Below are positions 1 to 35,203 of a stretch of 35,203 nucleotides of DNA, one piece after another. Each line of letters opens with the position of its first letter. Within the stretch, counting starts at the first letter, position 1. Where the stretch lies: positions 1 to 35,203 of the forward strand of contig CAZLQG010000003.1 of the NCBI GenBank assembly GCA_964561655.1, read 5' to 3'. The notes under the pieces were generated by a model. That model had not been told where the DNA came from, made no database searches, and saw only the letters and a list, made by a program, of their open reading frames with translations. Source of the stretch: an uncultured Candidatus Saccharibacteria bacterium. GTDB lineage: Bacteria; Patescibacteriota; Doudnabacteria; UBA920. Both the position numbers and the translations under genes were made by a program.

Positions 1-384
1 TACGCGAGCTGGGTTCAAAACGTCGTGAGACAGTTTGGTCCTTATCCTCTGTGGGTGTACGAAACTTGAGTGGGCGCATCTCTAGTACGAGAGGACCGAG
101 ATGCATAGACCTCTGGTGTACCCGTTGTCCTGTCCAGGGCATCGCGGGGTAGCTAGGTCTAGTTTAGATAAACGCTGAAGGCATATAAGCGTGAAGCTGT
201 CCACAAAACTAGGTTTCGTTGTCCCGACGTAAGTTGGGACGAAAGATTCGCGGGAGACTACCGCGTATTAAAATAGCGAATAGCGGTTAGTAGCAATACT
301 ATACGCTAAACGCTATCTATAGGCTGCAGGTGTAAGGGTAGTAATATCTTGAGCCGAGCAGTACTAATCAATCGAAAGTTTTAA
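1..384 (+). rRNA. rrl: 23S rRNA, 3' end (partial; 3' boundary approximate)
   Basis: Conserved GAGCTGGGTT..AACGTCGTGAGACAGTTTGGTC, sarcin-ricin loop AGTACGAGAGGACC (84-97), GCTGAAGGCATATAAGC, and terminal ATAGG..GTGTAAG..GTACTAAT motifs. Confidence 0.97.
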
Positions 385-427
385 TTTGTTTTCCGCCTAA
401 AGTTTCTTTGAAATTTTGGTGGATAAA

Positions 428-456
428 TTGACTAGCAATTCGTGACCCTATATAAT
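428..456 (+). promoter_or_regulatory. sigma70-type promoter in the 23S-5S spacer
   Basis: TTGACT (428-433), 17-nt spacer, TATAAT (451-456). Confidence 0.7.
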
Positions 457-483
457 AATGAAAAGTAATCTTAGTAATCTGTA

Positions 484-594
484 ATGAAAAACCACCTCAA
501 ATTATTTGTTTCTGTATTTATAATATTAGCGGTCATTAGTTTGTTTTTTGCTCTTTCAAATAATTTAGTTTTTGCCTTAATGCCCTCCTCGTAG
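484..594 (+). CDS. 36-aa hydrophobic small ORF (signal-peptide-like)
   Basis: Manual translation MKNHLKLFVSVFIILAVISLFFALSNNLVFALMPSS*; basic N-terminus, hydrophobic core, downstream of the promoter. Confidence 0.4.
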   Translation: MKNHLKLFVSVFIILAVISLFFALSNNLVFALMPSS

Positions 595-634
595 TTTTTT
601 ATTGTTCTCCAATCAAGAGAATAAGGGACGACGA

Positions 635-745
635 GGGTGGCATTTACGGCGCGGTTCTACCTGATCCCTTCCCGAACTCAGAAGTAAAACGCGCTCGTGC
701 CGATGATACTCCGGTGCATGCCGGCTGAAAAGTAGGTAGCTGCCC
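635..745 (+). rRNA. rrf: 5S rRNA
   Basis: Terminal helix GGGTGGC/GCTGCCC; conserved CCCTTCCCGAACTCAGAAGT, GCCGATGATACT and AGTAGG motifs. Confidence 0.95.
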
Positions 746-753
746 ACTATATG

Positions 754-789
754 AAAAACCTCTCTTATTAAGAGGGGTTTTTGTTTTTG
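754..789 (+). terminator. intrinsic terminator after 5S
   Basis: AAAAACCTCTCTTA-T-TAAGAGGGGTTTTT hairpin followed by a T tract. Confidence 0.8.
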
Positions 790-814
790 CTCCAAAAAAG
801 ATTATAATATATTC

Positions 815-1360
815 ATGCTTTTTACAGTATTTTTATTTGTATTTCTTGCTTTTACCCTTTTGGTTCTGTTTGTAATCACCAGCGCTTTTTTGGGTTTTGC
901 TATCACCCGTGTGCCGTTTGTAACTACACCGGAAAAAGAAATCAGCAAAGCAGTAAAGGAGCTTAATATCACACCCAAAGATACATTTTACGATCTTGGA
1001 AGCGGGAACGGTAAAGTTTGTTTTATAGTTAATGAAATTACAGGCGCGGACTGTATGGGATTTGAGCTTACATATTGGAATTATTTGCTGGCGAAAATAA
1101 AGTCAAGAGTCATCAGCCATCAGTCAAGAGTAACCTTTAAAAATCAAAACTTCTTTAAGCATTCTTGGGATGAAGCTGGTTATATATATGCCTATCTTTA
1201 TCCGCCATTGATGGGAAGGGTGGAGGAAAAATTCGTAAAAGAATGCAAACCGGGTAGCATTGCCATAATTAGGGATTTCCCTTTTCCAAAATCTAAGCCT
1301 TTTAAAGTACTTAACACCGGCAAGGGCCATGAAATTTATTTATATAAAAACGGTGGATGA
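815..1360 (+). CDS. membrane-anchored class I SAM-dependent methyltransferase
   Basis: N-terminal TM helix, VPFV motif, YDLGSGNGK motif I; TATAAT at 803-808 directly upstream. Confidence 0.85.
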   Translation: MLFTVFLFVFLAFTLLVLFVITSAFLGFAITRVPFVTTPEKEISKAVKELNITPKDTFYDLGSGNGKVCFIVNEITGADCMGFELTYWNYLLAKIKSRVISHQSRVTFKNQNFFKHSWDEAGYIYAYLYPPLMGRVEEKFVKECKPGSIAIIRDFPFPKSKPFKVLNTGKGHEIYLYKNGG

Positions 1361-1456
1361 CTAAAATTTTGTAGAAGATATTTGTATGATTTTATGTTAA
1401 AATATGCCTTATTTAAGACATATTTTAAGTTATGCACAATTTTTGTAGAAAAAAAG

Positions 1457-1485
1457 TTGACAAAATTACCACATAGTTCTATTAT
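1457..1485 (+). promoter_or_regulatory. sigma70 promoter, probably leaderless
   Basis: TTGACA (1457-1462), 17 nt, TATTAT (1480-1485); ATG 6 nt downstream. Confidence 0.75.
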
Positions 1486-1491
1486 CATAAC

Positions 1492-2238
1492 ATGCAATTT
1501 GAAGCTATTTTAAAAGGTTTGGGACTAAATGACAAAGAAATAGCAGTTTATTTAGCGCTTATAGAGCTTGGTCCTTCGCCGGTTCGCGCCATATCAACAA
1601 AGTCCAAGGTTAACAGGGGCACTACTTACGATATTCTAAAAGCTCTGCAAAACCAGGGTTTGGTTAGTTTTTATGATACCAAGTCTCACCAGTATTTTGT
1701 CGCAGAGCCGCCGGAAAAGTTAATTTTTCTTTTGGAACAAAAAAGCAATAGTATTGAAGAATTAAAATCTAAAATTCAATCCGCTCTTCCTCAAATTAGG
1801 GCAAGGTTCGAAAAGCAGGGAGGCAAGCCGGCAGTTAAGCTGTATGAAGGTTTGAGCGGAATAAGATATATTTTAGAAGATGTGCTTGAAACAATGAGTG
1901 TGAGCGATAAAAAAACTTATTACATTTATTCTTCTTCAGATGTTAGAAAAAATGTCTATTTGGCAATGAAAGACTTTAGTGCAAAGAGAATAAAGAAAAA
2001 TATTAAAGTCCAAAGTATATCTTTAGGAGAGGGAGGACAGCTTGTGGGGTTGGATGAAAGAAAATGGATGAAGTTTCCGGTTAAAGACCTTAAAGCCACT
2101 TATGAAATTATTTACAATGGGAAAGTTGCGCATATTTCTTTAGACAACGCAGAAAATCCAGTCGGCGTGGTAATTCAGAACGATGAAATTTATGAAACCC
2201 AAAAGCTAATTTTTGAAAATATTTGGAATAAGTTGTAG
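1492..2238 (+). CDS. TrmB-family transcriptional regulator
   Basis: LKGLGLNDKEIAVYLAL..RGTTYDILKALQNQGLV winged HTH, YEG motif, C-terminal effector-type domain. Confidence 0.88.
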   Translation: MQFEAILKGLGLNDKEIAVYLALIELGPSPVRAISTKSKVNRGTTYDILKALQNQGLVSFYDTKSHQYFVAEPPEKLIFLLEQKSNSIEELKSKIQSALPQIRARFEKQGGKPAVKLYEGLSGIRYILEDVLETMSVSDKKTYYIYSSSDVRKNVYLAMKDFSAKRIKKNIKVQSISLGEGGQLVGLDERKWMKFPVKDLKATYEIIYNGKVAHISLDNAENPVGVVIQNDEIYETQKLIFENIWNKL

Positions 2239-2296
2239 TTGTCCTGCAGGGCCACAATAGTTTTGCGTTTTGAGTTATTAATTTTGAGATATCTTT

Positions 2297-4156
2297 ATGT
2301 GCGGAATAGTCGGTTATATCGGTAAAAAACAGGCGGCGCCAATCCTATTGCAGGGTTTGCGCGATTTGGAATACCGCGGTTACGATAGCGCTGGGGTTGC
2401 GCTTCTTGAGAATGATAAGATAGTGCGGATTAGAGCAGTAGGTAAAGTAGAAAAACTTGCGGAGAAATTGCAGAATGACCATAATTTATCCCAAATCGGC
2501 ATAGCTCATACCCGCTGGGCAACGCACGGAGGGGTTACGGAAAAAAACGCGCATCCGCATGTGGCTCAAGATGGCAAACTCGCACTAGTGCATAATGGAA
2601 TTATTGAGAATTATCGTGAACTCAAAGAGCAATTGAGCAGAGAGGGGGTAAAGTTTGAGTCAGAGACGGACACGGAGGTGTTGGCGCATTGGATAGCAAA
2701 GAATTATGAATCAGGAATCAGAAATCAGGAATCAGACAACGGCTCTTTGTTGGCGCGTGCAGTGAAGAAAGCATTGATAAGTGTGAGAGGGACTTATGGC
2801 ATCTTAGTTATGCACGCTGACCATCCGGGCCAGCTTGTGGCGGCGCGGCTAGGAAGCCCCCTGGCCATAGGCATAGGCGAAGGCGAGTATTACATTGCCA
2901 GCGATGTCACACCAATGCTTCCTTACACCAAACAAGTGACCTTTTTGGATGATGGAGAGATAGCGTCAATCAATGAGGAAGGTTTGAAGATTGTAAATTT
3001 GCGCAATCAGATAGTTGATAAAGACATTACTCAGATTGATTGGGATCAAGAAACGGCACAAAGAGGTGGGTTTGAGCATTTTATGCTTAAAGAAATTTTT
3101 GACCAGCCCACCGTGTTTGAGGACGCTATAAGAGGGCGCACGGATATGGATGAAGGCACTGCGCATTTGGGTGGGTTGAATATGACAGCTGAGCAGATGA
3201 GAGAGATTAAAAGGATTGCGATAATTGCGGAAGGCACCGCGCGCCACGCGGGACTTATTGGCAAGTATGCCTTTGAACGTTTGGCGAATTTGCCGGTGGA
3301 AGTAGATTTTTCTTCGGAGTTTAGGTACCGCGATCCGATAGTTAATAAATCCACTTTAGTATTTGCCATTTCCCAGTCCGGAGAAACCGCTGACACGCTT
3401 ATGGCCGCGCGTGAAGCTAAAAGAAAAGGCGCGTTCGTTCGGGGCATTGTTAATGTGATTGGCTCAACAATTGCGCGGGAAAGCGGGGCAGGCACTTACA
3501 TTCACGCCGGGCCGGAACTCGCCGTGGCATCCACCAAGGCTTATACGAATATGGTGGCAATTTTGCTTTTGTACGCTTTGCAGTTTGGCCGGCTTAAGCA
3601 TACGTCAATTGCCACGGGACAAAGAATCCTACAAGCGCTTTTGGCAATCCCAGCGCAGATGAATGTTATGTTAAAGCAGAATGATGAAATTAAAAAAATT
3701 GCTAAAAAATATTCAAAATATAATAATATTCTTTTTCTTGGCCGTGGAGTAAATTATCCGGTCGCTTTGGAAGGCGCGCTTAAGCTCAAAGAAATTTCTT
3801 ATATTCACTGTGAAGCTTTTGCCGGAGGGGAAATGAAGCACGGGCCGCTGGCTTTGGTGACCAAAGACGTGCCTGTAGTGGCAATAATGACTAAAAACCA
3901 GCTTTATGAGAAAATTAAAAGTAACGTTTTAGAAGCAAAGGCGCGCGGAGCTAAAATTTTAGCAATTGCCAGTGGAGGCGATGAGGAAATTAAAGAAGTT
4001 GCGGACGACGTAATCTACGTGCCCAAAACCATGGAACTTTTAGAATCGCTTATTAACACCATCCCTTTGCAGCTGTTTGCTTACCATATTGCCGTTGCAT
4101 TGGGACGGGACGTTGACCGCCCGAGAAATTTAGCTAAAAGTGTAACAGTTGAATAA
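2297..4156 (+). CDS. glmS: glutamine-fructose-6-phosphate aminotransferase
   Basis: MCGIVG, LEYRGYDSAG, HTRWATHG, HNGIIEN, SQSGETADT, VASTKAYT, PRNLAKSVTVE. Confidence 0.98.
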   Translation: MCGIVGYIGKKQAAPILLQGLRDLEYRGYDSAGVALLENDKIVRIRAVGKVEKLAEKLQNDHNLSQIGIAHTRWATHGGVTEKNAHPHVAQDGKLALVHNGIIENYRELKEQLSREGVKFESETDTEVLAHWIAKNYESGIRNQESDNGSLLARAVKKALISVRGTYGILVMHADHPGQLVAARLGSPLAIGIGEGEYYIASDVTPMLPYTKQVTFLDDGEIASINEEGLKIVNLRNQIVDKDITQIDWDQETAQRGGFEHFMLKEIFDQPTVFEDAIRGRTDMDEGTAHLGGLNMTAEQMREIKRIAIIAEGTARHAGLIGKYAFERLANLPVEVDFSSEFRYRDPIVNKSTLVFAISQSGETADTLMAAREAKRKGAFVRGIVNVIGSTIARESGAGTYIHAGPELAVASTKAYTNMVAILLLYALQFGRLKHTSIATGQRILQALLAIPAQMNVMLKQNDEIKKIAKKYSKYNNILFLGRGVNYPVALEGALKLKEISYIHCEAFAGGEMKHGPLALVTKDVPVVAIMTKNQLYEKIKSNVLEAKARGAKILAIASGGDEEIKEVADDVIYVPKTMELLESLINTIPLQLFAYHIAVALGRDVDRPRNLAKSVTVE

Positions 4157-4160
4157 GATT

Positions 4161-4907
4161 ATGAAGAATAAATTTGAACAAACTTCACAACCTATACCGG
4201 AACAGATTAGGGAGAGAATGTTAAAGGAACCAGAATACCTTCCTTCGCATGGTGATATTAGAATTGCTTTTCCCACTCAGAAAGAATGGAGTGATTACAG
4301 AGTAGAGGTAGATTTCCACGAATTATTAAATAAAGAATTTTTGGCAGCATTGTCAGATTATCTAGCGAAAAGGATTACTGCTTACGGTGGGACTAAAGAG
4401 CATCCGGTCGTAATATTAGAAGCAGGGGCAGGCGACGGCCGTTTAACTCATTTTTTGTGCCAAGGATTGGAGGAAAGAACGAAAGGTAAATTTAGAATAG
4501 TGGCAGTAGATATAGGCGAGTGGATACCCAACCCCCCTTTTCCTGTAGAGAATATTGATTATAAAGAAGCTTTAAAAGAACATAAGCCCGCAATAGTTAT
4601 ATGTTCTTGGATGCGTCCAAGGACGGACTGGACGGCAGATTTTAGAGGGCAGAAAAGCGTTAAAGAGTATATCTTAATTGGGGAAAAATATGGCGGGGCT
4701 AGCGGTAGAGACTGGGAGACTTGGGGGGTTAAATTAAATGTAGATTCTGGAGGCCCTATAGAAAGACCAGAAACAGCTCCATATAAGGTTGATGGTTTTG
4801 AGAGTTTCGATCTTGAGGATATTAGCCAACATCAAATAGCTTGTACTGATTATCCTCCCTTGGAGCATGAACATTCACATACAGTTTCTTTTAGGAGAAA
4901 AAGTTAA
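4161..4907 (+). CDS. putative SAM-dependent methyltransferase-fold protein
   Basis: ILEAGAGDGRL motif I followed by IVAVD; ATG 4161 chosen just after the glmS stop. Confidence 0.65.
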   Translation: MKNKFEQTSQPIPEQIRERMLKEPEYLPSHGDIRIAFPTQKEWSDYRVEVDFHELLNKEFLAALSDYLAKRITAYGGTKEHPVVILEAGAGDGRLTHFLCQGLEERTKGKFRIVAVDIGEWIPNPPFPVENIDYKEALKEHKPAIVICSWMRPRTDWTADFRGQKSVKEYILIGEKYGGASGRDWETWGVKLNVDSGGPIERPETAPYKVDGFESFDLEDISQHQIACTDYPPLEHEHSHTVSFRRKS

Positions 4908-4926
4908 TTTTATTTCAATACGAATT

Positions 4927-5991
4927 ATGAAACTTTTTGAATATCAGGGAAAAGAATTATTTCAAAAATATGGGATAGCAGTTCCGAAGAGCCAGCTGAT
5001 TTCGGCGCAGACAGAGAGGGCTTCTCTTGAACCGCCATTTATTTTAAAGGCCCAGGTGCTTTCCGGAAACCGCATGAAAAAAGGCGGTATCGTAGTGGTA
5101 GATAGCGTTAGCGAGTTTGAGAATTTAAAAAATAAGATTTTTAATACCCTAATTGACGGGAGTTTGCCGGAAAAAATATTGCTGGAAGAAAAAATTGAGG
5201 CAAAAAAAGAACTGTATATATCTTTTAGCTACAGTACAGATACCCGAACGCCGGTATTTTCCATTTCCGCCAAAGGAGGGGCCGGAGTAAGCGCGGCTGA
5301 TATTTTTTCAATAGATTTAACGGAAGAACTGACAGATTCTGTCCTGCGGAATTGGCTTGATAAGACTAAAATTTTAGCTTCAGGCGGGTTACTGAAGGCC
5401 ATTCGTTCTTTATGGAAATTATTTTTAGATGAGAAGGCTTTAATTGCGGAAATTAACCCGTTGTTTGAGTTGGACAGCGACGCGTTTGTTGCCGGTGATG
5501 CCAAAATTGTTTTGGACGATAACGCGGTTAATCCGAAGTTCCGGCCCTTTTTGGATTTGGACGGTGATATTGCGGTGCTGGCATCCGGCGGCGGCGCTTC
5601 GCTTATCAACTTGGACGCTTTGCTCAAGCACGGGGGCAGGCCGGCAAATTACGTTGAATATTCCGGCAACCCGCCGGCGTCCGTGGTGGAAGAACTCACA
5701 GTCAAAGTCTTGTCTAAACCGAATTTAAAAGGCTGCTGGGTTATCGGCGGGCTTGCGAACTTTACCGACATTTATGAAACTTTGCTTGGGTTTGTGCAGG
5801 GACTTAAGAAAATTAAACCCCTGCCTTCCTATCCGATTGTTATCCGCAGAGATGGGCCAAGGCAGAAAGAAGCTTATAAAATGCTAAATGAAACGGCGAA
5901 AAAAGAGGGTTTTGACTTTCATTTATATGGACCGGAAATTTCCATGTCGGATTCGGCCGGAATAATGGTTAAATTAGCTTATAACAAATGA
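4927..5991 (+). CDS. ATP-grasp + citrate-binding subunit (ATP-citrate lyase beta / citryl-CoA synthetase large subunit)
   Basis: MKLFEYQGKELF, KAQV, EINPL (SucC/AclB ATP-grasp) plus ACL-type ASGGGAS, ANYVEYSGNP and GGLANFTDI. Confidence 0.85.
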   Translation: MKLFEYQGKELFQKYGIAVPKSQLISAQTERASLEPPFILKAQVLSGNRMKKGGIVVVDSVSEFENLKNKIFNTLIDGSLPEKILLEEKIEAKKELYISFSYSTDTRTPVFSISAKGGAGVSAADIFSIDLTEELTDSVLRNWLDKTKILASGGLLKAIRSLWKLFLDEKALIAEINPLFELDSDAFVAGDAKIVLDDNAVNPKFRPFLDLDGDIAVLASGGGASLINLDALLKHGGRPANYVEYSGNPPASVVEELTVKVLSKPNLKGCWVIGGLANFTDIYETLLGFVQGLKKIKPLPSYPIVIRRDGPRQKEAYKMLNETAKKEGFDFHLYGPEISMSDSAGIMVKLAYNK

Positions 5992-6896
5992 GTATATTAA
6001 TAGATGAAAATACAAAAGTCCTGATTCAGGGTATTACGGGCAAGGAAGGATCACGCGCAGCGGGAGAAATTTTTCGGTACGGCACGCGGGTATTAGCGGG
6101 CGTAACTCCCGGGAAAGGCGGGCAGACCACGGAAATTGGAGCGCCGGTGTTCAACAGTGTGAAGGAAGCCTTGGCAAAATTCCCGGAGATAAATACCAGT
6201 TTAATTGTTGTACCGGCGCCGTTTGTGCTGAGCGCGGCAACAGAAGCTATTGAATGTAAAATACCTTTGATAAATATTTTAACGGAAAAAGTTCCGGTAC
6301 TGGATGTGGCAAAAATTATAAGCTTGGCGCTTCGGGCAGGAGTTAAAGTTGTAGGCCCGAGTTCAGTGGGAATTATTTCTCCCAAAAAAGCAAAAATCGG
6401 CAGTATTGGCAGTTCGGAGCTGGTCCATAAAACTTTTGCTTCCGGCTTTGTGGGAGTTATGTCTAAAAGCGGCGGTATGACAGCGGAAATTTCCAGAATT
6501 TTGACAGAAAGCGGTCTGGGGCAAAGCACTGTCGTGGGGATTGGCGGTGATTTGCTTATTGGTTCGGATTTTGTAGATTTAGCCTTGGAATTTGAAAAAG
6601 ACCCGGAGACTAAAGTGCTGGTAATTTTTGGTGAAGTGGGGGGTTCCTATGAAGAAAAATTGGCGGAGGCAATGCGGCAAAAGAAAATAAAGAAGCCGGT
6701 TGTAGCGTTGATTGCCGGAAGATTTTCTGAAAAATTGCCGCAAGACACCGTGCTGGGGCATGCAGGAGCGATTGTCAGCAAGGGAAAAGGTTCGGCTAAT
6801 TCCAAAATTGCAGCTTTGGAAAAAGCAGGCGCAGTGATTGCGGAAATTCCGGAGGATATTTCTTTATTGGTTAAAAAAATTATTAATGCCAACTAA
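5988..6896 (+). CDS. CoA-binding/phosphohistidine subunit (SucD-like; citryl-CoA synthetase small subunit)
   Basis: QGITGKEG, GVTPGKGG, SKSGGM, GIGGD, GEVGG, GHAGA; ATGA overlap with the upstream gene. Confidence 0.88.
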   Translation: MSILIDENTKVLIQGITGKEGSRAAGEIFRYGTRVLAGVTPGKGGQTTEIGAPVFNSVKEALAKFPEINTSLIVVPAPFVLSAATEAIECKIPLINILTEKVPVLDVAKIISLALRAGVKVVGPSSVGIISPKKAKIGSIGSSELVHKTFASGFVGVMSKSGGMTAEISRILTESGLGQSTVVGIGGDLLIGSDFVDLALEFEKDPETKVLVIFGEVGGSYEEKLAEAMRQKKIKKPVVALIAGRFSEKLPQDTVLGHAGAIVSKGKGSANSKIAALEKAGAVIAEIPEDISLLVKKIINAN

Positions 6897-6897
6897 T

Positions 6898-7602
6898 ATG
6901 AAATTTAAAACAGCCATAAGCCAAACCAAAAACAACAAACACTATATTTGGGGAAAAGATATTTTAGAATTAATGGACAGGCATTCTTTTACTGAAGTTA
7001 TTTTTTTGTTTTTGCGCGGCAGTTTGCCAAAAAAAAATGAACAAGCACTTTTGGAAGCTGTGCTAATTGCCGCCACGGAGAACGGGATAGAAGCGCCGTC
7101 GCTGTTTGTGCCGCGCGTGGTTGCGGCCAGCGGAAATGAATTTCATGCTGCATTGGCCGCAGGCATGCTTTCCATAGGCGAAAAACACGGCGGGGCAGCA
7201 GGAAAAGCCGCAGAGCTGTTTAGCTGCGGCAAAAGCGCGGAGCAGATTGTTAAAGAAAATAAGATTATTCCCGGCTTCGGGCATAAAATGTATAAAGACG
7301 AAGACCCAAGGGCGACTTTGTTGCATCAAAAATCTAAAGATTTAGGCTTTTCGGGGAAGTATTTTGAAATTGCCAAAGAAATTGAGAAAATATTAGCGGA
7401 AAAGAAAGGCAGGGAATTGCCTTTGAATATTGACGGCGCTATGGCTTGCTGTATGTTGGAATTGGGGCTTGATGCCAAACTGGGCAAAGCCTTGTTCTTG
7501 ATCGGCCGCATTGTCGGTATGTCTGCGCACATTTTGGAAGAATACAAGCAGGGGAATAGTTATTATAGGCTGGGGGAAGATGAAATTGAATATCAAGAAT
7601 AA
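6898..7602 (+). CDS. citryl-CoA lyase (citrate synthase-like fold)
   Basis: HGGA, IPGFGH, DPR, LNIDG, GR..G..AH motifs; about 234 aa stand-alone. Confidence 0.85.
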   Translation: MKFKTAISQTKNNKHYIWGKDILELMDRHSFTEVIFLFLRGSLPKKNEQALLEAVLIAATENGIEAPSLFVPRVVAASGNEFHAALAAGMLSIGEKHGGAAGKAAELFSCGKSAEQIVKENKIIPGFGHKMYKDEDPRATLLHQKSKDLGFSGKYFEIAKEIEKILAEKKGRELPLNIDGAMACCMLELGLDAKLGKALFLIGRIVGMSAHILEEYKQGNSYYRLGEDEIEYQE

Positions 7603-7607
7603 ATTTG

Positions 7608-7673
7608 ATGAAAGCATTGGTTTTCGACTCCAGTACCACAACCTTCGGCTGGCTACGGGGTAGGCAAAAGTAA
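7608..7673 (+). other. duplicated tdh 5' end (mini-ORF MKALVFD...) with a short palindrome
   Basis: ATGAAAGCATTGGTTTTCGA (7608) vs ATGAAAGCACTAGTTTTCGA (7683); imperfect palindrome at 7627-7661. Confidence 0.7.
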
Positions 7674-7682
7674 ACCTATGTT

Positions 7683-8858
7683 ATGAAAGCACTAGTTTTC
7701 GATAAATCAAAATCTGACTGGGAAAGCTCGCGCGGGTTTGATTTGGTAAATATTTCGGAGCCAAGCATCAATGAAAAAGAAAACCCCGGCGATGCTAATT
7801 ATGTCATTATTAAAGTCCACTACGCGGGTATTTGTGGCACAGACCGGGGCATTTGGAATAGGCAAGCTTTTAAGGATGCCATTTTAAATACTATAGACGA
7901 ACAAGTAAAAAATGGCGGTAATCCTTATAGAATCATTGGCCATGAATTTTTTGGCGAAGTGGTAAAAGTGGGCAGTAAGGTAAAAAATGTAAAGCCCGGG
8001 GACTTTGTGAGCCAGGAATCTCATGTTGTTTGCAATAACTGCTATCAGTGCAAGCGGGGAGAAAAGCACGTCTGCACTAACGAGAAAATTTTGGGAATTT
8101 CTCACGACGGAGGTTTTTGCGAATATGCTAAAATCCCTTCGTATATTCTCTGGAAAACGGACACCAGTAAGATTCGTCCCGAGATAGCGGCTATGCAGGA
8201 GCCGTTTGGCAATGCAGTACACGCCGCATCTAAAGTAGACGTTAAAGGAAAAACCGTGGCAATTTTTGGCCTTGGTCCGATTGGCATGTTTTTGACAATG
8301 ATAGTTAAAGGCATGGGTGCGTTAAGCATTATTGGCATAGAACCGAACCCGGTGGCGATTGATATGGCTAAAAAGTTGGGGATTGATTACGTGATTCCAT
8401 TGAAGAAAATAGTACACAGTAAACAGTACTCAGCAAAGCCATATCAACATAATCCCGAAGTAACCGATGAGATTATGAAAATTACTAAAGGAATTGGCGT
8501 GGATGTGAGTTTTGAGATGGCAGGCTTTAATGACTCGGTGAACAATGCCATTGCCGGCGTCCGCCGCGGCGGGGAAGTTATTTTGTTCGGCTTGAAAACC
8601 GGGGATTTCGTGTTTGAAGACTATAATAAGTTGGTAATGAAAGGAATTACTATGTACTGCGTGGCGGGCAGGCGGGTTTGGGATACCTGGAAAATCACAA
8701 AAAAATTGTTTGAAGATACGGGAAATAAAATCCAGGAAAATATGTGGAATGTAATCCTGGACCAGGGCAGAGGGACAATTTTACCGATTTCGGAGTATAC
8801 TAAAGACAGGTTTGAACAAATGATGAGCGAGCACCCAAAATTATTAATACAGTTTTAA
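7683..8858 (+). CDS. tdh: Zn-dependent L-threonine 3-dehydrogenase
   Basis: GICGTD, GHE, ESHVVCNNCYQC..C structural Zn site, EPFGNAVH, GLGPIG; kbl nearby. Confidence 0.88.
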   Translation: MKALVFDKSKSDWESSRGFDLVNISEPSINEKENPGDANYVIIKVHYAGICGTDRGIWNRQAFKDAILNTIDEQVKNGGNPYRIIGHEFFGEVVKVGSKVKNVKPGDFVSQESHVVCNNCYQCKRGEKHVCTNEKILGISHDGGFCEYAKIPSYILWKTDTSKIRPEIAAMQEPFGNAVHAASKVDVKGKTVAIFGLGPIGMFLTMIVKGMGALSIIGIEPNPVAIDMAKKLGIDYVIPLKKIVHSKQYSAKPYQHNPEVTDEIMKITKGIGVDVSFEMAGFNDSVNNAIAGVRRGGEVILFGLKTGDFVFEDYNKLVMKGITMYCVAGRRVWDTWKITKKLFEDTGNKIQENMWNVILDQGRGTILPISEYTKDRFEQMMSEHPKLLIQF

Positions 8859-9436
8859 ATGGCGGGATTACAGAAGTTATCAGATCAAGCCTCTTATGCT
8901 AGTTTGGCATTAAGCAGTGTTTATTATTTGTTTGATTGTGCTAATAAGTATGGAGAAGATGCTATTCTAATTAAGAGTATAAATGAAAAAATACACCAAC
9001 TTTTGAAACTCTCGCAGCTTTTTGTATTGAATTGTTTCTGAAAGTATTGATAGGCTGTGATATTTGTTTAGAAAACAAGAATACAAAAAAGTCCACTGAA
9101 GAGATAATTAAAGATATACAGAAAAAAATGACGGGATATGGGCACGATATAAGAAAGCTTTTTGATGATAATCAATTGTTATGTAAAAAATTACAAATAA
9201 GTGTCGTATCGACGTTCCGAAATCAGTTTATTCATAAATATGAAATTTTGTTTGTAAATAATGACAGAATTGATATTAGAAATTTTGAAGCTATTAGATA
9301 TGGAGCATTTGCAAAAAGTCCAAACTATTCATACGGATCAATCAAAAATAACGACAAGATAGAAGAATTTTTAAATAATCTAAAAAACTATGTGTGGAAA
9401 GTATTTAACTACACAGCAAAAGAATTAAAAAAATAA
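8859..9436 (+). pseudogene. frameshifted AT-rich HEPN-like gene
   Basis: The two ORFs join if one A is added to the A6 run at 8986-8991; second frame reads FETLAAFCIELFLK..GHDIRKLF..IRY. Confidence 0.6.
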
Positions 9437-9440
9437 GCCT

Positions 9441-10628
9441 ATGTTTACCAATATAAAACAACAATTTGAGGAGGAACTAAAGGCTATTAAAGACGCGGGG
9501 ACGTGGAAAGAGGAGTGGGTTATTTCTTCTGTCCAGGGCGCGGAAATAGAGGCGCAAGGAAAAAAGCTTTTGAATTTTTGCGCGAATAATTATCTTGGCC
9601 TCGCATCTTCCAAAGAGTTGGCCGAGGCTGCCATTGAAGGCGTTAAAAAATACGGCTACGGTATGGCCTCTGTTAGGTTTATTTGCGGTACTTCCACGAT
9701 TCATAAAGATTTGGAAAAAGAAGTATCCAAGTTTTTCGGCACGGAAGATGCTATTTTATATACATCCTGTTTTGACGCTAACACCGGACTTTTTGAGACA
9801 GTTTTAACGGACGAAGACGCAATTTTAAGTGACCAGTTGAACCATGCGTCTATCATAGACGGCGTGCGTTTGTGCAAAGCGGAAAGGTACAGGTATGAAC
9901 ATTTAAATATGAAAGACTTGGAAGAGAAGCTTAAAGAAGCTTCGGGCAAACGAAGGAAACTGATAGCTACTGACGGCGTGTTCAGTATGGACGGTGAGAC
10001 AGCCAAAGTTAAAGAAATTTGCGATTTGGCGGAAAAGTACGGCGCAATGGTGATGGTGGACGACAGTCACGGCAGTGGTGTTTTAGGCGAAAACGGCAGA
10101 GGCGCGGTGGAAGGCTTAATGGACAAAGTGGATATTCTAACATCAACTTTTGGAAAAGCTTTGGGCGGTGCGGGCGGCGGGTTTACCGCAGGAAGGAGAG
10201 AAATTATAGATGTTTTAAGGCAAAGATCGCGTACCGCATTATTTTCCAACGCGCTTCCTCCAATGATAGCTTCAGCGGCCTTGTATGTTTTGCAGAATTT
10301 TGATTCATCGCTTTCGCATCTGCGCAAACAATTAGCCAAGAACATGGCCTACTTCAGAGAAAAAATGGAAAAATTAGGCTTTACTTTGGGAGGAGACGGT
10401 AAACATTCAATTACTCCGGTTATGCTTTATGAAGAGCGCGTGGCTACCGAAATGGCCGACAAGCTTTTTGAAAAAGGCATTTACGTAAAAGGTTTTACCT
10501 ATCCGGTGGTGTCTAAAGGCACCGCGCGTATCCGTGTGCAAATATCGGCGGTTCATACAAAAGAGCAGATGGACAAGACAGTAAGAGCGTTTAAAGTAGT
10601 GGGGAAGGAAATGAAGATAATTAATTAA
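9441..10628 (+). CDS. kbl: glycine C-acetyltransferase (2-amino-3-ketobutyrate CoA ligase)
   Basis: [59 protein letters not shown]. Confidence 0.96.
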
Positions 10629-10733
10629 GTACCAAGAACCAAATAATAAGTACCAAACAAGCACCAATATTAAAATTGAAAAAAAAATTGAAATTTGGAA
10701 TTTGTTTGGATCTTGGTTTTTGTGATTTGGAAC
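10629..10733. repeat. heptamer-periodic inverted repeat element
   Basis: GTACCAA GAACCAA ATAATAA GTACCAA.. mirrored by TTGGATC TTGGTTT TTGTGAT TTGGAAC. Confidence 0.75.
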
Positions 10734-10743
10734 TCAAAAAGCT

Positions 10744-11718
10744 ATGAAGAATATTGTAATAATCGGCGGGGGGACGGGGACATTTACTTTGCTTTCCGGC
10801 CTTCGCAGGTTTCCTACAAATAATTCAGTCATCGTGTCATCAGCTGATGACGGCGGAAGCACAGGCAGGTTAAGATCCGACCTCGGCGTTTTTCCTCCCG
10901 GGGATTTGCGCCAGTGCCTTTTGGGGCTTTCCTATACGGAAAAAGAAATGCAGGACTTGTTTTCCTACCGTTTTGAAAAAGGCGAGCTTAAAGGGCATAC
11001 GGTGGGCAATATAATCTTGTCGGCTTTAAGCAAAACATTGAGAGGAGTTGAACCGGCAATAAAACAGGTGGCTAAAATGTTGAACGTGCGCGGCGAGGTC
11101 GTGCCGGTGACTTTGTTTCCAACCACACTTTCGGCGACTTTAAAGAATGGAAAAAAGATTATCGGAGAGCATAATATTGATGAACCAAAAGTAAAGTCCA
11201 GGCCCCCCATTAAGAATTTAAAACTTTTACCTTCCGCTCCCGCCAACAGAAGGGCTTTGAGGTCTATAAGAAAGGCGGATGTAATTATTTTAGGCCCCGG
11301 GGACTTATTTACCAGCATTTTGCCGAATTTGCTGGTAAAAGGCGTGGGCCAGGCCATGGCCAAATCAAGAGCCAAAAAAGTTTTAGTGGTTAATTTAATG
11401 ACCAAAAAGGGGCAGACCGATGGTTTTACGGTGGCGGATTTCGTAAACACGGTCAATAGATACTTAGGCAAAGCCAAACTGGGTGCGGTCATCATTAACA
11501 GCAAAAAACCCAATTCCGGCATTTTGGCAAAATATAAAAAAGAGGGGGCGAAGTTTATAGAGCCGGACACCAGCCAGTTAAAACGACTGGGCATTATGGT
11601 TATTTCCAAAGATTTGCTCTCTAAAAACGTGTTCAGTAAAGCAAATGGGGATGCTTTGATGAGAAGTTTTCTTAGGCACGATTCAGATAAATTAGCGAAG
11701 ATTATATATAATTTGTAA
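10744..11718 (+). CDS. yvcK: YvcK/GlmR (UPF0052/CofD-like) UDP-GlcNAc-binding protein
   Basis: IGGGTG, DDGGSTGRLR, PPGDLR, GHTVGN, GPGDLFTSILPNL, RHDSDKLA. Confidence 0.93.
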   Translation: MKNIVIIGGGTGTFTLLSGLRRFPTNNSVIVSSADDGGSTGRLRSDLGVFPPGDLRQCLLGLSYTEKEMQDLFSYRFEKGELKGHTVGNIILSALSKTLRGVEPAIKQVAKMLNVRGEVVPVTLFPTTLSATLKNGKKIIGEHNIDEPKVKSRPPIKNLKLLPSAPANRRALRSIRKADVIILGPGDLFTSILPNLLVKGVGQAMAKSRAKKVLVVNLMTKKGQTDGFTVADFVNTVNRYLGKAKLGAVIINSKKPNSGILAKYKKEGAKFIEPDTSQLKRLGIMVISKDLLSKNVFSKANGDALMRSFLRHDSDKLAKIIYNL

Positions 11719-11730
11719 TTTATAAAGTTT

Positions 11731-11841
11731 TGTCATCCCGACCGAGTTCCGACTTGTCGGGACGAGTGGAGGGAACCCTTGTACGTCCTAAGAACAATAT
11801 TTAAGGGATTCCTCGACTCACTATGTTCGCTCGGAATGACA
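11731..11841. repeat. REP/RPE-like palindromic element (TGTCATCCCGA..TCGGAATGACA)
   Basis: Terminal inverted repeats with inner GAGGGAACCCTT/AAGGGATTCCTC stem; related copy at 13192-13273. Confidence 0.8.
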
Positions 11842-11852
11842 GTGGGGATTTT

Positions 11853-12194
11853 ATGAAAACCAGTATAAAAAAATCTATCAAGCAATCGAAAGCCATAAAG
11901 TTTGAAGTTAAAGATGGCAGAAAAACAATAGGCCGCGCGTATTTGTATATCATTAAAAATGATTTGCACAAAAAGCCTTACGGCCTTTTGGAGGATTTGT
12001 TTGTGGAAGAAGCCTACCGAAAGCAAGGATTGGGAACAAAATTATTGATAAAGGTGATTAGTGAAGCAAAAAAGAGAAAGTTATACAAACTCATTGGCAC
12101 GAGCAGGACTTCTAGAATGAAGGCCCATAAATTTTATGAAAAGTATGGTTTTAAAAAATACGGGTACGAGTTCCGCATGAATTTAACCAAATGA
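11853..12194 (+). CDS. GNAT acetyltransferase, GNA1-like (candidate glucosamine-phosphate N-acetyltransferase)
   Basis: GLLEDLFV..YRKQGLG..LYKLI..FYEKYGF; ATGA overlap with the GlmU-like gene. Confidence 0.8.
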   Translation: MKTSIKKSIKQSKAIKFEVKDGRKTIGRAYLYIIKNDLHKKPYGLLEDLFVEEAYRKQGLGTKLLIKVISEAKKRKLYKLIGTSRTSRMKAHKFYEKYGFKKYGYEFRMNLTK

Positions 12195-12925
12195 AAGATC
12201 AAATTATCATTCTGGCGGCGGGGAAAGGCACCCGCCTAAACCACGAAAGCCTGCCTAAGGTTTTAGTGCTTTTTAGGGGACAGCCTTTAATTAAGCATTT
12301 GCTTTTAAGAATTTCCAAAATCATCCAAAGCACAAAACCAATAGTGGTTGTGGGCTTTATGGCAGAAAAAGTAAAAGCCACGTTGGGAAACAGGTTTGAG
12401 TACGTTTTGCAGGAACCGCAGCTTGGCACCGCGCATGCCGTGCGCGCGGCCAAGGAAAAAATAAAAGCGGAAAACGTTTTGGTTTTGTATGGCGATATGC
12501 CTTTTATTACGGAAGGTAGCTTAAGGAAACTAATCAGAATGCATCACGATGAAAAGGCAAACCTTTCCATGTTCACCGCCACCGTGCCGAATTTTGAAAA
12601 TGAATTTGCAGGCTTGTTGCATTATGGCAGAATAATCCGCAGTTTCAACAAAGAATTTGTTAAAATTACGGAATTTAAAGACGCAAGCGACGCAGAGAAA
12701 AACATTAAAGAACTAAATACCGGAATTTATATGTTTAATTCGCAATGGCTGTGGAAAAACATAAAAAAAATTAAAAATAAAAATGTGCAGAAAGAATATT
12801 ATCTTACTGACATCGTGGAAATTGCCATAGAGCAGAAAGAAAAAATATATTCGCTTGCCATAGATCCCAAAGAGGTGATTGGTATAAACAGCAAGGAAGA
12901 CTTGGAGAGAGTGGAATCCCGTTAG
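12191..12925 (+). CDS. glmU: GlmU-like N-acetylglucosamine-1-phosphate uridylyltransferase, N-terminal domain only
   Basis: ILAAGKGTR, LPKVL, QLGTAHA, YGDMP, YGRI, ELNTGIY, EYYLTD, GIN; ends before the hexapeptide acetyltransferase domain. Confidence 0.88.
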   Translation: MKDQIIILAAGKGTRLNHESLPKVLVLFRGQPLIKHLLLRISKIIQSTKPIVVVGFMAEKVKATLGNRFEYVLQEPQLGTAHAVRAAKEKIKAENVLVLYGDMPFITEGSLRKLIRMHHDEKANLSMFTATVPNFENEFAGLLHYGRIIRSFNKEFVKITEFKDASDAEKNIKELNTGIYMFNSQWLWKNIKKIKNKNVQKEYYLTDIVEIAIEQKEKIYSLAIDPKEVIGINSKEDLERVESR

Positions 12926-12991
12926 AAGTCCAATGTGCTTATAACACTTTGGCAATCCCGACTTTAGGTCGGGGTTTACTTCTAAGGGGAT
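12916..12991. repeat. small inverted-repeat element (CCCGTTAGAA family)
   Basis: ATCCCGTTAGAAGT / ACTTCTAAGGGGAT (1 mismatch); internal CCCGAC-TTTAG-GTCGGG hairpin; supplies the glmU TAG stop. Confidence 0.65.
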
Positions 12992-13038
12992 GTGGATATC
13001 ATACGCCCGCCCCTCTTAAGTAAGAGGGGATTTTTATT

Positions 13039-13080
13039 TTGACAGTATGCTGTATGATATTATATGATAAAGTATGATAA
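13039..13080 (+). promoter_or_regulatory. sigma70 promoter overlapped by three TATGATA repeats
   Basis: TTGACA (13039-13044), 18 nt, TATGAT (13063-13068); TATGATA at 13053, 13063 and 13073. Confidence 0.7.
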
Positions 13081-13191
13081 ATAATCAAAAAAAATCAAAC
13101 CAAGTTAAAAAGTAGGTGCTGGGGCCGTAGATTAAATTTTACGGCCCGGCCACCTGCTTTTGAAACTCGGTGGTAGACGACAGGAACTTAG

Positions 13192-13273
13192 TTGCCATCC
13201 CGACCGTAGTGGAGAGATCTCTATAATTATCAGAAATCGTTAGGAGATCCTTCGTTAATATTTAGGATGACAA
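13192..13273. repeat. second, degenerate REP/RPE-like element
   Basis: TTGCCATCCCGACCG..GGATGACAA ends resemble 11731-11841. Confidence 0.7.
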
Positions 13274-13385
13274 AAATAAATTTTTGTCATCTGCCACTGC
13301 CCTGTTAGTTCAGAGGGGCCAGAGGCAGTTGTACACCCCAAATTCAAGGAGGGGTGATGATTTTAGGGAGACAAGGAGAACCGGA

Positions 13386-14624
13386 ATGGTAGAGTTGGGA
13401 ACTTTCCCGAGAATTGATTCACTTCCGCCATACGTATTGGCGGAGGTAACCAGAGAGAAACAAAAATACCGTCATGATCAGCTAGATATCATCGATTTTG
13501 GAATGGGTATACCTGACGGTCCCACACCTCAAATCGTGGTGGACAAGCTGAAGACGGCGGTTGACGACAAACGCAATCATCGCTATTCACAATCCATAGG
13601 GATCCCCATGTTGCGGGTTGAGATAGCGAAACGCTATCAGGCTCGCTACGGCGTCAGATTGGATCCGGATAGCGAAGCCATCGTCAGCATCGGTGCCAAG
13701 GACGCATTGGCCCACCTGCTAATTGCCGTTCTGAATGCCGGCGATGGCGTGGCGACACATTGCCCTTCATATCCTATCCATATGCAGGGGGTGGTATTTG
13801 CCGGTGGCGTGCCGTTTCTGCTGGAGATGCCGAGTCCAGATGAATTTCTTAATCGGCTTCACGACCTGTACCGGATGTTGGCGTGCAAGCCGCGCATGAT
13901 CCTCATCTCTTTCCCGCACAATCCCACAACCCAATGTGTGGAGTTGGACTTCTTTAAGGAGATAGTCCGGTTGGCGCATCAGCATGGTACCATGGTCGTC
14001 CACGACTTCGCCTACGCGGACCTGGGCTTTGACGGTTACCAACCGCCGAGCATGCTTCAAGTCCCGGGAGCGAAGGAAGTGGGCGTGGAGATTTTCTCTT
14101 TGTCCAAGAGCTTCAACATGTCGGGTTGGCGCGTGGGGTTTTGCATTGGCAACCTGAGGATGGTGGAGGCACTGCGGAAGATCAAGAGTTATTTGGATTA
14201 TGGTGTATTCCAACCTATCCAGATCGCGTCCATCATTGCCATGCGACACTGCGAAGAGGACACCCGGCGCATTTGTGCCACGTACCAGAGGCGGCGGGAT
14301 GTGCTCGTTGAAGGACTCAACTCAATCGGCTGGCCAGTTGATAAGCCTAGGGGAACAATGTTTGTCTGGGCACCGATACCAGAGTCTTTTCAAAATATGG
14401 GCTCACTACAGTTCTCGAAGCTTCTTCTGGAGAAGGCGCTTGTGGCTGTTTCCCCTGGTGTGGGTTTTGGACCGTTTGGTGAAGGGTACGTTCGTTTCGC
14501 GCTGATTGAGAACTTTCATCGCACGAGACAAGCCCTCCACAATCTCAAAACAACCTTCAGAGGCTGGGAAAGCCCGCATCCGCGGCGACGACGAAAGCAA
14601 GCCGCTATCGCAGTCTCCACTTGA
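13386..14624 (+). CDS. alaC: class I/II PLP aminotransferase, AlaC/DapL-like
   Basis: LPPYV, IDFGMG.PD, YPIH, FPHNPT, HDFAY, SLSKSFNMSGWRVGF, KSYLDYG; ATG preceded by AAGGAG. Confidence 0.82.
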   Translation: MVELGTFPRIDSLPPYVLAEVTREKQKYRHDQLDIIDFGMGIPDGPTPQIVVDKLKTAVDDKRNHRYSQSIGIPMLRVEIAKRYQARYGVRLDPDSEAIVSIGAKDALAHLLIAVLNAGDGVATHCPSYPIHMQGVVFAGGVPFLLEMPSPDEFLNRLHDLYRMLACKPRMILISFPHNPTTQCVELDFFKEIVRLAHQHGTMVVHDFAYADLGFDGYQPPSMLQVPGAKEVGVEIFSLSKSFNMSGWRVGFCIGNLRMVEALRKIKSYLDYGVFQPIQIASIIAMRHCEEDTRRICATYQRRRDVLVEGLNSIGWPVDKPRGTMFVWAPIPESFQNMGSLQFSKLLLEKALVAVSPGVGFGPFGEGYVRFALIENFHRTRQALHNLKTTFRGWESPHPRRRRKQAAIAVST

Positions 14625-14637
14625 CCTGTTTACATGT

Positions 14638-14709
14638 GGGGCCGGGCAGTATCCTTGGATTTTTCTTACCGGAGAAATTCTAGGAACTGCCTTGCCCCGT
14701 CAGTTTTTT
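14638..14709 (+). terminator. long hairpin / terminator after alaC
   Basis: GGGGC..GGCAGT..CCT..TTCT / AGAA..AGG.ACTGCC..GCCCC followed by T6. Confidence 0.65.
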
Positions 14710-14733
14710 AAAATGTGACTGTGCAGAACTGTT

Positions 14734-14790
14734 TTGACATATAACTTTATATTTGTTTTAATATAGTAAAGTATTACGATATCATACTTT
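14734..14790 (+). promoter_or_regulatory. sigma70 promoter with downstream palindromic operator
   Basis: TTGACA (14734-14739), 17 nt, TTTAAT; AAAGTATTACGATATCATACTTT at 14768-14790. Confidence 0.65.
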
Positions 14791-14920
14791 TTTATAAAAG
14801 ACTGTTCTTCGCAAAATTAGCCTAAAAAATTTTAGACTAATTTTGCGGGGAGGAAGCCTTTCTTCCCCCAAAAAGGCGGGCGAGTGCCCGCCATCACACT
14901 AGACAACAGAGGTAAGAGAG

Positions 14921-15124
14921 ATGCAAGCACAAGCGCCCCCAGATGGGGCTAGTGTGACTCCCACCGCCAGCGAGGCGGTGGATGGACCGGCCGCGGAGAC
15001 GCGGCCAAGACAAGAAGCAGGAGGGATCAAGATTCCGGTTATCAACTGGCGTCTCGTCCAGAAGTGTCCGGTCGATTTCCCGGATGGCGTAATGCGCGTG
15101 GGAGGTGTGCAGGCGCCAGCGTAG
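14921..15124 (+). CDS. 67-aa hypothetical protein (or part of a structured RNA)
   Basis: AGAGGT SD 7 nt upstream, own promoter, flanking hairpins; no recognisable domain. Confidence 0.5.
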   Translation: MQAQAPPDGASVTPTASEAVDGPAAETRPRQEAGGIKIPVINWRLVQKCPVDFPDGVMRVGGVQAPA

Positions 15125-15399
15125 GGTGATACTCGAGGTCATCCTAAGCATCGGGCCTCCTAAGGGCCCGTCTTCTTAGGCGCATCAAGCGCCTCTCGCT
15201 ACACAAGCCGGAATTACCAACGTAGTTCGTGTAGTTTGCAACGAATGCCCGCTTTGCGTTGCAGTCACACAGGTGATTCCGGCTTCACCTTTTAAATTCA
15301 GGAAAAATATGATATCATCACACTTGTGAGGTTTTAGTATCCCCTCCTAATTTTCCCTTAAAGTAAGGGGAGGTAGGGTAGGGATATTAATATCGTTAA

Positions 15400-16245
15400 A
15401 TGTCCAGAGAACGACTTACAATTACGCTTAAAGACGAGCTTTTGAAGGCCTTAGACAGCCAGATTGACGGACATCGTTTAAGGAACAGAAGCCACGCGAT
15501 TGAGTACTTTTTGTCCAAAAGCCTTGGGGGAAAACCTGCTAAGGTTTTAATTTTGGCCGGCGGCAAAGCGGTTTATTTTGCGTCCGAAAAAAAGAGCTTG
15601 CCTAAGGCCATGGTCAAAATCGCGGGCAAGCCGCTTTTGGAACAGGTTTTGCTGAAACTCAAGAATTTCAAATTAACCGATGTTTGGATTTCCGTGGGAG
15701 AAGGCGGTGAAACCATTAAACAGCACTTTCAGGATGGCTCGGACTTGGGGCTTAACATCAATTATCTGGATCAACCGAAAGGCTGCAAAGGCACGGCGCA
15801 GGCTTTGCTCCAGGCCAAGGATATTGTGGGCTCGGGCAGTTTTGTTTTGCTTTACGGGGACGTTTTAAGCGACATTGATTTCAATGAATTTTTGGAATTC
15901 CACCGCAACCAGAGGGGGGAAGTCTGCACCATGGCTTTGACAGTGGCCGAAAGCGTTTCCATGTGGGGTTTGGCCCAGCTGAACGGGAGTCGCATAGTGA
16001 GTTTTGAGGAGAAACCCAAAAGCCCGAGAACGTTTTCCAGGCTGGTGAATGCCGGCATCTATGCAATGGAGCCGGAAATTTTTAAATACATAAAATCCGA
16101 TGAAGCCAAGCTGGAAGCTGTCGTGTTTCCGCGCCTGGCGGAAGAGGGTAAGCTGTACGGGTATCCGTTTAAAGGCTTATGGCTGGATATAAGTAATAGC
16201 GCGGCGTATAAGCAGGCGCTAAAAGAAATTTCCAATCTCCAATAG
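15400..16245 (+). CDS. ribbon-helix-helix DNA-binding domain fused to a sugar-phosphate nucleotidyltransferase-like domain
   Basis: RLTITL..L..LD..I....NRSHAIE (CopG/NikR-type RHH), then ILAGG, LPKAM, GTAQAL, YGD, FEEKP, VNAGIY, WLDI. Confidence 0.85.
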   Translation: MSRERLTITLKDELLKALDSQIDGHRLRNRSHAIEYFLSKSLGGKPAKVLILAGGKAVYFASEKKSLPKAMVKIAGKPLLEQVLLKLKNFKLTDVWISVGEGGETIKQHFQDGSDLGLNINYLDQPKGCKGTAQALLQAKDIVGSGSFVLLYGDVLSDIDFNEFLEFHRNQRGEVCTMALTVAESVSMWGLAQLNGSRIVSFEEKPKSPRTFSRLVNAGIYAMEPEIFKYIKSDEAKLEAVVFPRLAEEGKLYGYPFKGLWLDISNSAAYKQALKEISNLQ

Positions 16246-16291
16246 CAAATTTACAAATGTAAATCATTAATAATTTTATTAAGTTACCCTT

Positions 16292-17332
16292 ATGGCTAAG
16301 AAAAAACCCTCCAAAAACAAAAGATTGCGAATCGCGCTTAACGGCCTCGGAAGAGTCGGGAGAATTTTTTTGCGGATTGCCTACAATAACCCGCATTTTG
16401 AGATTGTGGTTGCAAAGAGCAGAAGCCCTCTTGAAACATACGTCCATCTTTTGAAGTATGACTCAGCTTACGGGGTTTGGGAAAAAGAAGTTGCCAAAAA
16501 AAGGAATAATTTGGTAATTGAAGATGTCAGTATTCCGTTTATTCAGGAAGCCAACGGCAATGTAAACTGGAAAAAATTGGGTGTGGATATGCTGATAGAC
16601 GCAACCGGAAGGTATACGCAGCGGGAAAAGGCAGAAGAGCATATTGCCGCGGGCGCAAAGTATGTAGTGGCAACCGCGCCAATGAAAGAGGAGGACGCGA
16701 TTTTGGTTTATGGCATAAATCATAAGACTTTTGATCCCGAAAAACACAGGATAGTTTCCGCTGGCAGCTGCACCACGGTTTGTAGTACGCTTACGGCCAA
16801 AGTTTTGGAAGAAAATTTTGGTATCCGCCAAGGTTTTATTAACACCGTGCACGCGGTGACCAACGACCAGCAGCTTTTGGATGCTTCGCACAAGGATTTA
16901 AGAAGGGCGCGCGCCGCCGGCCAATCTATAATTCCGACTTCCACGGGCGTTTCTAAAACTATTACTAAGTTGTATCCGCATCTTAAAGGGAAAATTGCGG
17001 CTTTGTCCCTGCGCGTGCCGGTACTTAACCCTTCGGTTGTGGTTTTTACGGTGGAACTTAAAAAGAAAACCACGGCCCAGGCGTTAAATAACGCGTTCAA
17101 AAAAGCCTCGCAAGGCGAGCTTAAAAATCATTTAGATGTTTCGGATTTGCCGCTTGTTTCCACGGACTTTAAAGGCAATCCCAACGGTGCCATTATTGAT
17201 TTAGTGAGCACCGAAGTGGTAGATGGAAAACTTGCTAATATCCTTGCTTGGTACGACAACGAATGGGGTTATGTCCAGCAGATGGTTTATCTGCTGGAAT
17301 ATATGGCGAAAAAAATCAGCGTTAAGTCCTAA
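16292..17332 (+). CDS. gap: type I glyceraldehyde-3-phosphate dehydrogenase (divergent)
   Basis: NGLGRVGR, SCTT catalytic Cys, TVHA, DLRRARAA, IPTSTG, RVP, WYDNEWGY. Confidence 0.92.
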   Translation: MAKKKPSKNKRLRIALNGLGRVGRIFLRIAYNNPHFEIVVAKSRSPLETYVHLLKYDSAYGVWEKEVAKKRNNLVIEDVSIPFIQEANGNVNWKKLGVDMLIDATGRYTQREKAEEHIAAGAKYVVATAPMKEEDAILVYGINHKTFDPEKHRIVSAGSCTTVCSTLTAKVLEENFGIRQGFINTVHAVTNDQQLLDASHKDLRRARAAGQSIIPTSTGVSKTITKLYPHLKGKIAALSLRVPVLNPSVVVFTVELKKKTTAQALNNAFKKASQGELKNHLDVSDLPLVSTDFKGNPNGAIIDLVSTEVVDGKLANILAWYDNEWGYVQQMVYLLEYMAKKISVKS

Positions 17333-17377
17333 GTGTTTAGCGCTCTATAAGAAAAGCTCTCCAATATGCTGGGAAGT

Positions 17378-18172
17378 TTATTTGATAATTTTTAACAGTT
17401 CTTTGTGAATTTTGCCGTTGGAGGCAATTACCCCTTGGCTTTTGGGAGAAAGCGGCTTGCCGGCAAGGTCGGTTACTGTGCCGCCCGCTTCGGCGACTAC
17501 TAAAATAGCGGCAGCAAAATCCCAAATATGCAAATCCCTGGTAACATAAAAGTCTAAAATACTGTTTCCGACCATACTGGTTTGCAGAGCCGTAGAGGCC
17601 AGTCCCCTGACTTTGCGGCAAACGTGGATGATTTTGGCAAAAAGCTTCACACCATGCTCTCTTTCCACCCAGCCGATGCAGCCAAAAGCTTCTTTTAATC
17701 TTTTAGTGCCGGAGACTTTGATTTTTTTGCCGTTTAAAAACGCGCCTTTGCCCCGGACGGCGGTGTACATATCTTTGAGGATCGGGTTATATATCACTCC
17801 TATTAAAGGACCTTTGCCGTCCCACAAAGCTATGGAAATACAGGCCAAAGGCAGGCCCTGGATATAATTGGAAGTGCCGTCAATTGGGTCAATATACCAG
17901 CGCAAAGCGCCTAAAGCACGATTTTCGCGCCAGCCCATTTCCTCGCCCATGATGCAATGCGCTGGGAAAGCTTTATGGATTTGGTTTTTAATTAACTTCT
18001 CAATCTTCAAGTCTATTTCAGTCACAAGATTTCTCGGATCGCCACCCTTTTTTTTGACATCTTTAGGCTTGCCAAAATTTTTGGTGAAGATCTTACCGGC
18101 CTCATTAGCCGCGGAAACGGCCACTTTGAGATATTTTCCTTGGTTGGTCATCCCGTTAGAAATTTTAGTCAT
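17378..18172 (-). CDS. inositol monophosphatase / FBPase family (SuhB-like); start may be 18151
   Basis: VTEID, GEE, WYIDPIDGTSNY, WDFAAA..EAGG motifs. Confidence 0.9.
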   Translation of the reverse strand: MTKISNGMTNQGKYLKVAVSAANEAGKIFTKNFGKPKDVKKKGGDPRNLVTEIDLKIEKLIKNQIHKAFPAHCIMGEEMGWRENRALGALRWYIDPIDGTSNYIQGLPLACISIALWDGKGPLIGVIYNPILKDMYTAVRGKGAFLNGKKIKVSGTKRLKEAFGCIGWVEREHGVKLFAKIIHVCRKVRGLASTALQTSMVGNSILDFYVTRDLHIWDFAAAILVVAEAGGTVTDLAGKPLSPKSQGVIASNGKIHKELLKIIK

Positions 18173-18231
18173 AGAATATTATTATATAAAGACATTATTA
18201 ATTTCCGGTAATCCTCGTTATTTCTAACGGG
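18152..18231. repeat. inverted-repeat element (CCCGTTAGAAAT family)
   Basis: Perfect 12-bp IR CCCGTTAGAAAT (18152-18163) / ATTTCTAACGGG (18220-18231). Confidence 0.75.
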
Positions 18232-18279
18232 GTAAATATAAGCTTATTATACAGAAAAAAATGTTATAATACCATAGTT

Positions 18280-19545
18280 ATGCGCATTATTGCAGATTTT
18301 CATATTCATTCAAAATATTCCAGGGCATGCAGTCAGGAGCTCACTCCAAAAAACATTGGTCTTTGGGCAGACAAAAAGGGTATTCAGGTAATTTCAACTG
18401 CAGACTTTACCCATCCGAAATGGTTAATTGAACTCAAAGAAAATTTGGAAGAGGTAAAGCCAGGATTATATCAGCTGCGTGATAAGAGCGCGGGTGCTTA
18501 TTTTTTTTGTTCTTTAGAAATTTCTTCTATTTATAAACAAGGAGACAAAATTAGAAGAATACACAATGTTATTTTCGCCCCAAATTTTGAAGCGGTTGAG
18601 AGAATCATAAGTAGCTTGAAAAAAGCCGGGGCGAACCTGTCGGCAGATGGCAGGCCAATCACCGGCATTCATTGCGATGATTTGGTAAAAATAGTTAAAG
18701 AAGCATCGCAGGCAGCCGAGGTAATTCCGGCCCATGCCTGGACGCCGCATTTCGGAGTATTCGGTTCTTTGTCGGGTTTTGACAGCGTGGAGGAAGCGTT
18801 TGGCGACCAATCCAAACATATCTTTGCCATTGAAACGGGTTTGTCTTCTGACCCAAAAATGAACTGGCAGATATCAAGCTTAGATAAATACACTTTGGTT
18901 TCAAATAGCGACGCTCACAGTTTGCGCAAAATCGGGCGCGAAGCCAATGCGTTTGAAATAGATCCAGAGAAACTATCTTACGCGGAAATTATTCGTATCA
19001 TTAAGGACAATGACCCGAAAGAATTTTTATACACCATTGAGTTTTTTCCGGAGGAAGGAAAATATCATTTGGACGGCCACAGGGACTGCAAGTTTTCCTG
19101 TGAACCTTCCAAGACCAAAAAACTTGGCGGAATTTGTCCAGTCTGTGGCAAGAAGCTTTTGGTTGGCGTATTAAACCGGGTGGACGAACTTTCCGATCGT
19201 GAATACGGCTTTGAGCCGCAAAGCCGGGTGCCTTATAAAAGTGTTATTCCCTTAGAGGAAATTATCGCGGAAACTTTGGACGTGGGCGTGGCAAGCAAAA
19301 AAGTTTCTGGTTTTTATGAGCGGATGACAAGCCAGCGTCCGGAATTCGACATTTTATTGGATTTAGACAAAGATCAAATATCTAAAATCAGCAATCCTCA
19401 AATCGCGGAGTCAGTCATCCGCGTCAGAGAAGGCAGGGTCGCCTTAGAAGGCGGCTATGATGGAGTTTTTGGCAAAATCAAGATATACTCCGAAGAGGAG
19501 AGGGAAAAACTGTTTAGTAAACCAAAACAGGAGAGTTTGTTTTAA
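18280..19545 (+). CDS. endonuclease Q family protein (PHP domain + Zn finger)
   Basis: DFHIHSKYSRA, PAHAWTP, ETGLSSD, NSDAHS, GKYHLDGHRDC..CPVCGK, GYDGVFG. Confidence 0.9.
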   Translation: MRIIADFHIHSKYSRACSQELTPKNIGLWADKKGIQVISTADFTHPKWLIELKENLEEVKPGLYQLRDKSAGAYFFCSLEISSIYKQGDKIRRIHNVIFAPNFEAVERIISSLKKAGANLSADGRPITGIHCDDLVKIVKEASQAAEVIPAHAWTPHFGVFGSLSGFDSVEEAFGDQSKHIFAIETGLSSDPKMNWQISSLDKYTLVSNSDAHSLRKIGREANAFEIDPEKLSYAEIIRIIKDNDPKEFLYTIEFFPEEGKYHLDGHRDCKFSCEPSKTKKLGGICPVCGKKLLVGVLNRVDELSDREYGFEPQSRVPYKSVIPLEEIIAETLDVGVASKKVSGFYERMTSQRPEFDILLDLDKDQISKISNPQIAESVIRVREGRVALEGGYDGVFGKIKIYSEEEREKLFSKPKQESLF

Positions 19546-19546
19546 A

Positions 19547-20200
19547 ATGGAAAAAGACAAGAACTTAACCACGTTTTATTTAGTAAGGCATGGGGAGACG
19601 AAATTTAATATTAAAAAGATACTTCAAGGGCAAACCGACTCGCCTTTAACCGAAACGGGCCGAATGATGACACAGGAGCTGTCGCAGGATTTGGCCAATA
19701 TTCGGTTTGATGCGATATTTTCTTCGGATCTTGCTAGGGCGAAAAATACCGCGGAGATCATCAGGCTAAACAGGAAGCTAGCAATTAATACCCATAAACT
19801 TTTAAGGGAGAGGAGTTTTGGCTGCTGGGATGGGACTTCAGCGAAAATTTTTAGGGAAAAGAATAAGGTCTTACTGGATAAAATGGAAAGTCTGTCAGAA
19901 AAAGAGAAAATAAATTTTCGACTGTATGATGGCTATGAAACAGAGGCCGAAATTGCCGCTAGGATGATTACCGTTTTAAGGGAAATCGCTGTTACTTATG
20001 TTGGCAAAACGGTTTTAGTGGTGAGCCACGGGGCGATTATGAGATCGTTATTGGTCCATTTGGGTTTTGGGAGTTACGATGAACTGCCAAGAGGGAAAAC
20101 AGTTTCTAATTTAGGGTATATTGTTTTGGAATCTGACGGAGTGGATTTTTTTATAAAAAATACCATCGGAATAAATAAATTAACTCAAGTAGCGAAATGA
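19547..20200 (+). CDS. histidine phosphatase / phosphoglycerate mutase family
   Basis: LVRHGET, SSDL.RA, LRERSFG, VSHG. Confidence 0.9.
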   Translation: MEKDKNLTTFYLVRHGETKFNIKKILQGQTDSPLTETGRMMTQELSQDLANIRFDAIFSSDLARAKNTAEIIRLNRKLAINTHKLLRERSFGCWDGTSAKIFREKNKVLLDKMESLSEKEKINFRLYDGYETEAEIAARMITVLREIAVTYVGKTVLVVSHGAIMRSLLVHLGFGSYDELPRGKTVSNLGYIVLESDGVDFFIKNTIGINKLTQVAK

Positions 20201-21588
20201 AAAGAACCAAAATTGTTTGTACATTGGGACCGGCGTCGGAGTCTATCAAGATTTTGACCGAAATGGCTCGGGTGGGGATGAACGTGGCAAGGTTAAATTT
20301 TTCGCACGGCGACCATGAAAATCACGGACTTTTAATTAGGCGCATCCGTCAGGTATCCAAAAAACTGGATAAGCCAATCGCGATTGTACAGGACTTGCAC
20401 GGGCCAAAAATTAGGGTTAGTGGCTTAAAAGATTCTTTGACCGTGCAAGTAGGGCAGGAAATAGTAATTGGCAAAGATTTTAAGCTGGATATTAAAGTCG
20501 CGCATTCCATTTGCGCGGGACAGCAAATTTTAATAGAAGACGGGCTGATTGAGTTGGAAGTAAAAAGCGTTCGCGGCAGCAAAATCCACTGCATCGCTTT
20601 AAGCCCCGGGAAAATCAGGAACCACAAAGGTGTGAACCTGCCGAGAACCAAGTTGAAAATCCCCATACTTACTAAAAAAGATATAGAAGATTTAAAATTT
20701 GGCCTTAGGCAGGATGTGGACTACGTGGCTTTGTCTTTTGTGCGCACCCGGCAGGACGTAAAAAATCTTAAAAAATTAATAAACAGACATAACCCTAAAA
20801 AGTTCAGCGCCCCTAAAATAATCGCCAAAATTGAAAAGCCCGAAGCGGTAAAGAATTTTGACGGCATCTTAAAAGAATCGGACGCGATTATGGTGGCAAG
20901 GGGCGACCTTGGCGTGGAGATGCCGGAATCGCAGGTTCCCATCATCCAAAAGCAGATTATAGACAAATGTCTTAAAGCGGCAAAGCCCGTGATTGTGGCA
21001 ACGCAGATGTTGGATTCCATGATTAAAAATTCCAAGCCCACCAGGGCGGAAGTTTCGGATGTGGCCAACGCCGTTATTGACCAGACGGACGCTGTAATGC
21101 TTTCGGGCGAGACCGCTTTTGGCAACTATCCCGTTAAAGTGGTAAGCGAAATGAATAAAATTATTGAAGTTACGGAAAAGTCCAAGTTTTTGCCCGAGCA
21201 CCGGCATTTGCTTAATAAAGTCGTTAGCAGGACTGAAGCGATTGCTGAAAGCGTTTACGATTTGGCTATGCACGTAAAAGCCAAAGTCATTGTCGGGGCA
21301 ACAACCAGCGGCTTTACCGCGCGCGAGGTTTCCCACAAGCGTCCTTATTTGGTAAAACTTGTAATGCTCACTCCCAATGAAAAAGTTTTAAGGCAGCTTT
21401 CTTTGCTTTGGGGAGTAGAAAGTTTTCTGGTTTCTAAGGTCAAAAGTTTTGAAAAGCTGATGGGTATAATGATGGGAATAATCAAGCAAAAAAAATTGGC
21501 TAAAAGAGGCGAAAAAGTTATAATGGTGACAGGCGAGCCTTTGGGGCAAAGGGAGAATTTGAATCTAGTGGAAATAAAAACAGTGTAA
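20197..21588 (+). CDS. pyk: pyruvate kinase
   Basis: TKIVCTLGP, RLNFSHG, KGVNLP, AKIE, MVARGDLGVE, ATQMLDSM, MLSGET. Confidence 0.97.
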   Translation: MKRTKIVCTLGPASESIKILTEMARVGMNVARLNFSHGDHENHGLLIRRIRQVSKKLDKPIAIVQDLHGPKIRVSGLKDSLTVQVGQEIVIGKDFKLDIKVAHSICAGQQILIEDGLIELEVKSVRGSKIHCIALSPGKIRNHKGVNLPRTKLKIPILTKKDIEDLKFGLRQDVDYVALSFVRTRQDVKNLKKLINRHNPKKFSAPKIIAKIEKPEAVKNFDGILKESDAIMVARGDLGVEMPESQVPIIQKQIIDKCLKAAKPVIVATQMLDSMIKNSKPTRAEVSDVANAVIDQTDAVMLSGETAFGNYPVKVVSEMNKIIEVTEKSKFLPEHRHLLNKVVSRTEAIAESVYDLAMHVKAKVIVGATTSGFTAREVSHKRPYLVKLVMLTPNEKVLRQLSLLWGVESFLVSKVKSFEKLMGIMMGIIKQKKLAKRGEKVIMVTGEPLGQRENLNLVEIKTV

Positions 21589-21662
21589 ATTTACAGATTC
21601 ACTGATAGCACAGATAACACGGATGTTTAAAATCAATATAAATAATTAATTATTTTGTTAAA

Positions 21663-24134
21663 ATGTCACAAAAGGACAAAGTACATATTTTATGGTTTGA
21701 CGAAGTCGGCAAAAACGACGTCGGCTTGGTAGGAGGTAAGAACGCTAATTTGGGTGAGATGTATCAGAATTTGACCCAAACGGAAAGCAAAATTTTTAAA
21801 GGCGAAAAAATTAAAGTGCCCTACGGTTTTGCCGTTACTGCCGCGGCTTACAGGGATTTTGTAAAAGAAAATGGTTTGGATGCCAAAATTAAAGAGATTT
21901 TGGCGGATCTGGATACGCACAATATTAAACAATTGGAAGAAAAGGGGCACAAGGTAAGGCAGGCGATTTTGGAAGCGGAGTTTCCAAAAGAGATGGAAGA
22001 CGAGATAGAAAAAGCCTATCAAGAGATGGCGAAAAAAATGAACCTAACGCCGGAAACTTTGGACGTGGCTGTCCGTTCTTCCGCTACAGCCGAAGATTTG
22101 CCGGACGCTTCCTTTGCCGGCCAGCAGGAGACTTATTTAAATATCCGCGGTGAGCACGAACTTTTAGAGGCCGTAAAAAAAGCTTTTGCTTCTTTGTTTA
22201 CTAACCGTGCGATTTCCTATCGCCAGGATAAAGATTTTGACCATTTTGAAGTGGCTTTGTCCGTTGCAGTGCAAAAAATGGTGCGCAGCGATCTCGGCAG
22301 CAGCGGCGTAATGTTTACTATAGACACCGAAAGCGGCTTTAAGGAAATGGTTTTGATAAACGCTTCCTGGGGCTTGGGAGAATTCGTGGTAAAGGGCGTG
22401 GTTACGCCGGATGAATACAAAGTTTTTAAACCGACTTTGAAGAAAGGTTTTAAATCCATTATCAGCACAAAGCTGGGAACCAAGGAGAAAAAACTGATTT
22501 ACGCGGCAGAAGGCGTAAGCCCCACCAAGGAAGTTCCGGTTTCAGAAATTGACCGACATAAATTTGTTTTGTCAGAAGATCAAATCTTGCAGCTCGCTAA
22601 GTGGGGAGCGATTATTGAGGATCATTATCAAAGACCAATGGATATAGAGTGGGCGGTGGACGGCGAAACAGGCGAACTTTATATTGTCCAGGCCCGGCCG
22701 GAAACCGTGCACGCTTCGGACACTGGCAAAGTTTTGGAAGAATTCGTGCTGGAAGAAAAAGGCGGGAAAGTCTTAACCCAAGGGGCTGCGGTGGGCGCGA
22801 AAATTGGGGCGGGCAAAGCGCATTTTATTAAAGACGCCTCCCAAATAAGCGAATTTCAAAAAGGCGAGGTTTTGGTTACGGACATTACCGACCCGGACTG
22901 GGAGCCAATTATGAAGATTGCTTCCGCGATCGTTACTAATTCTGGAGGAAGAACCTCCCACGCCGCGATCGTGAGCCGTGAACTTGGAATTCCCGCCATT
23001 GTAGGCTGCGGCAACGCTACGCAGGTGATTAAAAGCGGTCAGGAAGTTACCGCGTCCTGCGCCGAAGGGGAAGTCGGCAAGATCTATGAAGGGCTTTTGA
23101 AATTTAAGGTTATCAAGCATGATTTAGCCCATTTTCAGCCCCCAAAAACTGAGATTAAAATGATTGCGGCAAATCCTGAACTGGCCTTTAGCCACGCCAA
23201 TATGCCTAATAAAGGAGTGGGGCTGGCGCGTGAGGAGTTTATTATTTCCAATTACATAAAGATTCACCCTAACGCTTTAATTAATTACGAAAAGCTGGAT
23301 GATAAAGAGGTTAAGAAGCAAATAGACGAACTCACGATTGGCTATGAAAACAAGGTTGAATTTTTTGTGGATAAACTCGCTTATGGAATCGCCCAGCTGG
23401 CGGCAGCGTTTTATCCTCATGATGTGCTTTTGCGGTTTAGTGATTTTAAGAGCAATGAGTATGCGAATTTAATCGGCGGGAAACTTTATGAGCCGGAAGA
23501 GGAAAACCCGATGATCGGCTGGAGGGGAGCCAGCAGATATTACGACGAAAATTTTGAAAAGGCATTTTCTTTAGAAGTGGAAGCGGTTAAGAAAGTCCGC
23601 GAGGAAATAGGGCTTTGGAATTTAAGCGTGATGATTCCGTTTTGCAGGACGCCGGAAGAAGGCAAAAAAGTTATTGAAAAAATTGAACAGTACGGGCTTA
23701 CGAACCGTATTTCCCGGGACCAGCTGAAAAAGAAAAAGAACGGGGATCTGGTTGAACCAATGGAAATTTGGACTATGGCGGAAATACCTTCCAATATTTT
23801 ACAGGTGGACGAATTTGCGGAAATTTTTGACGGCTTTTCAATTGGTTCAAACGATTTAACCCAGCTGACTTTAGGTCTTGACCGCGATAGTAAATTAATT
23901 GCCCACATAGGGGACGAGCGGAATAACTCCGTTAAAAAACTCATCCAAATTTTGATTAAAGAAGCTCACGCTCGGCACTTGAAAGTCGGCATTTGCGGAC
24001 AGGGGCCTTCGGATTTTCCGGACTTTGCCGAATTTTTGGTTAAAGAAGGGATTGATTCCATTTCCATCAACCCTGACACGGTAATGAAAGCAAACGTGAA
24101 CATTAAGGAAGTGGAAGAGAGATTGGGGAAGTAG
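21663..24134 (+). CDS. ppsA: phosphoenolpyruvate synthase
   Basis: VGGKNANLGEM, VRSSATAEDLPDASFAGQQET, GGRTSHAAIVSRE, SIGSNDLTQ, GICGQ. Confidence 0.97.
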   Translation: MSQKDKVHILWFDEVGKNDVGLVGGKNANLGEMYQNLTQTESKIFKGEKIKVPYGFAVTAAAYRDFVKENGLDAKIKEILADLDTHNIKQLEEKGHKVRQAILEAEFPKEMEDEIEKAYQEMAKKMNLTPETLDVAVRSSATAEDLPDASFAGQQETYLNIRGEHELLEAVKKAFASLFTNRAISYRQDKDFDHFEVALSVAVQKMVRSDLGSSGVMFTIDTESGFKEMVLINASWGLGEFVVKGVVTPDEYKVFKPTLKKGFKSIISTKLGTKEKKLIYAAEGVSPTKEVPVSEIDRHKFVLSEDQILQLAKWGAIIEDHYQRPMDIEWAVDGETGELYIVQARPETVHASDTGKVLEEFVLEEKGGKVLTQGAAVGAKIGAGKAHFIKDASQISEFQKGEVLVTDITDPDWEPIMKIASAIVTNSGGRTSHAAIVSRELGIPAIVGCGNATQVIKSGQEVTASCAEGEVGKIYEGLLKFKVIKHDLAHFQPPKTEIKMIAANPELAFSHANMPNKGVGLAREEFIISNYIKIHPNALINYEKLDDKEVKKQIDELTIGYENKVEFFVDKLAYGIAQLAAAFYPHDVLLRFSDFKSNEYANLIGGKLYEPEEENPMIGWRGASRYYDENFEKAFSLEVEAVKKVREEIGLWNLSVMIPFCRTPEEGKKVIEKIEQYGLTNRISRDQLKKKKNGDLVEPMEIWTMAEIPSNILQVDEFAEIFDGFSIGSNDLTQLTLGLDRDSKLIAHIGDERNNSVKKLIQILIKEAHARHLKVGICGQGPSDFPDFAEFLVKEGIDSISINPDTVMKANVNIKEVEERLGK

Positions 24135-24179
24135 ACAAACATTTTGACAGACAAACATTCAAGCATCTATAACATGGCA

Positions 24180-24214
24180 TTCAAAGGCTCAAGCCGCGTG
24201 CTTGAGCCTTTGAA
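24180..24214. terminator. perfect 15-bp hairpin after ppsA
   Basis: TTCAAAGGCTCAAGC-CGCGT-GCTTGAGCCTTTGAA. Confidence 0.7.
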
Positions 24215-24283
24215 ATAGGAACATCTGGGCTTGAGTTTTGGCGCATTTTTTGCTAGATTGATTTAAGCCATTAGATATTTTTT

Positions 24284-24375
24284 GGAAGGATCGCATAGTG
24301 GTCTAGTGCGGCTGCTTGGAGAGCAGCTAACGGGGTCAAACCCGTTCGAGGGTTCGAATCCCTCTCCTTCCGCCA
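24284..24375 (+). tRNA. tRNA-Ser (GGA)
   Basis: Acceptor GGAAGGA/TCCTTCC, anticodon arm GCTGC-TTGGAGA-GCAGC, long variable arm, GGTTCGAATCC, encoded G-CCA. Confidence 0.96.
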
Positions 24376-24404
24376 AAAAATCCGTGATAGTTTACGGATT
24401 TTTT
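24375..24404 (+). terminator. terminator after tRNA-Ser
   Basis: AAAAAATCCGTGA-TAG-TTTACGGATTTTTT. Confidence 0.75.
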
Positions 24405-24498
24405 GATGCCAAAACAAAGGATGTTTTAAGGTTGCCAGCGGGGGTGTTTTACTGGTAAAATTAATAGGCAACGCCTTTATCTTTAAGCTTTTTTATTT

Positions 24499-25086
24499 AT
24501 GAGTTTTCTTTCTCCCAAAGTTTTGCGGGCTGTAGAATTTGCCGCAGTTGCGCACGACCATCAATATAGGAAATTTCCGGCGAAAGTACCCTATCTTTCC
24601 CACATAGCGGCAGTGGTTTTAATTTTGTGCAAGTCAGGTTTTGACAAGGATGTTTTAGCGGCTGGGGCTTTGCACGATGTTTTGGAAGATACCAAATTGT
24701 CCAGAGCAGAGATAGAGCAAAATTTTGGAAAGAAAGTTTTGGAATTGGTAGAGGCCGTGACGGAGCGCAAGAGCATGCCTTGGAAGGAACGTAAAGAGGA
24801 ATATTTAAAACGTTTGCAGACTGCCAGTGAGGAAGCAAAAGCCATTTCGGGCGCCGACCTTTTGGCTAACCGCGCCAGCAATTTGGCGGGGCTAAAAAAA
24901 GGAATCAATCCCTGGGTTAAATTTGCGGACCAGGAAGCCCCCAAAGACCACGCGAAGAAAATCTTTGACATAGACAGACAAAGGTTTGAAATAATCAAAC
25001 AGGGTATCAATATCCCTTTCGTTCCTGAATTGGAAAACGTGATGAAGGAAGTGGAAGAACTTAGTTGGAAACTACTTGGGCAGTAG
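24499..25086 (+). CDS. stand-alone RelA/SpoT-type HD hydrolase (small alarmone hydrolase-like)
   Basis: AH..QYRK...PYLSH, ALHDVLEDT, V..VTE, AD..AN. Confidence 0.85.
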   Translation: MSFLSPKVLRAVEFAAVAHDHQYRKFPAKVPYLSHIAAVVLILCKSGFDKDVLAAGALHDVLEDTKLSRAEIEQNFGKKVLELVEAVTERKSMPWKERKEEYLKRLQTASEEAKAISGADLLANRASNLAGLKKGINPWVKFADQEAPKDHAKKIFDIDRQRFEIIKQGINIPFVPELENVMKEVEELSWKLLGQ

Positions 25087-25149
25087 ATTTGTATTGGCTT
25101 AATTTTTTTACAGGATTTGATTAAGTTGCTAAGCATTTGTTGCTGCCAT

Positions 25150-25279
25150 AAATTCCAAATTACAAATAACAAAACACAAACAAATTACAAATCACAATGA
25201 CCAAAATGCCAAATTGTTTGATATTTGAAATTTAAAAATTGTAATTTGTTTGGTGCTTGTGATTTGTTTTTTGGAATTT
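25150..25279. repeat. heptamer-periodic inverted repeat element
   Basis: ATTCCAA ATTACAA ATAACAA AACACAA.. mirrored by TTGGTGC TTGTGAT TTGTTTT TTGGAAT. Confidence 0.8.
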
Positions 25280-25287
25280 TACCTTTT

Positions 25288-27063
25288 ATGCCGGACAACA
25301 CATTGCAAGAAATTAAAGACCGTCTTAATATTGCCGAAGTCATCGGGGGTTATATTCCTATTAAAAAAGCCGGCGGTAACTACAAGGCGGTTTGTCCCTT
25401 TCATAGCGAAAAAACGCCGTCTTTGATGATTTCGCCATCAAAGCAGATTTGGCATTGTTTCGGCTGCGGCGAGGGAGGCGATGTTTTCGGTTTTGTCATG
25501 CGCTATGAAAATTTGCAATTCCGTGAGGTTTTGAAAATTTTGGCGGACAAGGCCGGGGTAAAATTACCGGCTTACAGCCAGCAGTCAAAAATCAGCGAAG
25601 ACCAAAAAGCCCCGCTTTTGCGGATTAATGATTTTGCCTCGCGTTTTTACCATCAAATTTTAACAAGCGAAAAGCAGGGCGTAAAAGCTTTGGAATATTT
25701 AAAGCAGCGGGGGCTTAATTCGGAAACTATCAAAAAATGGAGGATAGGTTTTGCTCCGGATGATTTTCATGTTTTGGAAAAGGCTTTGGCAAAAAAACAG
25801 GTGAATGTCAATGATTTAGTCAAGGCCGGAGTGAGCGCAAGGAACGAAAAAGGCCAGGTTTATGACAGGTTCCGTGGCAGGATTACTTTTCCGATTTTTA
25901 ATTACTATAACGAGGTTGTGGGATTTTCCGCCAGGATCTTAAATGGCGACCGGCAAGCTGCTAAATACGTTAATTCCCCCGAAACCTTAATTTACAATAA
26001 AAGCAAAATTTTATTCGGTTTAAATTTTGCCAAGGAATCAATCCGAAAAAAAGACGAGGTTATAATTGTAGAAGGGCAAATGGACTGTATTTCCGCGCAC
26101 CAAGCGGGCTTTGCCAACGTGGTGGCCTCCAGCGGCACGGCTTTGACTTTTGACCAGTTGTCGCTTTTAGGCAGGCTTACTAAGCATTTAAAGTTTTGCT
26201 TGGACGCGGACGAAGCGGGGTTTGCCGCTACCAAAAGGGCGATAGAAATTTATTTAGGACAGGATCTAAGTATAAAGATTGTAGACCTGGCGGGTGCCAA
26301 GGATCCGGATGAGTTAATTAAAAGAGATTTTCGGCAATTTGAGCAGCAAGTAAAAACCGCTCCGTTGTTTTTGGATTATTACATTGAAAAGTTATTTAAA
26401 AATTTTGCCGGCGATTCGGTAGAGCAAAAAAAACAGATTGCCGGAGAAATTTTGTCTTTGGTTAAATATCTTCAGGACCCTGTAGAACAAGATCATTATG
26501 TAAATTTGCTGGCTGAAAAGTTCAACGCAAGCGCTAAAGTTTTATGGGAAGCTTTGGCTAAAATTAAACTGAAATTTAGCGTATCTTTTAGTCCCCAAAG
26601 TTTATCCAAACAGCCTAAAGCGGTTAAATCCGCAGAGCCGCAGTTGATTTTGGAAAAAGAAATTTTGGGCGGGGTTTTGCTGTATCCGAATTTTGCGAAC
26701 TTCGCTTTCAGCCTTTTAGAAGCGGAAGATTTTGAAAGTTATGAGGTAAAAAAAATATTGGAGCCGGCTTTTCAGGACGGGAATATAAATCAGATTGGGC
26801 AAGATTCCAGCCTAGCCAAAGAGGCGGTTTTTATGGTAGAATCACGATTGGACGAACTTGGCAAAGACGAGCAGGTATTGATGAAGATTTTGAAAGTAGA
26901 TTTAAGGGATTTGAAATTACAGAGCGTGAAGCGTAGGCAACATAATTTGTTGACGGAAATCAAAAGAGCTGAAAATCAAAAAGATAAACAACAATTGAGC
27001 CAACTCAATAAAGAGTTTGCTGCGATTTCGGATTTAAGAATAAAATTGGAAAAAGGATTTTAA
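25288..27063 (+). CDS. dnaG: DNA primase
   Basis: CPFH.EKTPS..HCFGC Zn finger, [33 protein letters not shown]. Confidence 0.97.
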
Positions 27064-27067
27064 TTTT

Positions 27068-28357
27068 ATGCCTAAAAAAAAGAAAAAGGCCGTAAAAAAG
27101 AAGGCTAAAAAGTCCAAAAAGAAGCCTAAAAAGGCGTTAAAAAAACGTCTGTTTAGGGCTTTGGGCAAAAAGAAACTGAAGAAAAAGGCTGAAGGTAAAA
27201 GAAAAGTCCAGCAAGTTTTGCCGTTGGACGAAATTTCTAAGGAAAAAGTGGAAAAGGTTTTGAAGAAGTTAATGGTTAAAGGCGCGGAGAGAGGTTTTGT
27301 TACGGAAGCGGAGATTATCCACACAATGCCGTTTTTAGAGGAAGACCTACCGGCTTTGGAAAAACTCATGGATAATTTGGAAAAGCGGGGAGTGGAAGTA
27401 GTGGATCAGGAGGTAGCCAGCGTGTGGGAGCAGAACAAACCTGTGGAAGAAGTGGAAGCCAAGACGGTAAAACAAAAAAAAGCCAAAAAGGACAAAGAAA
27501 TGCTGGCCGTGGCATTGGATTTGGGCAATATTTATGACGATTCAATTCAGATGTACTTGCGTGAAATCGGCAAAGTGCCTTTGCTTACCTCGGGAGAGGA
27601 GGTTGAGTTGGCCAAACGGATAGAAAAAGATGACGTCGCCGCAAGGAAGAAGCTCACCGAAGCAAATTTGCGTTTAGTGGTTTCCATAGCCAAAAAATAT
27701 ATGGGCCGGAACTTGGGGCTTTTGGATTTAATTCAGGAAGGAAATCTAGGTTTGTTCAGAGCCGTGGAAAAATTTGACTGGACTAAGGGTTATAAATTTT
27801 CCACTTACGCGACTTGGTGGATTCGCCAGGCCATTACCCGCGCTTTGGCAGATCAATCCCGCACCATCCGCATTCCGGTGCATATGGTGGAGACTTTAAA
27901 CAAATACGCGCAGGCACAAAGGCAGCTGGTGCAGGATTTAGGCAGGGAGCCTTTGCCGGAAGAGATTGCGGCGGAAATGGGCATTGAAGTAGAGAAAGTA
28001 TATCATCTCAAAAAAATTTCGCAGGAAACCGTATCTATTGATTCGCCGGTAGGCGAAGATGACGGAGAAGATTCTTCTTTAGGGGATTTCATTGTAGACG
28101 AAGATACTACCAAGCCTAACGAAATGGCCGGCCGGCAGATTTTAAAGGAATATGTGCAGAATATTTTAAAGGACTTGGATCCAAGGGAGCAAAAGATATT
28201 AAAGATGCGTTTTGGTTTGGAAGACGGCGTCTACCATACTTTGGAGGAGGTTGGCGCGGAATTCGGCGTTACCAGGGAGCGGATTAGGCAAATTGAAAGT
28301 AAGGCCTTAGAGCGCATCCGCGAGCATGTGGATGTGAATAAATTAAGAGATTATTAG
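27068..28357 (+). CDS. rpoD: primary sigma factor with Lys-rich N-terminal extension
   Basis: [51 protein letters not shown]; follows dnaG. Confidence 0.97.
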
Positions 28358-28484
28358 ACAAGTTCCAAAAATCAAATTATAAATTTTAAATAAAAACTCA
28401 AAACTAAATTTTAAACATTTTCGACTTGTTGAGAAATTGGATATTAGAAATTGGGAATTCTCAGATATTGAAAAAAGCTAGTTT

Positions 28485-28513
28485 TTGACATCTGAAAAGA
28501 CATATTTTATAGT
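28485..28513 (+). promoter_or_regulatory. sigma70 promoter P1
   Basis: TTGACA, 17 nt, TATAGT. Confidence 0.6.
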
Positions 28514-28584
28514 CAAACTTTCGGCCATTGATAACTTATCCACTCATACAAAATCCTCCTAAGAATAAGGGGGATTTTTTGGTG

Positions 28585-28613
28585 TTGACATCAGATTTTT
28601 ATCGGGCGATAAT
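28585..28613 (+). promoter_or_regulatory. sigma70 promoter P2
   Basis: TTGACA, 17 nt, GATAAT. Confidence 0.6.
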
Positions 28614-28619
28614 TAAAGC

Positions 28620-28820
28620 AGAAAGGAAAGTAATAGATGCGAGCAGTTGCTAATAGCGGGTGACTTTTCCCGCGAAATTAGCGGTAAACCCAAAAGGCGG
28701 TTAGCCTTCTTGCATCAAAAGCAATTAAAAGAGAATATCGCAATGATGGGAAAAGTTTGCTCGGAAAGTTAAAGCCCAGCGCCAATCTGGAAAGTCAGAT
28801 GGAAGCTGGGTTTTAACGTT
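28620..28820 (+). ncRNA. candidate structured small RNA
   Basis: Promoter upstream, several complementary stems, closing hairpin GTTAAAGCCCAGC/GCTGGGTTTTAAC, no long ORF. Confidence 0.45.
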
Positions 28821-28837
28821 GGTTTTATTTTAATATC

Positions 28838-29935
28838 CTACAAGTTTAACAGCACGGCCGCTATCCAGGGGAAGGCAAGCGTAACGTCGCTTTGAATTAT
28901 TTGGTAATAACTTTCGGTAGAAAGTTTGTCCCAGGTTATTTTTTCTTTTCCGCCCGCGCCGGAATAAGAGCCGTAAGACATAGGTGAGGAACCGATTTCA
29001 ATAAAGCCTGCCCAGTCCCGCACTTTTGGCAGGCGAAGGTCGTGTTTTAAAGAAGGAACTATACAGATCGGAAAGTCTCCGGCTATCCCTCCGCCGAGCT
29101 GCAAGAAGGCAATGGGGTGCTTTTTAGATTCTTTCATATACCAGTCATAAAGCAGATGGAAATATTCGAGACCGGTCTTCGTTATGTCAGGGCTGATGGT
29201 GATGTCGCCTTTTTTCTTGTGCGGTCCGTTATAAGTATAGCTGGCAAAAATATTTCCCATAGTGGAGTCTTCAAAACCCGGAACTACTATTGGGATATTT
29301 TTTTTGTAAGTTGCATAAACCCAAGAGTCTTCCGGATTAGACTTAGGGTCCGGGGAAATTAATTTTTCGGAAAACAGGCGCCTAAAATATTCATGCGGAA
29401 AATATCTTTTGCCTGTTTTTTGCGCCTTTTGCCACATCTTCAAAAGATGCGGTTCCATAATTCGCACGCTTTCATCCTCAGGCAAAAAAGTGTCGGTAAT
29501 GCGGCGGAGCCCTGCATCGCGCAGTTCTGCCTCCTGCTTTGGGGTTAGTTCAGTGTAGCGGGGGATATAAGCATAGTGGGAATGCGCAACATAGCGGTAA
29601 TATGATTCTTCGTGGTTTGCGCCGGTTGCGGAAATTATATGAACCTTGTTTTTTCTAATAAGCTCCGCAAGCATCACTCCTACCTGGAAAGAACTTAAAG
29701 CCCCGGCCAGAGTTACCATTAATTTTCCGCCGTTTTTTAAATGATTTTTCAGCCATAAAGCTGCCTGCATGGTGGCGCCGGCATTGGTGTGGTTTAGGGT
29801 TTTTTGCGCGTATGCGGAAACAGGAGAGGAGGCTTTTTTTACAAAAGCATTTAGCTCACCTTTTGAAGTATTTTTTTCCGGTTCAATAAGCTGTCTTAGC
29901 CCTGGGGAAAGTTTTTTAAGTTTACTTTTTTTCAT
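28838..29935 (-). CDS. deoxyhypusine synthase-like protein (homospermidine synthase candidate)
   Basis: LAGALS, TGAN.EE, RITDT, PGFEDSTMG, LGGG..DF, YSGA...EKITWDK with the conserved Lys. Confidence 0.9.
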   Translation of the reverse strand: MKKSKLKKLSPGLRQLIEPEKNTSKGELNAFVKKASSPVSAYAQKTLNHTNAGATMQAALWLKNHLKNGGKLMVTLAGALSSFQVGVMLAELIRKNKVHIISATGANHEESYYRYVAHSHYAYIPRYTELTPKQEAELRDAGLRRITDTFLPEDESVRIMEPHLLKMWQKAQKTGKRYFPHEYFRRLFSEKLISPDPKSNPEDSWVYATYKKNIPIVVPGFEDSTMGNIFASYTYNGPHKKKGDITISPDITKTGLEYFHLLYDWYMKESKKHPIAFLQLGGGIAGDFPICIVPSLKHDLRLPKVRDWAGFIEIGSSPMSYGSYSGAGGKEKITWDKLSTESYYQIIQSDVTLAFPWIAAVLLNL

Positions 29936-29976
29936 AGTTCTTTTATTACGAGGATATTCTAACTTAAAATATTTAA

Positions 29977-30297
29977 TTATTCAATATTTAAAAGCACAAT
30001 GCTGGTTAAGCCTAAAAGAATGCCAATTTTGGCCCAGATGCTGATTTGTTCCTTAAACCAAAATAGGCCTATAAATACGACTAGGATCAAATTTAGAAGG
30101 GTAAAAATAATGATTGCTTTGGAAAGAGCCTCGTATTTAAGGGATAGCGCCCACAGCACACCACCTAAAAAGTAAACCCCAAAGCCTACCAGCAAGGTTG
30201 TGAGATTATCGCTTAAAGACCATTTTTTAAAGAAAAAATCTCCGGCAACTTCTAGCAAAACGGCGGTAAGAATCAGAATGTAAAAGATTAAGCTCAT
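29977..30297 (-). CDS. SMR/DMT-family small membrane transporter
   Basis: 106 aa, four hydrophobic helices, TM1 Glu (LLEVAGD), G...FKE motif. Confidence 0.8.
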   Translation of the reverse strand: MSLIFYILILTAVLLEVAGDFFFKKWSLSDNLTTLLVGFGVYFLGGVLWALSLKYEALSKAIIIFTLLNLILVVFIGLFWFKEQISIWAKIGILLGLTSIVLLNIE

Positions 30298-31181
30298 TGG
30301 AATTTAAAGCCTATTATTTTATAAACTAACCTGGCGGCCAGAAGGTCTGCTGCGTGGAAGTTTTTTTGAGGAGCAAATTCAACTACGTCAGAACCTATAA
30401 CGTTCTTATTTTTAAAAACAGTTTTTAAAATGTCTAAACTAGGCCACCATAGCAGTCCCCCCGGTTCGGGGGTGCCGGTTGCCGGCATTATTGAAGGGTC
30501 GAACGCATCAATATCAAAAGTTATATAAACATCTTTTGTGGGAATCGCTTTTGCGATATCTGCCGGTTTAAATTTTTGCCAAGCCCAGAATGTTGAAATT
30601 CTTTTTTTGTTATTTTTTCTGAATTCCTGTTCTCCGTCAGAATCACCGAGGGTTCTTATACCAACTTGGACCACATATTTAATTGGCAGATTTTTCATTG
30701 ACTGGTGGATTACCGAAGCGTGGCTATAAATGGAACCGTCATAAGATTTTCTCATATCTGAATGGGCGTCAAATTGCAAAACTGTCAAATTTTTATATTG
30801 AGAACAAATTCCTTTGAGCGCTCCTTGAGTAATAGAATGTTCTCCTCCCAGTACTAGAGGAAATTTTTTGTCTTTAACTATTTTGCCAGTGATATTTGCT
30901 AGCAGGTTAAGGGTTTTTTTTGGATCTTTGGAGAGCCGTGGTTCGGCCAGCGTAAACATCCCATGTTTGTAGGCAGCTTTTTTGGTTTGTTCATCAATGG
31001 CTTCTACCTGCCGACTGGCTTCAATAATCGCCTTTGGACCATTTTTTGTTCCGCTCCCATAGCTTACGGTGGCTTCATATCCAAAAGGAACGATTACTAC
31101 TTTAGCTTTTTTGTAGCTTGTATTAAACTCGTTTTTCTTTAAAATTTCTAAAAATCCTTTTTTATGTAGTCGGAATTTCAT
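30294..31181 (-). CDS. speB: agmatinase (ureohydrolase)
   Basis: TVSYGSGT..GP, GGEHSI, FDAHSD, FDIDAFDP..PATGTPEPGG, DVVE. Confidence 0.92.
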   Translation of the reverse strand: MKFRLHKKGFLEILKKNEFNTSYKKAKVVIVPFGYEATVSYGSGTKNGPKAIIEASRQVEAIDEQTKKAAYKHGMFTLAEPRLSKDPKKTLNLLANITGKIVKDKKFPLVLGGEHSITQGALKGICSQYKNLTVLQFDAHSDMRKSYDGSIYSHASVIHQSMKNLPIKYVVQVGIRTLGDSDGEQEFRKNNKKRISTFWAWQKFKPADIAKAIPTKDVYITFDIDAFDPSIMPATGTPEPGGLLWWPSLDILKTVFKNKNVIGSDVVEFAPQKNFHAADLLAARLVYKIIGFKFQ

Positions 31182-31264
31182 GGATTTTAATATATTGATG
31201 TAAAGGTATTTTAGCTTTTTTGGGCTTTATTTGCAAAGATTTTGATGCTATAATTTAGTCTAAT

Positions 31265-32362
31265 ATGGCTTTCGCTCCGGGATTAACGAAAATTTTATAC
31301 AAGTCGGTCCTGCGAAGAGCGCTTTTTTTAGTTGAGGCGGAACGCGTGCACAACTGGGCGATTTGGACAGGCAGGTTTTTAGGCAAATTCAAGTTTACAA
31401 GAAGCCTGATCAAATTTTGCTTTGATTATCGCCATTCGGCTTTAAAGCAAAACATACTGGGAATCAACTTTGAAAACCCTCTTGGTCTTGCCGCCGGGTT
31501 TGATAAAAATGGGTATTTGATTGGAATTTTAAGCTCTTTGGGTTTTGGATTCACGGAACTCGGCTCTGTCAGCGGGGAATTTTGCGCTGGCAATAAAAAG
31601 CCCAGAATCTGGCGCTTGCCCAAAGCAAAAGCTCTGCAAGTTAACTACGGCATGCCGAATGAAGGGTGTAATAAAGTTTATAGTAGGCTGTCAACTGAGG
31701 AATTTTCTATCCCCTTGGGAGTTAATATTGCCAAAACCAATATTCCTAAATTTGACGGTCTTACCGAAGGCATAGGCGATTATTTAAAAGCCTACAAAGC
31801 AATGCAGGAGCTGGGAGACTATTTTACTGTTAACATTAGCTGCCCAAGCACCATCGGGGGTAGGCCGTTTGAGCAGCCGGAAAATTTTAGGCAATTGATT
31901 GAGGTTCTAAATCCGTGTATTGCCAGCAAGCCGCTGTTTGTAAAGCTTTCGCCGGATTTACCCCAATATCAGCTTTCGCAAATTTTAGATATTGCTTTGG
32001 AGTTCGGAGTAAACGGTTTTATTTGTTCCAATTTGAGCAAAGAAAGAATAAAACAGCTTCAGCCAAAAAATCCGCGCGGGGGAGTAAGCGGCAAACCAAT
32101 AGAGGATTCGGTAAATAATCAAATTAAGTTTGTGTATAAAAAAGTCAAAGATAGGGCGATGGTTATTGGTTGCGGCGGCGTGTTCAGCGCAGAGGATGCT
32201 TATAAAAAAATCCGCCTTGGCGCAAGTTTAATTCAACTCATCACCGGCATGATTTATGAAGGCCCGCAGTTAATTGGCGAAATCAACCGAGGGTTGGTGA
32301 AATTGTTGCAAAAAGATGGATATCGCAGTATCTCCGAAGCAATAGGGATTGATAATAAATAG
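31265..32362 (+). CDS. pyrD: dihydroorotate dehydrogenase, class 2 (quinone-type)
   Basis: N-terminal AERVH extension, NPLGLAAGFDKN, GN.KPR..RL, NISCP, VKLSPD, GGVSGKP, IGCGG. Confidence 0.92.
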   Translation: MAFAPGLTKILYKSVLRRALFLVEAERVHNWAIWTGRFLGKFKFTRSLIKFCFDYRHSALKQNILGINFENPLGLAAGFDKNGYLIGILSSLGFGFTELGSVSGEFCAGNKKPRIWRLPKAKALQVNYGMPNEGCNKVYSRLSTEEFSIPLGVNIAKTNIPKFDGLTEGIGDYLKAYKAMQELGDYFTVNISCPSTIGGRPFEQPENFRQLIEVLNPCIASKPLFVKLSPDLPQYQLSQILDIALEFGVNGFICSNLSKERIKQLQPKNPRGGVSGKPIEDSVNNQIKFVYKKVKDRAMVIGCGGVFSAEDAYKKIRLGASLIQLITGMIYEGPQLIGEINRGLVKLLQKDGYRSISEAIGIDNK

Positions 32363-32369
32363 TCATAAA

Positions 32370-32410
32370 AAGAAACAGCCTTCCCGCTTAAAGCGAGAAG
32401 GCTGTTTCTT
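32370..32410. terminator. bidirectional terminator between convergent genes
   Basis: AAGAAACAGCCTTCCCGCT-TAA-AGCGAGAAGGCTGTTTCTT. Confidence 0.8.
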
Positions 32411-32424
32411 ATATAACAATCTAA

Positions 32425-34731
32425 CTAAAACTCGATTTCATTTACCCTTTCCCAATTGTTTTCATCCACAACCACTATCTGGCTATTGCCAATAATATAC
32501 AGATAATTTTGGATGTATACGGCGCGGTTGGCTTGGGCGTTGCTTATAGCCTTTTGCAAGCTCAGCTTGCCATCTTTGTAGCCAAAAATATAGCCGTTCT
32601 GGCCGCCGGGGAGAAAAAATATTTGTCTGTCTTTGTCCTGCAAAAACGCGTGATGGGTAGAACTTACGTCTGACCAGTATTCATTCAACAAATATTTGTC
32701 TAATTCTTTGGGATTTTGGGGATTAGATACGTCAAACAGGGACAGTTTAACCTGGGAATTTTCCATCCCGATTCCCAAAATGAGATTGTCGGCCAAAGGA
32801 TGCAAATAAGAACTGTAGCCGGGGATTTTTAGCTGGCCCTTTTCTTGCGGATTTTTGGGGTCGGCAAGATCAAGCACGTAAAACGGGTCAATCTGTCTAA
32901 AAGTAACCAAATAGCCTTTATCTTTTATGAATCTTGCCGAGTAAATCCTCTCTCCCTGCCCGAGGTCCTGGATTTTGCCGGCAATTTTTAGTTCATTGTC
33001 CAAAATATACACGTCATTAGCGCTATTTTGGCTGTTCCAGCCGCCCCAGTAGTAAATTCCCTGAGTCCCCACGGTGGTGGCTATGCGCAGATTGCCCTGG
33101 TATTCGTCCAAAGAGAACTGGTTTAGGGGCGTGCCCGGTACGCTGCCGGAAGCCGTTATTTCAAATTTATCTAAGGGGACTTTGACAATGCCGGAAAGCA
33201 GTAGGCCACGCTTGTGCTGTTTGATATAGTCAGTCATCCGGTTGGTCAGTTCGTTTTCCATTTTTAGCCTTTCGTCCGAATCCAAGCCGCTGAAATATCT
33301 GTCGATAATCTGTTGGAGTTCCACCATTTTGGCATTGCTTCCTATGTCGTAGCCTTGGAGCTTTTCTATTTTAGAAATTATTTCGGTGGGGAAGACGTCA
33401 GAGGCTTTGGTTTTAATGAAATCATACAAAATTTTTGTCTGGTCTTCAGAATACGTATAGGAAATGTAGAGCGCGTTTTCTGACATATATACCACCGACT
33501 GGCCCGCAGAGCCGACAAAAGACAGTTTATTTTGCACAGAGCCGGAAGCAGGGTCAATTGCGAAAGCATAGTAGGTACTTACGTCAGAGACAGGGACAAT
33601 GGGGTGGTAAATTTCAGTGCAGGGGATTTCTATTCCGCGATCGTTGAGGCTTAAGGGCTTAACGGGGCAGGGGTTTACCAAATCAGGATAGCTGCCGGTA
33701 ACCAGGTAGAGCTTGCCGTCGTAGAGCCTGGCGGCGGATAAGTAGGCGTTGTTTTCAATCTTTAGGTGCCAGACTTCTTTGGGATTAGCCGCGTCTTTGA
33801 TGTTGTAGCCGTAAATGTATTGGCCGGAAAAAATTATCAAGGTATCACCGGATAAAAGCATCTCCCCTTGTTTGTCTATTTGCGCGATTTTTTTCATGTC
33901 TTTAACCGGGATAGCGGAGATAATGTCTGTGTTCTGCTGGAGCTGCCTGTAGGCAGGGACCGACCTAACGCCATCATCAAACATTATGTCCACTTGCGGC
34001 TCGGAGTAATACCAATATGGCTGGTCAACGGAGATATAAAGGTTTTTTCCGTCGGTTTTTACTATGTCCGGCTCGTCAATCCCCAAAACCTGCACATTAG
34101 TTTGCGAGACCCGGTCGGAACCGTTGTCTGCCGCAAGAGGAAGAGCACTATCTGAAGATTTCTGCCCTGCCTCTCCCATTGCCGAGGGCGCGGACAACAT
34201 TTCTTCTTGTCCGCCGCCGGTTCCTCCGCCCCTGCCGTAGCCGTAACCAGTTGATTGGGCTTGCGCTAAGTACGCGACATATTCTTCTTTTGATGCAAAT
34301 TTTTTAATTAAGCTTACGGCCTTTTGCTGCTGCTCGCTGCCGATGGGAGCCTCAAGCGCCGGATTTTCGGCAACGATATCTCCGCTCGGTTGGTTATTTA
34401 CGGGTTGTCCTTGCCTTTGCCCGGCATAAAAGCCTGCCGCTATCAGGATAATTATTGCCAAGCCCAAATAAGCAAAGTTGAGATTTTTCATAAATCTAAG
34501 ATTATTAAGAGACAACTTCGAAAATAAAGTTTTGCTGGTTTTTTGCTCGGCTTTTGCCATTAGTTGTTTGCGGAGGTTTTCTATAAAGGCTTGATCCAGT
34601 ACAATATCCGGTTTGACCAGCAGAAGTTTTTCTATGATTTTTTTTATTTGAGCCTCATTTTGCTTAAAGCTGGAGTCGATTTCATAAAGCTCGTTTAAAA
34701 TTGATTGAATCTTAGCGTCTAAATTCTCCAT
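32425..34731 (-). CDS. single-pass membrane protein with extracellular beta-propeller domain; probable anti-sigma-type N-terminus
   Basis: TNVQVLGIDEPDIVKTDG, NQFSLDEY, GERIYSARF, TFRQIDPF, LKIPGYSSYLHP; cytoplasmic PD...F..NLR motif then a TM helix. Confidence 0.85.
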   Translation of the reverse strand: MENLDAKIQSILNELYEIDSSFKQNEAQIKKIIEKLLLVKPDIVLDQAFIENLRKQLMAKAEQKTSKTLFSKLSLNNLRFMKNLNFAYLGLAIIILIAAGFYAGQRQGQPVNNQPSGDIVAENPALEAPIGSEQQQKAVSLIKKFASKEEYVAYLAQAQSTGYGYGRGGGTGGGQEEMLSAPSAMGEAGQKSSDSALPLAADNGSDRVSQTNVQVLGIDEPDIVKTDGKNLYISVDQPYWYYSEPQVDIMFDDGVRSVPAYRQLQQNTDIISAIPVKDMKKIAQIDKQGEMLLSGDTLIIFSGQYIYGYNIKDAANPKEVWHLKIENNAYLSAARLYDGKLYLVTGSYPDLVNPCPVKPLSLNDRGIEIPCTEIYHPIVPVSDVSTYYAFAIDPASGSVQNKLSFVGSAGQSVVYMSENALYISYTYSEDQTKILYDFIKTKASDVFPTEIISKIEKLQGYDIGSNAKMVELQQIIDRYFSGLDSDERLKMENELTNRMTDYIKQHKRGLLLSGIVKVPLDKFEITASGSVPGTPLNQFSLDEYQGNLRIATTVGTQGIYYWGGWNSQNSANDVYILDNELKIAGKIQDLGQGERIYSARFIKDKGYLVTFRQIDPFYVLDLADPKNPQEKGQLKIPGYSSYLHPLADNLILGIGMENSQVKLSLFDVSNPQNPKELDKYLLNEYWSDVSSTHHAFLQDKDRQIFFLPGGQNGYIFGYKDGKLSLQKAISNAQANRAVYIQNYLYIIGNSQIVVVDENNWERVNEIEF

Positions 34732-34735
34732 AAAT

Positions 34736-35203
34736 TTACATTTTAGTTATTAGTAATAAATAAAGTATGAGAGCTGTTCCCAGCTCGGTTCGTAGTTTTT
34801 CCATTGCCCGGCAGAAGGTCATTTTACAGTTGCCTTCGCTTATCTCTAAAATTTCCGAAATTTTCTGATGCGACAATCCGTCCCAAACGCGCATTAGAAT
34901 AATATCCCTTTGCCTTTCAGGCAAAGTGTTTAAATACTTTTTAACTTTTTCCAGTTGCGCTTTGGCGTCTATTTCTGCCTCAATATTTTGCTTAAAAGAA
35001 ATCTCGTATCCGGCTTCTATGTCATCAGTGGGCTTGTTTGTCCGGTAATAATCAATCACTGAATTTCTGGCTATGCGGTAAAGCCAGGTGGAGAAGCTTG
35101 CTTTACCGGCATTGAAGCTGTTGATTTTTTCCAGAGCTTTGGTAAAAATCAGGCTGCTTAAATCTTCTGCCGTTTCCTTGTGCTGAATACGGTAATAGAC
35201 AAA
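34736..35203 (-). CDS. ECF sigma factor (5' end outside the window)
   Basis: Frame open to the window edge: FVYYR..AEDL..F.KA..FSTWLYRIARN.VIDYYR (region 2) and LPERQRDII..GLSHQKISEIL (region 4). Confidence 0.93.
   Translation of the reverse strand, partial: FVYYRIQHKETAEDLSSLIFTKALEKINSFNAGKASFSTWLYRIARNSVIDYYRTNKPTDDIEAGYEISFKQNIEAEIDAKAQLEKVKKYLNTLPERQRDIILMRVWDGLSHQKISEILEISEGNCKMTFCRAMEKLRTELGTALILYLLLITKM

Follow-up and report, generated by a model that had tools for sequence, protein, structure and literature searches.

Gene content of the cluster

The window, by which we mean the whole stretch of 35,203 nucleotides analysed here, comes from a 0.83 Mb genome that probably belongs to the Doudnabacteria and is 95.5% complete, leaving about 4.5% of unassembled sequence that could hide genes. 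Positions 1492 to 12925 hold a co-directional run of genes on the forward strand. Open reading frame (ORF) calls and matches to Pfam and NCBIfam confirmed all ten genes that a sequence-only reading had placed in this packed run, and added two ORFs that it had missed. The features, in order, are as follows:

1457..1485, +, sigma-70-like promoter match (11/12) just 5' of the regulator gene; a weak signal
1492..2238, +, TrmB-type HTH regulator, 248 aa (PF01978, 54.1 bits)
2297..4156, +, GlmS, glutamine--fructose-6-phosphate aminotransferase (TIGR01135, 788.7 bits, cut-off 418; NF001484, 811 bits)
4161..4907, +, class-I SAM-methyltransferase-like protein, 248 aa, with the motif VILEAGAGDG in its translation; added here
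4927..5991, +, predicted citryl-CoA synthetase (CCS) large, beta-like subunit, with ATP-grasp and citrate-binding domains (PF08442 and PF16114)
5988..6896, +, predicted CCS small, alpha-like subunit, with CoA-binding and CoA-ligase domains (PF02629 and PF00549) and a GHAGA phosphohistidine loop
6898..7602 (start possibly 6886), +, predicted citryl-CoA lyase (CCL; NF004869, 215.3 bits, cut-off 212)
7683..8858, +, Zn-dependent L-threonine 3-dehydrogenase (Tdh) of the MDR type, with insertions, 391 aa (NF003808, 257 bits, short of the cut-off of 380)
9032..9436, +, 134-aa ORF of uncertain status in the variable Tdh-Kbl spacer; added here
9441..10628, +, Kbl, glycine C-acetyltransferase (2-amino-3-ketobutyrate CoA ligase; NF005394, 590.8 bits, cut-off 460; TIGR01822, 570.8 bits, cut-off 493)
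10744..11718, +, YvcK/GlmR-family protein (TIGR01826, 319.8 bits, cut-off 196; PF01933, 302.7 bits)
11853..12194, +, minimal GNAT acetyltransferase, 113 aa (PF00583, 54 bits)
12191..12925, +, stand-alone GlmU N-terminal (uridyltransferase) domain, 244 aa (NF010934, 224 bits, model positions ~2-234 of 447)
13010..13029, +, terminator-like hairpin (8-bp stem and T run) 3' of the last gene; a weak signal

For the AclB-like large subunit (4927), CCL (6886 or 6898) and the GNAT (11853), homologues and inspection of start codons placed the true starts later than those of the longest ORFs. From glmS to the CCL gene, neighbouring genes are separated by at most 19 nt or overlap, and the last 4 nt of the GNAT gene are also the first 4 of the gene for the GlmU N-domain. 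The cluster is presumably co-transcribed; no RNA run was found to contain the stretch. Promoter-like sites in the region (36, against 31.4 ± 6.0 in shuffled sequences), one of which, at 13039-13068, follows the hairpin, were not above the shuffles, and neither were terminator-like sites (23, against 18.5 ± 4.7). The cluster sits within a larger block of central-carbon genes on the same strand, encoding an aminotransferase, GAPDH, a phosphoglycerate-mutase-type protein, pyruvate kinase and PEP synthase.

Four other runs, one of them possibly the source sample of the window itself, contain short contigs that bridge the junctions between the genes for GlmS and the methyltransferase-like protein, between the latter and the AclB-like subunit, and between CCL and Tdh. 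These contigs argue against a mis-assembly. The methyltransferase-like ORF gave no sequence matches in Pfam, NCBIfam or the PDB; methyltransferases were present among its structural neighbours in the ESM Atlas, which is a lead only. No homologue was found in the loci of relatives, and the gene is probably a passenger of the insertion that brought in the citrate genes. The 134-aa ORF had no family match in Pfam or NCBIfam and no homologue among the inserted ORFs of relatives, which carry different, unrelated genes at this position.

Enzymes encoded by the cluster

GlmS shares 70-84% identity with most of its relatives within the class, and the YvcK/GlmR family is annotated as UDP-GlcNAc-binding. 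The recognised part of the regulator is its N-terminal DNA-binding domain. Against the TrmB equivalog NF040851 it scored 35 bits, where the cut-off is 600, and the earlier proposal of TrmB as a sugar-sensing control therefore finds no support beyond this HTH domain. A homologue of the regulator gene is found 5' of glmS in 32 of the 39 GlmS-holding loci of the class.

The three citrate-cleavage genes are of the split CCS/CCL type, and a fused ACL was rejected. The best PDB match of the large subunit was the CCS large subunit (6hxq_B, 137.6 bits). For the small subunit, which has no paralogue in the rest of the genome, the best match was a succinyl-CoA synthetase (SCS) alpha subunit (2yv2, 270 bits), with the CCS small subunit 6hxq_A at 200 bits; GHAGAIV was aligned in the PDB comparison. 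CCL best matched the citryl-CoA lyase 6hxp_A (165 bits), with which its His-, His- and Asp-bearing motifs HGGA, GFGHKMYK and NIDGA align. The five best PDB matches of Tdh were all L-threonine 3-dehydrogenases (2dfv, 206 bits; next family, 104 bits). Judging from the alignment of the GHAGA loop, the CCL motifs and the Zn-ligand motifs of Tdh with solved CCS/CCL and TDH, these enzymes look intact.

Acetyl-CoA routes and consumers in the genome

That the organism may lack the standard routes to acetyl-CoA (PDH, PFOR, Acs, Pta-AckA) was borne out by our searches, which detected none of them. PFOR, AckA, Pta, AMP-binding/Acs and PFL each gave zero matches in the genome with positive controls, and the E1_dh matches were transketolases only, i.e., no PDH was seen. 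Phosphoketolase (Xfp), Pta, and Acs of relatives, used as tblastn queries, found nothing either.

Besides the single GNAT of the cluster, which is the only PF00583 match in the entire genome, few consumers of acetyl-CoA seem to be encoded. Ketoacyl synthase was absent from this genome and from 20 relatives, and no fatty-acid synthase was found. Hexapeptide acyltransferases were likewise missing from the genome (Hexapep PF00132, zero matches here and positive in 14 of 14 control genomes). One gene of the MurA/AroA family is present.

Conservation of the cluster among relatives

The arrangement is far from chance, as the core order is seen again in dozens of related genomes. Among the other genomes of the class, 42 bear GlmS; Tdh and/or Kbl are encoded in the cluster in 36 of these, and in 33 GlmS and Tdh share one locus. 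All 16 Kbl loci of relatives have Tdh adjacent; the order continues with YvcK-GNAT in 15, and GlmS lies directly upstream in 12. Further GlmS loci of the class showed the order GlmS-Tdh(-Kbl-YvcK-GNAT-GlmU-N) in 21 of 25 cases. Kbl and GNAT both appear to be gained and lost along with GlmS: among 60 relatives, 15 have both Kbl and GlmS, 1 only Kbl, 2 only GlmS and 42 neither, while GNAT and GlmS occur together in 39 of 132 class genomes including the present one (4 GlmS only, 1 GNAT only, 88 neither), or in 38 of the 131 others (4, 1, and 88, respectively; raw counts that ignore phylogeny). Exceptions are G011, which has Tdh-Kbl and no GlmS; G013 and G079, with a divergent GlmS, no GNAT, and no acetyl-CoA genes nearby; and family f6, with PFOR and Acs and no GlmS.

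The interval between glmS and yvcK varies in content. G002 has no Tdh/Kbl, and carries in this interval a phosphoketolase and the only Pta among the 60 relatives. G092 has Acs and a phosphoketolase::CoA-binding fusion in the same slot, and G101, G027 and G005 have Acs alongside Tdh/Kbl; in all, four of the five Acs-bearing genomes of the family have Acs inside the slot. These patterns point to in-place replacement by unrelated acetyl-CoA routes. The expected synteny held in part: GlmS and Tdh remain linked across most of the class, but the citrate trio was found in none of the 60 relatives, nor was a credible copy of the CCS large subunit, and the set is a lineage-specific insertion. Unrelated genes have also entered the cluster in relatives, including methyltransferases, HAD phosphatases, HTH proteins, an EamA transporter, a two-component system, and a NUDIX gene. 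Since the cluster is a hot-spot for such insertions, location alone is not proof of function.

Linkage in other Patescibacteria

The trio recurrently adjoins GlmS, YvcK and GlmU in other classes of Patescibacteria, and homologues of the CCS large subunit at 53-67% identity occur in many members of the phylum. Across 80 CCS/CCL loci of other Patescibacteria, GlmS is in the flanks of 27 (directly upstream on the same strand in 19) and YvcK in those of 20. Two loci examined closely read GlmS-CCS/CCL-(GNAT)-YvcK-bifunctional GlmU. Among 400 genomes sampled evenly over the phylum, 16 have the CCS large subunit, and 15 of these also have GlmS, versus 171 of the other 384; in 6 of the 15 genomes having both, the two genes are at most 3 kb apart on one strand. 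The coupling is not general across the phylum, however: CCS/CCL lay within 9 kb of GlmS in 5 of 72 evenly sampled loci outside the class, and Tdh/Kbl, Acs, Xfp and Pta were detectable at none of them with the queries used.

A proposed UDP-GlcNAc operon with its own acetyl-CoA supply

We consider it likely that the cluster is a UDP-GlcNAc biosynthesis operon with its own, swappable acetyl-CoA supply. The sequence-only reading had as its central idea that, in a reduced genome, acetyl-CoA enzymes are coupled to UDP-GlcNAc synthesis; synteny, co-occurrence and the missing standard routes support it. GlmS would convert fructose-6-phosphate to glucosamine-6-phosphate, and the 1-phosphate form would probably be made by a phosphohexomutase encoded on another contig (C36). 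The 113-aa GNAT, which we propose as a candidate glucosamine-phosphate N-acetyltransferase, would then acetylate the amino sugar phosphate in place of the hexapeptide (LbH acetyltransferase) domain that GlmU lacks here, and the stand-alone GlmU N-domain would add UMP. Acetyl-CoA would come from two routes encoded in the glmS-yvcK interval, originating in threonine and citrate. Tdh and Kbl, the presumed ancestral route of the class, would form glycine and acetyl-CoA from threonine with NAD+ and CoA, and the putatively horizontally acquired CCS/CCL set would use ATP and CoA to cleave citrate to acetyl-CoA and oxaloacetate. For this oxaloacetate no further route was found in the genome, which gave no match to an Ldh/Mdh N-domain or an ATP-type PEPCK. 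Control would probably lie with YvcK/GlmR and the TrmB-type regulator.

Alternatively, there may be no dedicated coupling, with the locus simply part of the large central-metabolism block and acetyl-CoA a mere by-product; Tdh/Kbl would then serve glycine supply (one-carbon and purine needs), and CCS/CCL that of oxaloacetate/aspartate from citrate. This fits the extent of the block, the insertion of unrelated genes, the SHMT gene a few genes downstream in two Wildermuthbacteria-type loci, the Tdh-Kbl pair kept without GlmS in G011, and the phylum-wide GlmS loci, most of which lack acetyl-CoA genes. Yet four biochemically unrelated sets (Tdh/Kbl, CCS/CCL, Xfp with Pta, and Acs) occupy one slot, and what they have in common is acetyl-CoA, or its precursor acetyl-phosphate for Xfp. 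Moreover, Pta and four of five Acs occurrences in the family are found solely in this slot, Kbl and CCS/CCL are nearly restricted to GlmS-bearing genomes, and few other uses of acetyl-CoA are visible. We regard this explanation as unlikely.

Somewhat less probable still is that the GNAT has another role, e.g., as a RimI-like protein, small-molecule, or antibiotic acetyltransferase, with UDP-GlcNAc completed by an unrecognised enzyme or from salvaged GlcNAc and the acetyl-CoA of the cluster spent elsewhere. The GNAT resembles known glucosamine-phosphate N-acetyltransferases no more than other GNATs; its top NCBIfam match was rimI (41 bits, below the cut-off of 86), and its top PDB matches were aminoglycoside and polyamine acetyltransferases. 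In some CCS/CCL clusters a GNAT accompanies a full GlmU with its acetyltransferase domain, and a search for a GNAT-GlmU fusion found none. Against this, the presence of the GNAT in 38 of 42 other GlmS-bearing class genomes, versus 1 of 89 without GlmS, is unexpected for a general protein acetyltransferase, and its gene overlaps that of the GlmU N-domain. As the genome has no hexapeptide-repeat protein, there is also no other candidate for the acetylation of glucosamine phosphate.

It is very improbable that CCS and CCL work in the direction of citrate formation, joining threonine-derived acetyl-CoA and oxaloacetate to citryl-CoA and conserving the thioester as ATP, an energy-yielding acetyl-CoA sink that would suit a relative of succinyl-CoA synthetase whose alpha-like subunit is nearest to the true, reversibly operating enzymes, a genome without Pta, AckA or other acetyl-CoA-to-ATP routes, and a trio immediately 5' of Tdh/Kbl: no oxaloacetate supply was detected in the genome (no Ldh/Mdh N-domain, no ATP-type PEPCK), the beta-like subunit carries the citrate-binding domain of ACL, and in most other lineages the trio accompanies GlmS, YvcK and GlmU with neither Tdh/Kbl nor another acetyl-CoA source in the flanks that was detectable by the queries used, which did not extend to Xfp, Pta and Acs; there the trio must itself be the source.

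In this tiny genome of the symbiont type, the genes for UDP-GlcNAc, a cell-wall sugar precursor, are clustered with genes for acetyl-CoA formation from threonine and citrate, and relatives have other acetyl-CoA genes at this position.

Layout and integrity of the gene cluster

The window is the complete 35.2-kb contig C3 of a draft genome of 830,723 bases in 45 contigs, with an estimated completeness of about 95.5%. The ORF calls place all genes between 1492 and 12925 on the forward strand. This co-directional run had been noted in the sequence-only reading, and the ORF and family scans bore it out, adding two extra ORFs and correcting gene starts, which were adjusted using homologues and start codons.

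Genes of the cluster (coordinates, strand, product and basis of assignment)
1492-2238, +, TrmB-type HTH protein (family scan)
2297-4156, +, GlmS (TIGR01135, 789 bits, cut-off 418)
4161-4907, +, 248-aa protein with a class-I methyltransferase motif (motif; unannotated by families)
4927-5991, +, ATP-grasp and citrate-binding subunit, large subunit of citryl-CoA synthetase (CCS; PF08442, PF16114)
5988-6896, +, succinyl-CoA-synthetase-alpha-like subunit, CCS small subunit (PF02629, PF00549)
6898-7602, +, citryl-CoA lyase (CCL; NF004869, 215.3 bits, cut-off 212)
7683-8858, +, Zn-dependent L-threonine 3-dehydrogenase (Tdh; best solved relatives TDH, equivalog cut-offs missed)
9032-9436, +, 134-aa ORF, no assigned family
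9441-10628, +, glycine C-acetyltransferase (Kbl; NF005394, 591 bits, cut-off 460)
10744-11718, +, YvcK/GlmR (TIGR01826, 320 bits, cut-off 196)
11853-12194, +, minimal GNAT (PF00583)
12191-12925, +, GlmU-N, 244 aa, N-terminal uridyltransferase half only (NF010934)

From glmS through the lyase gene, neighboring genes overlap or are separated by 19 nt at most, and the end of the GNAT gene overlaps the first 4 nt of the GlmU-N gene. A promoter-like site (1457-1485) and a terminator-like hairpin (13010-13029) bracket the run, at a site frequency not above that of shuffled sequence. An Rfam scan of the window at gathering level matched rRNA and tRNA only, with no glmS ribozyme or riboswitch. The methyltransferase-like ORF at 4161-4907 had no Pfam, NCBIfam or PDB sequence match, and the ESM Atlas gave methyltransferase-like leads only. 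The TrmB-type regulator is recognizable only in its HTH domain, an N-terminal winged helix (PF01978, 54.1 against 25.6 bits). Its 248 aa compare with the 338 positions of NF040851, which it matched over residues 6-131 only (35.4 against 600 bits), and a full-length TrmB match including the C-terminal sugar-binding domain was not found.

We rejected a mis-assembly at the citrate genes: an artefact is unlikely because short contigs from other sequencing runs span the insertion junctions on both sides. Inside glmS, position 3096 was joined to 3363 by one high-depth contig in all four sequencing runs examined (depth 43-113x, against about 3-5x for the organism of the window, with 22 matching letters on the shorter side); its most likely source is the conserved glmS gene of an unrelated, abundant organism. 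These four runs gave DNA contigs, and no RNA run was listed for bases 2297-12200; the organism occurs in lake water.

The cluster lies just downstream of an rRNA operon. The contig starts in the 3' end of a 23S rRNA gene (1-388), followed by a complete 5S rRNA gene (633-748) and a terminator-like hairpin (754-782). On the other side, a class I/II aminotransferase gene at 13284-14624 (+) scored 514 bits as alanine transaminase (cut-off 647) and 460 bits as LL-diaminopimelate aminotransferase (cut-off 648); a homologue follows GlmU-N in several relatives. Its assignment as an oxaloacetate-to-aspartate step is ambiguous, and a connection with peptidoglycan, or with the handling of oxaloacetate or pyruvate, is possible. 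Among oxaloacetate-handling genes, no Ldh/Mdh-type domain and no ATP-type PEPCK was found in the 95.5%-complete draft. The 421-aa gene at 18280-19545 (+), which has no Pfam family, was considered as a missing pathway enzyme; this was rejected because the gene is a homologue of Endonuclease Q (PfuEndoQ 5zb8, 155 bits; TIGR00375, 174 bits). The glmS cluster of many Doudnabacteria, and of some other Patescibacteria, likewise has an Endonuclease Q homologue as a neighbor. Three neighbors at 28838-31181 (-) may be polyamine-related: a deoxyhypusine-synthase-family gene, a small EamA/SMR-like membrane protein and an arginase/agmatinase-family gene. Elsewhere in the genome, on contig C12 (about 900-7800), tblastn placed five separate matches within 7 kb, all to residues about 388-490 of PEP synthase, its mobile phosphohistidine domain; this suggests a tandem family of PEP-utiliser-domain genes.

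Predicted threonine cleavage and other routes to acetyl-CoA

Tdh scored under the equivalog cut-offs (NF003808, 257.3 against 380 bits; TIGR00692, 239.9 against 458 bits). Its five best PDB matches are all TDH (206 to 152 bits), with the next family at 104 bits, and the Zn-ligand motifs CGTD, GHE and CxxCxxC...C are kept in alignment with solved TDH. Kbl exceeds its equivalog cut-off (NF005394, 590.8 against 460 bits). As in the E. coli-type tdh-kbl operon, a Zn-dependent Tdh adjoins Kbl; in contrast to that operon, Tdh is longer (391 aa, with insertions) and misses the equivalog cut-offs, the pair lies between glmS and yvcK, with which it is inherited, and its proposed role is anabolic acetyl-CoA supply instead of catabolism. 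Threonine is a main acetyl-CoA source in trypanosomes. A short insertion near residue 170 interrupts the Kbl match in five relatives (loci L039, L040, L038, L041 and L042, in genomes G005, G001, G027, G053 and G028, respectively); in G005 one half (195 aa) is in a different frame from the other (242 aa), and this copy may be broken or split.

The sequence-only reading had supposed that the organism may lack the usual routes from pyruvate. In agreement with this, no PDH, PFOR, Acs (acetyl-CoA synthetase), Pta (phosphotransacetylase) or acetate kinase was detected in the genome, a 95.5%-complete draft to which all absences reported here refer. Searches for PFOR, acetate kinase, Pta, AMP-binding enzymes and pyruvate formate-lyase found none while control genomes were positive, and E1-type matches to PDH were limited to a transketolase and a split transketolase. 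Nor did tblastn with the proteins of relatives find phosphoketolase (Xfp), Pta or Acs. Among possible consumers, no ketoacyl synthase was found (controls positive), and the only GNAT of the genome is that of the cluster. The genome has one phosphohexomutase, a GlmM candidate, and one MurA/AroA-family gene.

Conservation of the cluster and replacement of its acetyl-CoA genes

By their source names, the closest YvcK homologues assign the organism to Candidatus Doudnabacteria. Conservation was assessed in 132 genomes of the class Doudnabacteria with a completeness of at least 85%. GlmS and Kbl of the window share 70-84% identity with their counterparts in most class relatives. Among 60 relatives, Kbl was found in 16 and GlmS in 17 (both in 15, Kbl only in 1, GlmS only in 2, neither in 42). 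Tdh is adjacent in all 16 Kbl loci, YvcK-GNAT follows in 15, and in 12 the locus also includes GlmS on the upstream side; none contains citrate genes. A further 25 GlmS loci comprised 21 with the order GlmS-Tdh(-Kbl-YvcK-GNAT-GlmU-N), 2 on contigs too short to judge and 2 that differ. Taken over the 42 other GlmS-bearing genomes of the class, 36 carry Tdh and/or Kbl in the cluster, with GlmS in the same locus in 33. Two replace Tdh/Kbl and two cannot be judged. In the last two (G013 and G079), GlmS is divergent (42-47% identity), the GNAT is missing and acetyl-CoA genes are lacking in the vicinity. Of the 39 class loci with GlmS, 32 have a TrmB-type gene on its upstream side, and the upstream sequence is too short in five of the seven others. 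For the CCS large subunit, there was no credible match in the 60 relatives (0/36 in the family, and one weak 21-bit match elsewhere in the order).

The most telling result is the content of the slot between glmS and yvcK, where four biochemically unrelated gene sets are found at one position. In the genome of the window, the slot carries the citrate genes plus Tdh/Kbl. The cluster of relative G002 is without Tdh/Kbl and carries Pta and phosphoketolase instead, this Pta being the only one among the 60 relatives. In relative G092, the slot is filled by a HAD phosphatase, a HIT-like ORF, Acs and a phosphoketolase fused to a CoA-binding domain, and Acs adjoins Tdh/Kbl in G101, G027 and G005. Overall, Acs occurs in 9 of the 132 class genomes: 5 belong to the family of the window, 4 of these with Acs in the slot, and the remaining 4 to a family with PFOR and without GlmS. 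The common denominator of the four sets is acetyl-CoA or, for phosphoketolase, its precursor acetyl-phosphate. Comparative evidence for function is strong here, as the slot offers a natural series in which non-orthologous sets replace one another. The G092 phosphoketolase (locus L130, 8966-11764) is a 932-aa protein with a C-terminal CoA_binding_2 domain, and this fusion might pass acetyl-phosphate on to CoA without Pta.

These data make it likely that the locus is a predicted UDP-GlcNAc operon carrying its own acetyl-CoA supply. The coupled module proposed in the sequence-only reading stands at its core, through class synteny (Tdh/Kbl with the cluster in 36 of 42 GlmS genomes), slot swaps and the lack of other detected routes, but not in the conservation of its citrate genes (0/60). 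Threonine, via Tdh/Kbl, would be the ancestral acetyl-CoA supply of the class, and citrate cleavage would have been added to the genome of the window by horizontal transfer. It is unlikely that these genes are instead coincidental members of a block of central-metabolism genes. One caveat lends this alternative some substance: the cluster also takes unrelated inserts, including methyltransferases, HAD phosphatases, Trp-repressor-like HTH proteins, an EamA transporter, a two-component system and a NUDIX gene. The replacement series in the slot speaks for the acetyl-CoA supply.

Some of the inserts recur. A HAD_2 hydrolase of 220-225 aa is conserved between GNAT and GlmU-N in six class loci (L133, 10329-11003, and five others), and could be a sugar-phosphate phosphatase or mutase of the pathway. 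In G007 and G032, a 290-aa EamA transporter is encoded between Tdh and Kbl (L036, 7922-8794; L035, 11235-12107), and is a candidate for substrate uptake; between GlmS and Tdh lie genes for a PAS histidine kinase and a response regulator, together with a NUDIX gene.

A GNAT as probable substitute for the GlmU hexapeptide domain

Canonical bacterial GlmU is bifunctional, combining a uridyltransferase with a hexapeptide acetyltransferase. GlmU-N of the window matches the N-terminal domain (NF010934, 224 bits, model positions about 2-234), but the protein stops at 244 aa and the C-terminal left-handed beta-helix is missing from the gene. It is missing from the whole genome as well: no hexapeptide-repeat protein was found with PF00132 (0 matches genome-wide), while 14 of 14 control genomes were positive. 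The adjacent GNAT has a PF00583 match of 54 bits and an acetyl-CoA-binding motif, RKQGLG, in its translation. GNAT-type N-acetylation of amino sugars is the eukaryotic solution, in which GNA1 acts on GlcN-6-P. The window's GNAT shares the GNAT fold with GNA1 but has only 113 aa, and its sequence is no nearer to GNA1 than to other GNATs: GNA1 chains 1i12 and 1i21 matched at an E-value of about 1e-3 (23 bits), and several unrelated GNATs match better. No fused GNAT forms were seen among the longer proteins searched, which is weak evidence.

Across the 132 class genomes, including that of the window, GlmS occurs in 43 and the GNAT in 40; both are present in 39, GlmS only in 4, GNAT only in 1 and neither in 88. 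The GNAT most probably does the work of the hexapeptide domain that GlmU lacks here, with a substrate deduced from this context, because it is the sole GNAT of a genome without hexapeptide proteins, its distribution follows GlmS and its gene is translationally coupled to that of GlmU-N. That it acts on another target is improbable given this pattern, even if the poor match to GNA1 leaves its substrate to be read from context.

YvcK/GlmR, encoded just upstream, is a clear family member (TIGR01826, 319.8 bits against a cut-off of 196). In Bacillus subtilis, GlmR (YvcK) is a UDP-GlcNAc-binding activator of GlmS, and the window's YvcK is likewise genomically associated with glmS. In contrast to Bacillus, where yvcK sits with yvcJ and whiA, yvcK of the window lies inside the amino-sugar cluster.

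A predicted split citrate-cleavage system shared with other Patescibacteria

The large subunit contains the ATP-grasp and ACL-type citrate-binding domains (PF08442, 91.9 bits; PF16114, 84.2 bits), and its top PDB match is the large subunit of citryl-CoA synthetase, 6hxq_B. The small subunit combines CoA-binding and CoA-ligase domains (PF02629, PF00549), and its phosphohistidine loop GHAGAIV aligns with that of succinyl-CoA synthetase (SCS) alpha, to which it is nearer (270 bits) than to CcsB (200 bits). The lyase has a short ORF of its own, of citrate-synthase fold, that begins 1 nt past the preceding stop; its top PDB match is citryl-CoA lyase (6hxp_A, 165 bits), to which its HGGA, GHK.YK and DGA motifs align. 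A fused ATP citrate lyase (AclA/AclB, Chlorobium type) would have an alpha subunit of about 610 aa with the lyase domain at its C-terminus. This form was rejected, as the alpha-like gene encodes 302 aa and ends at 6896 and the lyase has its own ORF; fused ACL (6hxj_B) also scores under the CCS and SCS matches. By sequence, the set is assigned to the split CCS/CCL form because the lyase is a separate gene.

The same domain make-up, likewise on three separate polypeptides, is found in the two-enzyme ATP-dependent citrate cleavage of Hydrogenobacter thermophilus (PDB 6hxq, 6hxp), where CCS/CCL serve the reductive TCA cycle. In contrast, the genes of the window lie within an amino-sugar cluster, their identity to the solved proteins is low, and an autotrophy context was not detected in its genome by searches that covered genes other than those of the TCA cycle. 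That the citrate enzymes run in reverse, conserving ATP, is very unlikely.

Homologues of the large subunit with 53-67% identity are numerous in Wildermuth-, Yanofsky-, Andersen-, Sung- and other candidate groups, 67% being the top identity to any protein in the database search. A one-genome-per-species scan found 311 stretches encoding a relative of this subunit. Among the best 80 of the 311, the small subunit was present in 79 and the lyase in 75. GlmS lies in the flanks of 27 of these 80 loci (directly upstream on the same strand in 19) and YvcK in 20 (downstream of the lyase in 14); Tdh-Kbl also occurs in one, and in six the trio is preceded by DnaG-RpoD instead. Two loci viewed in detail have the order LeuRS / GlmS - CCS/CCL - (GNAT) - YvcK - bifunctional GlmU with hexapeptide domain - Sua5 - SHMT.

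Across 400 evenly sampled genomes of the phylum, GlmS was found in 186 and the CCS large subunit in 16. GlmS was present in 15 of the 16 CCS-bearing against 171 of the 384 CCS-lacking genomes (Fisher p ~1e-4, uncorrected for kinship). In those 15, the two genes were less than 3 kb apart on the same strand in six, 34-36 kb apart in two and on different contigs in four; in the remaining three, GlmS was at a contig end (one) or its coordinates were not listed (two). Outside the class, we took 72 GlmS loci, every other one of 143 listed. Citrate genes lay within 9 kb in 5, and YvcK was present in 13; the queries used detected no Tdh/Kbl, Acs, Xfp or Pta in any of the 72. The link between GlmS and acetyl-CoA genes is far from universal in the phylum.

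An ATP citrate lyase has been described in a Gracilibacterium, also a reduced CPR genome, where it was proposed to form acetyl-CoA and oxaloacetate from external citrate, with GHAGA used as marker (PMC6851277, accessible text). That enzyme is a two-subunit ACL called rare in CPR, UDP-GlcNAc was predicted to be imported, and the accessible text reports no link to GlmS, YvcK or GlmU. By contrast, three genes make up the window's set, which is found widely across Patescibacteria (311 stretches) and physically linked to the making of UDP-GlcNAc de novo. According to the accessible part of one survey, aclAB is enriched in Saccharimonadia (PMC12577380).

Discussion

CPR bacteria (Patescibacteria) have tiny genomes, and the origin of building blocks such as acetyl-CoA is often unclear. 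The locus and its relatives offer a concrete, testable answer for one lineage: acetyl-CoA would be made beside, and probably for, the sole step that visibly needs it, the N-acetylation of cell-wall amino sugars. The source would then be whichever precursor is available, be it threonine, citrate, sugar phosphates via phosphoketolase, or acetate.

Extended to all UDP-GlcNAc-making Patescibacteria, a broader model can be offered only tentatively, at slightly less than even chances. Acetyl-CoA would be single-purpose in these organisms and supplied by an exchangeable cassette (threonine-, citrate-, pentose-phosphate- or acetate-based) inside the glmS-yvcK-glmU operon, swapped horizontally per host or habitat; in Doudnabacteria, the GlmU hexapeptide domain would be replaced by the 113-aa GNAT, a new bacterial type of glucosamine-phosphate N-acetyltransferase.

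All enzyme families involved are known and their chemistry is textbook; the organization and the evolutionary pattern are new. In the literature found by full-text search, supplementary tables excepted, we saw no account of acetyl-CoA genes lying within a glmS-yvcK-glmU cluster, of Tdh/Kbl as acetyl-CoA supply for UDP-GlcNAc in CPR, or of a GNAT replacing the GlmU C-terminal domain. The gene linkage between acetyl-CoA and UDP-GlcNAc is likewise absent from the accessible texts, again excepting supplementary tables, of PMC12577380, PMC9802188, PMC6851277 and PMC10811913.

For genome annotation, CCS/CCL genes of Patescibacteria are easily scored as markers of the reverse TCA cycle, while they more likely serve acetyl-CoA supply. 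The GNAT found in place of the GlmU C-terminal domain is a candidate new amino-sugar acetyltransferase. Finally, the locus allows predictions of the metabolites that hosts must provide to these cells, which could aid their cultivation.

Follow-up and report, generated by a model that had tools for sequence, protein, structure and literature searches.

Three adjacent genes and their boundaries

The window, by which we mean the whole stretch of 35,203 nucleotides analysed here, carries three adjacent co-directional genes in the reading of its open reading frames (ORFs), all on the forward strand, as are the other genes discussed below: gene A (4927..5991; 354 aa), a ccsA-like large subunit that joins a SucC-type ATP-grasp to a citrate-binding domain of ACL/CCS type; gene B (5988..6896; 302 aa), a ccsB-like small subunit with CoA-binding and CoA-ligase domains and a phosphohistidine motif; and gene C (6898..7602; 234 aa), ccl, a predicted citryl-CoA lyase with a truncated citrate-synthase fold. 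The mechanical ORF of gene A opens at 4867, with an ATG further in at 4927; we place the start at the latter because the invariant N-terminus of the homologues (M1, E5, K9) fits there. Genes A and B overlap by 4 nt (ATGA), gene B terminates with TAA at 6894-6896, and gene C begins with ATG at 6898 and ends at 7602, confirming the original prediction of three separate genes in which the lyase stands alone. Scanning for promoters and terminators returned counts that were not above shuffled expectation (30 vs 25.5 and 11 vs 13.5).

Could the split between B and C stem from an assembly error? Positions 6894-6898 are spanned by public lake-water metagenome contigs from two runs (X1 record 7, covering 6613-8332, and X2 record 13, covering 6782-7076; X1 is possibly the sample behind the genome assembly itself), with 0 differences and no indels. 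Moreover, wherever both genes were called in related loci (72 loci), B and C occupy ORFs of their own, and none of these loci has them fused. Because the contigs agree and the same split recurs throughout these loci, we conclude that it is no assembly artefact.

Domain content and nearest relatives of the three proteins

In gene A, Pfam recognizes ATP-grasp_2 (92.1 bits) and Citrate_bind (84.4 bits) and reports no ACL-type ATP-grasp (Citrate_synth_N), a model on which relatives of gene A reach 36-72 bits (cut-off 83), compared to 261-280 bits for two AclB proteins from the same phylum. The domain architecture of A plus B recurs, again by Pfam, in 33 Citrate_bind representatives. Three motifs, G221-G222-G223-A-S225, A240-N-Y-x-E244-x-S-G247-N-P249 and A277-N278-F-T280 (GGGAS, ANYxExSGNP and ANFT), are invariant or nearly so across 30 aligned relatives. 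In printed alignments, GGGAS, ANFTD and RRxGP are common to gene A and Chlorobium AclB, whereas the GGGAS loop, ANFT and RRxGP are not present in the alignments with SucC; going by human ACLY structures, we take ANFT, RRxGP and GGGAS to be citrate-binding residues. The predicted combination of a SucC-like start with ACL-type citrate motifs is thus upheld by both the Pfam domains and the alignment.

The best PDB match of gene A is 6hxq_B, the large subunit of citryl-CoA synthetase. In profile searches, CcsA from Hydrogenobacter thermophilus scores 335.6 bits, AclB 272.2 and Thermus SucC 255.4; with the single sequence, CcsA scores 137.6 bits, SucC 108.3 and AclB 101.8. Gene A remains under the NCBIfam SucC cut-offs (151.4 vs 370 and 144.9 vs 375.55) and falls well short of malate-CoA ligase models. 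Aligned with its relatives it is a short form, missing some 30-40 residues between its two domains. An AlphaFold2 model of its product has a mean pLDDT of 93.1, and a Foldseek search with this model returned Thermus SCS beta at the top and ranked SCS beta, CcsA and ACL together without telling them apart.

Gene B, which matches CoA_binding, Ligase_CoA and Succ_CoA_lig in Pfam and scores 285 on TIGR01019 (under the SucD threshold of 353.2), had been described as very SucD-like, and rightly so: profile scores against the PDB are 370.1 bits for SCS alpha (2yv2), 297 for CcsB, 292 for E. coli SucD and 226 for AclA, single-sequence scores are 269.8 for SCS alpha vs 199.6 for CcsB, and identity to archaeal SCS alpha, judged by eye from the printed alignment, is 47-50%. 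The phosphohistidine motif (G257-H258-A259-G260) is invariant in 52 sequences. Going by these comparisons, gene B is not specifically CcsB-like but a generic SucD-type alpha subunit.

Gene C aligns with the Citrate_synt profile (145.6 bits) over its C-terminal stretch, positions 164-355 out of 357, and exceeds the cut-off of the NCBIfam citryl-CoA lyase model NF004869 by only 2.8 bits (214.8 vs 212). Its profile discriminates more sharply, scoring 307.8 bits against CCL (6hxp_A), 158.2 against the best citrate synthase and 132.7 against the ACL lyase module; the single sequence scores 165.2 bits against 6hxp_A. Residues H97, H129 and D179, which we equate with His274, His320 and Asp375 of citrate synthase, are invariant across 52 sequences.

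Based on sequence, then, A, B and C very probably represent ATP-dependent citrate cleavage in its CCS/CCL form. This architecture, the known system of citryl-CoA synthetase and citryl-CoA lyase, is not new. The original prediction saw an unfused ACL as a possible intermediate, a view that does not hold for the architecture because an "unfused ACL" is the already described CCS plus CCL, and the nearest solved relatives are CcsA (335.6 bits) and CCL (307.8 bits). The expectation that such genes are easily mis-annotated fared better: public records label them "succinyl-CoA synthetase beta subunit" or "hypothetical protein", and mis-annotated CCS/CCL in CPR and DPANN has already been flagged in a preprint (bioRxiv 10.1101/2022.10.25.513756). 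What we add to the known presence of CCS/CCL in CPR/DPANN is genomic context.

Comparison with described systems and distribution

CcsAB and Ccl of H. thermophilus (PDB 6hxq, 6hxp) are likewise three polypeptides with equal domain content, and their phosphohistidine motif and lyase H/H/D residues are conserved in the window's proteins. The latter are shorter (354, 302 and 234 aa vs 429, 353 and 268 residues in the PDB chains), with the segment at about 223-251 of CcsA missing from gene A. The setting also differs: the window's genes sit in an amino-sugar cluster in a genome where no TCA enzymes were found, whereas those of H. thermophilus serve the reductive TCA cycle, with ccl presumably located apart from ccsAB. 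SucCD has the fold and phosphohistidine mechanism in common with A/B but carries a C-terminal Ligase_CoA domain in its beta subunit, where gene A has Citrate_bind. AclBA of Chlorobium limicola (6hxj) shares chemistry and modules with the window's proteins, along with ANFT, RRxGP and GGGAS; there, however, one subunit carries both the SucD-like and the lyase module and the ATP-grasp belongs to the ACL type, whereas in the window B and C are apart and gene A has an ATP-grasp of SucC type. In Leptospirillum ferriphilum, ccsA, ccsB and ccl are described as separate genes of one cluster, comprising two transcription units (ccsA-ccsB-acnA and ccl-frdAB-sucCD) that lie 474 nt apart among reverse-TCA genes (PMC2607301). 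The window, in contrast, has a tight operon, and aconitase was not found in the genome.

Searching a species-representative genome collection, we find a relative encoded in 471 of 487 matched stretches. The best 80 of the matched loci all belong to CPR or DPANN, by title or by our own assignment; tblastn locates A in 80/80 of them, B in 79/80 and C in 75/80, the order A-B-C is retained in 75/80, and four of the five loci without gene C end at a contig edge. The window's copy belongs to an extensive clade that spans bacteria of the candidate phyla radiation (CPR) as well as DPANN archaea. Three further proteins considered as orthologues of H. thermophilus CcsA among 150 representatives (P0204, P0203 and P0264) were rejected, as their best score was with Thermus SucC instead.

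Lateral insertion into a UDP-GlcNAc supply cluster

The cluster that hosts the operon runs TrmB-GlmS-(insert)-Tdh-Kbl-YvcK/GlmR-GNAT-GlmU(N-terminal half). At its head is a TrmB-family regulator (1492..2238; Pfam TrmB, 54.1 bits) that is syntenic in relatives, and the left flank of the insertion is formed by GlmS, glutamine-fructose-6-phosphate aminotransferase (2297..4156). To the right lie Tdh, an L-threonine 3-dehydrogenase-like zinc alcohol dehydrogenase (7683..8858; NF003808, 257.3 bits, under the cut-off of 380), and Kbl, glycine C-acetyltransferase or 2-amino-3-ketobutyrate CoA ligase (9441..10628; NF005394, 590.8 vs a cut-off of 460), which adjoin each other in relatives in a conserved arrangement. 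Together, Tdh and Kbl lead from threonine to acetyl-CoA and glycine. They are followed by a UDP-GlcNAc-binding protein of YvcK/GlmR type (10744..11718; TIGR01826, 319.8 vs a cut-off of 196), a GNAT acetyltransferase (11823..12194; Pfam Acetyltransf_1, 54.1 bits) that is a candidate glucosamine-phosphate N-acetyltransferase and, overlapping it by 4 nt, the N-terminal (uridylyltransferase) half only of GlmU (12191..12925; TIGR01173 positions 2-234 of 452). The acetyltransferase half of GlmU was found nowhere in a genome-wide search, all matches falling within positions 2-240. In B. subtilis, YvcK/GlmR is reported to stimulate GlmS (PMC7525490, PMC6171935).

Gene A is found in 0/40 relatives. Of the 11 Kbl loci in relatives, 9 exhibit the order GlmS-Tdh-Kbl-YvcK, and in eight of those nine the gap between GlmS and Tdh measures 3-505 nt, as opposed to 3.5 kb in the window. 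The operon was thus acquired laterally and inserted into a UDP-GlcNAc supply cluster that is conserved in operon-free relatives. Compared with GlmS of eight relatives, the window's GlmS reaches 70-78% identity; it is 52% identical to that of another relative, G007 (locus L092), but only about 50% identical to GlmS from the Wildermuthbacteria-type loci that hold the closest gene A (64%); one related locus (L002) also has a neighbour homologous to the window's GlmS, with SIS and GATase domains. In G007 the junction between GlmS and Tdh is occupied by unrelated genes (NUDIX, PAS histidine kinase, response regulator), and it may simply be an insertion-prone site. A further relative, G005, carries AcsA, another acetyl-CoA source, between Kbl and YvcK of the same cluster.

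The insert also includes a co-inserted gene of unassigned function (4149..4907, likely start ATG 4161), whose fold may resemble that of class I SAM-methyltransferases. It has no significant match in Pfam or NCBIfam, and at the thresholds used it is missing from the clusters of 11 relatives and from the 80 related loci; its structure neighbours in the Atlas offer a lead that the product might be methyltransferase-like. At the other end, directly 3' of the ccl stop (7603..7627, + strand), 25 nt closely resemble the Tdh gene's 5' end (84%; direct repeat D4, 7603-7627 and 7678-7702). Recombination may have left this near-copy as a scar at the insertion's right border, or it may have arisen by chance. 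Another repeat, D2 (36 nt, 78%; 4147-4182 and 7578-7613), touches both borders of the block but was rejected as a target-site duplication: it mostly reflects similar stop-and-start contexts.

Neighbours across related loci and metabolic context

An amino-sugar pathway gene or acetyl/acyltransferase lies within 4 ORFs of the operon in 50 of the best 80 loci (GlmS 20, YvcK 15, GlmU-like 15, GNAT 12, DegT 6, PseB/CapD 5, MBOAT 4, NeuB 3), compared to 55 of 782 genes (7%) in the source genome, the one genome that served as control under the same criteria. Because the loci are kin, these are not 50 independent events. At least five different architectures are represented among them. In 30/80 loci no neighbour from this list is found, keeping in mind that neighbour annotation was limited to clusters with at least 3 members, which cuts both ways. 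Nonulosonic-acid genes are among the neighbours counted here.

What surrounds the operon metabolically? The source genome (0.83 Mb, 95.5% complete) revealed no aconitase, no malate/lactate dehydrogenase (Ldh_1_N), no second citrate synthase and no SucC partner for gene B. Likewise, none of PFOR, AcsA, ACD, Pta or acetate kinase (Ack) was found, nor any of the known citrate carriers CitMHS, DASS, 2HCT and TctA; of enzymes that use oxaloacetate, only unspecific class I aminotransferases were detected. With no TCA or reverse-TCA partners found, the CCS/CCL pathway is an orphan in the source organism, where the reverse-TCA search covered aconitase, Ldh_1_N and PFOR. The original prediction that the enzyme does not serve the reverse TCA cycle accords with these absences, and aconitase is present in only 4/44 operon-bearing genomes.

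Taking these 44 genomes together, PFOR, AcsA, Kbl and ACD, the four acetyl-CoA sources tested there, are all unseen in 38. An alternative source of acetyl-CoA is present in 6/44 operon-bearing genomes vs 15/40 operon-free relatives, which we regard as a tendency rather than a test because the two sets come from different lineages. In the remaining 25/40 relatives the operon is missing along with PFOR, Acs, Pta and Kbl; such cells evidently manage without a recognised acetyl-CoA source.

Direction and role of citrate cleavage

The original prediction considered the enzyme probably catabolic. Its neighbours, however, are amino-sugar enzymes that consume acetyl-CoA, and therefore suggest an anabolic supply of acetyl-CoA instead, meant for cell-wall synthesis and not for carbon fixation. 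In this scenario A and B would act as a compact citryl-CoA synthetase: ATP would phosphorylate His258 on the SucD-like subunit, from which the phosphate would move to citrate bound by the large subunit's citrate-binding domain; CoA would then displace the phosphate to yield citryl-CoA, which the stand-alone lyase, gene C, would cleave into acetyl-CoA and oxaloacetate. Citrate would be drawn from the host or the surroundings, and acetyl-CoA would feed amino-sugar N-acetylation beside the threonine route via Tdh and Kbl. We infer substrate and direction here, along with the uptake of citrate and the fate of oxaloacetate; that the operon runs towards cleavage and provisions N-acetylation with acetyl-CoA from host or environmental citrate is a reading that genomic context makes about evenly balanced, if anything leaning in its favour.

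The job would resemble that of cytosolic ACLY in eukaryotes. The likeness is one of role, proposed for the window from gene context alone: ACLY is a single polypeptide of 1101 residues with distant homology to the window's proteins (51-155 bits). Outside the TCA cycle, ACLY is described as converting citrate to the acetyl-CoA that acetylation and biosynthesis consume (PMC13670275). A broader version of this idea, to which we give somewhat less than an even chance, is that the minimal CCS/CCL of CPR/DPANN is the prokaryotic counterpart of ACLY, with citrate from host or community as acetyl currency, and that the operon is a laterally moving plug-in module supplying acetyl-CoA to gene clusters that handle UDP-GlcNAc, nonulosonic acids or O-acyl transfer, where it would be interchangeable with Tdh-Kbl or Acs.

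Genomes of less than 1 Mb that lack pyruvate oxidation must nevertheless acetylate glucosamine for their wall, and their source of acetyl-CoA has seldom been considered. If CCS/CCL were that source, citrate would be named as a specific metabolite that episymbionts draw from their hosts. It would also account for the occurrence of "carbon-fixation marker genes" (aclAB, ccsAB, ccl) in genomes unable to fix carbon, with a bearing on metagenomic surveys that count these genes as reverse-TCA potential, and would provide a compact, easily expressed CCS/CCL for the biochemistry of ACL evolution. Should our reading of the context be wrong, what is left is a further CCS/CCL with a mistaken annotation.

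Three other scenarios might account for the operon. Imagine the pathway ran in the ATP-yielding direction, so that CCL condensed acetyl-CoA from Tdh-Kbl with oxaloacetate and CCS then made citrate and ATP. The ACL reaction is near equilibrium. Desulfobacter postgatei reportedly carries out substrate-level phosphorylation via ATP-citrate lyase (Moller et al. 1987). The operon is indeed located directly upstream of an acetyl-CoA source, in a genome where neither Pta-Ack nor ACD was found for harvesting the thioester. We nonetheless deem this direction unlikely. It requires stoichiometric oxaloacetate, and PEPcase, PEPCK_ATP, malic enzyme and Ldh_1_N were not found in the genome; 42/44 operon-bearing genomes have no Kbl over the cut-off and, with every acetyl-CoA source tested unseen in 38/44, there would be nothing to harvest. 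The recurrent neighbours, moreover, consume acetyl-CoA rather than produce it.

Alternatively, the three proteins might form a non-covalent, ACL-like complex that channels citryl-CoA, an evolutionary bridge from free CCS plus CCL to fused ACL. Across the 72 loci, B and C are tightly coupled (median gap 4 nt; 30 nt or less in 49/72), but in 12/72 they are parted by other ORFs or by gaps in excess of 200 nt. Fused two-subunit ACLs do exist in the same phylum (L088-L091, fused subunit 590-609 aa), with gene A 27-31% identical to their AclB. In a tree of the large subunit, with clades labelled by Pfam and PDB scores, all Citrate_bind proteins group in a single clade (SH-aLRT 99) and canonical AclB branches from within it, which fits CCS-type enzymes as a grade that gave rise to ACL. 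AclB sits on a long branch, however, and its immediate node has an SH-aLRT of 85 in a tree that derives from a quick search and contains no Aquificae sequences. Of the intermediate position originally proposed, this phylogeny, confined to the large subunit, retains the nesting of AclB among CCS-type enzymes; the window's gene set is not singled out. We consider such a bridge quite unlikely.

Very unlikely, finally, is that A and B ligate succinate, malate, a methylcitrate-type or another hydroxy-acid while C acts on the matching acyl-CoA, the label "citrate" being merely inherited from homologues: the higher score of gene B to SCS alpha than to CcsB, the modest Citrate_bind score of gene A (84 bits, far under the ~290 of canonical AclB in the same phylum) and the 30-40 residue segment that SucC, CcsA and AclB possess and gene A lacks would all be consistent with it, but gene A shares ANFT, RRxGP and GGGAS with Chlorobium AclB rather than SucC and widely fails SucC and malate-CoA ligase models, and gene C scores 307.8 bits to CCL compared to 158 to any citrate or methylcitrate synthase.

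A putative citryl-CoA synthetase and citryl-CoA lyase operon

The forward strand of the window carries three co-directional genes: a ccsA-like large subunit (A, 4927-5991, 354 aa), a ccsB-like small subunit (B, 5988-6896, 302 aa) and a separate lyase gene (C, 6898-7602, 234 aa). A and B overlap by ATGA; B ends with the TAA at 6894-6896 and C opens with the ATG at 6898, as in the original prediction. Called mechanically, the ORF of A begins at 4867, but M1, E5 and K9 are invariant in 30 aligned relatives, which makes 4927 the fitting start. The citrate-binding motifs first noted in A (GGGAS, ANY.EYSG.P and ANFT) are all present, at residues 221-225, 240-249 (as ANYxEYSGNP) and 277-280, and are invariant or nearly so across 30 aligned relatives.

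One simple explanation for a free-standing lyase gene would be an assembly error. Contigs from public lake-water metagenome runs argue against this, in that they cross both the B/C junction (run X1, record 7, 6613-8332; run X2, record 13, 6782-7076) and the A/B junction (X1, record 4; run X4, record 26) free of indels. Note that this is weak independent support, as X1 may be the source sample of the assembly. The stronger argument that the split is real comes from related loci: B and C are separate ORFs in all 72 where both were called.

What, then, does the operon encode? A combines an ATP-grasp_2 domain of the SucC type with a Citrate_bind domain of the ACL type (Pfam) and stays below the cut-off of the NCBIfam SucC models (151 bits vs 370). 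Compared with solved structures, both the single sequence and the family profile find their nearest relative in the large subunit of Hydrogenobacter thermophilus citryl-CoA synthetase, CcsA (137.6 and 335.6 bits, respectively), with Thermus SucC at 108.3 and 255.4 bits and Chlorobium AclB at 101.8 and 272.2 bits. In the printed alignments, AclB shares GgvANfTdi and ViRRdGP with the family of A, whereas SucC has a different, gapped sequence at these positions. In human ACLY, residues of these motifs (Asn346, Thr348 and Arg379) contact citrate. A review confirms that these residue numbers fall within such motifs (PMC13670275). The AlphaFold2 model of A is confident (mean pLDDT 93.1); in Foldseek it returns the common SCS-beta/CCS/ACL fold, and does not discriminate among the three. 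A is a Parcubacteria-type short form, lacking a segment of ~30-40 residues (alignment columns ~275-311, between A residues 204 and 207) that is present in CcsA, AclB, SucC and the long CPR/DPANN forms; despite the missing segment, the predicted model folds with pLDDT 93.

The second gene had been described as very SucD-like, and its profile bears this out, scoring 370.1 bits against archaeal SCS alpha vs 297 against CcsB, 292 against E. coli SucD and 226 against AclA. B is a SucD-type alpha subunit; its phosphohistidine motif GHAG (H258) is invariant in 52 sequences. C barely passes the curated citryl-CoA lyase model (214.8 vs a cut-off of 212), but by profile it scores 307.8 bits against solved CCL, 158.2 against the best citrate synthase and 132.7 against the ACL lyase module, and residues H97, H129 and D179 are invariant. 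Judged by sequence, the three genes together are very probably CCS plus CCL, already known as the version of ATP-dependent citrate cleavage that uses two enzymes; the architecture is not a new one. Of the proposed unfused ATP-citrate lyase, a possible intermediate between SCS, CCS/CCL and ACL, the three separate genes survive; the new intermediate does not.

Distribution and phylogeny of the large subunit

A preprint (bioRxiv 10.1101/2022.10.25.513756) reports that DPANN and CPR genomes carry homologues of CCS and CCL under the wrong labels SCS or CS, and its trees group these homologues with CCS and CCL. Two further papers describe aclAB as enriched in Saccharimonadia (PMC12577380) and place Leptospirillum ccsAB and ccl within a reverse-TCA cluster (PMC2607301).

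Of 8000 candidates scored in a word-indexed search, 6587 proteins reached E<=1e-10. The top 120 are 53-67% identical and ~350 aa long, belong to Wildermuth-, Andersen-, Yanofsky-, Portnoy-, Sungbacteria and similar groups, and go by names such as 'hypothetical protein', 'ATP citrate lyase citrate-binding domain-containing protein' or, at JGI, 'succinyl-CoA synthetase beta subunit'. Among 50%-identity representatives, 3673 match at E<=0.001 in an exhaustive search, 123 of them at E<=1e-30. A collection of species-representative genomes gave 487 pattern matches, and 471 of them encode a relative. The best 80 loci are all titled or taken as CPR or DPANN archaea (some titles being placeholder names), with the short form in Parcubacteria-type genomes and a long form of ~380-410 aa in Microgenomates. 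By tblastn, A is found in 80, B in 79 and C in 75 of the 80 loci; in four of the five lacking C, the contig breaks off within B or immediately behind it. In the fifth, a Yanofskybacteria-titled locus (L009, 9063-11255), the large-subunit gene is intact, the ORFs behind it are unrelated, and the contig ends before any B or C appears. Between B and C the median distance is 4 nt; in 12 of 72 loci they are separated by >200 nt or by other ORFs.

No copy of gene A turned up among 40 relatives belonging to the window's family or order, and a Citrate_bind protein occurs in 28 of 401 genomes sampled evenly across the window's phylum, its own genome (G000) included, and in none of 14 control genomes. 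Four loci picked from the ten highest-scoring Citrate_bind matches (L088-L091, in G109, G085, G344 and G167) encode ACL of the canonical two-subunit kind, its alpha subunit fused and 590-609 aa long, so that fused and unfused citrate-cleavage systems coexist in the phylum.

We built a quick IQ-TREE phylogeny (LG+C20+F+G4, SH-aLRT only) of 87 large subunits, sampled outside the Aquificae and rooted on eight Ligase_CoA (SucC-type) representatives. All 67 Citrate_bind-type rows fall into a single clade (SH-aLRT 99), including one (P0176) that has no Citrate_bind match at E<=1e-8. The window's A belongs to an 18-row, mostly short-form clade (98), beside a Wildermuthbacteria sequence. Four AclB rows sit inside the Citrate_bind clade on a very long branch (immediate node 85, enclosing 20-row clade 97). 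The idea that ACL originated by fusion from CCS plus CCL goes back to Aoshima 2007, as cited in the same preprint, and the nesting of AclB agrees with it, with the caveat that a quick search places long branches unreliably.

The operon within an amino-sugar cluster

In the window, the gene order is TrmB regulator, GlmS, a methyltransferase-like gene, A, B, C, Tdh, a small ORF, Kbl, YvcK/GlmR (319.8 bits vs a cut-off of 196), GNAT and the uridylyltransferase half of GlmU. The B. subtilis GlmR (YvcK) is described as a UDP-GlcNAc-binding activator of GlmS (PMC7525490, PMC6171935). At 11823-12925, GlmU (244 aa) comprises the uridylyltransferase half only, and is preceded, with a 4-nt overlap, by a 123-aa GNAT, a pairing syntenic in most relatives examined. 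Because the acetyltransferase half of GlmU has no match anywhere in G000, the GNAT is likely a glucosamine-phosphate N-acetyltransferase, which looks to replace the left-handed beta-helix acetyltransferase domain of GlmU, as in the eukaryotic GNA1 route. The window opens (1-748) with ribosomal RNA genes, the 3' part of a bacterial 23S and a 5S, immediately upstream of this cluster.

To see what the site looks like when empty, we compared the Kbl neighbourhoods of 11 relatives. Nine have the order GlmS-Tdh-Kbl-YvcK, mostly followed by GNAT and the GlmU N-terminal half; of the other two, one has Tdh-Kbl-YvcK with GlmS out of reach and one Tdh-Kbl only. GlmS and Tdh are 3-505 nt apart in eight of the nine, compared with 3.5 kb in the window, where the gap holds A, B, C and one further gene. 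Eight relatives have a GlmS 70-78% identical to the window's, and the operon-free relative G007 has one at 52%, whereas in the loci with the closest A (64%) and B (72-76%) GlmS is only ~50% identical to the window's copy. The simplest reading is a lateral insertion of the operon from a Wildermuthbacteria-like donor. The further gene (4149-4907, likely true start ATG 4161) arrived with the operon; neither Pfam nor NCBIfam gives it a significant match, and its structural neighbours in the Atlas are class I SAM-methyltransferase-like. The ccl stop is followed at once by a 25-nt stretch that nearly duplicates the 5' end of Tdh and lies 75 nt upstream of the true Tdh start. This stretch encodes the same first seven residues, opens a 22-codon ORF (7603-7673) and may be a recombination scar of the insertion.

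Two operon-free relatives point in opposite directions. G005 has an AMP-forming acetyl-CoA synthetase (AcsA) between Kbl and YvcK (L102, G005:C5, ~11171-13177), that is, a second kind of acetyl-CoA source within the same GlmS-Tdh-Kbl-YvcK-GNAT-GlmU cluster. In G007, however, the GlmS-Tdh gap contains NUDIX, PAS histidine kinase and response regulator genes (L092, G007:C4, 4300-7176), unrelated to acetyl-CoA, so that the junction may simply be tolerant of insertions. We also note that Kbl is apparently split in G005 (two ORFs, 195 and 242 aa), and that G007 has an EamA-family transporter between Tdh and Kbl (L092, 8322-9194).

Operon neighbourhoods across the family

For the 80 loci we predicted ORFs, grouped into clusters those up to four positions away from the operon on either side, and annotated each cluster of at least three members. 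GlmS is a neighbour in 20 loci (23 by tblastn), YvcK and a 428-aa GlmU-like nucleotidyltransferase/acetyltransferase in 15 each, two GNAT families in 7 and 5, DegT aminotransferase in 6, PseB/CapD dehydratase in 5, an epimerase/dehydratase in 5, MBOAT in 4 and NeuB in 3. These neighbourhoods have at least five architectures: GlmS-ABC-YvcK-GlmU; GlmS-ABC-GNAT-x-YvcK; ABC inside nonulosonic-acid-type clusters; MBOAT adjoining ABC; and, in Microgenomates, Nramp-GlmU-ABC. At least one listed neighbour is present in 50 of the 80 loci and none in 30, against 55 of 782 G000 genes (7%) that have such a neighbour within four genes under the same criteria; with kinship among the loci and only one genome as control, this is an indication rather than a statistic. 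In the accessible portions of the open-access literature on citrate cleavage in CPR, Patescibacteria, Parcubacteria and DPANN, no paper connects the operon with the acetylation of amino sugars. The conserved association of the CCS/CCL operon with acetyl-CoA-consuming cell-envelope genes in ultra-small genomes leads to a specific hypothesis.

A possible role in acetyl-CoA supply

G000 (830,723 bp, 45 contigs, 95.5% complete) yielded no aconitase, Ldh_1_N, second citrate synthase or acetate kinase, no PEPCK_ATP, malic enzyme or PEPcase, and no PFOR, AcsA, Pta or ACD, the sole ACD match being gene B itself. With respect to the TCA cycle the operon is therefore an orphan, and the only other recognisable acetyl-CoA source in the genome is Kbl (590.8 bits vs a cut-off of 460) with a Tdh-like dehydrogenase.

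Among 44 operon-bearing genomes and 40 operon-free relatives, respectively, PFOR occurs in 3 and 4, AcsA over cut-off in 2 and 4, Kbl over cut-off in 2 and 10, and ACD-like proteins in 2 and (over cut-off) 0; Pta is found in one operon-free relative and aconitase in four operon-bearing genomes. Any alternative acetyl-CoA source is present in 6 of the 44 and absent from 38 (counting PFOR, AcsA, Kbl and ACD), while 15 of the 40 relatives possess one or more sources and 25 lack them all (counting PFOR, AcsA, Pta and Kbl). The tendency towards fewer alternatives in operon-bearing genomes fits a supply role; the 25 operon-free relatives with none show that such cells can live without a recognisable source.

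The genes, their domains and catalytic residues, the conservation of the operon, its insertion and the neighbourhood pattern are direct observations, and the route we propose builds on them. A and B would convert citrate, ATP and CoA to citryl-CoA via phospho-His258, C would cleave citryl-CoA to acetyl-CoA and oxaloacetate, and the acetyl-CoA would feed the GNAT/GlmU step and other sugar acetylations. A search for an entry route for citrate found none of the carriers CitMHS, DASS, 2HCT or TctA. For the use of oxaloacetate there is a sole candidate, a class I aminotransferase at 13284-14624.

Follow-up and report, generated by a model that had tools for sequence, protein, structure and literature searches.

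A 113-residue GNAT that probably takes the place of the acetyltransferase half of GlmU in a Patescibacteria genome

In textbook bacteria, it is the second half of GlmU that acetylates glucosamine phosphate on the way to cell-wall precursors. GlmU is regarded as an antibiotic target, and as the universal and indispensable way in which bacteria obtain UDP-GlcNAc. The acetyltransferase of the bifunctional enzyme (TIGR01173) is a trimeric left-handed beta-helix (LbH) domain of the hexapeptide type. At the locus described here the downstream gene also encodes a clear uridylyltransferase domain, but instead of the LbH domain there is an unrelated GNAT on a separate gene, which we call the mini-GNAT; the gene pair would supply both activities.

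The second system to be compared is eukaryotic GNA1 (EC 2.3.1.4; PDB 1I12/1I1D, 3I3G, 2VEZ, 3T90, 4AG7). The mini-GNAT has in common with it the GNAT fold and the Q-G-L-G acetyl-CoA loop and, set against the passages on these residues in PMC4964394 and PMC3413214, the E-D pair of strand beta4, the 'YK' lysine of beta5, the tyrosine of 'FYEK.GF' and an arginine in the C-terminal strand. As judged from the genes present, it would also share the place in the UDP-GlcNAc pathway directly after GlcN-6P synthase. In contrast to GNA1 with its 150-190 aa, the mini-GNAT has about 110 aa, does not possess the beta1-alpha1-alpha2 region including the conserved N-terminal 'GFL..L..L' segment, and is a bacterial or archaeal protein whose gene is linked with yvcK and an N-only glmU. 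GNA1 is a homodimer that exchanges its C-terminal strand and has its active site at the subunit interface.

A divergent GNAT lineage that took over glucosamine-phosphate acetylation has been described as the Apicomplexa-specific GNA1 family, which according to PMC5838249 was recognisable only through context and complementation. As far as described there, these proteins are full-length or longer with few canonical residues, whereas the mini-GNAT keeps the residues and is truncated. The glucosamine N-acetyltransferase GlmA of Clostridium acetobutylicum acts on free glucosamine or glucosaminides. It is likewise a bacterial GNAT for amino sugar acetylation (PDB 5KF1/5KGA) and is matched by the mini-GNAT in both sequence and fold searches (E 2e-5 to 1e-7; Z 12.8), but it is a two-domain protein of 328 aa and does not stand in a UDP-GlcNAc de novo context. 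Finally, a passage of the NagU preprint (bioRxiv 10.64898/2026.06.23.733835) deals with bacteria that have the N-terminal uridyltransferase domain only and infers an 'unidentified acetyltransferase' for them; some species have separate N and C domains and resemble in this respect two genomes of our sample (G101 and G209, see below). The passage names no candidate enzyme, and the NagU carriers in it are Planctomycetota, the PVC group and Clostridia, not Patescibacteria. A search of the literature for GlmU or GNA1 in Patescibacteria, CPR or DPANN listed no paper on the mini-GNAT.

We analyzed a window of 35,203 nucleotides, that is, the whole stretch of DNA under study, whose relevant features are collected in Table 1. 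The sequence-only reading of this DNA had described a GlmU of 244 aa ending after the uridylyltransferase domain and overlapping an upstream GNAT by ATGA. Both can be read directly: in AAATGAAAG (12189-12197) the ATG of glmU-N at 12191-12193 overlaps the TGA of the mini-GNAT gene at 12192-12194. This overlap suggests that the two genes are translationally coupled. For the mini-GNAT the start at 11853 is favoured over the upstream ATG, since the homologues are mostly 107-113 aa long and a GGGGA lies at 11844-11848. The YvcK protein is a full-length member of its family (319.8 bits against TIGR01826 with a cut-off of 196, positions 1-307 of 310), and the hairpin downstream of glmU-N likely forms the end of a yvcK-GNAT-glmU-N transcription unit. 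The glmS gene is found 7.7 kb 5′ of the mini-GNAT gene on the same strand.

Table 1. Features of the window around the mini-GNAT gene
Feature	Position	Strand	Remarks
GlmS, glutamine--fructose-6-phosphate transaminase	2297..4156	+	TIGR01135, 788 bits, above cut-off
Citryl-CoA synthetase-like subunit, first	4867..5991	+	Pfam ATP-grasp_2 and Citrate_bind
Citryl-CoA synthetase-like subunit, second	5988..6896	+	Pfam CoA_binding and Ligase_CoA
Citryl-CoA lyase	6838..7602	+	NF004869, 215 bits (cut-off 212)
Threonine dehydrogenase-like gene	7683..8858	+	NF003808, 257 bits, under the cut-off of 380
Glycine C-acetyltransferase Kbl	9441..10628	+	NF005394, 591 bits (cut-off 460)
YvcK/GlmR, CofD-related UDP-GlcNAc-binding protein	10744..11718	+	Directly 5′ of the mini-GNAT gene; TIGR01826
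Longer ORF for the mini-GNAT	11823..12194	+	123 aa from the upstream ATG at 11823
Mini-GNAT acetyltransferase	11853..12194	+	113 aa; Pfam Acetyltransf_1, 54 bits
ATGA start/stop overlap of mini-GNAT and glmU-N	12191..12194	+	Direct sequence reading
GlmU-N, N-terminal (uridylyltransferase) domain of GlmU only	12191..12925	+	244 aa; LAAGKGTRL nucleotide-binding motif; no LbH
Terminator-like hairpin followed by a T-run	13010..13029	+	85 nt 3′ of glmU-N; consensus match only

Several genes between glmS and yvcK may yield acetyl-CoA. The two citryl-CoA synthetase-like subunits and the lyase would cleave citrate to acetyl-CoA, and the threonine dehydrogenase-like protein and Kbl would convert threonine to glycine and acetyl-CoA. 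We counted this possible supply of acetyl-CoA in favour of a role of the mini-GNAT in UDP-GlcNAc synthesis and infer a connection of these genes to it.

The genome to which the window belongs has 830 kb and is 95.5% complete. Its GlmU-N is found by the GlmU models at positions 2-240 of about 450 (NF010934 224 bits, TIGR01173 210 bits, both under the full-length cut-offs); the uridylyltransferase domain is there, the C-terminal left-handed beta-helix is not, the reading frame ending at residue 244, and Pfam recognizes NTP_transferase domains only. Neither a second nor a full-length GlmU is encoded elsewhere in this genome, and the hexapeptide family PF00132 (LbH) has no match in the whole genome, with matches in 14 of 14 control genomes. 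The eukaryote-type UDP-GlcNAc pyrophosphorylase (NagU/UDPGP, PF01704) has no match, but it has none in the control genomes either, which makes this search uninformative. GlmS, MurA (328 bits), GlmU-N and one mutase of the PMM/PGM type are present, and the mini-GNAT is the sole PF00583 match. Without a full GlmU or LbH domain and with a single PF00583 match, the genome thus shows a pathway hole with one candidate to fill it.

The proposal that the GNAT replaces the missing domain presupposed that no full-length GlmU exists elsewhere, and this was borne out beyond the own genome, as no such GlmU reaches the cut-off in any of the 301 Patescibacteria genomes of our sample. Most relatives have GlmU-like reading frames of about 245-285 aa. 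With a threshold of at least 92.9 bits, the mini-GNAT is found in 23 of the 301 genomes, which come from 10 families. GlmS is present in all 23 as compared to 121 of the 278 others, GlmU-N in 20 of the 23 as compared to 49 of 278, and none of the 157 genomes without GlmS has a mini-GNAT; the genomes are related to one another, so that Fisher values overstate the case. The expected co-occurrence of GNAT and N-only GlmU in relatives is thus seen. When both GlmS and GlmU-N are present (34 genomes), 20 have the mini-GNAT and 12 an LbH protein (4 of them both), and 6 have neither. The 35 genomes with GlmU-N that do not have GlmS are all free of the mini-GNAT. Within the own family, four genomes carry all three genes, and in five others GlmU-N is present while both GlmS and the GNAT are missing. 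On the other hand, the patchy distribution means that the mini-GNAT is not the sole solution in the phylum: 121 genomes with GlmS do not have it, and 70 of these have no match to GlmU-N or LbH either.

The mini-GNAT gene is a real, conserved gene and not a chance reading frame, since it has homologues (162 of 169 candidates at E ≤ 1e-3), 19 invariant columns in a family alignment of 20 sequences and a confident AlphaFold model (mean pLDDT 93.4). The protein belongs to the GNAT superfamily (PF00583 54.1 bits, cut-off 20.7) and has its acetyl-CoA-binding core (beta4-alpha3-beta5) with the motif Q/R-x-x-G-x-G/A. All four motifs named in the sequence-only reading are present in the translation, namely GLLEDLFV, YRKQGLG, LYKLI and FYEKYGF. 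The acetyl-CoA motif reads R56-K-Q-G-L-G61, with R56, G59 and G61 invariant among the 20 sequences. The predicted model consists of strands beta2-beta7 and helices alpha3-alpha4; it starts with beta2 at residue 13, followed further on by beta4 (43-51), alpha3 (53-74) and beta5 (79-83). Compared with the complete fold (beta1-alpha1-alpha2-beta2...beta7, about 140-180 aa), the beta1-alpha1-alpha2 part of ~40 residues is absent. In agreement with this, only positions 38-116 of the 116 in the PF00583 profile are matched and GNAT targets are covered in structure alignments from about residue 36-60 onward. In ordinary GNATs the beta1-alpha1-alpha2 part helps to form the acceptor site. Fused forms with lengths of 199-2000 aa were not found at E ≤ 1e-8, which is weak evidence.

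General searches place the protein among GNATs at large. Foldseek against the PDB and a second fold comparison return a flat list of generic GNATs (Z 12-14), do not discriminate among them and do not single out GNA1. With the single sequence, a PDB search has the aminoglycoside acetyltransferase AAC(3)-XI and a polyamine acetyltransferase on top and yeast GNA1 only at E about 1e-3. RimI is the best NCBIfam match, far below the cut-off (41 bits vs 86). The ESM Atlas offers no functional lead, since its clusters, with 102-134 aa, are labelled 'GNAT family' without a further name; they stem from CPR, DPANN, Pseudomonadota, Bacteroidota, Bacillota and phages. One could thus imagine a GNAT unrelated to amino sugars, for example a RimI-like N-terminal or a small-amine acetyltransferase, which is a mere passenger in a conserved operon. 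The generic Pfam, NCBIfam and fold matches, the best single-sequence PDB matches, the similarly sized clusters in other phyla and phages and the loci without a nearby pathway gene (see below) would fit to such a protein. A housekeeping role would, however, leave unexplained why the gene is restricted to genomes with GlmS, why it is inserted in a split glmS (see below) and why the lysine, arginine, glutamate and tyrosine of the GNA1 type are invariant. We consider a passenger to be very improbable.

The relation to GNA1 emerges when the family profile is used for the PDB search. GNA1 of T. brucei is then found at rank 2 (1.8e-11) and yeast GNA1 at rank 5-7 (1.4e-8), and the GNA1 proteins of Arabidopsis, Aspergillus and C. 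elegans are matched as well; rank 1 is the uncharacterised GNAT 2dxq and rank 3 a polyamine acetyltransferase. A comparison with GNA1 by profile and structure, as called for by the sequence-only reading, therefore gives a divided answer, because the profile search ranks GNA1 high and the single-sequence and fold searches do not. The alignment with GNA1 extends from strand beta4 to the C-terminus. E98 and D99 of the yeast enzyme correspond to E47 and D48, Q109-G-L-G to Q58-G-L-G, the phosphate-binding K130 to K79 and the catalytic Y143 to Y95. The C-terminal arginine corresponds to R108, at the position of the arginine in TbGNA1 and the CPR GNA1 and two residues before that of yeast and worm. 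E47, K79, Y95 and R108 are invariant among the 20 mini-GNAT sequences and D48 is conserved to at least 90%. The roles of these residues in sugar binding, phosphate binding and catalysis are taken from passages of PMC3413214 and PMC4964394, in which the key residues are E104, D105, K136 and R164 for C. elegans and E98, D99, K130 and Y143 for yeast; the offset between both numberings is deduced from these passages. In the alignment, the sugar, phosphate and catalytic residues of GNA1 are thus all found in the mini-GNAT.

A GNA1 of normal length also exists in the phylum. In another Patescibacteria genome (G013), a GNAT of 141 aa adjoins glmS; its nine best PDB matches are all GNA1 (1.4e-24 to 5e-18, the next match being at 1.8e-8), and by these matches it is a full-length GNA1 orthologue. 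It shares 34% identity over 68 residues with the mini-GNAT (E 9e-12) through the common C-terminus; the alignment begins at its residue 77, and in G018 and G217, where there is no gap, at about residue 41. The N-terminal segment 'GFLETLSNL' of a full-length CPR GNA1 is absent from the mini-GNAT, and so is the alpha1-alpha2 region, which every solved GNA1 structure and the CPR orthologue possess. Of the earlier description as a GNA1-like GNAT, the relationship has held up and the key residues are kept, but the N-terminal part of a complete GNA1 is missing.

We also considered whether the missing N-terminus is encoded upstream, for instance at the 3′ end of yvcK, and rejected this as no remnant was found; in G018 and G154 a tblastn match seems to continue past a stop codon, but this extension shows no real similarity on inspection. 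Full-length GNA1 as the general answer for GlmS-containing genomes without GNAT or LbH was rejected too, as it is present in only 5 of the 301 genomes.

Gene order was compared in 80 public mini-GNAT loci, with neighbours counted within 3 kb. YvcK is near the mini-GNAT in 56/80, GlmS in 42/80 and GlmU-N in 11/80 loci. The usual cassette is glmS-yvcK-miniGNAT, and adjacency to glmU-N is the minority situation. The idea that glmU-N is the conserved partner of the GNAT has thus to be given up; the conserved neighbours are yvcK and glmS. At least one of GlmS, GlmU-N or a mutase is nearby in 52 of the loci and no pathway gene in 28. We counted the latter, the patchy family and the absent beta1-alpha1-alpha2 region against a role of the mini-GNAT in the pathway.

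YvcK is located upstream of the mini-GNAT in all of these 56 loci, and 55 of 79 upstream reading frames fall into one cluster. One could imagine that the GNAT acetylates lysines of YvcK/GlmR, or of GlmS, as a regulator and tunes the flux to UDP-GlcNAc without catalyzing a step of the pathway. According to PMC13046274, the YvcK/GlmR protein of B. subtilis carries an acetylation at K296 that affects its function and for which no acetyl donor or enzyme is named. Small GNATs without alpha1-alpha2 would have an open acceptor site, which could suit a protein substrate, and RimI is the best, although far sub-threshold, NCBIfam match. We also note that YvcK/GlmR is the tightest neighbour and that co-occurrence with GlmS would equally be expected of a protein regulating YvcK or GlmS, which we counted against the assignment to the pathway. 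A predicted complex of YvcK and the mini-GNAT received a score of 0.00 in both runs and counts neither for nor against binding. With a regulator, however, GlmS, GlmU-N and MurA would remain without an amino-sugar acetyltransferase in the own genome. Moreover, 3 of the 23 mini-GNAT genomes (G229, G196 and G036) have no YvcK match, the mini-GNAT conserves the substrate-binding residues of GNA1, and two loci with archaeal (DPANN) labels combine the mini-GNAT with pathway genes and have no YvcK within their 3-kb flanks. In one of them, L062, GlmS is split and the mini-GNAT gene separates its GATase half from its SIS half; in the other, L077, the order is GlmM (578 bits, cut-off 447.55), mini-GNAT and an archaeal-type GlmU with the N domain only. 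In G101, the order is YvcK, a stand-alone LbH protein (C half of Arch_glmU, 215 bits) and GlmU-N, so that a sugar acetyltransferase occupies the very slot of the mini-GNAT. In G209, the stand-alone LbH gene precedes a citrate-lyase-like ATP-grasp gene and the same gene follows the mini-GNAT in six loci. A regulatory acetyltransferase thus appears improbable to us.

We suggest that the mini-GNAT is probably the glucosamine-phosphate N-acetyltransferase of UDP-GlcNAc synthesis which replaces the lost LbH half of GlmU. Here the sequence-only reading finds support: from the genes present and their order, from homology and from the conserved residues we infer activity, substrate and order of the steps, and on the same grounds a non-orthologous displacement of the GlmU acetyltransferase appears well supported. 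The pathway would proceed as follows. GlmS forms GlcN-6P. The mini-GNAT would then transfer the acetyl group from acetyl-CoA onto the amino group, with GlcN-6P as the most likely substrate as for GNA1 and GlcN-1P as the less likely one. The single mutase of the PMM/PGM type could shift the phosphate, and the N-only GlmU, possibly with the help of YvcK/GlmR, would uridylylate GlcNAc-1P. Finally, the UDP-GlcNAc would be consumed by MurA.

The order of acetylation and phosphate shift deserves comment. The mini-GNAT could have the same function but use GlcN-1P, in which case the LbH domain was replaced like for like and the bacterial order of GlmS, mutase, acetylation and uridylylation was kept without any 'eukaryote-style' route. 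Bona fide GlmM is found over the cut-off in 4 of the 22 other mini-GNAT genomes (in G229 beside glmS), which makes five contexts together with L077, where the mini-GNAT lies between GlmM and GlmU-N; these cases weaken a strictly GNA1-type order of steps. Furthermore, the LbH domain in the slot of G101 is the GlcN-1P type of enzyme, and the acceptor site could have changed along with the loss of the N-terminal segment of GNA1. Against this, the GNA1 residues for the 6-phosphate and the sugar are retained and invariant, and the L062 gene is embedded in glmS, whose product makes GlcN-6P. Also, no GlmM over the cut-off is found in the own genome or in 18 of the 22 other genomes with a mini-GNAT: the own genome and 16 of the 22 have the generic PMM/PGM-type mutase only, and two (G200 and G162) have no mutase match at E ≤ 1e-20. 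The generic mutase type is also the only one in 5/5 genomes with full-length GNA1. We therefore regard GlcN-1P as a rather unlikely substrate and prefer acetylation of GlcN-6P by the mini-GNAT.

More broadly, and only tentatively, the Patescibacteria as a superphylum and some DPANN archaea may do without the bifunctional GlmU in making UDP-GlcNAc and use a modular glmS-yvcK-miniGNAT system with or without glmU-N, in which a reduced GNA1 of ~110 residues acts on GlcN-6P, in the eukaryote-type order, and YvcK/GlmR and/or GlmU-N carries out the uridylylation. If this is true, no functional GNAT for sugar phosphates smaller than the mini form would be known. Since the phylum has full-length GNA1 orthologues as well, GNA1-type enzymes of prokaryotes would then be of early origin and might be relevant to how the eukaryotic hexosamine pathway arose.

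In summary, several independent lines of genomic evidence make the mini-GNAT a concrete and clonable candidate for the 'unidentified acetyltransferase'. Should it be confirmed, a gap in the metabolic reconstruction of ultra-small symbiotic bacteria and archaea would be closed, and lineages which make amino sugars de novo (GlmS and GNAT) could be told apart from those which have to salvage GlcNAc (GlmU-N only). It would also show how small a GNAT scaffold for the acetylation of sugar phosphates can be and establish GNA1-type chemistry in prokaryotes.

The small acetyltransferase gene (mini-GNAT) and the gene for a GlmU reduced to its uridylyltransferase domain (glmU-N) lie directly behind yvcK. 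The sequence-only reading had described a GNAT with four motifs that starts at 11853 and is joined to a 244-residue GlmU by overlapping start and stop codons. The open reading frames and direct inspection confirm this arrangement: the ATG of glmU-N overlaps the TGA of the mini-GNAT at 12191-12194, and all four motifs are present in the translation. Since the homologues are mostly 107-113 aa long and a GGGGA is found 5-9 nt ahead of the ATG at 11853, this is the likely start. The mini-GNAT matches generic GNAT models only, and these only over their second two-thirds (profile positions 38-116 of 116 in PF00583). The GlmU-N protein is matched by every GlmU model, but each match is confined to positions 2-240 (out of about 450) and scores too low for the full-length cut-off.

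Features of the window around the mini-GNAT and glmU-N genes
Feature	Position	Strand	Remark
23S rRNA 3' end	1-388		
5S rRNA	633-748		
GlmS	2297-4156		788 bits
citryl-CoA synthetase-like subunits	4867-6896		between glmS and yvcK
citryl-CoA lyase	6838-7602		215 bits, cut-off 212
threonine dehydrogenase-like gene	7683-8858		
glycine C-acetyltransferase Kbl	9441-10628		591 bits, cut-off 460
yvcK	10744-11718		directly upstream of mini-GNAT
mini-GNAT	11823/11853-12194	+	123 or 113 aa depending on start
glmU-N	12191-12925	+	244 aa
terminator-like hairpin	13010-13029		after glmU-N
tRNA-Ser(GGA)	24284-24375		

The sequence ATCCCGAC occurs three times in the window (11735-11742, 12955-12962 and 13197-13204; 0.48 expected by chance). 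Two of the three copies sit within short CCCGAC...GTCGGG hairpins, and the first two flank the mini-GNAT-glmU-N pair on either side. Further downstream, an aminotransferase similar to alanine or LL-diaminopimelate aminotransferase (13284-14624; 514 bits, below cut-off) has an Arg-rich N-terminal extension and lies where the GC content of the window peaks (0.50 vs about 0.42). Another sugar-1-phosphate nucleotidyltransferase (15400-16245, 281 aa) matches Pfam from residue 48 only, leaving an N-terminal extension of about 45 residues. Upstream of yvcK are two acetyl-CoA-yielding gene sets (4867-7602 and 7683-10628), and we infer that they would supply the co-substrate of the mini-GNAT.

The assembly (830,723 bp in 45 contigs, 95.5% complete) was then considered as a whole; homologues of the window genes carry the names Doudnabacteria or Patescibacteria. 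A TIGR01173 search for a full-length GlmU elsewhere found no second GlmU in this genome, the remaining four matches being N-terminal nucleotidyltransferase domains. The hexapeptide model PF00132 has zero matches in the genome and is positive in 14 of 14 control genomes; the mini-GNAT is the sole match to PF00583. MurA is present (328 bits), as is one alpha-phosphohexomutase of the PMM/PGM type (CpsG 378, Arch_GlmM 319 and GlmM 155 bits, each below its cut-off). With GlmS and MurA present, no left-handed beta-helix acetyltransferase (LbH, the C-terminal half of bifunctional GlmU) and a single PF00583 match, the organism is predicted from its gene content to make GlcN-6P and to consume UDP-GlcNAc with exactly one recognisable acetyl-CoA-dependent N-acetyltransferase.

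We extended the search to 301 evenly drawn Patescibacteria genomes of at least 80% completeness. GlmU over the full-length cut-off was found in none of the 301; GlmU-like matches at E<=1e-25 occur in 69, mostly in reading frames of about 245-285 aa spanning the N domain only. The mini-GNAT (at least 92.9 bits; next match 60.8) is present in 23 genomes from 10 families, GlmS in 144, an LbH match in 68 and YvcK in 155, a tally that counts G150, a genome flagged unpublished and lacking the mini-GNAT. All 23 mini-GNAT genomes carry GlmS vs 121 of the 278 others. The expected co-occurrence with GlmU-N is likewise borne out (20/23 vs 49/278). An LbH match of any kind is found in 5/23 vs 63/278, and YvcK in 20/23 (not in G229, G196 and G036). 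GlmS and GlmU-N occur together in 34 genomes, of which 20 carry the mini-GNAT and 12 an LbH match, 4 having both; the mini-GNAT occurs in none of the 35 with GlmU-N and no GlmS. Within the family of the window's organism, four genomes have GlmS, GlmU-N and mini-GNAT, one has GlmS alone and one none of the three. Five more have GlmU-N without GlmS and mini-GNAT, the pattern expected for GlcNAc salvage. Fisher values for these associations overstate significance because the sampled genomes are related to one another; the distribution of the mini-GNAT across 10 families is a better guide. Six genomes with GlmS and GlmU-N have no recognised acetyltransferase (G029, G053, G130, G159, G236 and G276), and in 70/301 GlmS is present while GlmU-N, mini-GNAT and LbH all lack a match at the thresholds used. 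There may be further acetylation solutions in the phylum beyond mini-GNAT and LbH.

The mini-GNATs form a well conserved family of about 110 residues (162 of 169 candidates match at E<=1e-3), with a mean column identity of 62% and 19 invariant columns in 20 aligned sequences. Scanning a single genome for each species turned up 214 relatives, labelled as Patescibacteria (Doudna-, Magasanik-, Uhr- and Parcubacteria) and DPANN archaea (Woese- and Aenigmarchaeota), and 80 loci were kept. A YvcK/GlmR homologue is directly upstream in 56/80 and GlmS within 3 kb upstream in 42/80, the commonest cassette being glmS-yvcK-miniGNAT. GlmU-N follows within 3 kb in 11/80 only and is thus not the conserved neighbour; any of GlmS, GlmU-N or mutase is near in 52/80. 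In the phylum sample, mini-GNAT and glmS share a contig and lie less than 10 kb apart in 9 of the 23 genomes. The window's order yvcK-GNAT-glmU-N is shared with the closest relatives, four of which have a HAD hydrolase between mini-GNAT and glmU-N (L009 3327-4001, L011 3321-3995, L014 3324-3986, L042 3288-3962) whose similarity to phosphoglycolate phosphatase and PpaX pyrophosphatase is weak. A citrate-lyase-like ATP-grasp gene directly follows the mini-GNAT in 6/80 loci; other downstream neighbours are diverse.

YvcK in the cassette fits the UDP-GlcNAc pathway, since the protein is reported to bind UDP-GlcNAc, to stimulate GlmS (PMC7525490, PMC6171935) and to act as an accessory uridyltransferase (PMC10128056). 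Lysine acetylation of YvcK/GlmR has been reported as well (PMC13046274), and on it rests the main non-enzymatic rival, in which the mini-GNAT would regulate YvcK or GlmS instead of acting as a pathway enzyme. The most telling loci are L062 and L077, as neither has YvcK inside its 3-kb flanks. In L062 (2342-4394, on a contig labelled Aenigmatarchaeota) glmS is split, and the mini-GNAT is inserted between its two parts, a GATase gene (model positions 1-217, 247 bits) and a SIS gene (positions 220-600, 290 bits). In L077, of archaeal label, the order is GlmM (578 bits, over cut-off), mini-GNAT and an archaeal-type GlmU consisting of the N domain only (positions 1-227 of 393).

The slot of the mini-GNAT can be filled by an LbH. 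In genome G101 (L096 1864-4556) a stand-alone LbH, the C half of Arch_glmU (215 bits), lies between YvcK and GlmU-N, so that GlmU is split; in G209 (L095 1836-2450) one precedes the same ATP-grasp gene that follows the mini-GNAT elsewhere. These proteins of 204-220 aa match GlmU or Arch_glmU over the C half. Three Patescibacteria genomes encode fusions of the GlmU N-domain with an entire Mur ligase, the N-domain coming first or last (L088 1241-3295 in G224, L089 795-2855 in G032, L090 903-2903 in G209); this links the N-domain to the synthesis of peptidoglycan precursors.

How close is the mini-GNAT to glucosamine-6-phosphate N-acetyltransferase (GNA1)? In a single-sequence PDB search the top match is AAC(3)-XI, and yeast GNA1 gets no further than E about 1e-3. 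With the family profile, the uncharacterised GNAT 2dxq comes first, Trypanosoma brucei GNA1 (3FB3/3I3G; PMC4964394) second (1.8e-11) and yeast GNA1 fifth (1.4e-8), and Arabidopsis, Aspergillus and C. elegans GNA1 are also returned. The alignments reach the extreme C-terminus ('..E.RLDL'). Full-length GNA1 orthologues are present in Patescibacteria as well: a 141-aa GNAT directly downstream of glmS in G013 (L098 2381-2806) has eukaryotic GNA1s as its nine best distinct PDB matches (1.4e-24 to 5e-18; next 1.8e-8). Such copies occur in only 5/301 genomes. The mini-GNAT is 34% identical to the G013 protein over 68 residues from beta4 to the end (E 9e-12). In C. elegans GNA1, K136 and R164 are reported to bind the 6-phosphate and E104 and D105 the sugar (PMC3413214), and Y143 is described as crucial in the yeast enzyme (PMC4964394). 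By alignment these correspond to K79, R108, E47, D48 and Y95 of the mini-GNAT, each invariant or at least 90% conserved in 20 sequences; R108 coincides with the Arg of T. brucei and Patescibacteria GNA1, two positions before that of yeast and worm. The AlphaFold model (mean pLDDT 93.4) begins at beta2, without beta1-alpha1-alpha2; fold searches with it return generic GNATs only, and no remnant of a GNA1 N-terminus was found upstream of the gene. The mini-GNAT is related to GNA1 by homology and conserved residues, but its architecture sets it outside GNA1 proper.

We predict GlcN-6P as the substrate ahead of GlcN-1P, though not by much. The conserved sugar, phosphate and catalytic residues of GNA1 and the position inside glmS in L062 argue for GlcN-6P. 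Moreover, GlmM over cut-off is absent from the window's genome and from 18 of the 22 other mini-GNAT genomes, most of which carry a generic PMM/PGM-type mutase, and the 5/5 full-length-GNA1 genomes likewise lack a true GlmM. GlcN-1P, the substrate of the GlmU type, is favoured by two observations: L077 and the other 4/22 genomes have a true GlmM, and an LbH takes the place of the mini-GNAT in G101.

For GlcN-6P acetylation, Mimivirus uses a GNAT. We found nothing relevant in the literature on GlmU or GNA1 in Patescibacteria, CPR or DPANN. A preprint on NagU points out that species with the N-terminal GlmU domain only imply an unidentified acetyltransferase (bioRxiv 10.64898/2026.06.23.733835), and Apicomplexa GNA1 provides a reported precedent in which glucosamine-phosphate acetylation has passed to a divergent GNAT (PMC5838249). 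The proposed non-orthologous displacement is well supported by gene content, gene order, genomic-slot equivalence, homology and residue conservation, if by an enzyme other than GNA1 proper: a separate, GNA1-related mini-GNAT has probably displaced the LbH domain of GlmU.

Follow-up and report, generated by a model that had tools for sequence, protein, structure and literature searches.

A ribbon-helix-helix protein with a degenerate nucleotidyltransferase domain is a candidate metabolite-sensing repressor encoded beside gap in Patescibacteria

Introduction

How Patescibacteria and DPANN archaea regulate their genes has hardly been studied, since few of them have been cultured. Within the 35,203-nucleotide stretch of patescibacterial DNA analysed here (the window), a gene located directly upstream of gap raises the question of how a predicted DNA-binding domain and a sugar nucleotidyltransferase fold with a degenerate signature loop might function within a single protein. 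Such a protein could be an enzyme, a transcription factor, or both. An original prediction, made from the sequence alone, proposed a pseudo-enzyme that has become a sensor-regulator. We find this reading to be supported, as all computational tests able to refute it were passed. The domain homology, loop loss, synteny and conserved repeats described below were all established by computation.

Results

The N-terminal domain resembles the DNA-binding domain of NikR

The gene (15400..16245, plus strand; assigned by its open reading frame and Pfam matches) has an ATG start and encodes 281 amino acids. Residues 1-46 (15400..15537, plus strand) correspond to a NikR-type ribbon-helix-helix (RHH) domain that is predicted to bind DNA, as judged by profile matches and model topology. 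Searches with the RHH_1 profile (PF01402) yield E 0.028 and 14.8 bits for the full-length protein, which is under the 20.5-bit cut-off, and E 0.0013 for the isolated 47-residue N-terminus. The same profile matches the N-termini of 25 of 25 relatives at E<=0.1 (best 3.7e-7). With a profile built from the N-termini of 25 relatives, the top match among solved structures is E. coli NikR (E 4.4e-10), followed by the antitoxin Rv0298 (E 8.5e-8), and CopG is also matched (E 5e-5). The NikR alignment spans NikR residues 2-44 and takes in its R-V-T-I-T-L and N-R-S segments.

An AlphaFold model (mean pLDDT 74.7, with 59-78 in the RHH block) places an extended segment at residues 4-10 and helices at residues 12-21 and 30-42, which is the strand-helix-helix order expected if the N-terminus models as an RHH domain. 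The strand carries R5-L-T7-I-T9, and N29-R30-S31 sits just ahead of helix 2. Residues T7, I8, T9, L10, R28, N29, R30, S31 and H32 are invariant in 38 sequences, and the N-terminus is the most conserved portion of the protein. Complex prediction with two copies of the 47-residue domain gave a score of 0.34 relative to a mark of 0.42, a result that weighs neither way. These data bear out the CopG/NikR-like RHH domain that had been proposed. The nickel-binding tetramerisation domain of NikR is absent, as evident by the fact that the C-terminus matches PF00483 (NTP_transferase). This match, together with an alignment that ends at NikR residue 44, places the fusion protein outside the NikR family.

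The C-terminal domain has lost the signature loop of its enzyme relatives

Residues 47-281 (15538..16242, plus strand) form a sugar-1-phosphate nucleotidyltransferase-like domain. PF00483 covers residues 48-277 (E 3.2e-32), and the top solved relatives found by sequence are 8x7s (E 5e-28) and then VTC1, GMPPB, RmlA and MurU. Foldseek searches with the AlphaFold model agree with this assignment, yielding 8x7s (1e-18) followed by RmlA, MurU, VTC1 and GMPPA/B, and so the NTP-transferase fold named in the original prediction is confirmed. We read this domain as a module for ligand binding and oligomerisation.

The fusion is also conserved. It is carried by 46 of the 146 genomes that represent the order, and it recurs elsewhere in Patescibacteria, in DPANN and in other archaea, with one copy per genome. 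All 120 homologues listed cover at least 90% of the length of the protein, and overall identity among the 38 aligned close relatives is 61-86%. We found no published description of an RHH-sugar-nucleotidyltransferase regulator in the literature searched, in which subscription journals were sparsely represented.

In active nucleotidyltransferases, the signature loop G-x-G-T-R serves NTP phosphate binding and catalysis. Alignments to 8x7s, VTC1 and paralogues from the same genome reveal the sequence LAGGKAVYF at residues 52-60 (15553..15579, plus strand), where the aligned enzymes carry L/A-A-G-x-G-T-R-L. The core of this loop is GGKAVYF in the present protein, most relatives have GGKPVYF, and GTR is present in none of the 38 aligned close relatives, confirming that the signature is lost. 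Other positions persist. K69, Q125, G131, D154, E203/E204/K205, N217/G219 and D263 do not vary in the 38 close relatives, and K69, D154, E204-K205-P206 and D263 line up with the paralogues from the same genome. We take K69 to be the post-loop lysine, D154 and D263 to be the acidic metal and ribose ligands, and E-K-P to be the sugar-phosphate motif, as in RmlA and GlmU. The invariance of base, sugar-phosphate and metal positions makes the proposal of a sensor for sugar phosphates or NDP-sugars plausible, and the lost loop suggests a domain that is catalytically dead.

One reading that we consider unlikely, yet that deserves careful weighing, is that the protein combines enzyme and repressor functions, as PutA, BirA and NadR do. 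It would then synthesise an NDP-sugar by means of a non-canonical loop, bind the operator as well, and tie repression to this activity or to the presence of bound substrate. By our assignment of the residues that are catalytic in RmlA-type enzymes, four of five are retained, so weak or altered activity is possible, and the invariance of K69, D154, E204/K205 and D263 in the clade favours this scheme. Moreover, the loop GGKPVYFxSEKK is itself conserved and lysine-rich. However, nothing stands in for the loop arginine at its position, and the second glycine and the threonine of the loop are exchanged as well (38 of 38 close relatives). An insertion of ~35 residues inside the loop is tolerated in 7 of the 38. 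Furthermore, the protein reaches no named NCBIfam equivalog cut-off among the best 25 of 41 matches, the top ones being Arch_glmU (109 bits, cut-off 292) and MurU (86 bits, cut-off 250). The genome also encodes three stand-alone paralogues in which G-x-G-[ST]-R is intact, including one at 12191-12925 and another on contig C1.

The wider family offers evidence on both sides of this question. The motif G.G[TS]R is kept in 5 of 91 RHH-bearing cluster representatives versus 32 of 50 that lack the RHH domain. In a tree of 135 representatives, the five fusions with a canonical loop sit among RHH-less enzymes. It therefore seems probable that the ancestral fusion was to an active enzyme, and some members of the family may be true enzyme-repressors. 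Resolution in this tree is poor, with support for 24 of 132 inner branches, and an independent-pairs test of RHH presence against loop loss found four pairs on supported branches (sign test p ~0.5). With four usable pairs, the tree cannot back an association between the RHH domain and loop loss.

A quite improbable alternative is that the nucleotidyltransferase-like domain is a mere oligomerisation scaffold that binds no ligand, such that the RHH repressor would be controlled by protein level or by a partner. Consistent with this view, the wider RHH-fused family often lacks the putative ligand residues (K69 is retained in 51 of 91 and missing from 40, EKP retained in 55 and missing from 36, and D263 retained in 47 and missing from 44), and the loop is deleted in some members. 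For the same reason, it is unlikely that one ligand serves the whole family. But positions for the base, the sugar phosphate and the metal stay unchanged throughout the clade at 61-86% identity, which a pure scaffold would not require, and we continue to favor a ligand-binding pseudo-enzyme for the protein in the window.

The gene resides between nucleotide-sugar and glycolytic genes

Upstream of the fusion gene are glmS, a GNAT gene and a gene for a GlmU N-terminal domain, whereas gap, an IMPase-family gene, a His_Phos_1 gene, pyk and ppsA are located downstream. The placement between a UDP-GlcNAc cluster and a gap-pyk-ppsA block in the original prediction is therefore correct in outline, but directly upstream come an aminotransferase gene and a 775-nucleotide spacer that is poor in open reading frames. 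The aminotransferase (class I/II; 13386..14624, plus strand) is a predicted member of the regulon, and its best-matching families, alanine transaminase and LL-diaminopimelate aminotransferase, both remain under their cut-offs.

The gap gene (type I GAPDH; 16292..17332, plus strand) begins 46 nucleotides downstream of the fusion gene. In 20 of 20 close loci, this gene is co-oriented with the fusion gene and lies directly 3′ of it, and the IMPase-family gene comes next in all 18 loci that reach that far. No terminator-like site was seen between the fusion gene and gap, and the two are probably co-transcribed. More distant members of the family adjoin genes for PfkB/PFK, IMPase-family proteins, glpX FBPase with PGM, UDP-glucose dehydrogenase or an NDP-sugar epimerase.

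Operator-like repeats accompany the fusion gene

A conserved operator-like motif upstream of the fusion gene is newly described here. Its unit is GTATGAT, which occurs either as the palindrome GTATGAT-N3-ATCATAC or as tandem repeats, and the 17-bp consensus palindrome is GTATGATATTATCATAC. We examined 29 upstream regions, comprising the window and 28 related loci, and used 100 dinucleotide shuffles as a control. Matches to GTATGAT-N3-ATCATAC or GTATGAT-N3-GTATGAT with <=1 mismatch are present in 25 of the 29 regions, and with <=2 mismatches in 28, relative to shuffle means of 0.0 and 0.11 regions, respectively. These upstream regions served both to define the motif and to count it, and they come from related genomes. 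Likewise, the density of the hexamer GTATGA is 6.3 per kb within 250 nucleotides upstream and 0.57 per kb elsewhere (36 sequences). The motif accompanies the gene despite differing neighbours in ten loci (L019-L028) and is also present in a Micrarchaeota locus (L032). In two related loci (L026 and L027), the tandem repeats come after a promoter-like site, TTGACG-N18-TATAAT. The half-site is identical to that of the E. coli NikR operator, which is GTATGA-N16-TCATAC (PMC7055735).

Scanning the window for operator-like sites yielded 6 matches versus 0.91 expected. The proximal palindrome, ATATGATATCATCACAC (15307..15323, hereafter O2), carries 2 mismatches and lies 77 nucleotides before the start codon of the fusion gene. 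A distal tandem array (13052..13078, plus strand, hereafter O1) consists of GTATGAT, ATATGAT and GTATGAT spaced 10 nucleotides apart and is located upstream of the aminotransferase gene. An inverted half-site, ATCATAC (12998..13004, minus strand), lies 53 nucleotides upstream of O1. In 18 of 29 loci, a comparable array follows the GlmU N-terminal-domain gene and precedes the next one, and 12 of these 18 have the full layout with the distal inverted half-site at a spacing of 50-54 nucleotides. The gene downstream of this second array, which is the aminotransferase gene here, is a sugar kinase gene in other genomes. Another palindrome, GTATTACGATATCATAC (14771..14787), accompanies a promoter-like site at 14758-14785, and the layout with two operators is likewise found in one related locus (L005). 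Both this site and O2 have 2 mismatches and are among the most degenerate copies.

The 830,723-nucleotide genome has 12 sites at <=2 mismatches, 4 of which fall within 13052-15323. The 8 sites outside this locus were treated as chance matches, and 5 of them lie inside open reading frames. We also set aside GTATGA hexamers inside gap and a TIGR00375-family gene of related loci, as these reflect W-Y-D, M-Y-E and G-Y-D codons and are a coding coincidence.

The repeats bear on a third alternative, in which the protein is an ordinary sugar-1-phosphate nucleotidyltransferase whose N-terminal extension does not bind DNA, and the repeats would belong to the promoter or be bound by another factor. Relatives do carry enzyme names in databases, and the window encodes another candidate factor for the repeats, a TrmB-like protein (1492-2238). 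In addition, the half-sites resemble -10 hexamers, and so part of their conservation could be promoter conservation. O2, which has conserved equivalents in 28 other loci, contains TATGAT and TATCAT, and O1 overlaps the spacer and -10 element of the best promoter-like site (TTGACA-18-TATGAT, 13039-13068). However, this explanation is very doubtful because the supposed extension is better conserved than the rest of the protein and has profile-level matches to NikR and CopG, and because the repeats follow the gene across differing neighbourhoods, are almost restricted to its own locus in the genome, and have the same half-site as the closest solved RHH protein. A toxin-antitoxin-like module, in which a nucleotidyltransferase toxin would carry a fused RHH antitoxin, is hardly credible even though RHH domains are common among antitoxins and Rv0298 is the second-best solved match, since the fold is PF00483 (RmlA/GMPP type) rather than the Pol-beta type of MNT/AbiE-like toxins, and the gene is single-copy and syntenic amid metabolic genes rather than part of a mobile, patchy two-gene context.

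A structured RNA lies between two operator-like copies

A discrete, GC-rich structured RNA of 432 nucleotides (14852..15283, plus strand favoured) is located between the palindrome at 14771..14787 and O2. Contigs with ends at 14852-15283 were recovered in 4 of 4 metatranscriptome runs, and the regulator gene and gap are outside those contigs. The folding z-score is -6.2 for the plus strand and -4.8 for the minus strand. Comparison of this RNA with Rfam gave nothing at E<=1, ARAGORN gave nothing, and BLAST found no match in the order's 145 other genomes. Two small open reading frames inside the region produced no mutual tblastn match between the window and L005, and the alignment of the two RNA sequences is too weak for a covariance model. 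Pattern scans of metagenome contigs returned chance matches only, and additional motifs were present in 0 of 80 fetched loci.

Discussion

A proposed mechanism for the fusion protein

Given the findings described above, we consider it probable that the protein is an autoregulated repressor of the aminotransferase gene and of its own gene together with gap, and that its enzyme-derived domain binds a nucleotide-sugar-like ligand. From the computed features we infer that the protein binds this DNA, represses transcription and does not catalyse, and we likewise infer its ligand and whether that ligand raises or lowers repression. Under this scheme, the protein would be a one-component transcription repressor, in which a NikR-like RHH domain with its Arg-x-Thr-x-Thr strand, probably as a dimer, reads GTATGA(T) half-sites. 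The nucleotidyltransferase-like domain would join RHH dimers together, and the resulting oligomer may occupy the 17-bp palindrome of its own gene, plus the array and the half-site ~53 bp away that precede the aminotransferase gene. Both sites overlap -10-like hexamers, so a bound repressor should keep RNA polymerase from the promoter. Its control would thus extend to its own gene, to gap (via the probable co-transcript) and to the aminotransferase gene.

The Gly-Thr-Arg loop is gone while base, sugar-phosphate and metal positions are kept in the clade, and for this reason we read the C-terminal domain as a ligand-binding pseudo-enzyme. Binding of a nucleotide sugar or related metabolite would be expected to alter DNA affinity, and our guess is that the ligand is a UDP-hexosamine or UDP-hexose. 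Tentatively, the protein could represent a cross-domain family of NikR-type RHH repressors with a decayed sugar-nucleotidyltransferase as effector domain, in which, for the present lineage, sensing of a UDP-sugar envelope precursor would set the transcription of gap, the aminotransferase gene and possibly the abundant 432-nucleotide RNA. On that reading, it would be the first dedicated regulator of central carbon metabolism, operator included, to be proposed for these ultra-small symbionts.

The family brings a predicted operator, a small predicted regulon (gap and the aminotransferase gene here, and sugar kinase genes in other genomes) and a shortlist of candidate ligands, all of which can be tested in vitro without culturing. 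If the proposal is true, then the sugar-nucleotidyltransferase fold joins the enzyme folds recruited as sensors by transcription factors, and the DNA-reading head of NikR has been reused with a quite different effector module. It would also follow that the enzyme names given to relatives mislead metabolic reconstructions of these genomes.

Comparison with known regulators

PutA, BirA and NadR each fuse a DNA-binding domain to a metabolic enzyme module, which places transcription under the control of metabolite occupancy. The DNA-binding domain of PutA is an RHH domain, and NadR has a nucleotidyltransferase, which is an adenylyltransferase of a different fold family joined to an HTH DNA-binding domain. 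The enzymes of all three are catalytically active, whereas the fusion protein has lost its signature loop. The same principle is seen in NrtR, ROK/NagC and B. subtilis PurR-type repressors, which employ enzyme folds that have lost catalysis (Nudix, sugar kinase and phosphoribosyltransferase, respectively) as effector domains together with HTH or winged-HTH domains. None of these is known to have a sugar-nucleotidyltransferase fold or an RHH domain. CggR, the repressor of the B. subtilis gapA operon, is also encoded immediately upstream of gap within the operon and senses a sugar phosphate, but this SorC-family HTH protein is unrelated to the fusion protein in sequence and fold.

Among pseudo-enzymes, GMPPA (PDB 7d72-7d74) still has a GTR loop and owes its inactivity to a different change. 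It shares its enzyme superfamily with the fusion protein and is described as a non-catalytic paralogue of GDP-mannose pyrophosphorylase that binds GDP-mannose and regulates GMPPB (PMC11228364). GMPPA acts allosterically on an enzyme partner and, unlike the fusion protein, has no DNA-binding domain.

The closest solved relative of the DNA-binding domain is E. coli NikR (PDB 1q5v, 2hza, 2hzv), which is described as forming a homotetramer that carries two DNA-binding domains of the RHH type (PMC7055735). In both proteins, an R-x-T-x-T strand and an N-R-S helix cap are present, an N-terminal RHH domain precedes a domain for ligand binding and oligomerisation (a proposed role in the fusion protein), and the half-site is GTATGA, known for NikR and predicted here. 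However, the C-terminus of NikR binds nickel, whereas that of the fusion protein has a nucleotidyltransferase fold, and the NikR half-sites are separated by N16, whereas those described here are 3 bp apart with an extra site ~53 bp away. The targets differ in kind: NikR acts on nickel uptake, while the predicted targets of the fusion protein are genes of carbon and amino-acid metabolism.

A NikR-type DNA-binding domain joined to a degenerate nucleotidyltransferase

The open reading frame at 15400-16245 (+ strand) encodes a 281-amino-acid protein in an 830,723-nt Patescibacteria genome (45 contigs, 95% complete), and its nearest homologues carry the name Candidatus Doudnabacteria. As judged by sequence comparison, the N-terminus of this candidate regulator is a ribbon-helix-helix (RHH) domain of the NikR type. 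On the full-length protein the Pfam model RHH_1 gives a sub-threshold match (residues 5-35, E 0.028). A profile made from 25 N-termini of 47 residues each (window plus related loci) was searched against all solved chains and matches E. coli NikR at E 4.4e-10 (profile 4-46 on NikR 2-44), the antitoxin Rv0298 at 8.5e-8, CopG at 5e-5 and Pyrococcus NikR at 2.9e-3. Taken singly, all 25 N-termini match RHH_1 at E≤0.1 (best 3.7e-7; window 0.0013). An AlphaFold model from 38 sequences (mean pLDDT 74.7) is extended at 4-10 and then helical at 12-21 and 30-42, and the strand reads R-L-T-I-T-L where that of NikR reads R-V-T-I-T-L. This domain is the most conserved part of the protein in the 38-sequence alignment, with T7, I8, T9, L10, D19, D23, G24, L27, R28, N29, R30, S31, H32, E35, Y36 and L38 invariant. 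The CopG/NikR-like RHH of the original prediction is thereby borne out.

The remainder of the protein (residues 48-277) is covered by NTP_transferase (PF00483, E 3.2e-32). Matches were obtained to 41 NCBIfam nucleotidyltransferase families, and none of the best 25 of these 41 reaches its curated cut-off, the best scores being Arch_glmU (109 bits versus a cut-off of 292) and MurU (86 versus 250). Residues 52-60 read LAGGKAVYF, where aligned enzymes have (L/A)AGxGTR(L/V); the arginine of this loop is needed for catalysis in RmlA- and GlmU-type enzymes. The predicted loss of Gly-Thr-Arg from this fold also stands, in that GTR is found in 0 of 38 aligned close relatives (61-86% identical; usual loop GGKPVYF-x-SEKK-x-LPKAM) and the signature is intact in three stand-alone paralogues of the same genome (GGLGSRL, AGKGTRL, GGSGTRL). 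By these alignments, the signature loop is gone from the enzyme domain. Positions K69, Q125, G131, D154, E203/E204/K205, N217/G219 and D263 are invariant among the 38 and align with the PK, GD, EKP, NAG and (W)xD motifs of the three paralogues; we take them to hold base, sugar phosphate and metal, as in RmlA- and GlmU-type enzymes. Seven of the 38 relatives (P0086, P0087, P0090, P0093, P0097, P0101 and P0107) have ~35 extra residues within the degenerate glycine loop, an insertion that opens by repeating the PVY motif (GGKPVYP...GVGVYF).

Distribution of the fusion

A word-indexed search found 2663 proteins resembling the regulator at E≤1e-3. The 120 matches listed are all about 253-341 amino acids long with query coverage of at least 90%, are named nucleotidyltransferases or hypothetical proteins at source, and include one with a precomputed RHH_1 label. 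A survey of domain architecture showed the predicted fusion to be recurrent: with the window's own genome counted, a single full-length copy, aligned from residue 1-3 onward, is present in 46 of 146 genomes of the order (42 of 118 good-quality genomes; 20 of 67 genera). Genome scans and the Atlas revealed the same RHH architecture in Micrarchaeota, Aenigmatarchaeota, Woesearchaeota, Methanosarcinales/Methanobacteriota and one Asgard-labelled genome.

The best 150 matches of a profile to 1.84 billion cluster representatives were used; 141 of them cover the loop region, and 91 of these carry the RHH. Within this set, G.G[TS]R is kept in 5 of 91 RHH-bearing versus 32 of 50 RHH-less representatives (Fisher p 6e-14, a value that ignores relatedness). 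The corresponding counts are 51/91 versus 44/50 for K69, 55/91 versus 42/50 for EKP and 47/91 versus 42/50 for D263, and D154 is mostly kept among the RHH-bearing proteins (83/91). A weakly supported FastTree phylogeny was built from 135 rows of C-terminal-domain sequence without the loop columns; in it, every large RHH clade is degenerate and the five canonical-loop RHH members fall among RHH-less enzymes. The association of RHH with loop loss may rest on few events, because this tree is weakly supported and yields only four independent pairs (p about 0.5). Since the Lys, Asp and Glu-Lys positions are kept, and since five canonical-loop fusions occur among the best 150 representatives, room must be left for the main rival explanation, in which the regulator is a still-active enzyme-repressor.

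Gene neighbourhood

Upstream lie genes for a TrmB-like regulator, glmS, ATP-citrate-lyase-like proteins and, farther along, CofD, GNAT and a GlmU N-terminal domain (GlmU-N; 12191-12925), followed by an aminotransferase gene (13386-14624) and a spacer of 775 nt. Directly downstream on the same strand is gap (16292-17332), after a 46-nt spacer with no terminator-like site, and then come an IMPase-family gene (opposite strand), a TIGR00375-family gene, His_Phos_1, pyk and ppsA. The proposed placement between a UDP-GlcNAc cluster and a gap/pyk/ppsA block therefore holds for glmS, GNAT and GlmU-N on one side and for gap, pyk and ppsA on the other, but the immediate upstream neighbour is the aminotransferase gene with its long spacer. 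Same-strand gap follows the regulator in 20 of 20 close loci (L001-L018, L024, L025), and the opposite-strand IMPase-family gene comes next in all 18 that extend far enough. More distant relatives adjoin PfkB and PFK (L026, L027), IMPase-family genes (L021, L022, L028), PGM, DUF2090 and glpX FBPase (L032), UDP-glucose dehydrogenase (L034) or NDP-sugar epimerase (L035).

The aminotransferase gene has 52-56% G+C (13500-14600) versus about 40-47% in its neighbours, and may have been acquired by transfer. Three genes at 4867-7602 (ATP-grasp_2 + Citrate_bind; CoA_binding + Ligase_CoA; citrate-synthase C-terminal domain) are an ATP-citrate-lyase or citryl-CoA-type set, which is unexpected for a small Patescibacteria genome. 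At 28838-31181 (- strand), genes of the deoxyhypusine-synthase-like and arginase/agmatinase-family types are grouped beside an EamA-type transporter fragment.

Operator-like repeats

The regions upstream of regulator genes are otherwise unalignable, yet they have GTATGAT repeats in common. Among 29 such regions (window plus L001-L028), GTATGAT-N3-ATCATAC or GTATGAT-N3-GTATGAT occurs with at most one mismatch in 25 and with at most two in 28, compared with means of 0.0 and 0.11 regions in 100 dinucleotide shuffles. In the exception, L006, the regulator gene is inside an operon and the array precedes the operon's first gene. Palindromes predominate in the close clade, and tandem repeats occur in L005, L007, L019, L021-L023, L026 and L027. 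In the window, the proximal palindrome (O2) is at 15307-15323, a third copy is at 14771-14787, and a distal array (O1) occupies 12998-13004 and 13052-13078. Twelve sites with at most two mismatches exist in the whole genome, four of them in a 2.3-kb stretch of this locus.

A search for exact hexamers detected the O1 region, just 3′ of the GlmU-N gene, in 18 of the 29 loci. The gene that follows is usually the aminotransferase, but L028 has a PfkB kinase there and L006 a HAD-PRK fusion. Twelve of the 18 have the full layout of ATCATAC, ~47 nt and GTATGAT-N3-GTATGAT-N3/4-(GTATGAT or ATCATAC), with 50-54 nt from distal half-site to array. Of the promoter-like sites in the region, the strongest (TTGACA-18-TATGAT, 13039-13068, 11/12 matches) has its -10 inside O1, and two weaker ones have theirs inside O2. 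NikR contacts the GTATGA half-site through Arg3, Thr5 and Thr7. In the Micrarchaeota locus L032, where the strand is R-I-T-I-T, the 70 nt upstream contain two GTATGA and one TCATAC, and archaeal members with K-x-S-x-T strands have neither in the 140 nt upstream examined.

Other leader features were noted. CTACAG/CTGTAG/TGTAG arrays lie between operator and regulator start codon in L010, L011, L014, L016 and L024, a second conserved non-coding feature of the 5′ leader that is absent from the window. A recurring hairpin just upstream of the regulator start codon in L008, L009, L012, L013 and L017, found also at about 13235-13290 of the window, has a 3′ arm leading into GG(A/G)ATGACA a few bases short of the start codon; this structure may sequester the ribosome-binding site or be a small repeat element. 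From the O1 promoter-like site to the aminotransferase ATG at 13386 runs a leader (13085-13385) of about 300 nt that contains several hairpins, and the true start probably lies downstream of the listed TTG (13284).

A structured RNA in the spacer

Between the two operator-like palindromes of the spacer is a GC-rich (55-60%) segment of 432 nt (14852-15283) with strong predicted structure (folding z -6.2 on the + strand, -4.8 on the - strand). In each of four lake-water metatranscriptome runs examined, one contig spans exactly 14851/2-15282/3 at 99-100% identity, in two cases with Illumina adapter directly behind that end; flanking genes are uncovered in these runs except for one 167-nt piece in the aminotransferase gene. 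The RNA has no Rfam match at E≤1 and is neither tRNA nor tmRNA by ARAGORN. RNase P RNA is encoded elsewhere in the genome (68344-68685 of contig C1); ARAGORN finds no tmRNA gene in this 95%-complete assembly, and matches to Rfam RF00023 are all tRNA-sized and below cut-off. In L005 the corresponding position, flanked by an operator palindrome and a tandem operator, holds a divergent counterpart (3345-3805) that ends in a stem and U-run on the + strand. No further members were found by BLAST over 145 other genomes of the order or by a pattern scan of metagenome contigs. The only spacer stretch that BLAST finds common to window and L005 (83% identity) is a 54-nt inverted repeat of the cgcaaaattagcc...ggctaattttgcg type (14803-14855; L005:3307-3360); it follows immediately on the upstream operator copy and lies close in front of the RNA's left end.

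A candidate one-component repressor and its known relatives

The simplest account of the regulator, as far as sequence can indicate, is a one-component repressor. RHH dimers, joined via the nucleotidyltransferase-like domain, would occupy repeats overlapping the -10 regions of two promoters, one serving the aminotransferase gene and the other the regulator's own gene and gap. A metabolite bound by the enzyme-derived domain would tune DNA affinity. Our guess at this ligand is a uridine-sugar, weakly inferred from a Q...G-T-A motif, the GlmU- and MurU-like best family scores (among the best 25 of 41) and the neighbouring GlmU-N gene.

Our search of the full-text literature, with most subscription journals outside its scope, found no description of a protein that combines an RHH with a sugar-nucleotidyltransferase fold and has this operator and regulon. 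Repressors with enzyme-derived sensor domains are an already-known kind. The upstream repeats share their half-site with the E. coli NikR operator, GTATGA-N16-TCATAC (PMC7055735). GMPPA, of the same superfamily as the regulator's C-terminal domain, is a non-catalytic NDP-sugar sensor (PMC11228364) and a precedent for the sensing role proposed here.
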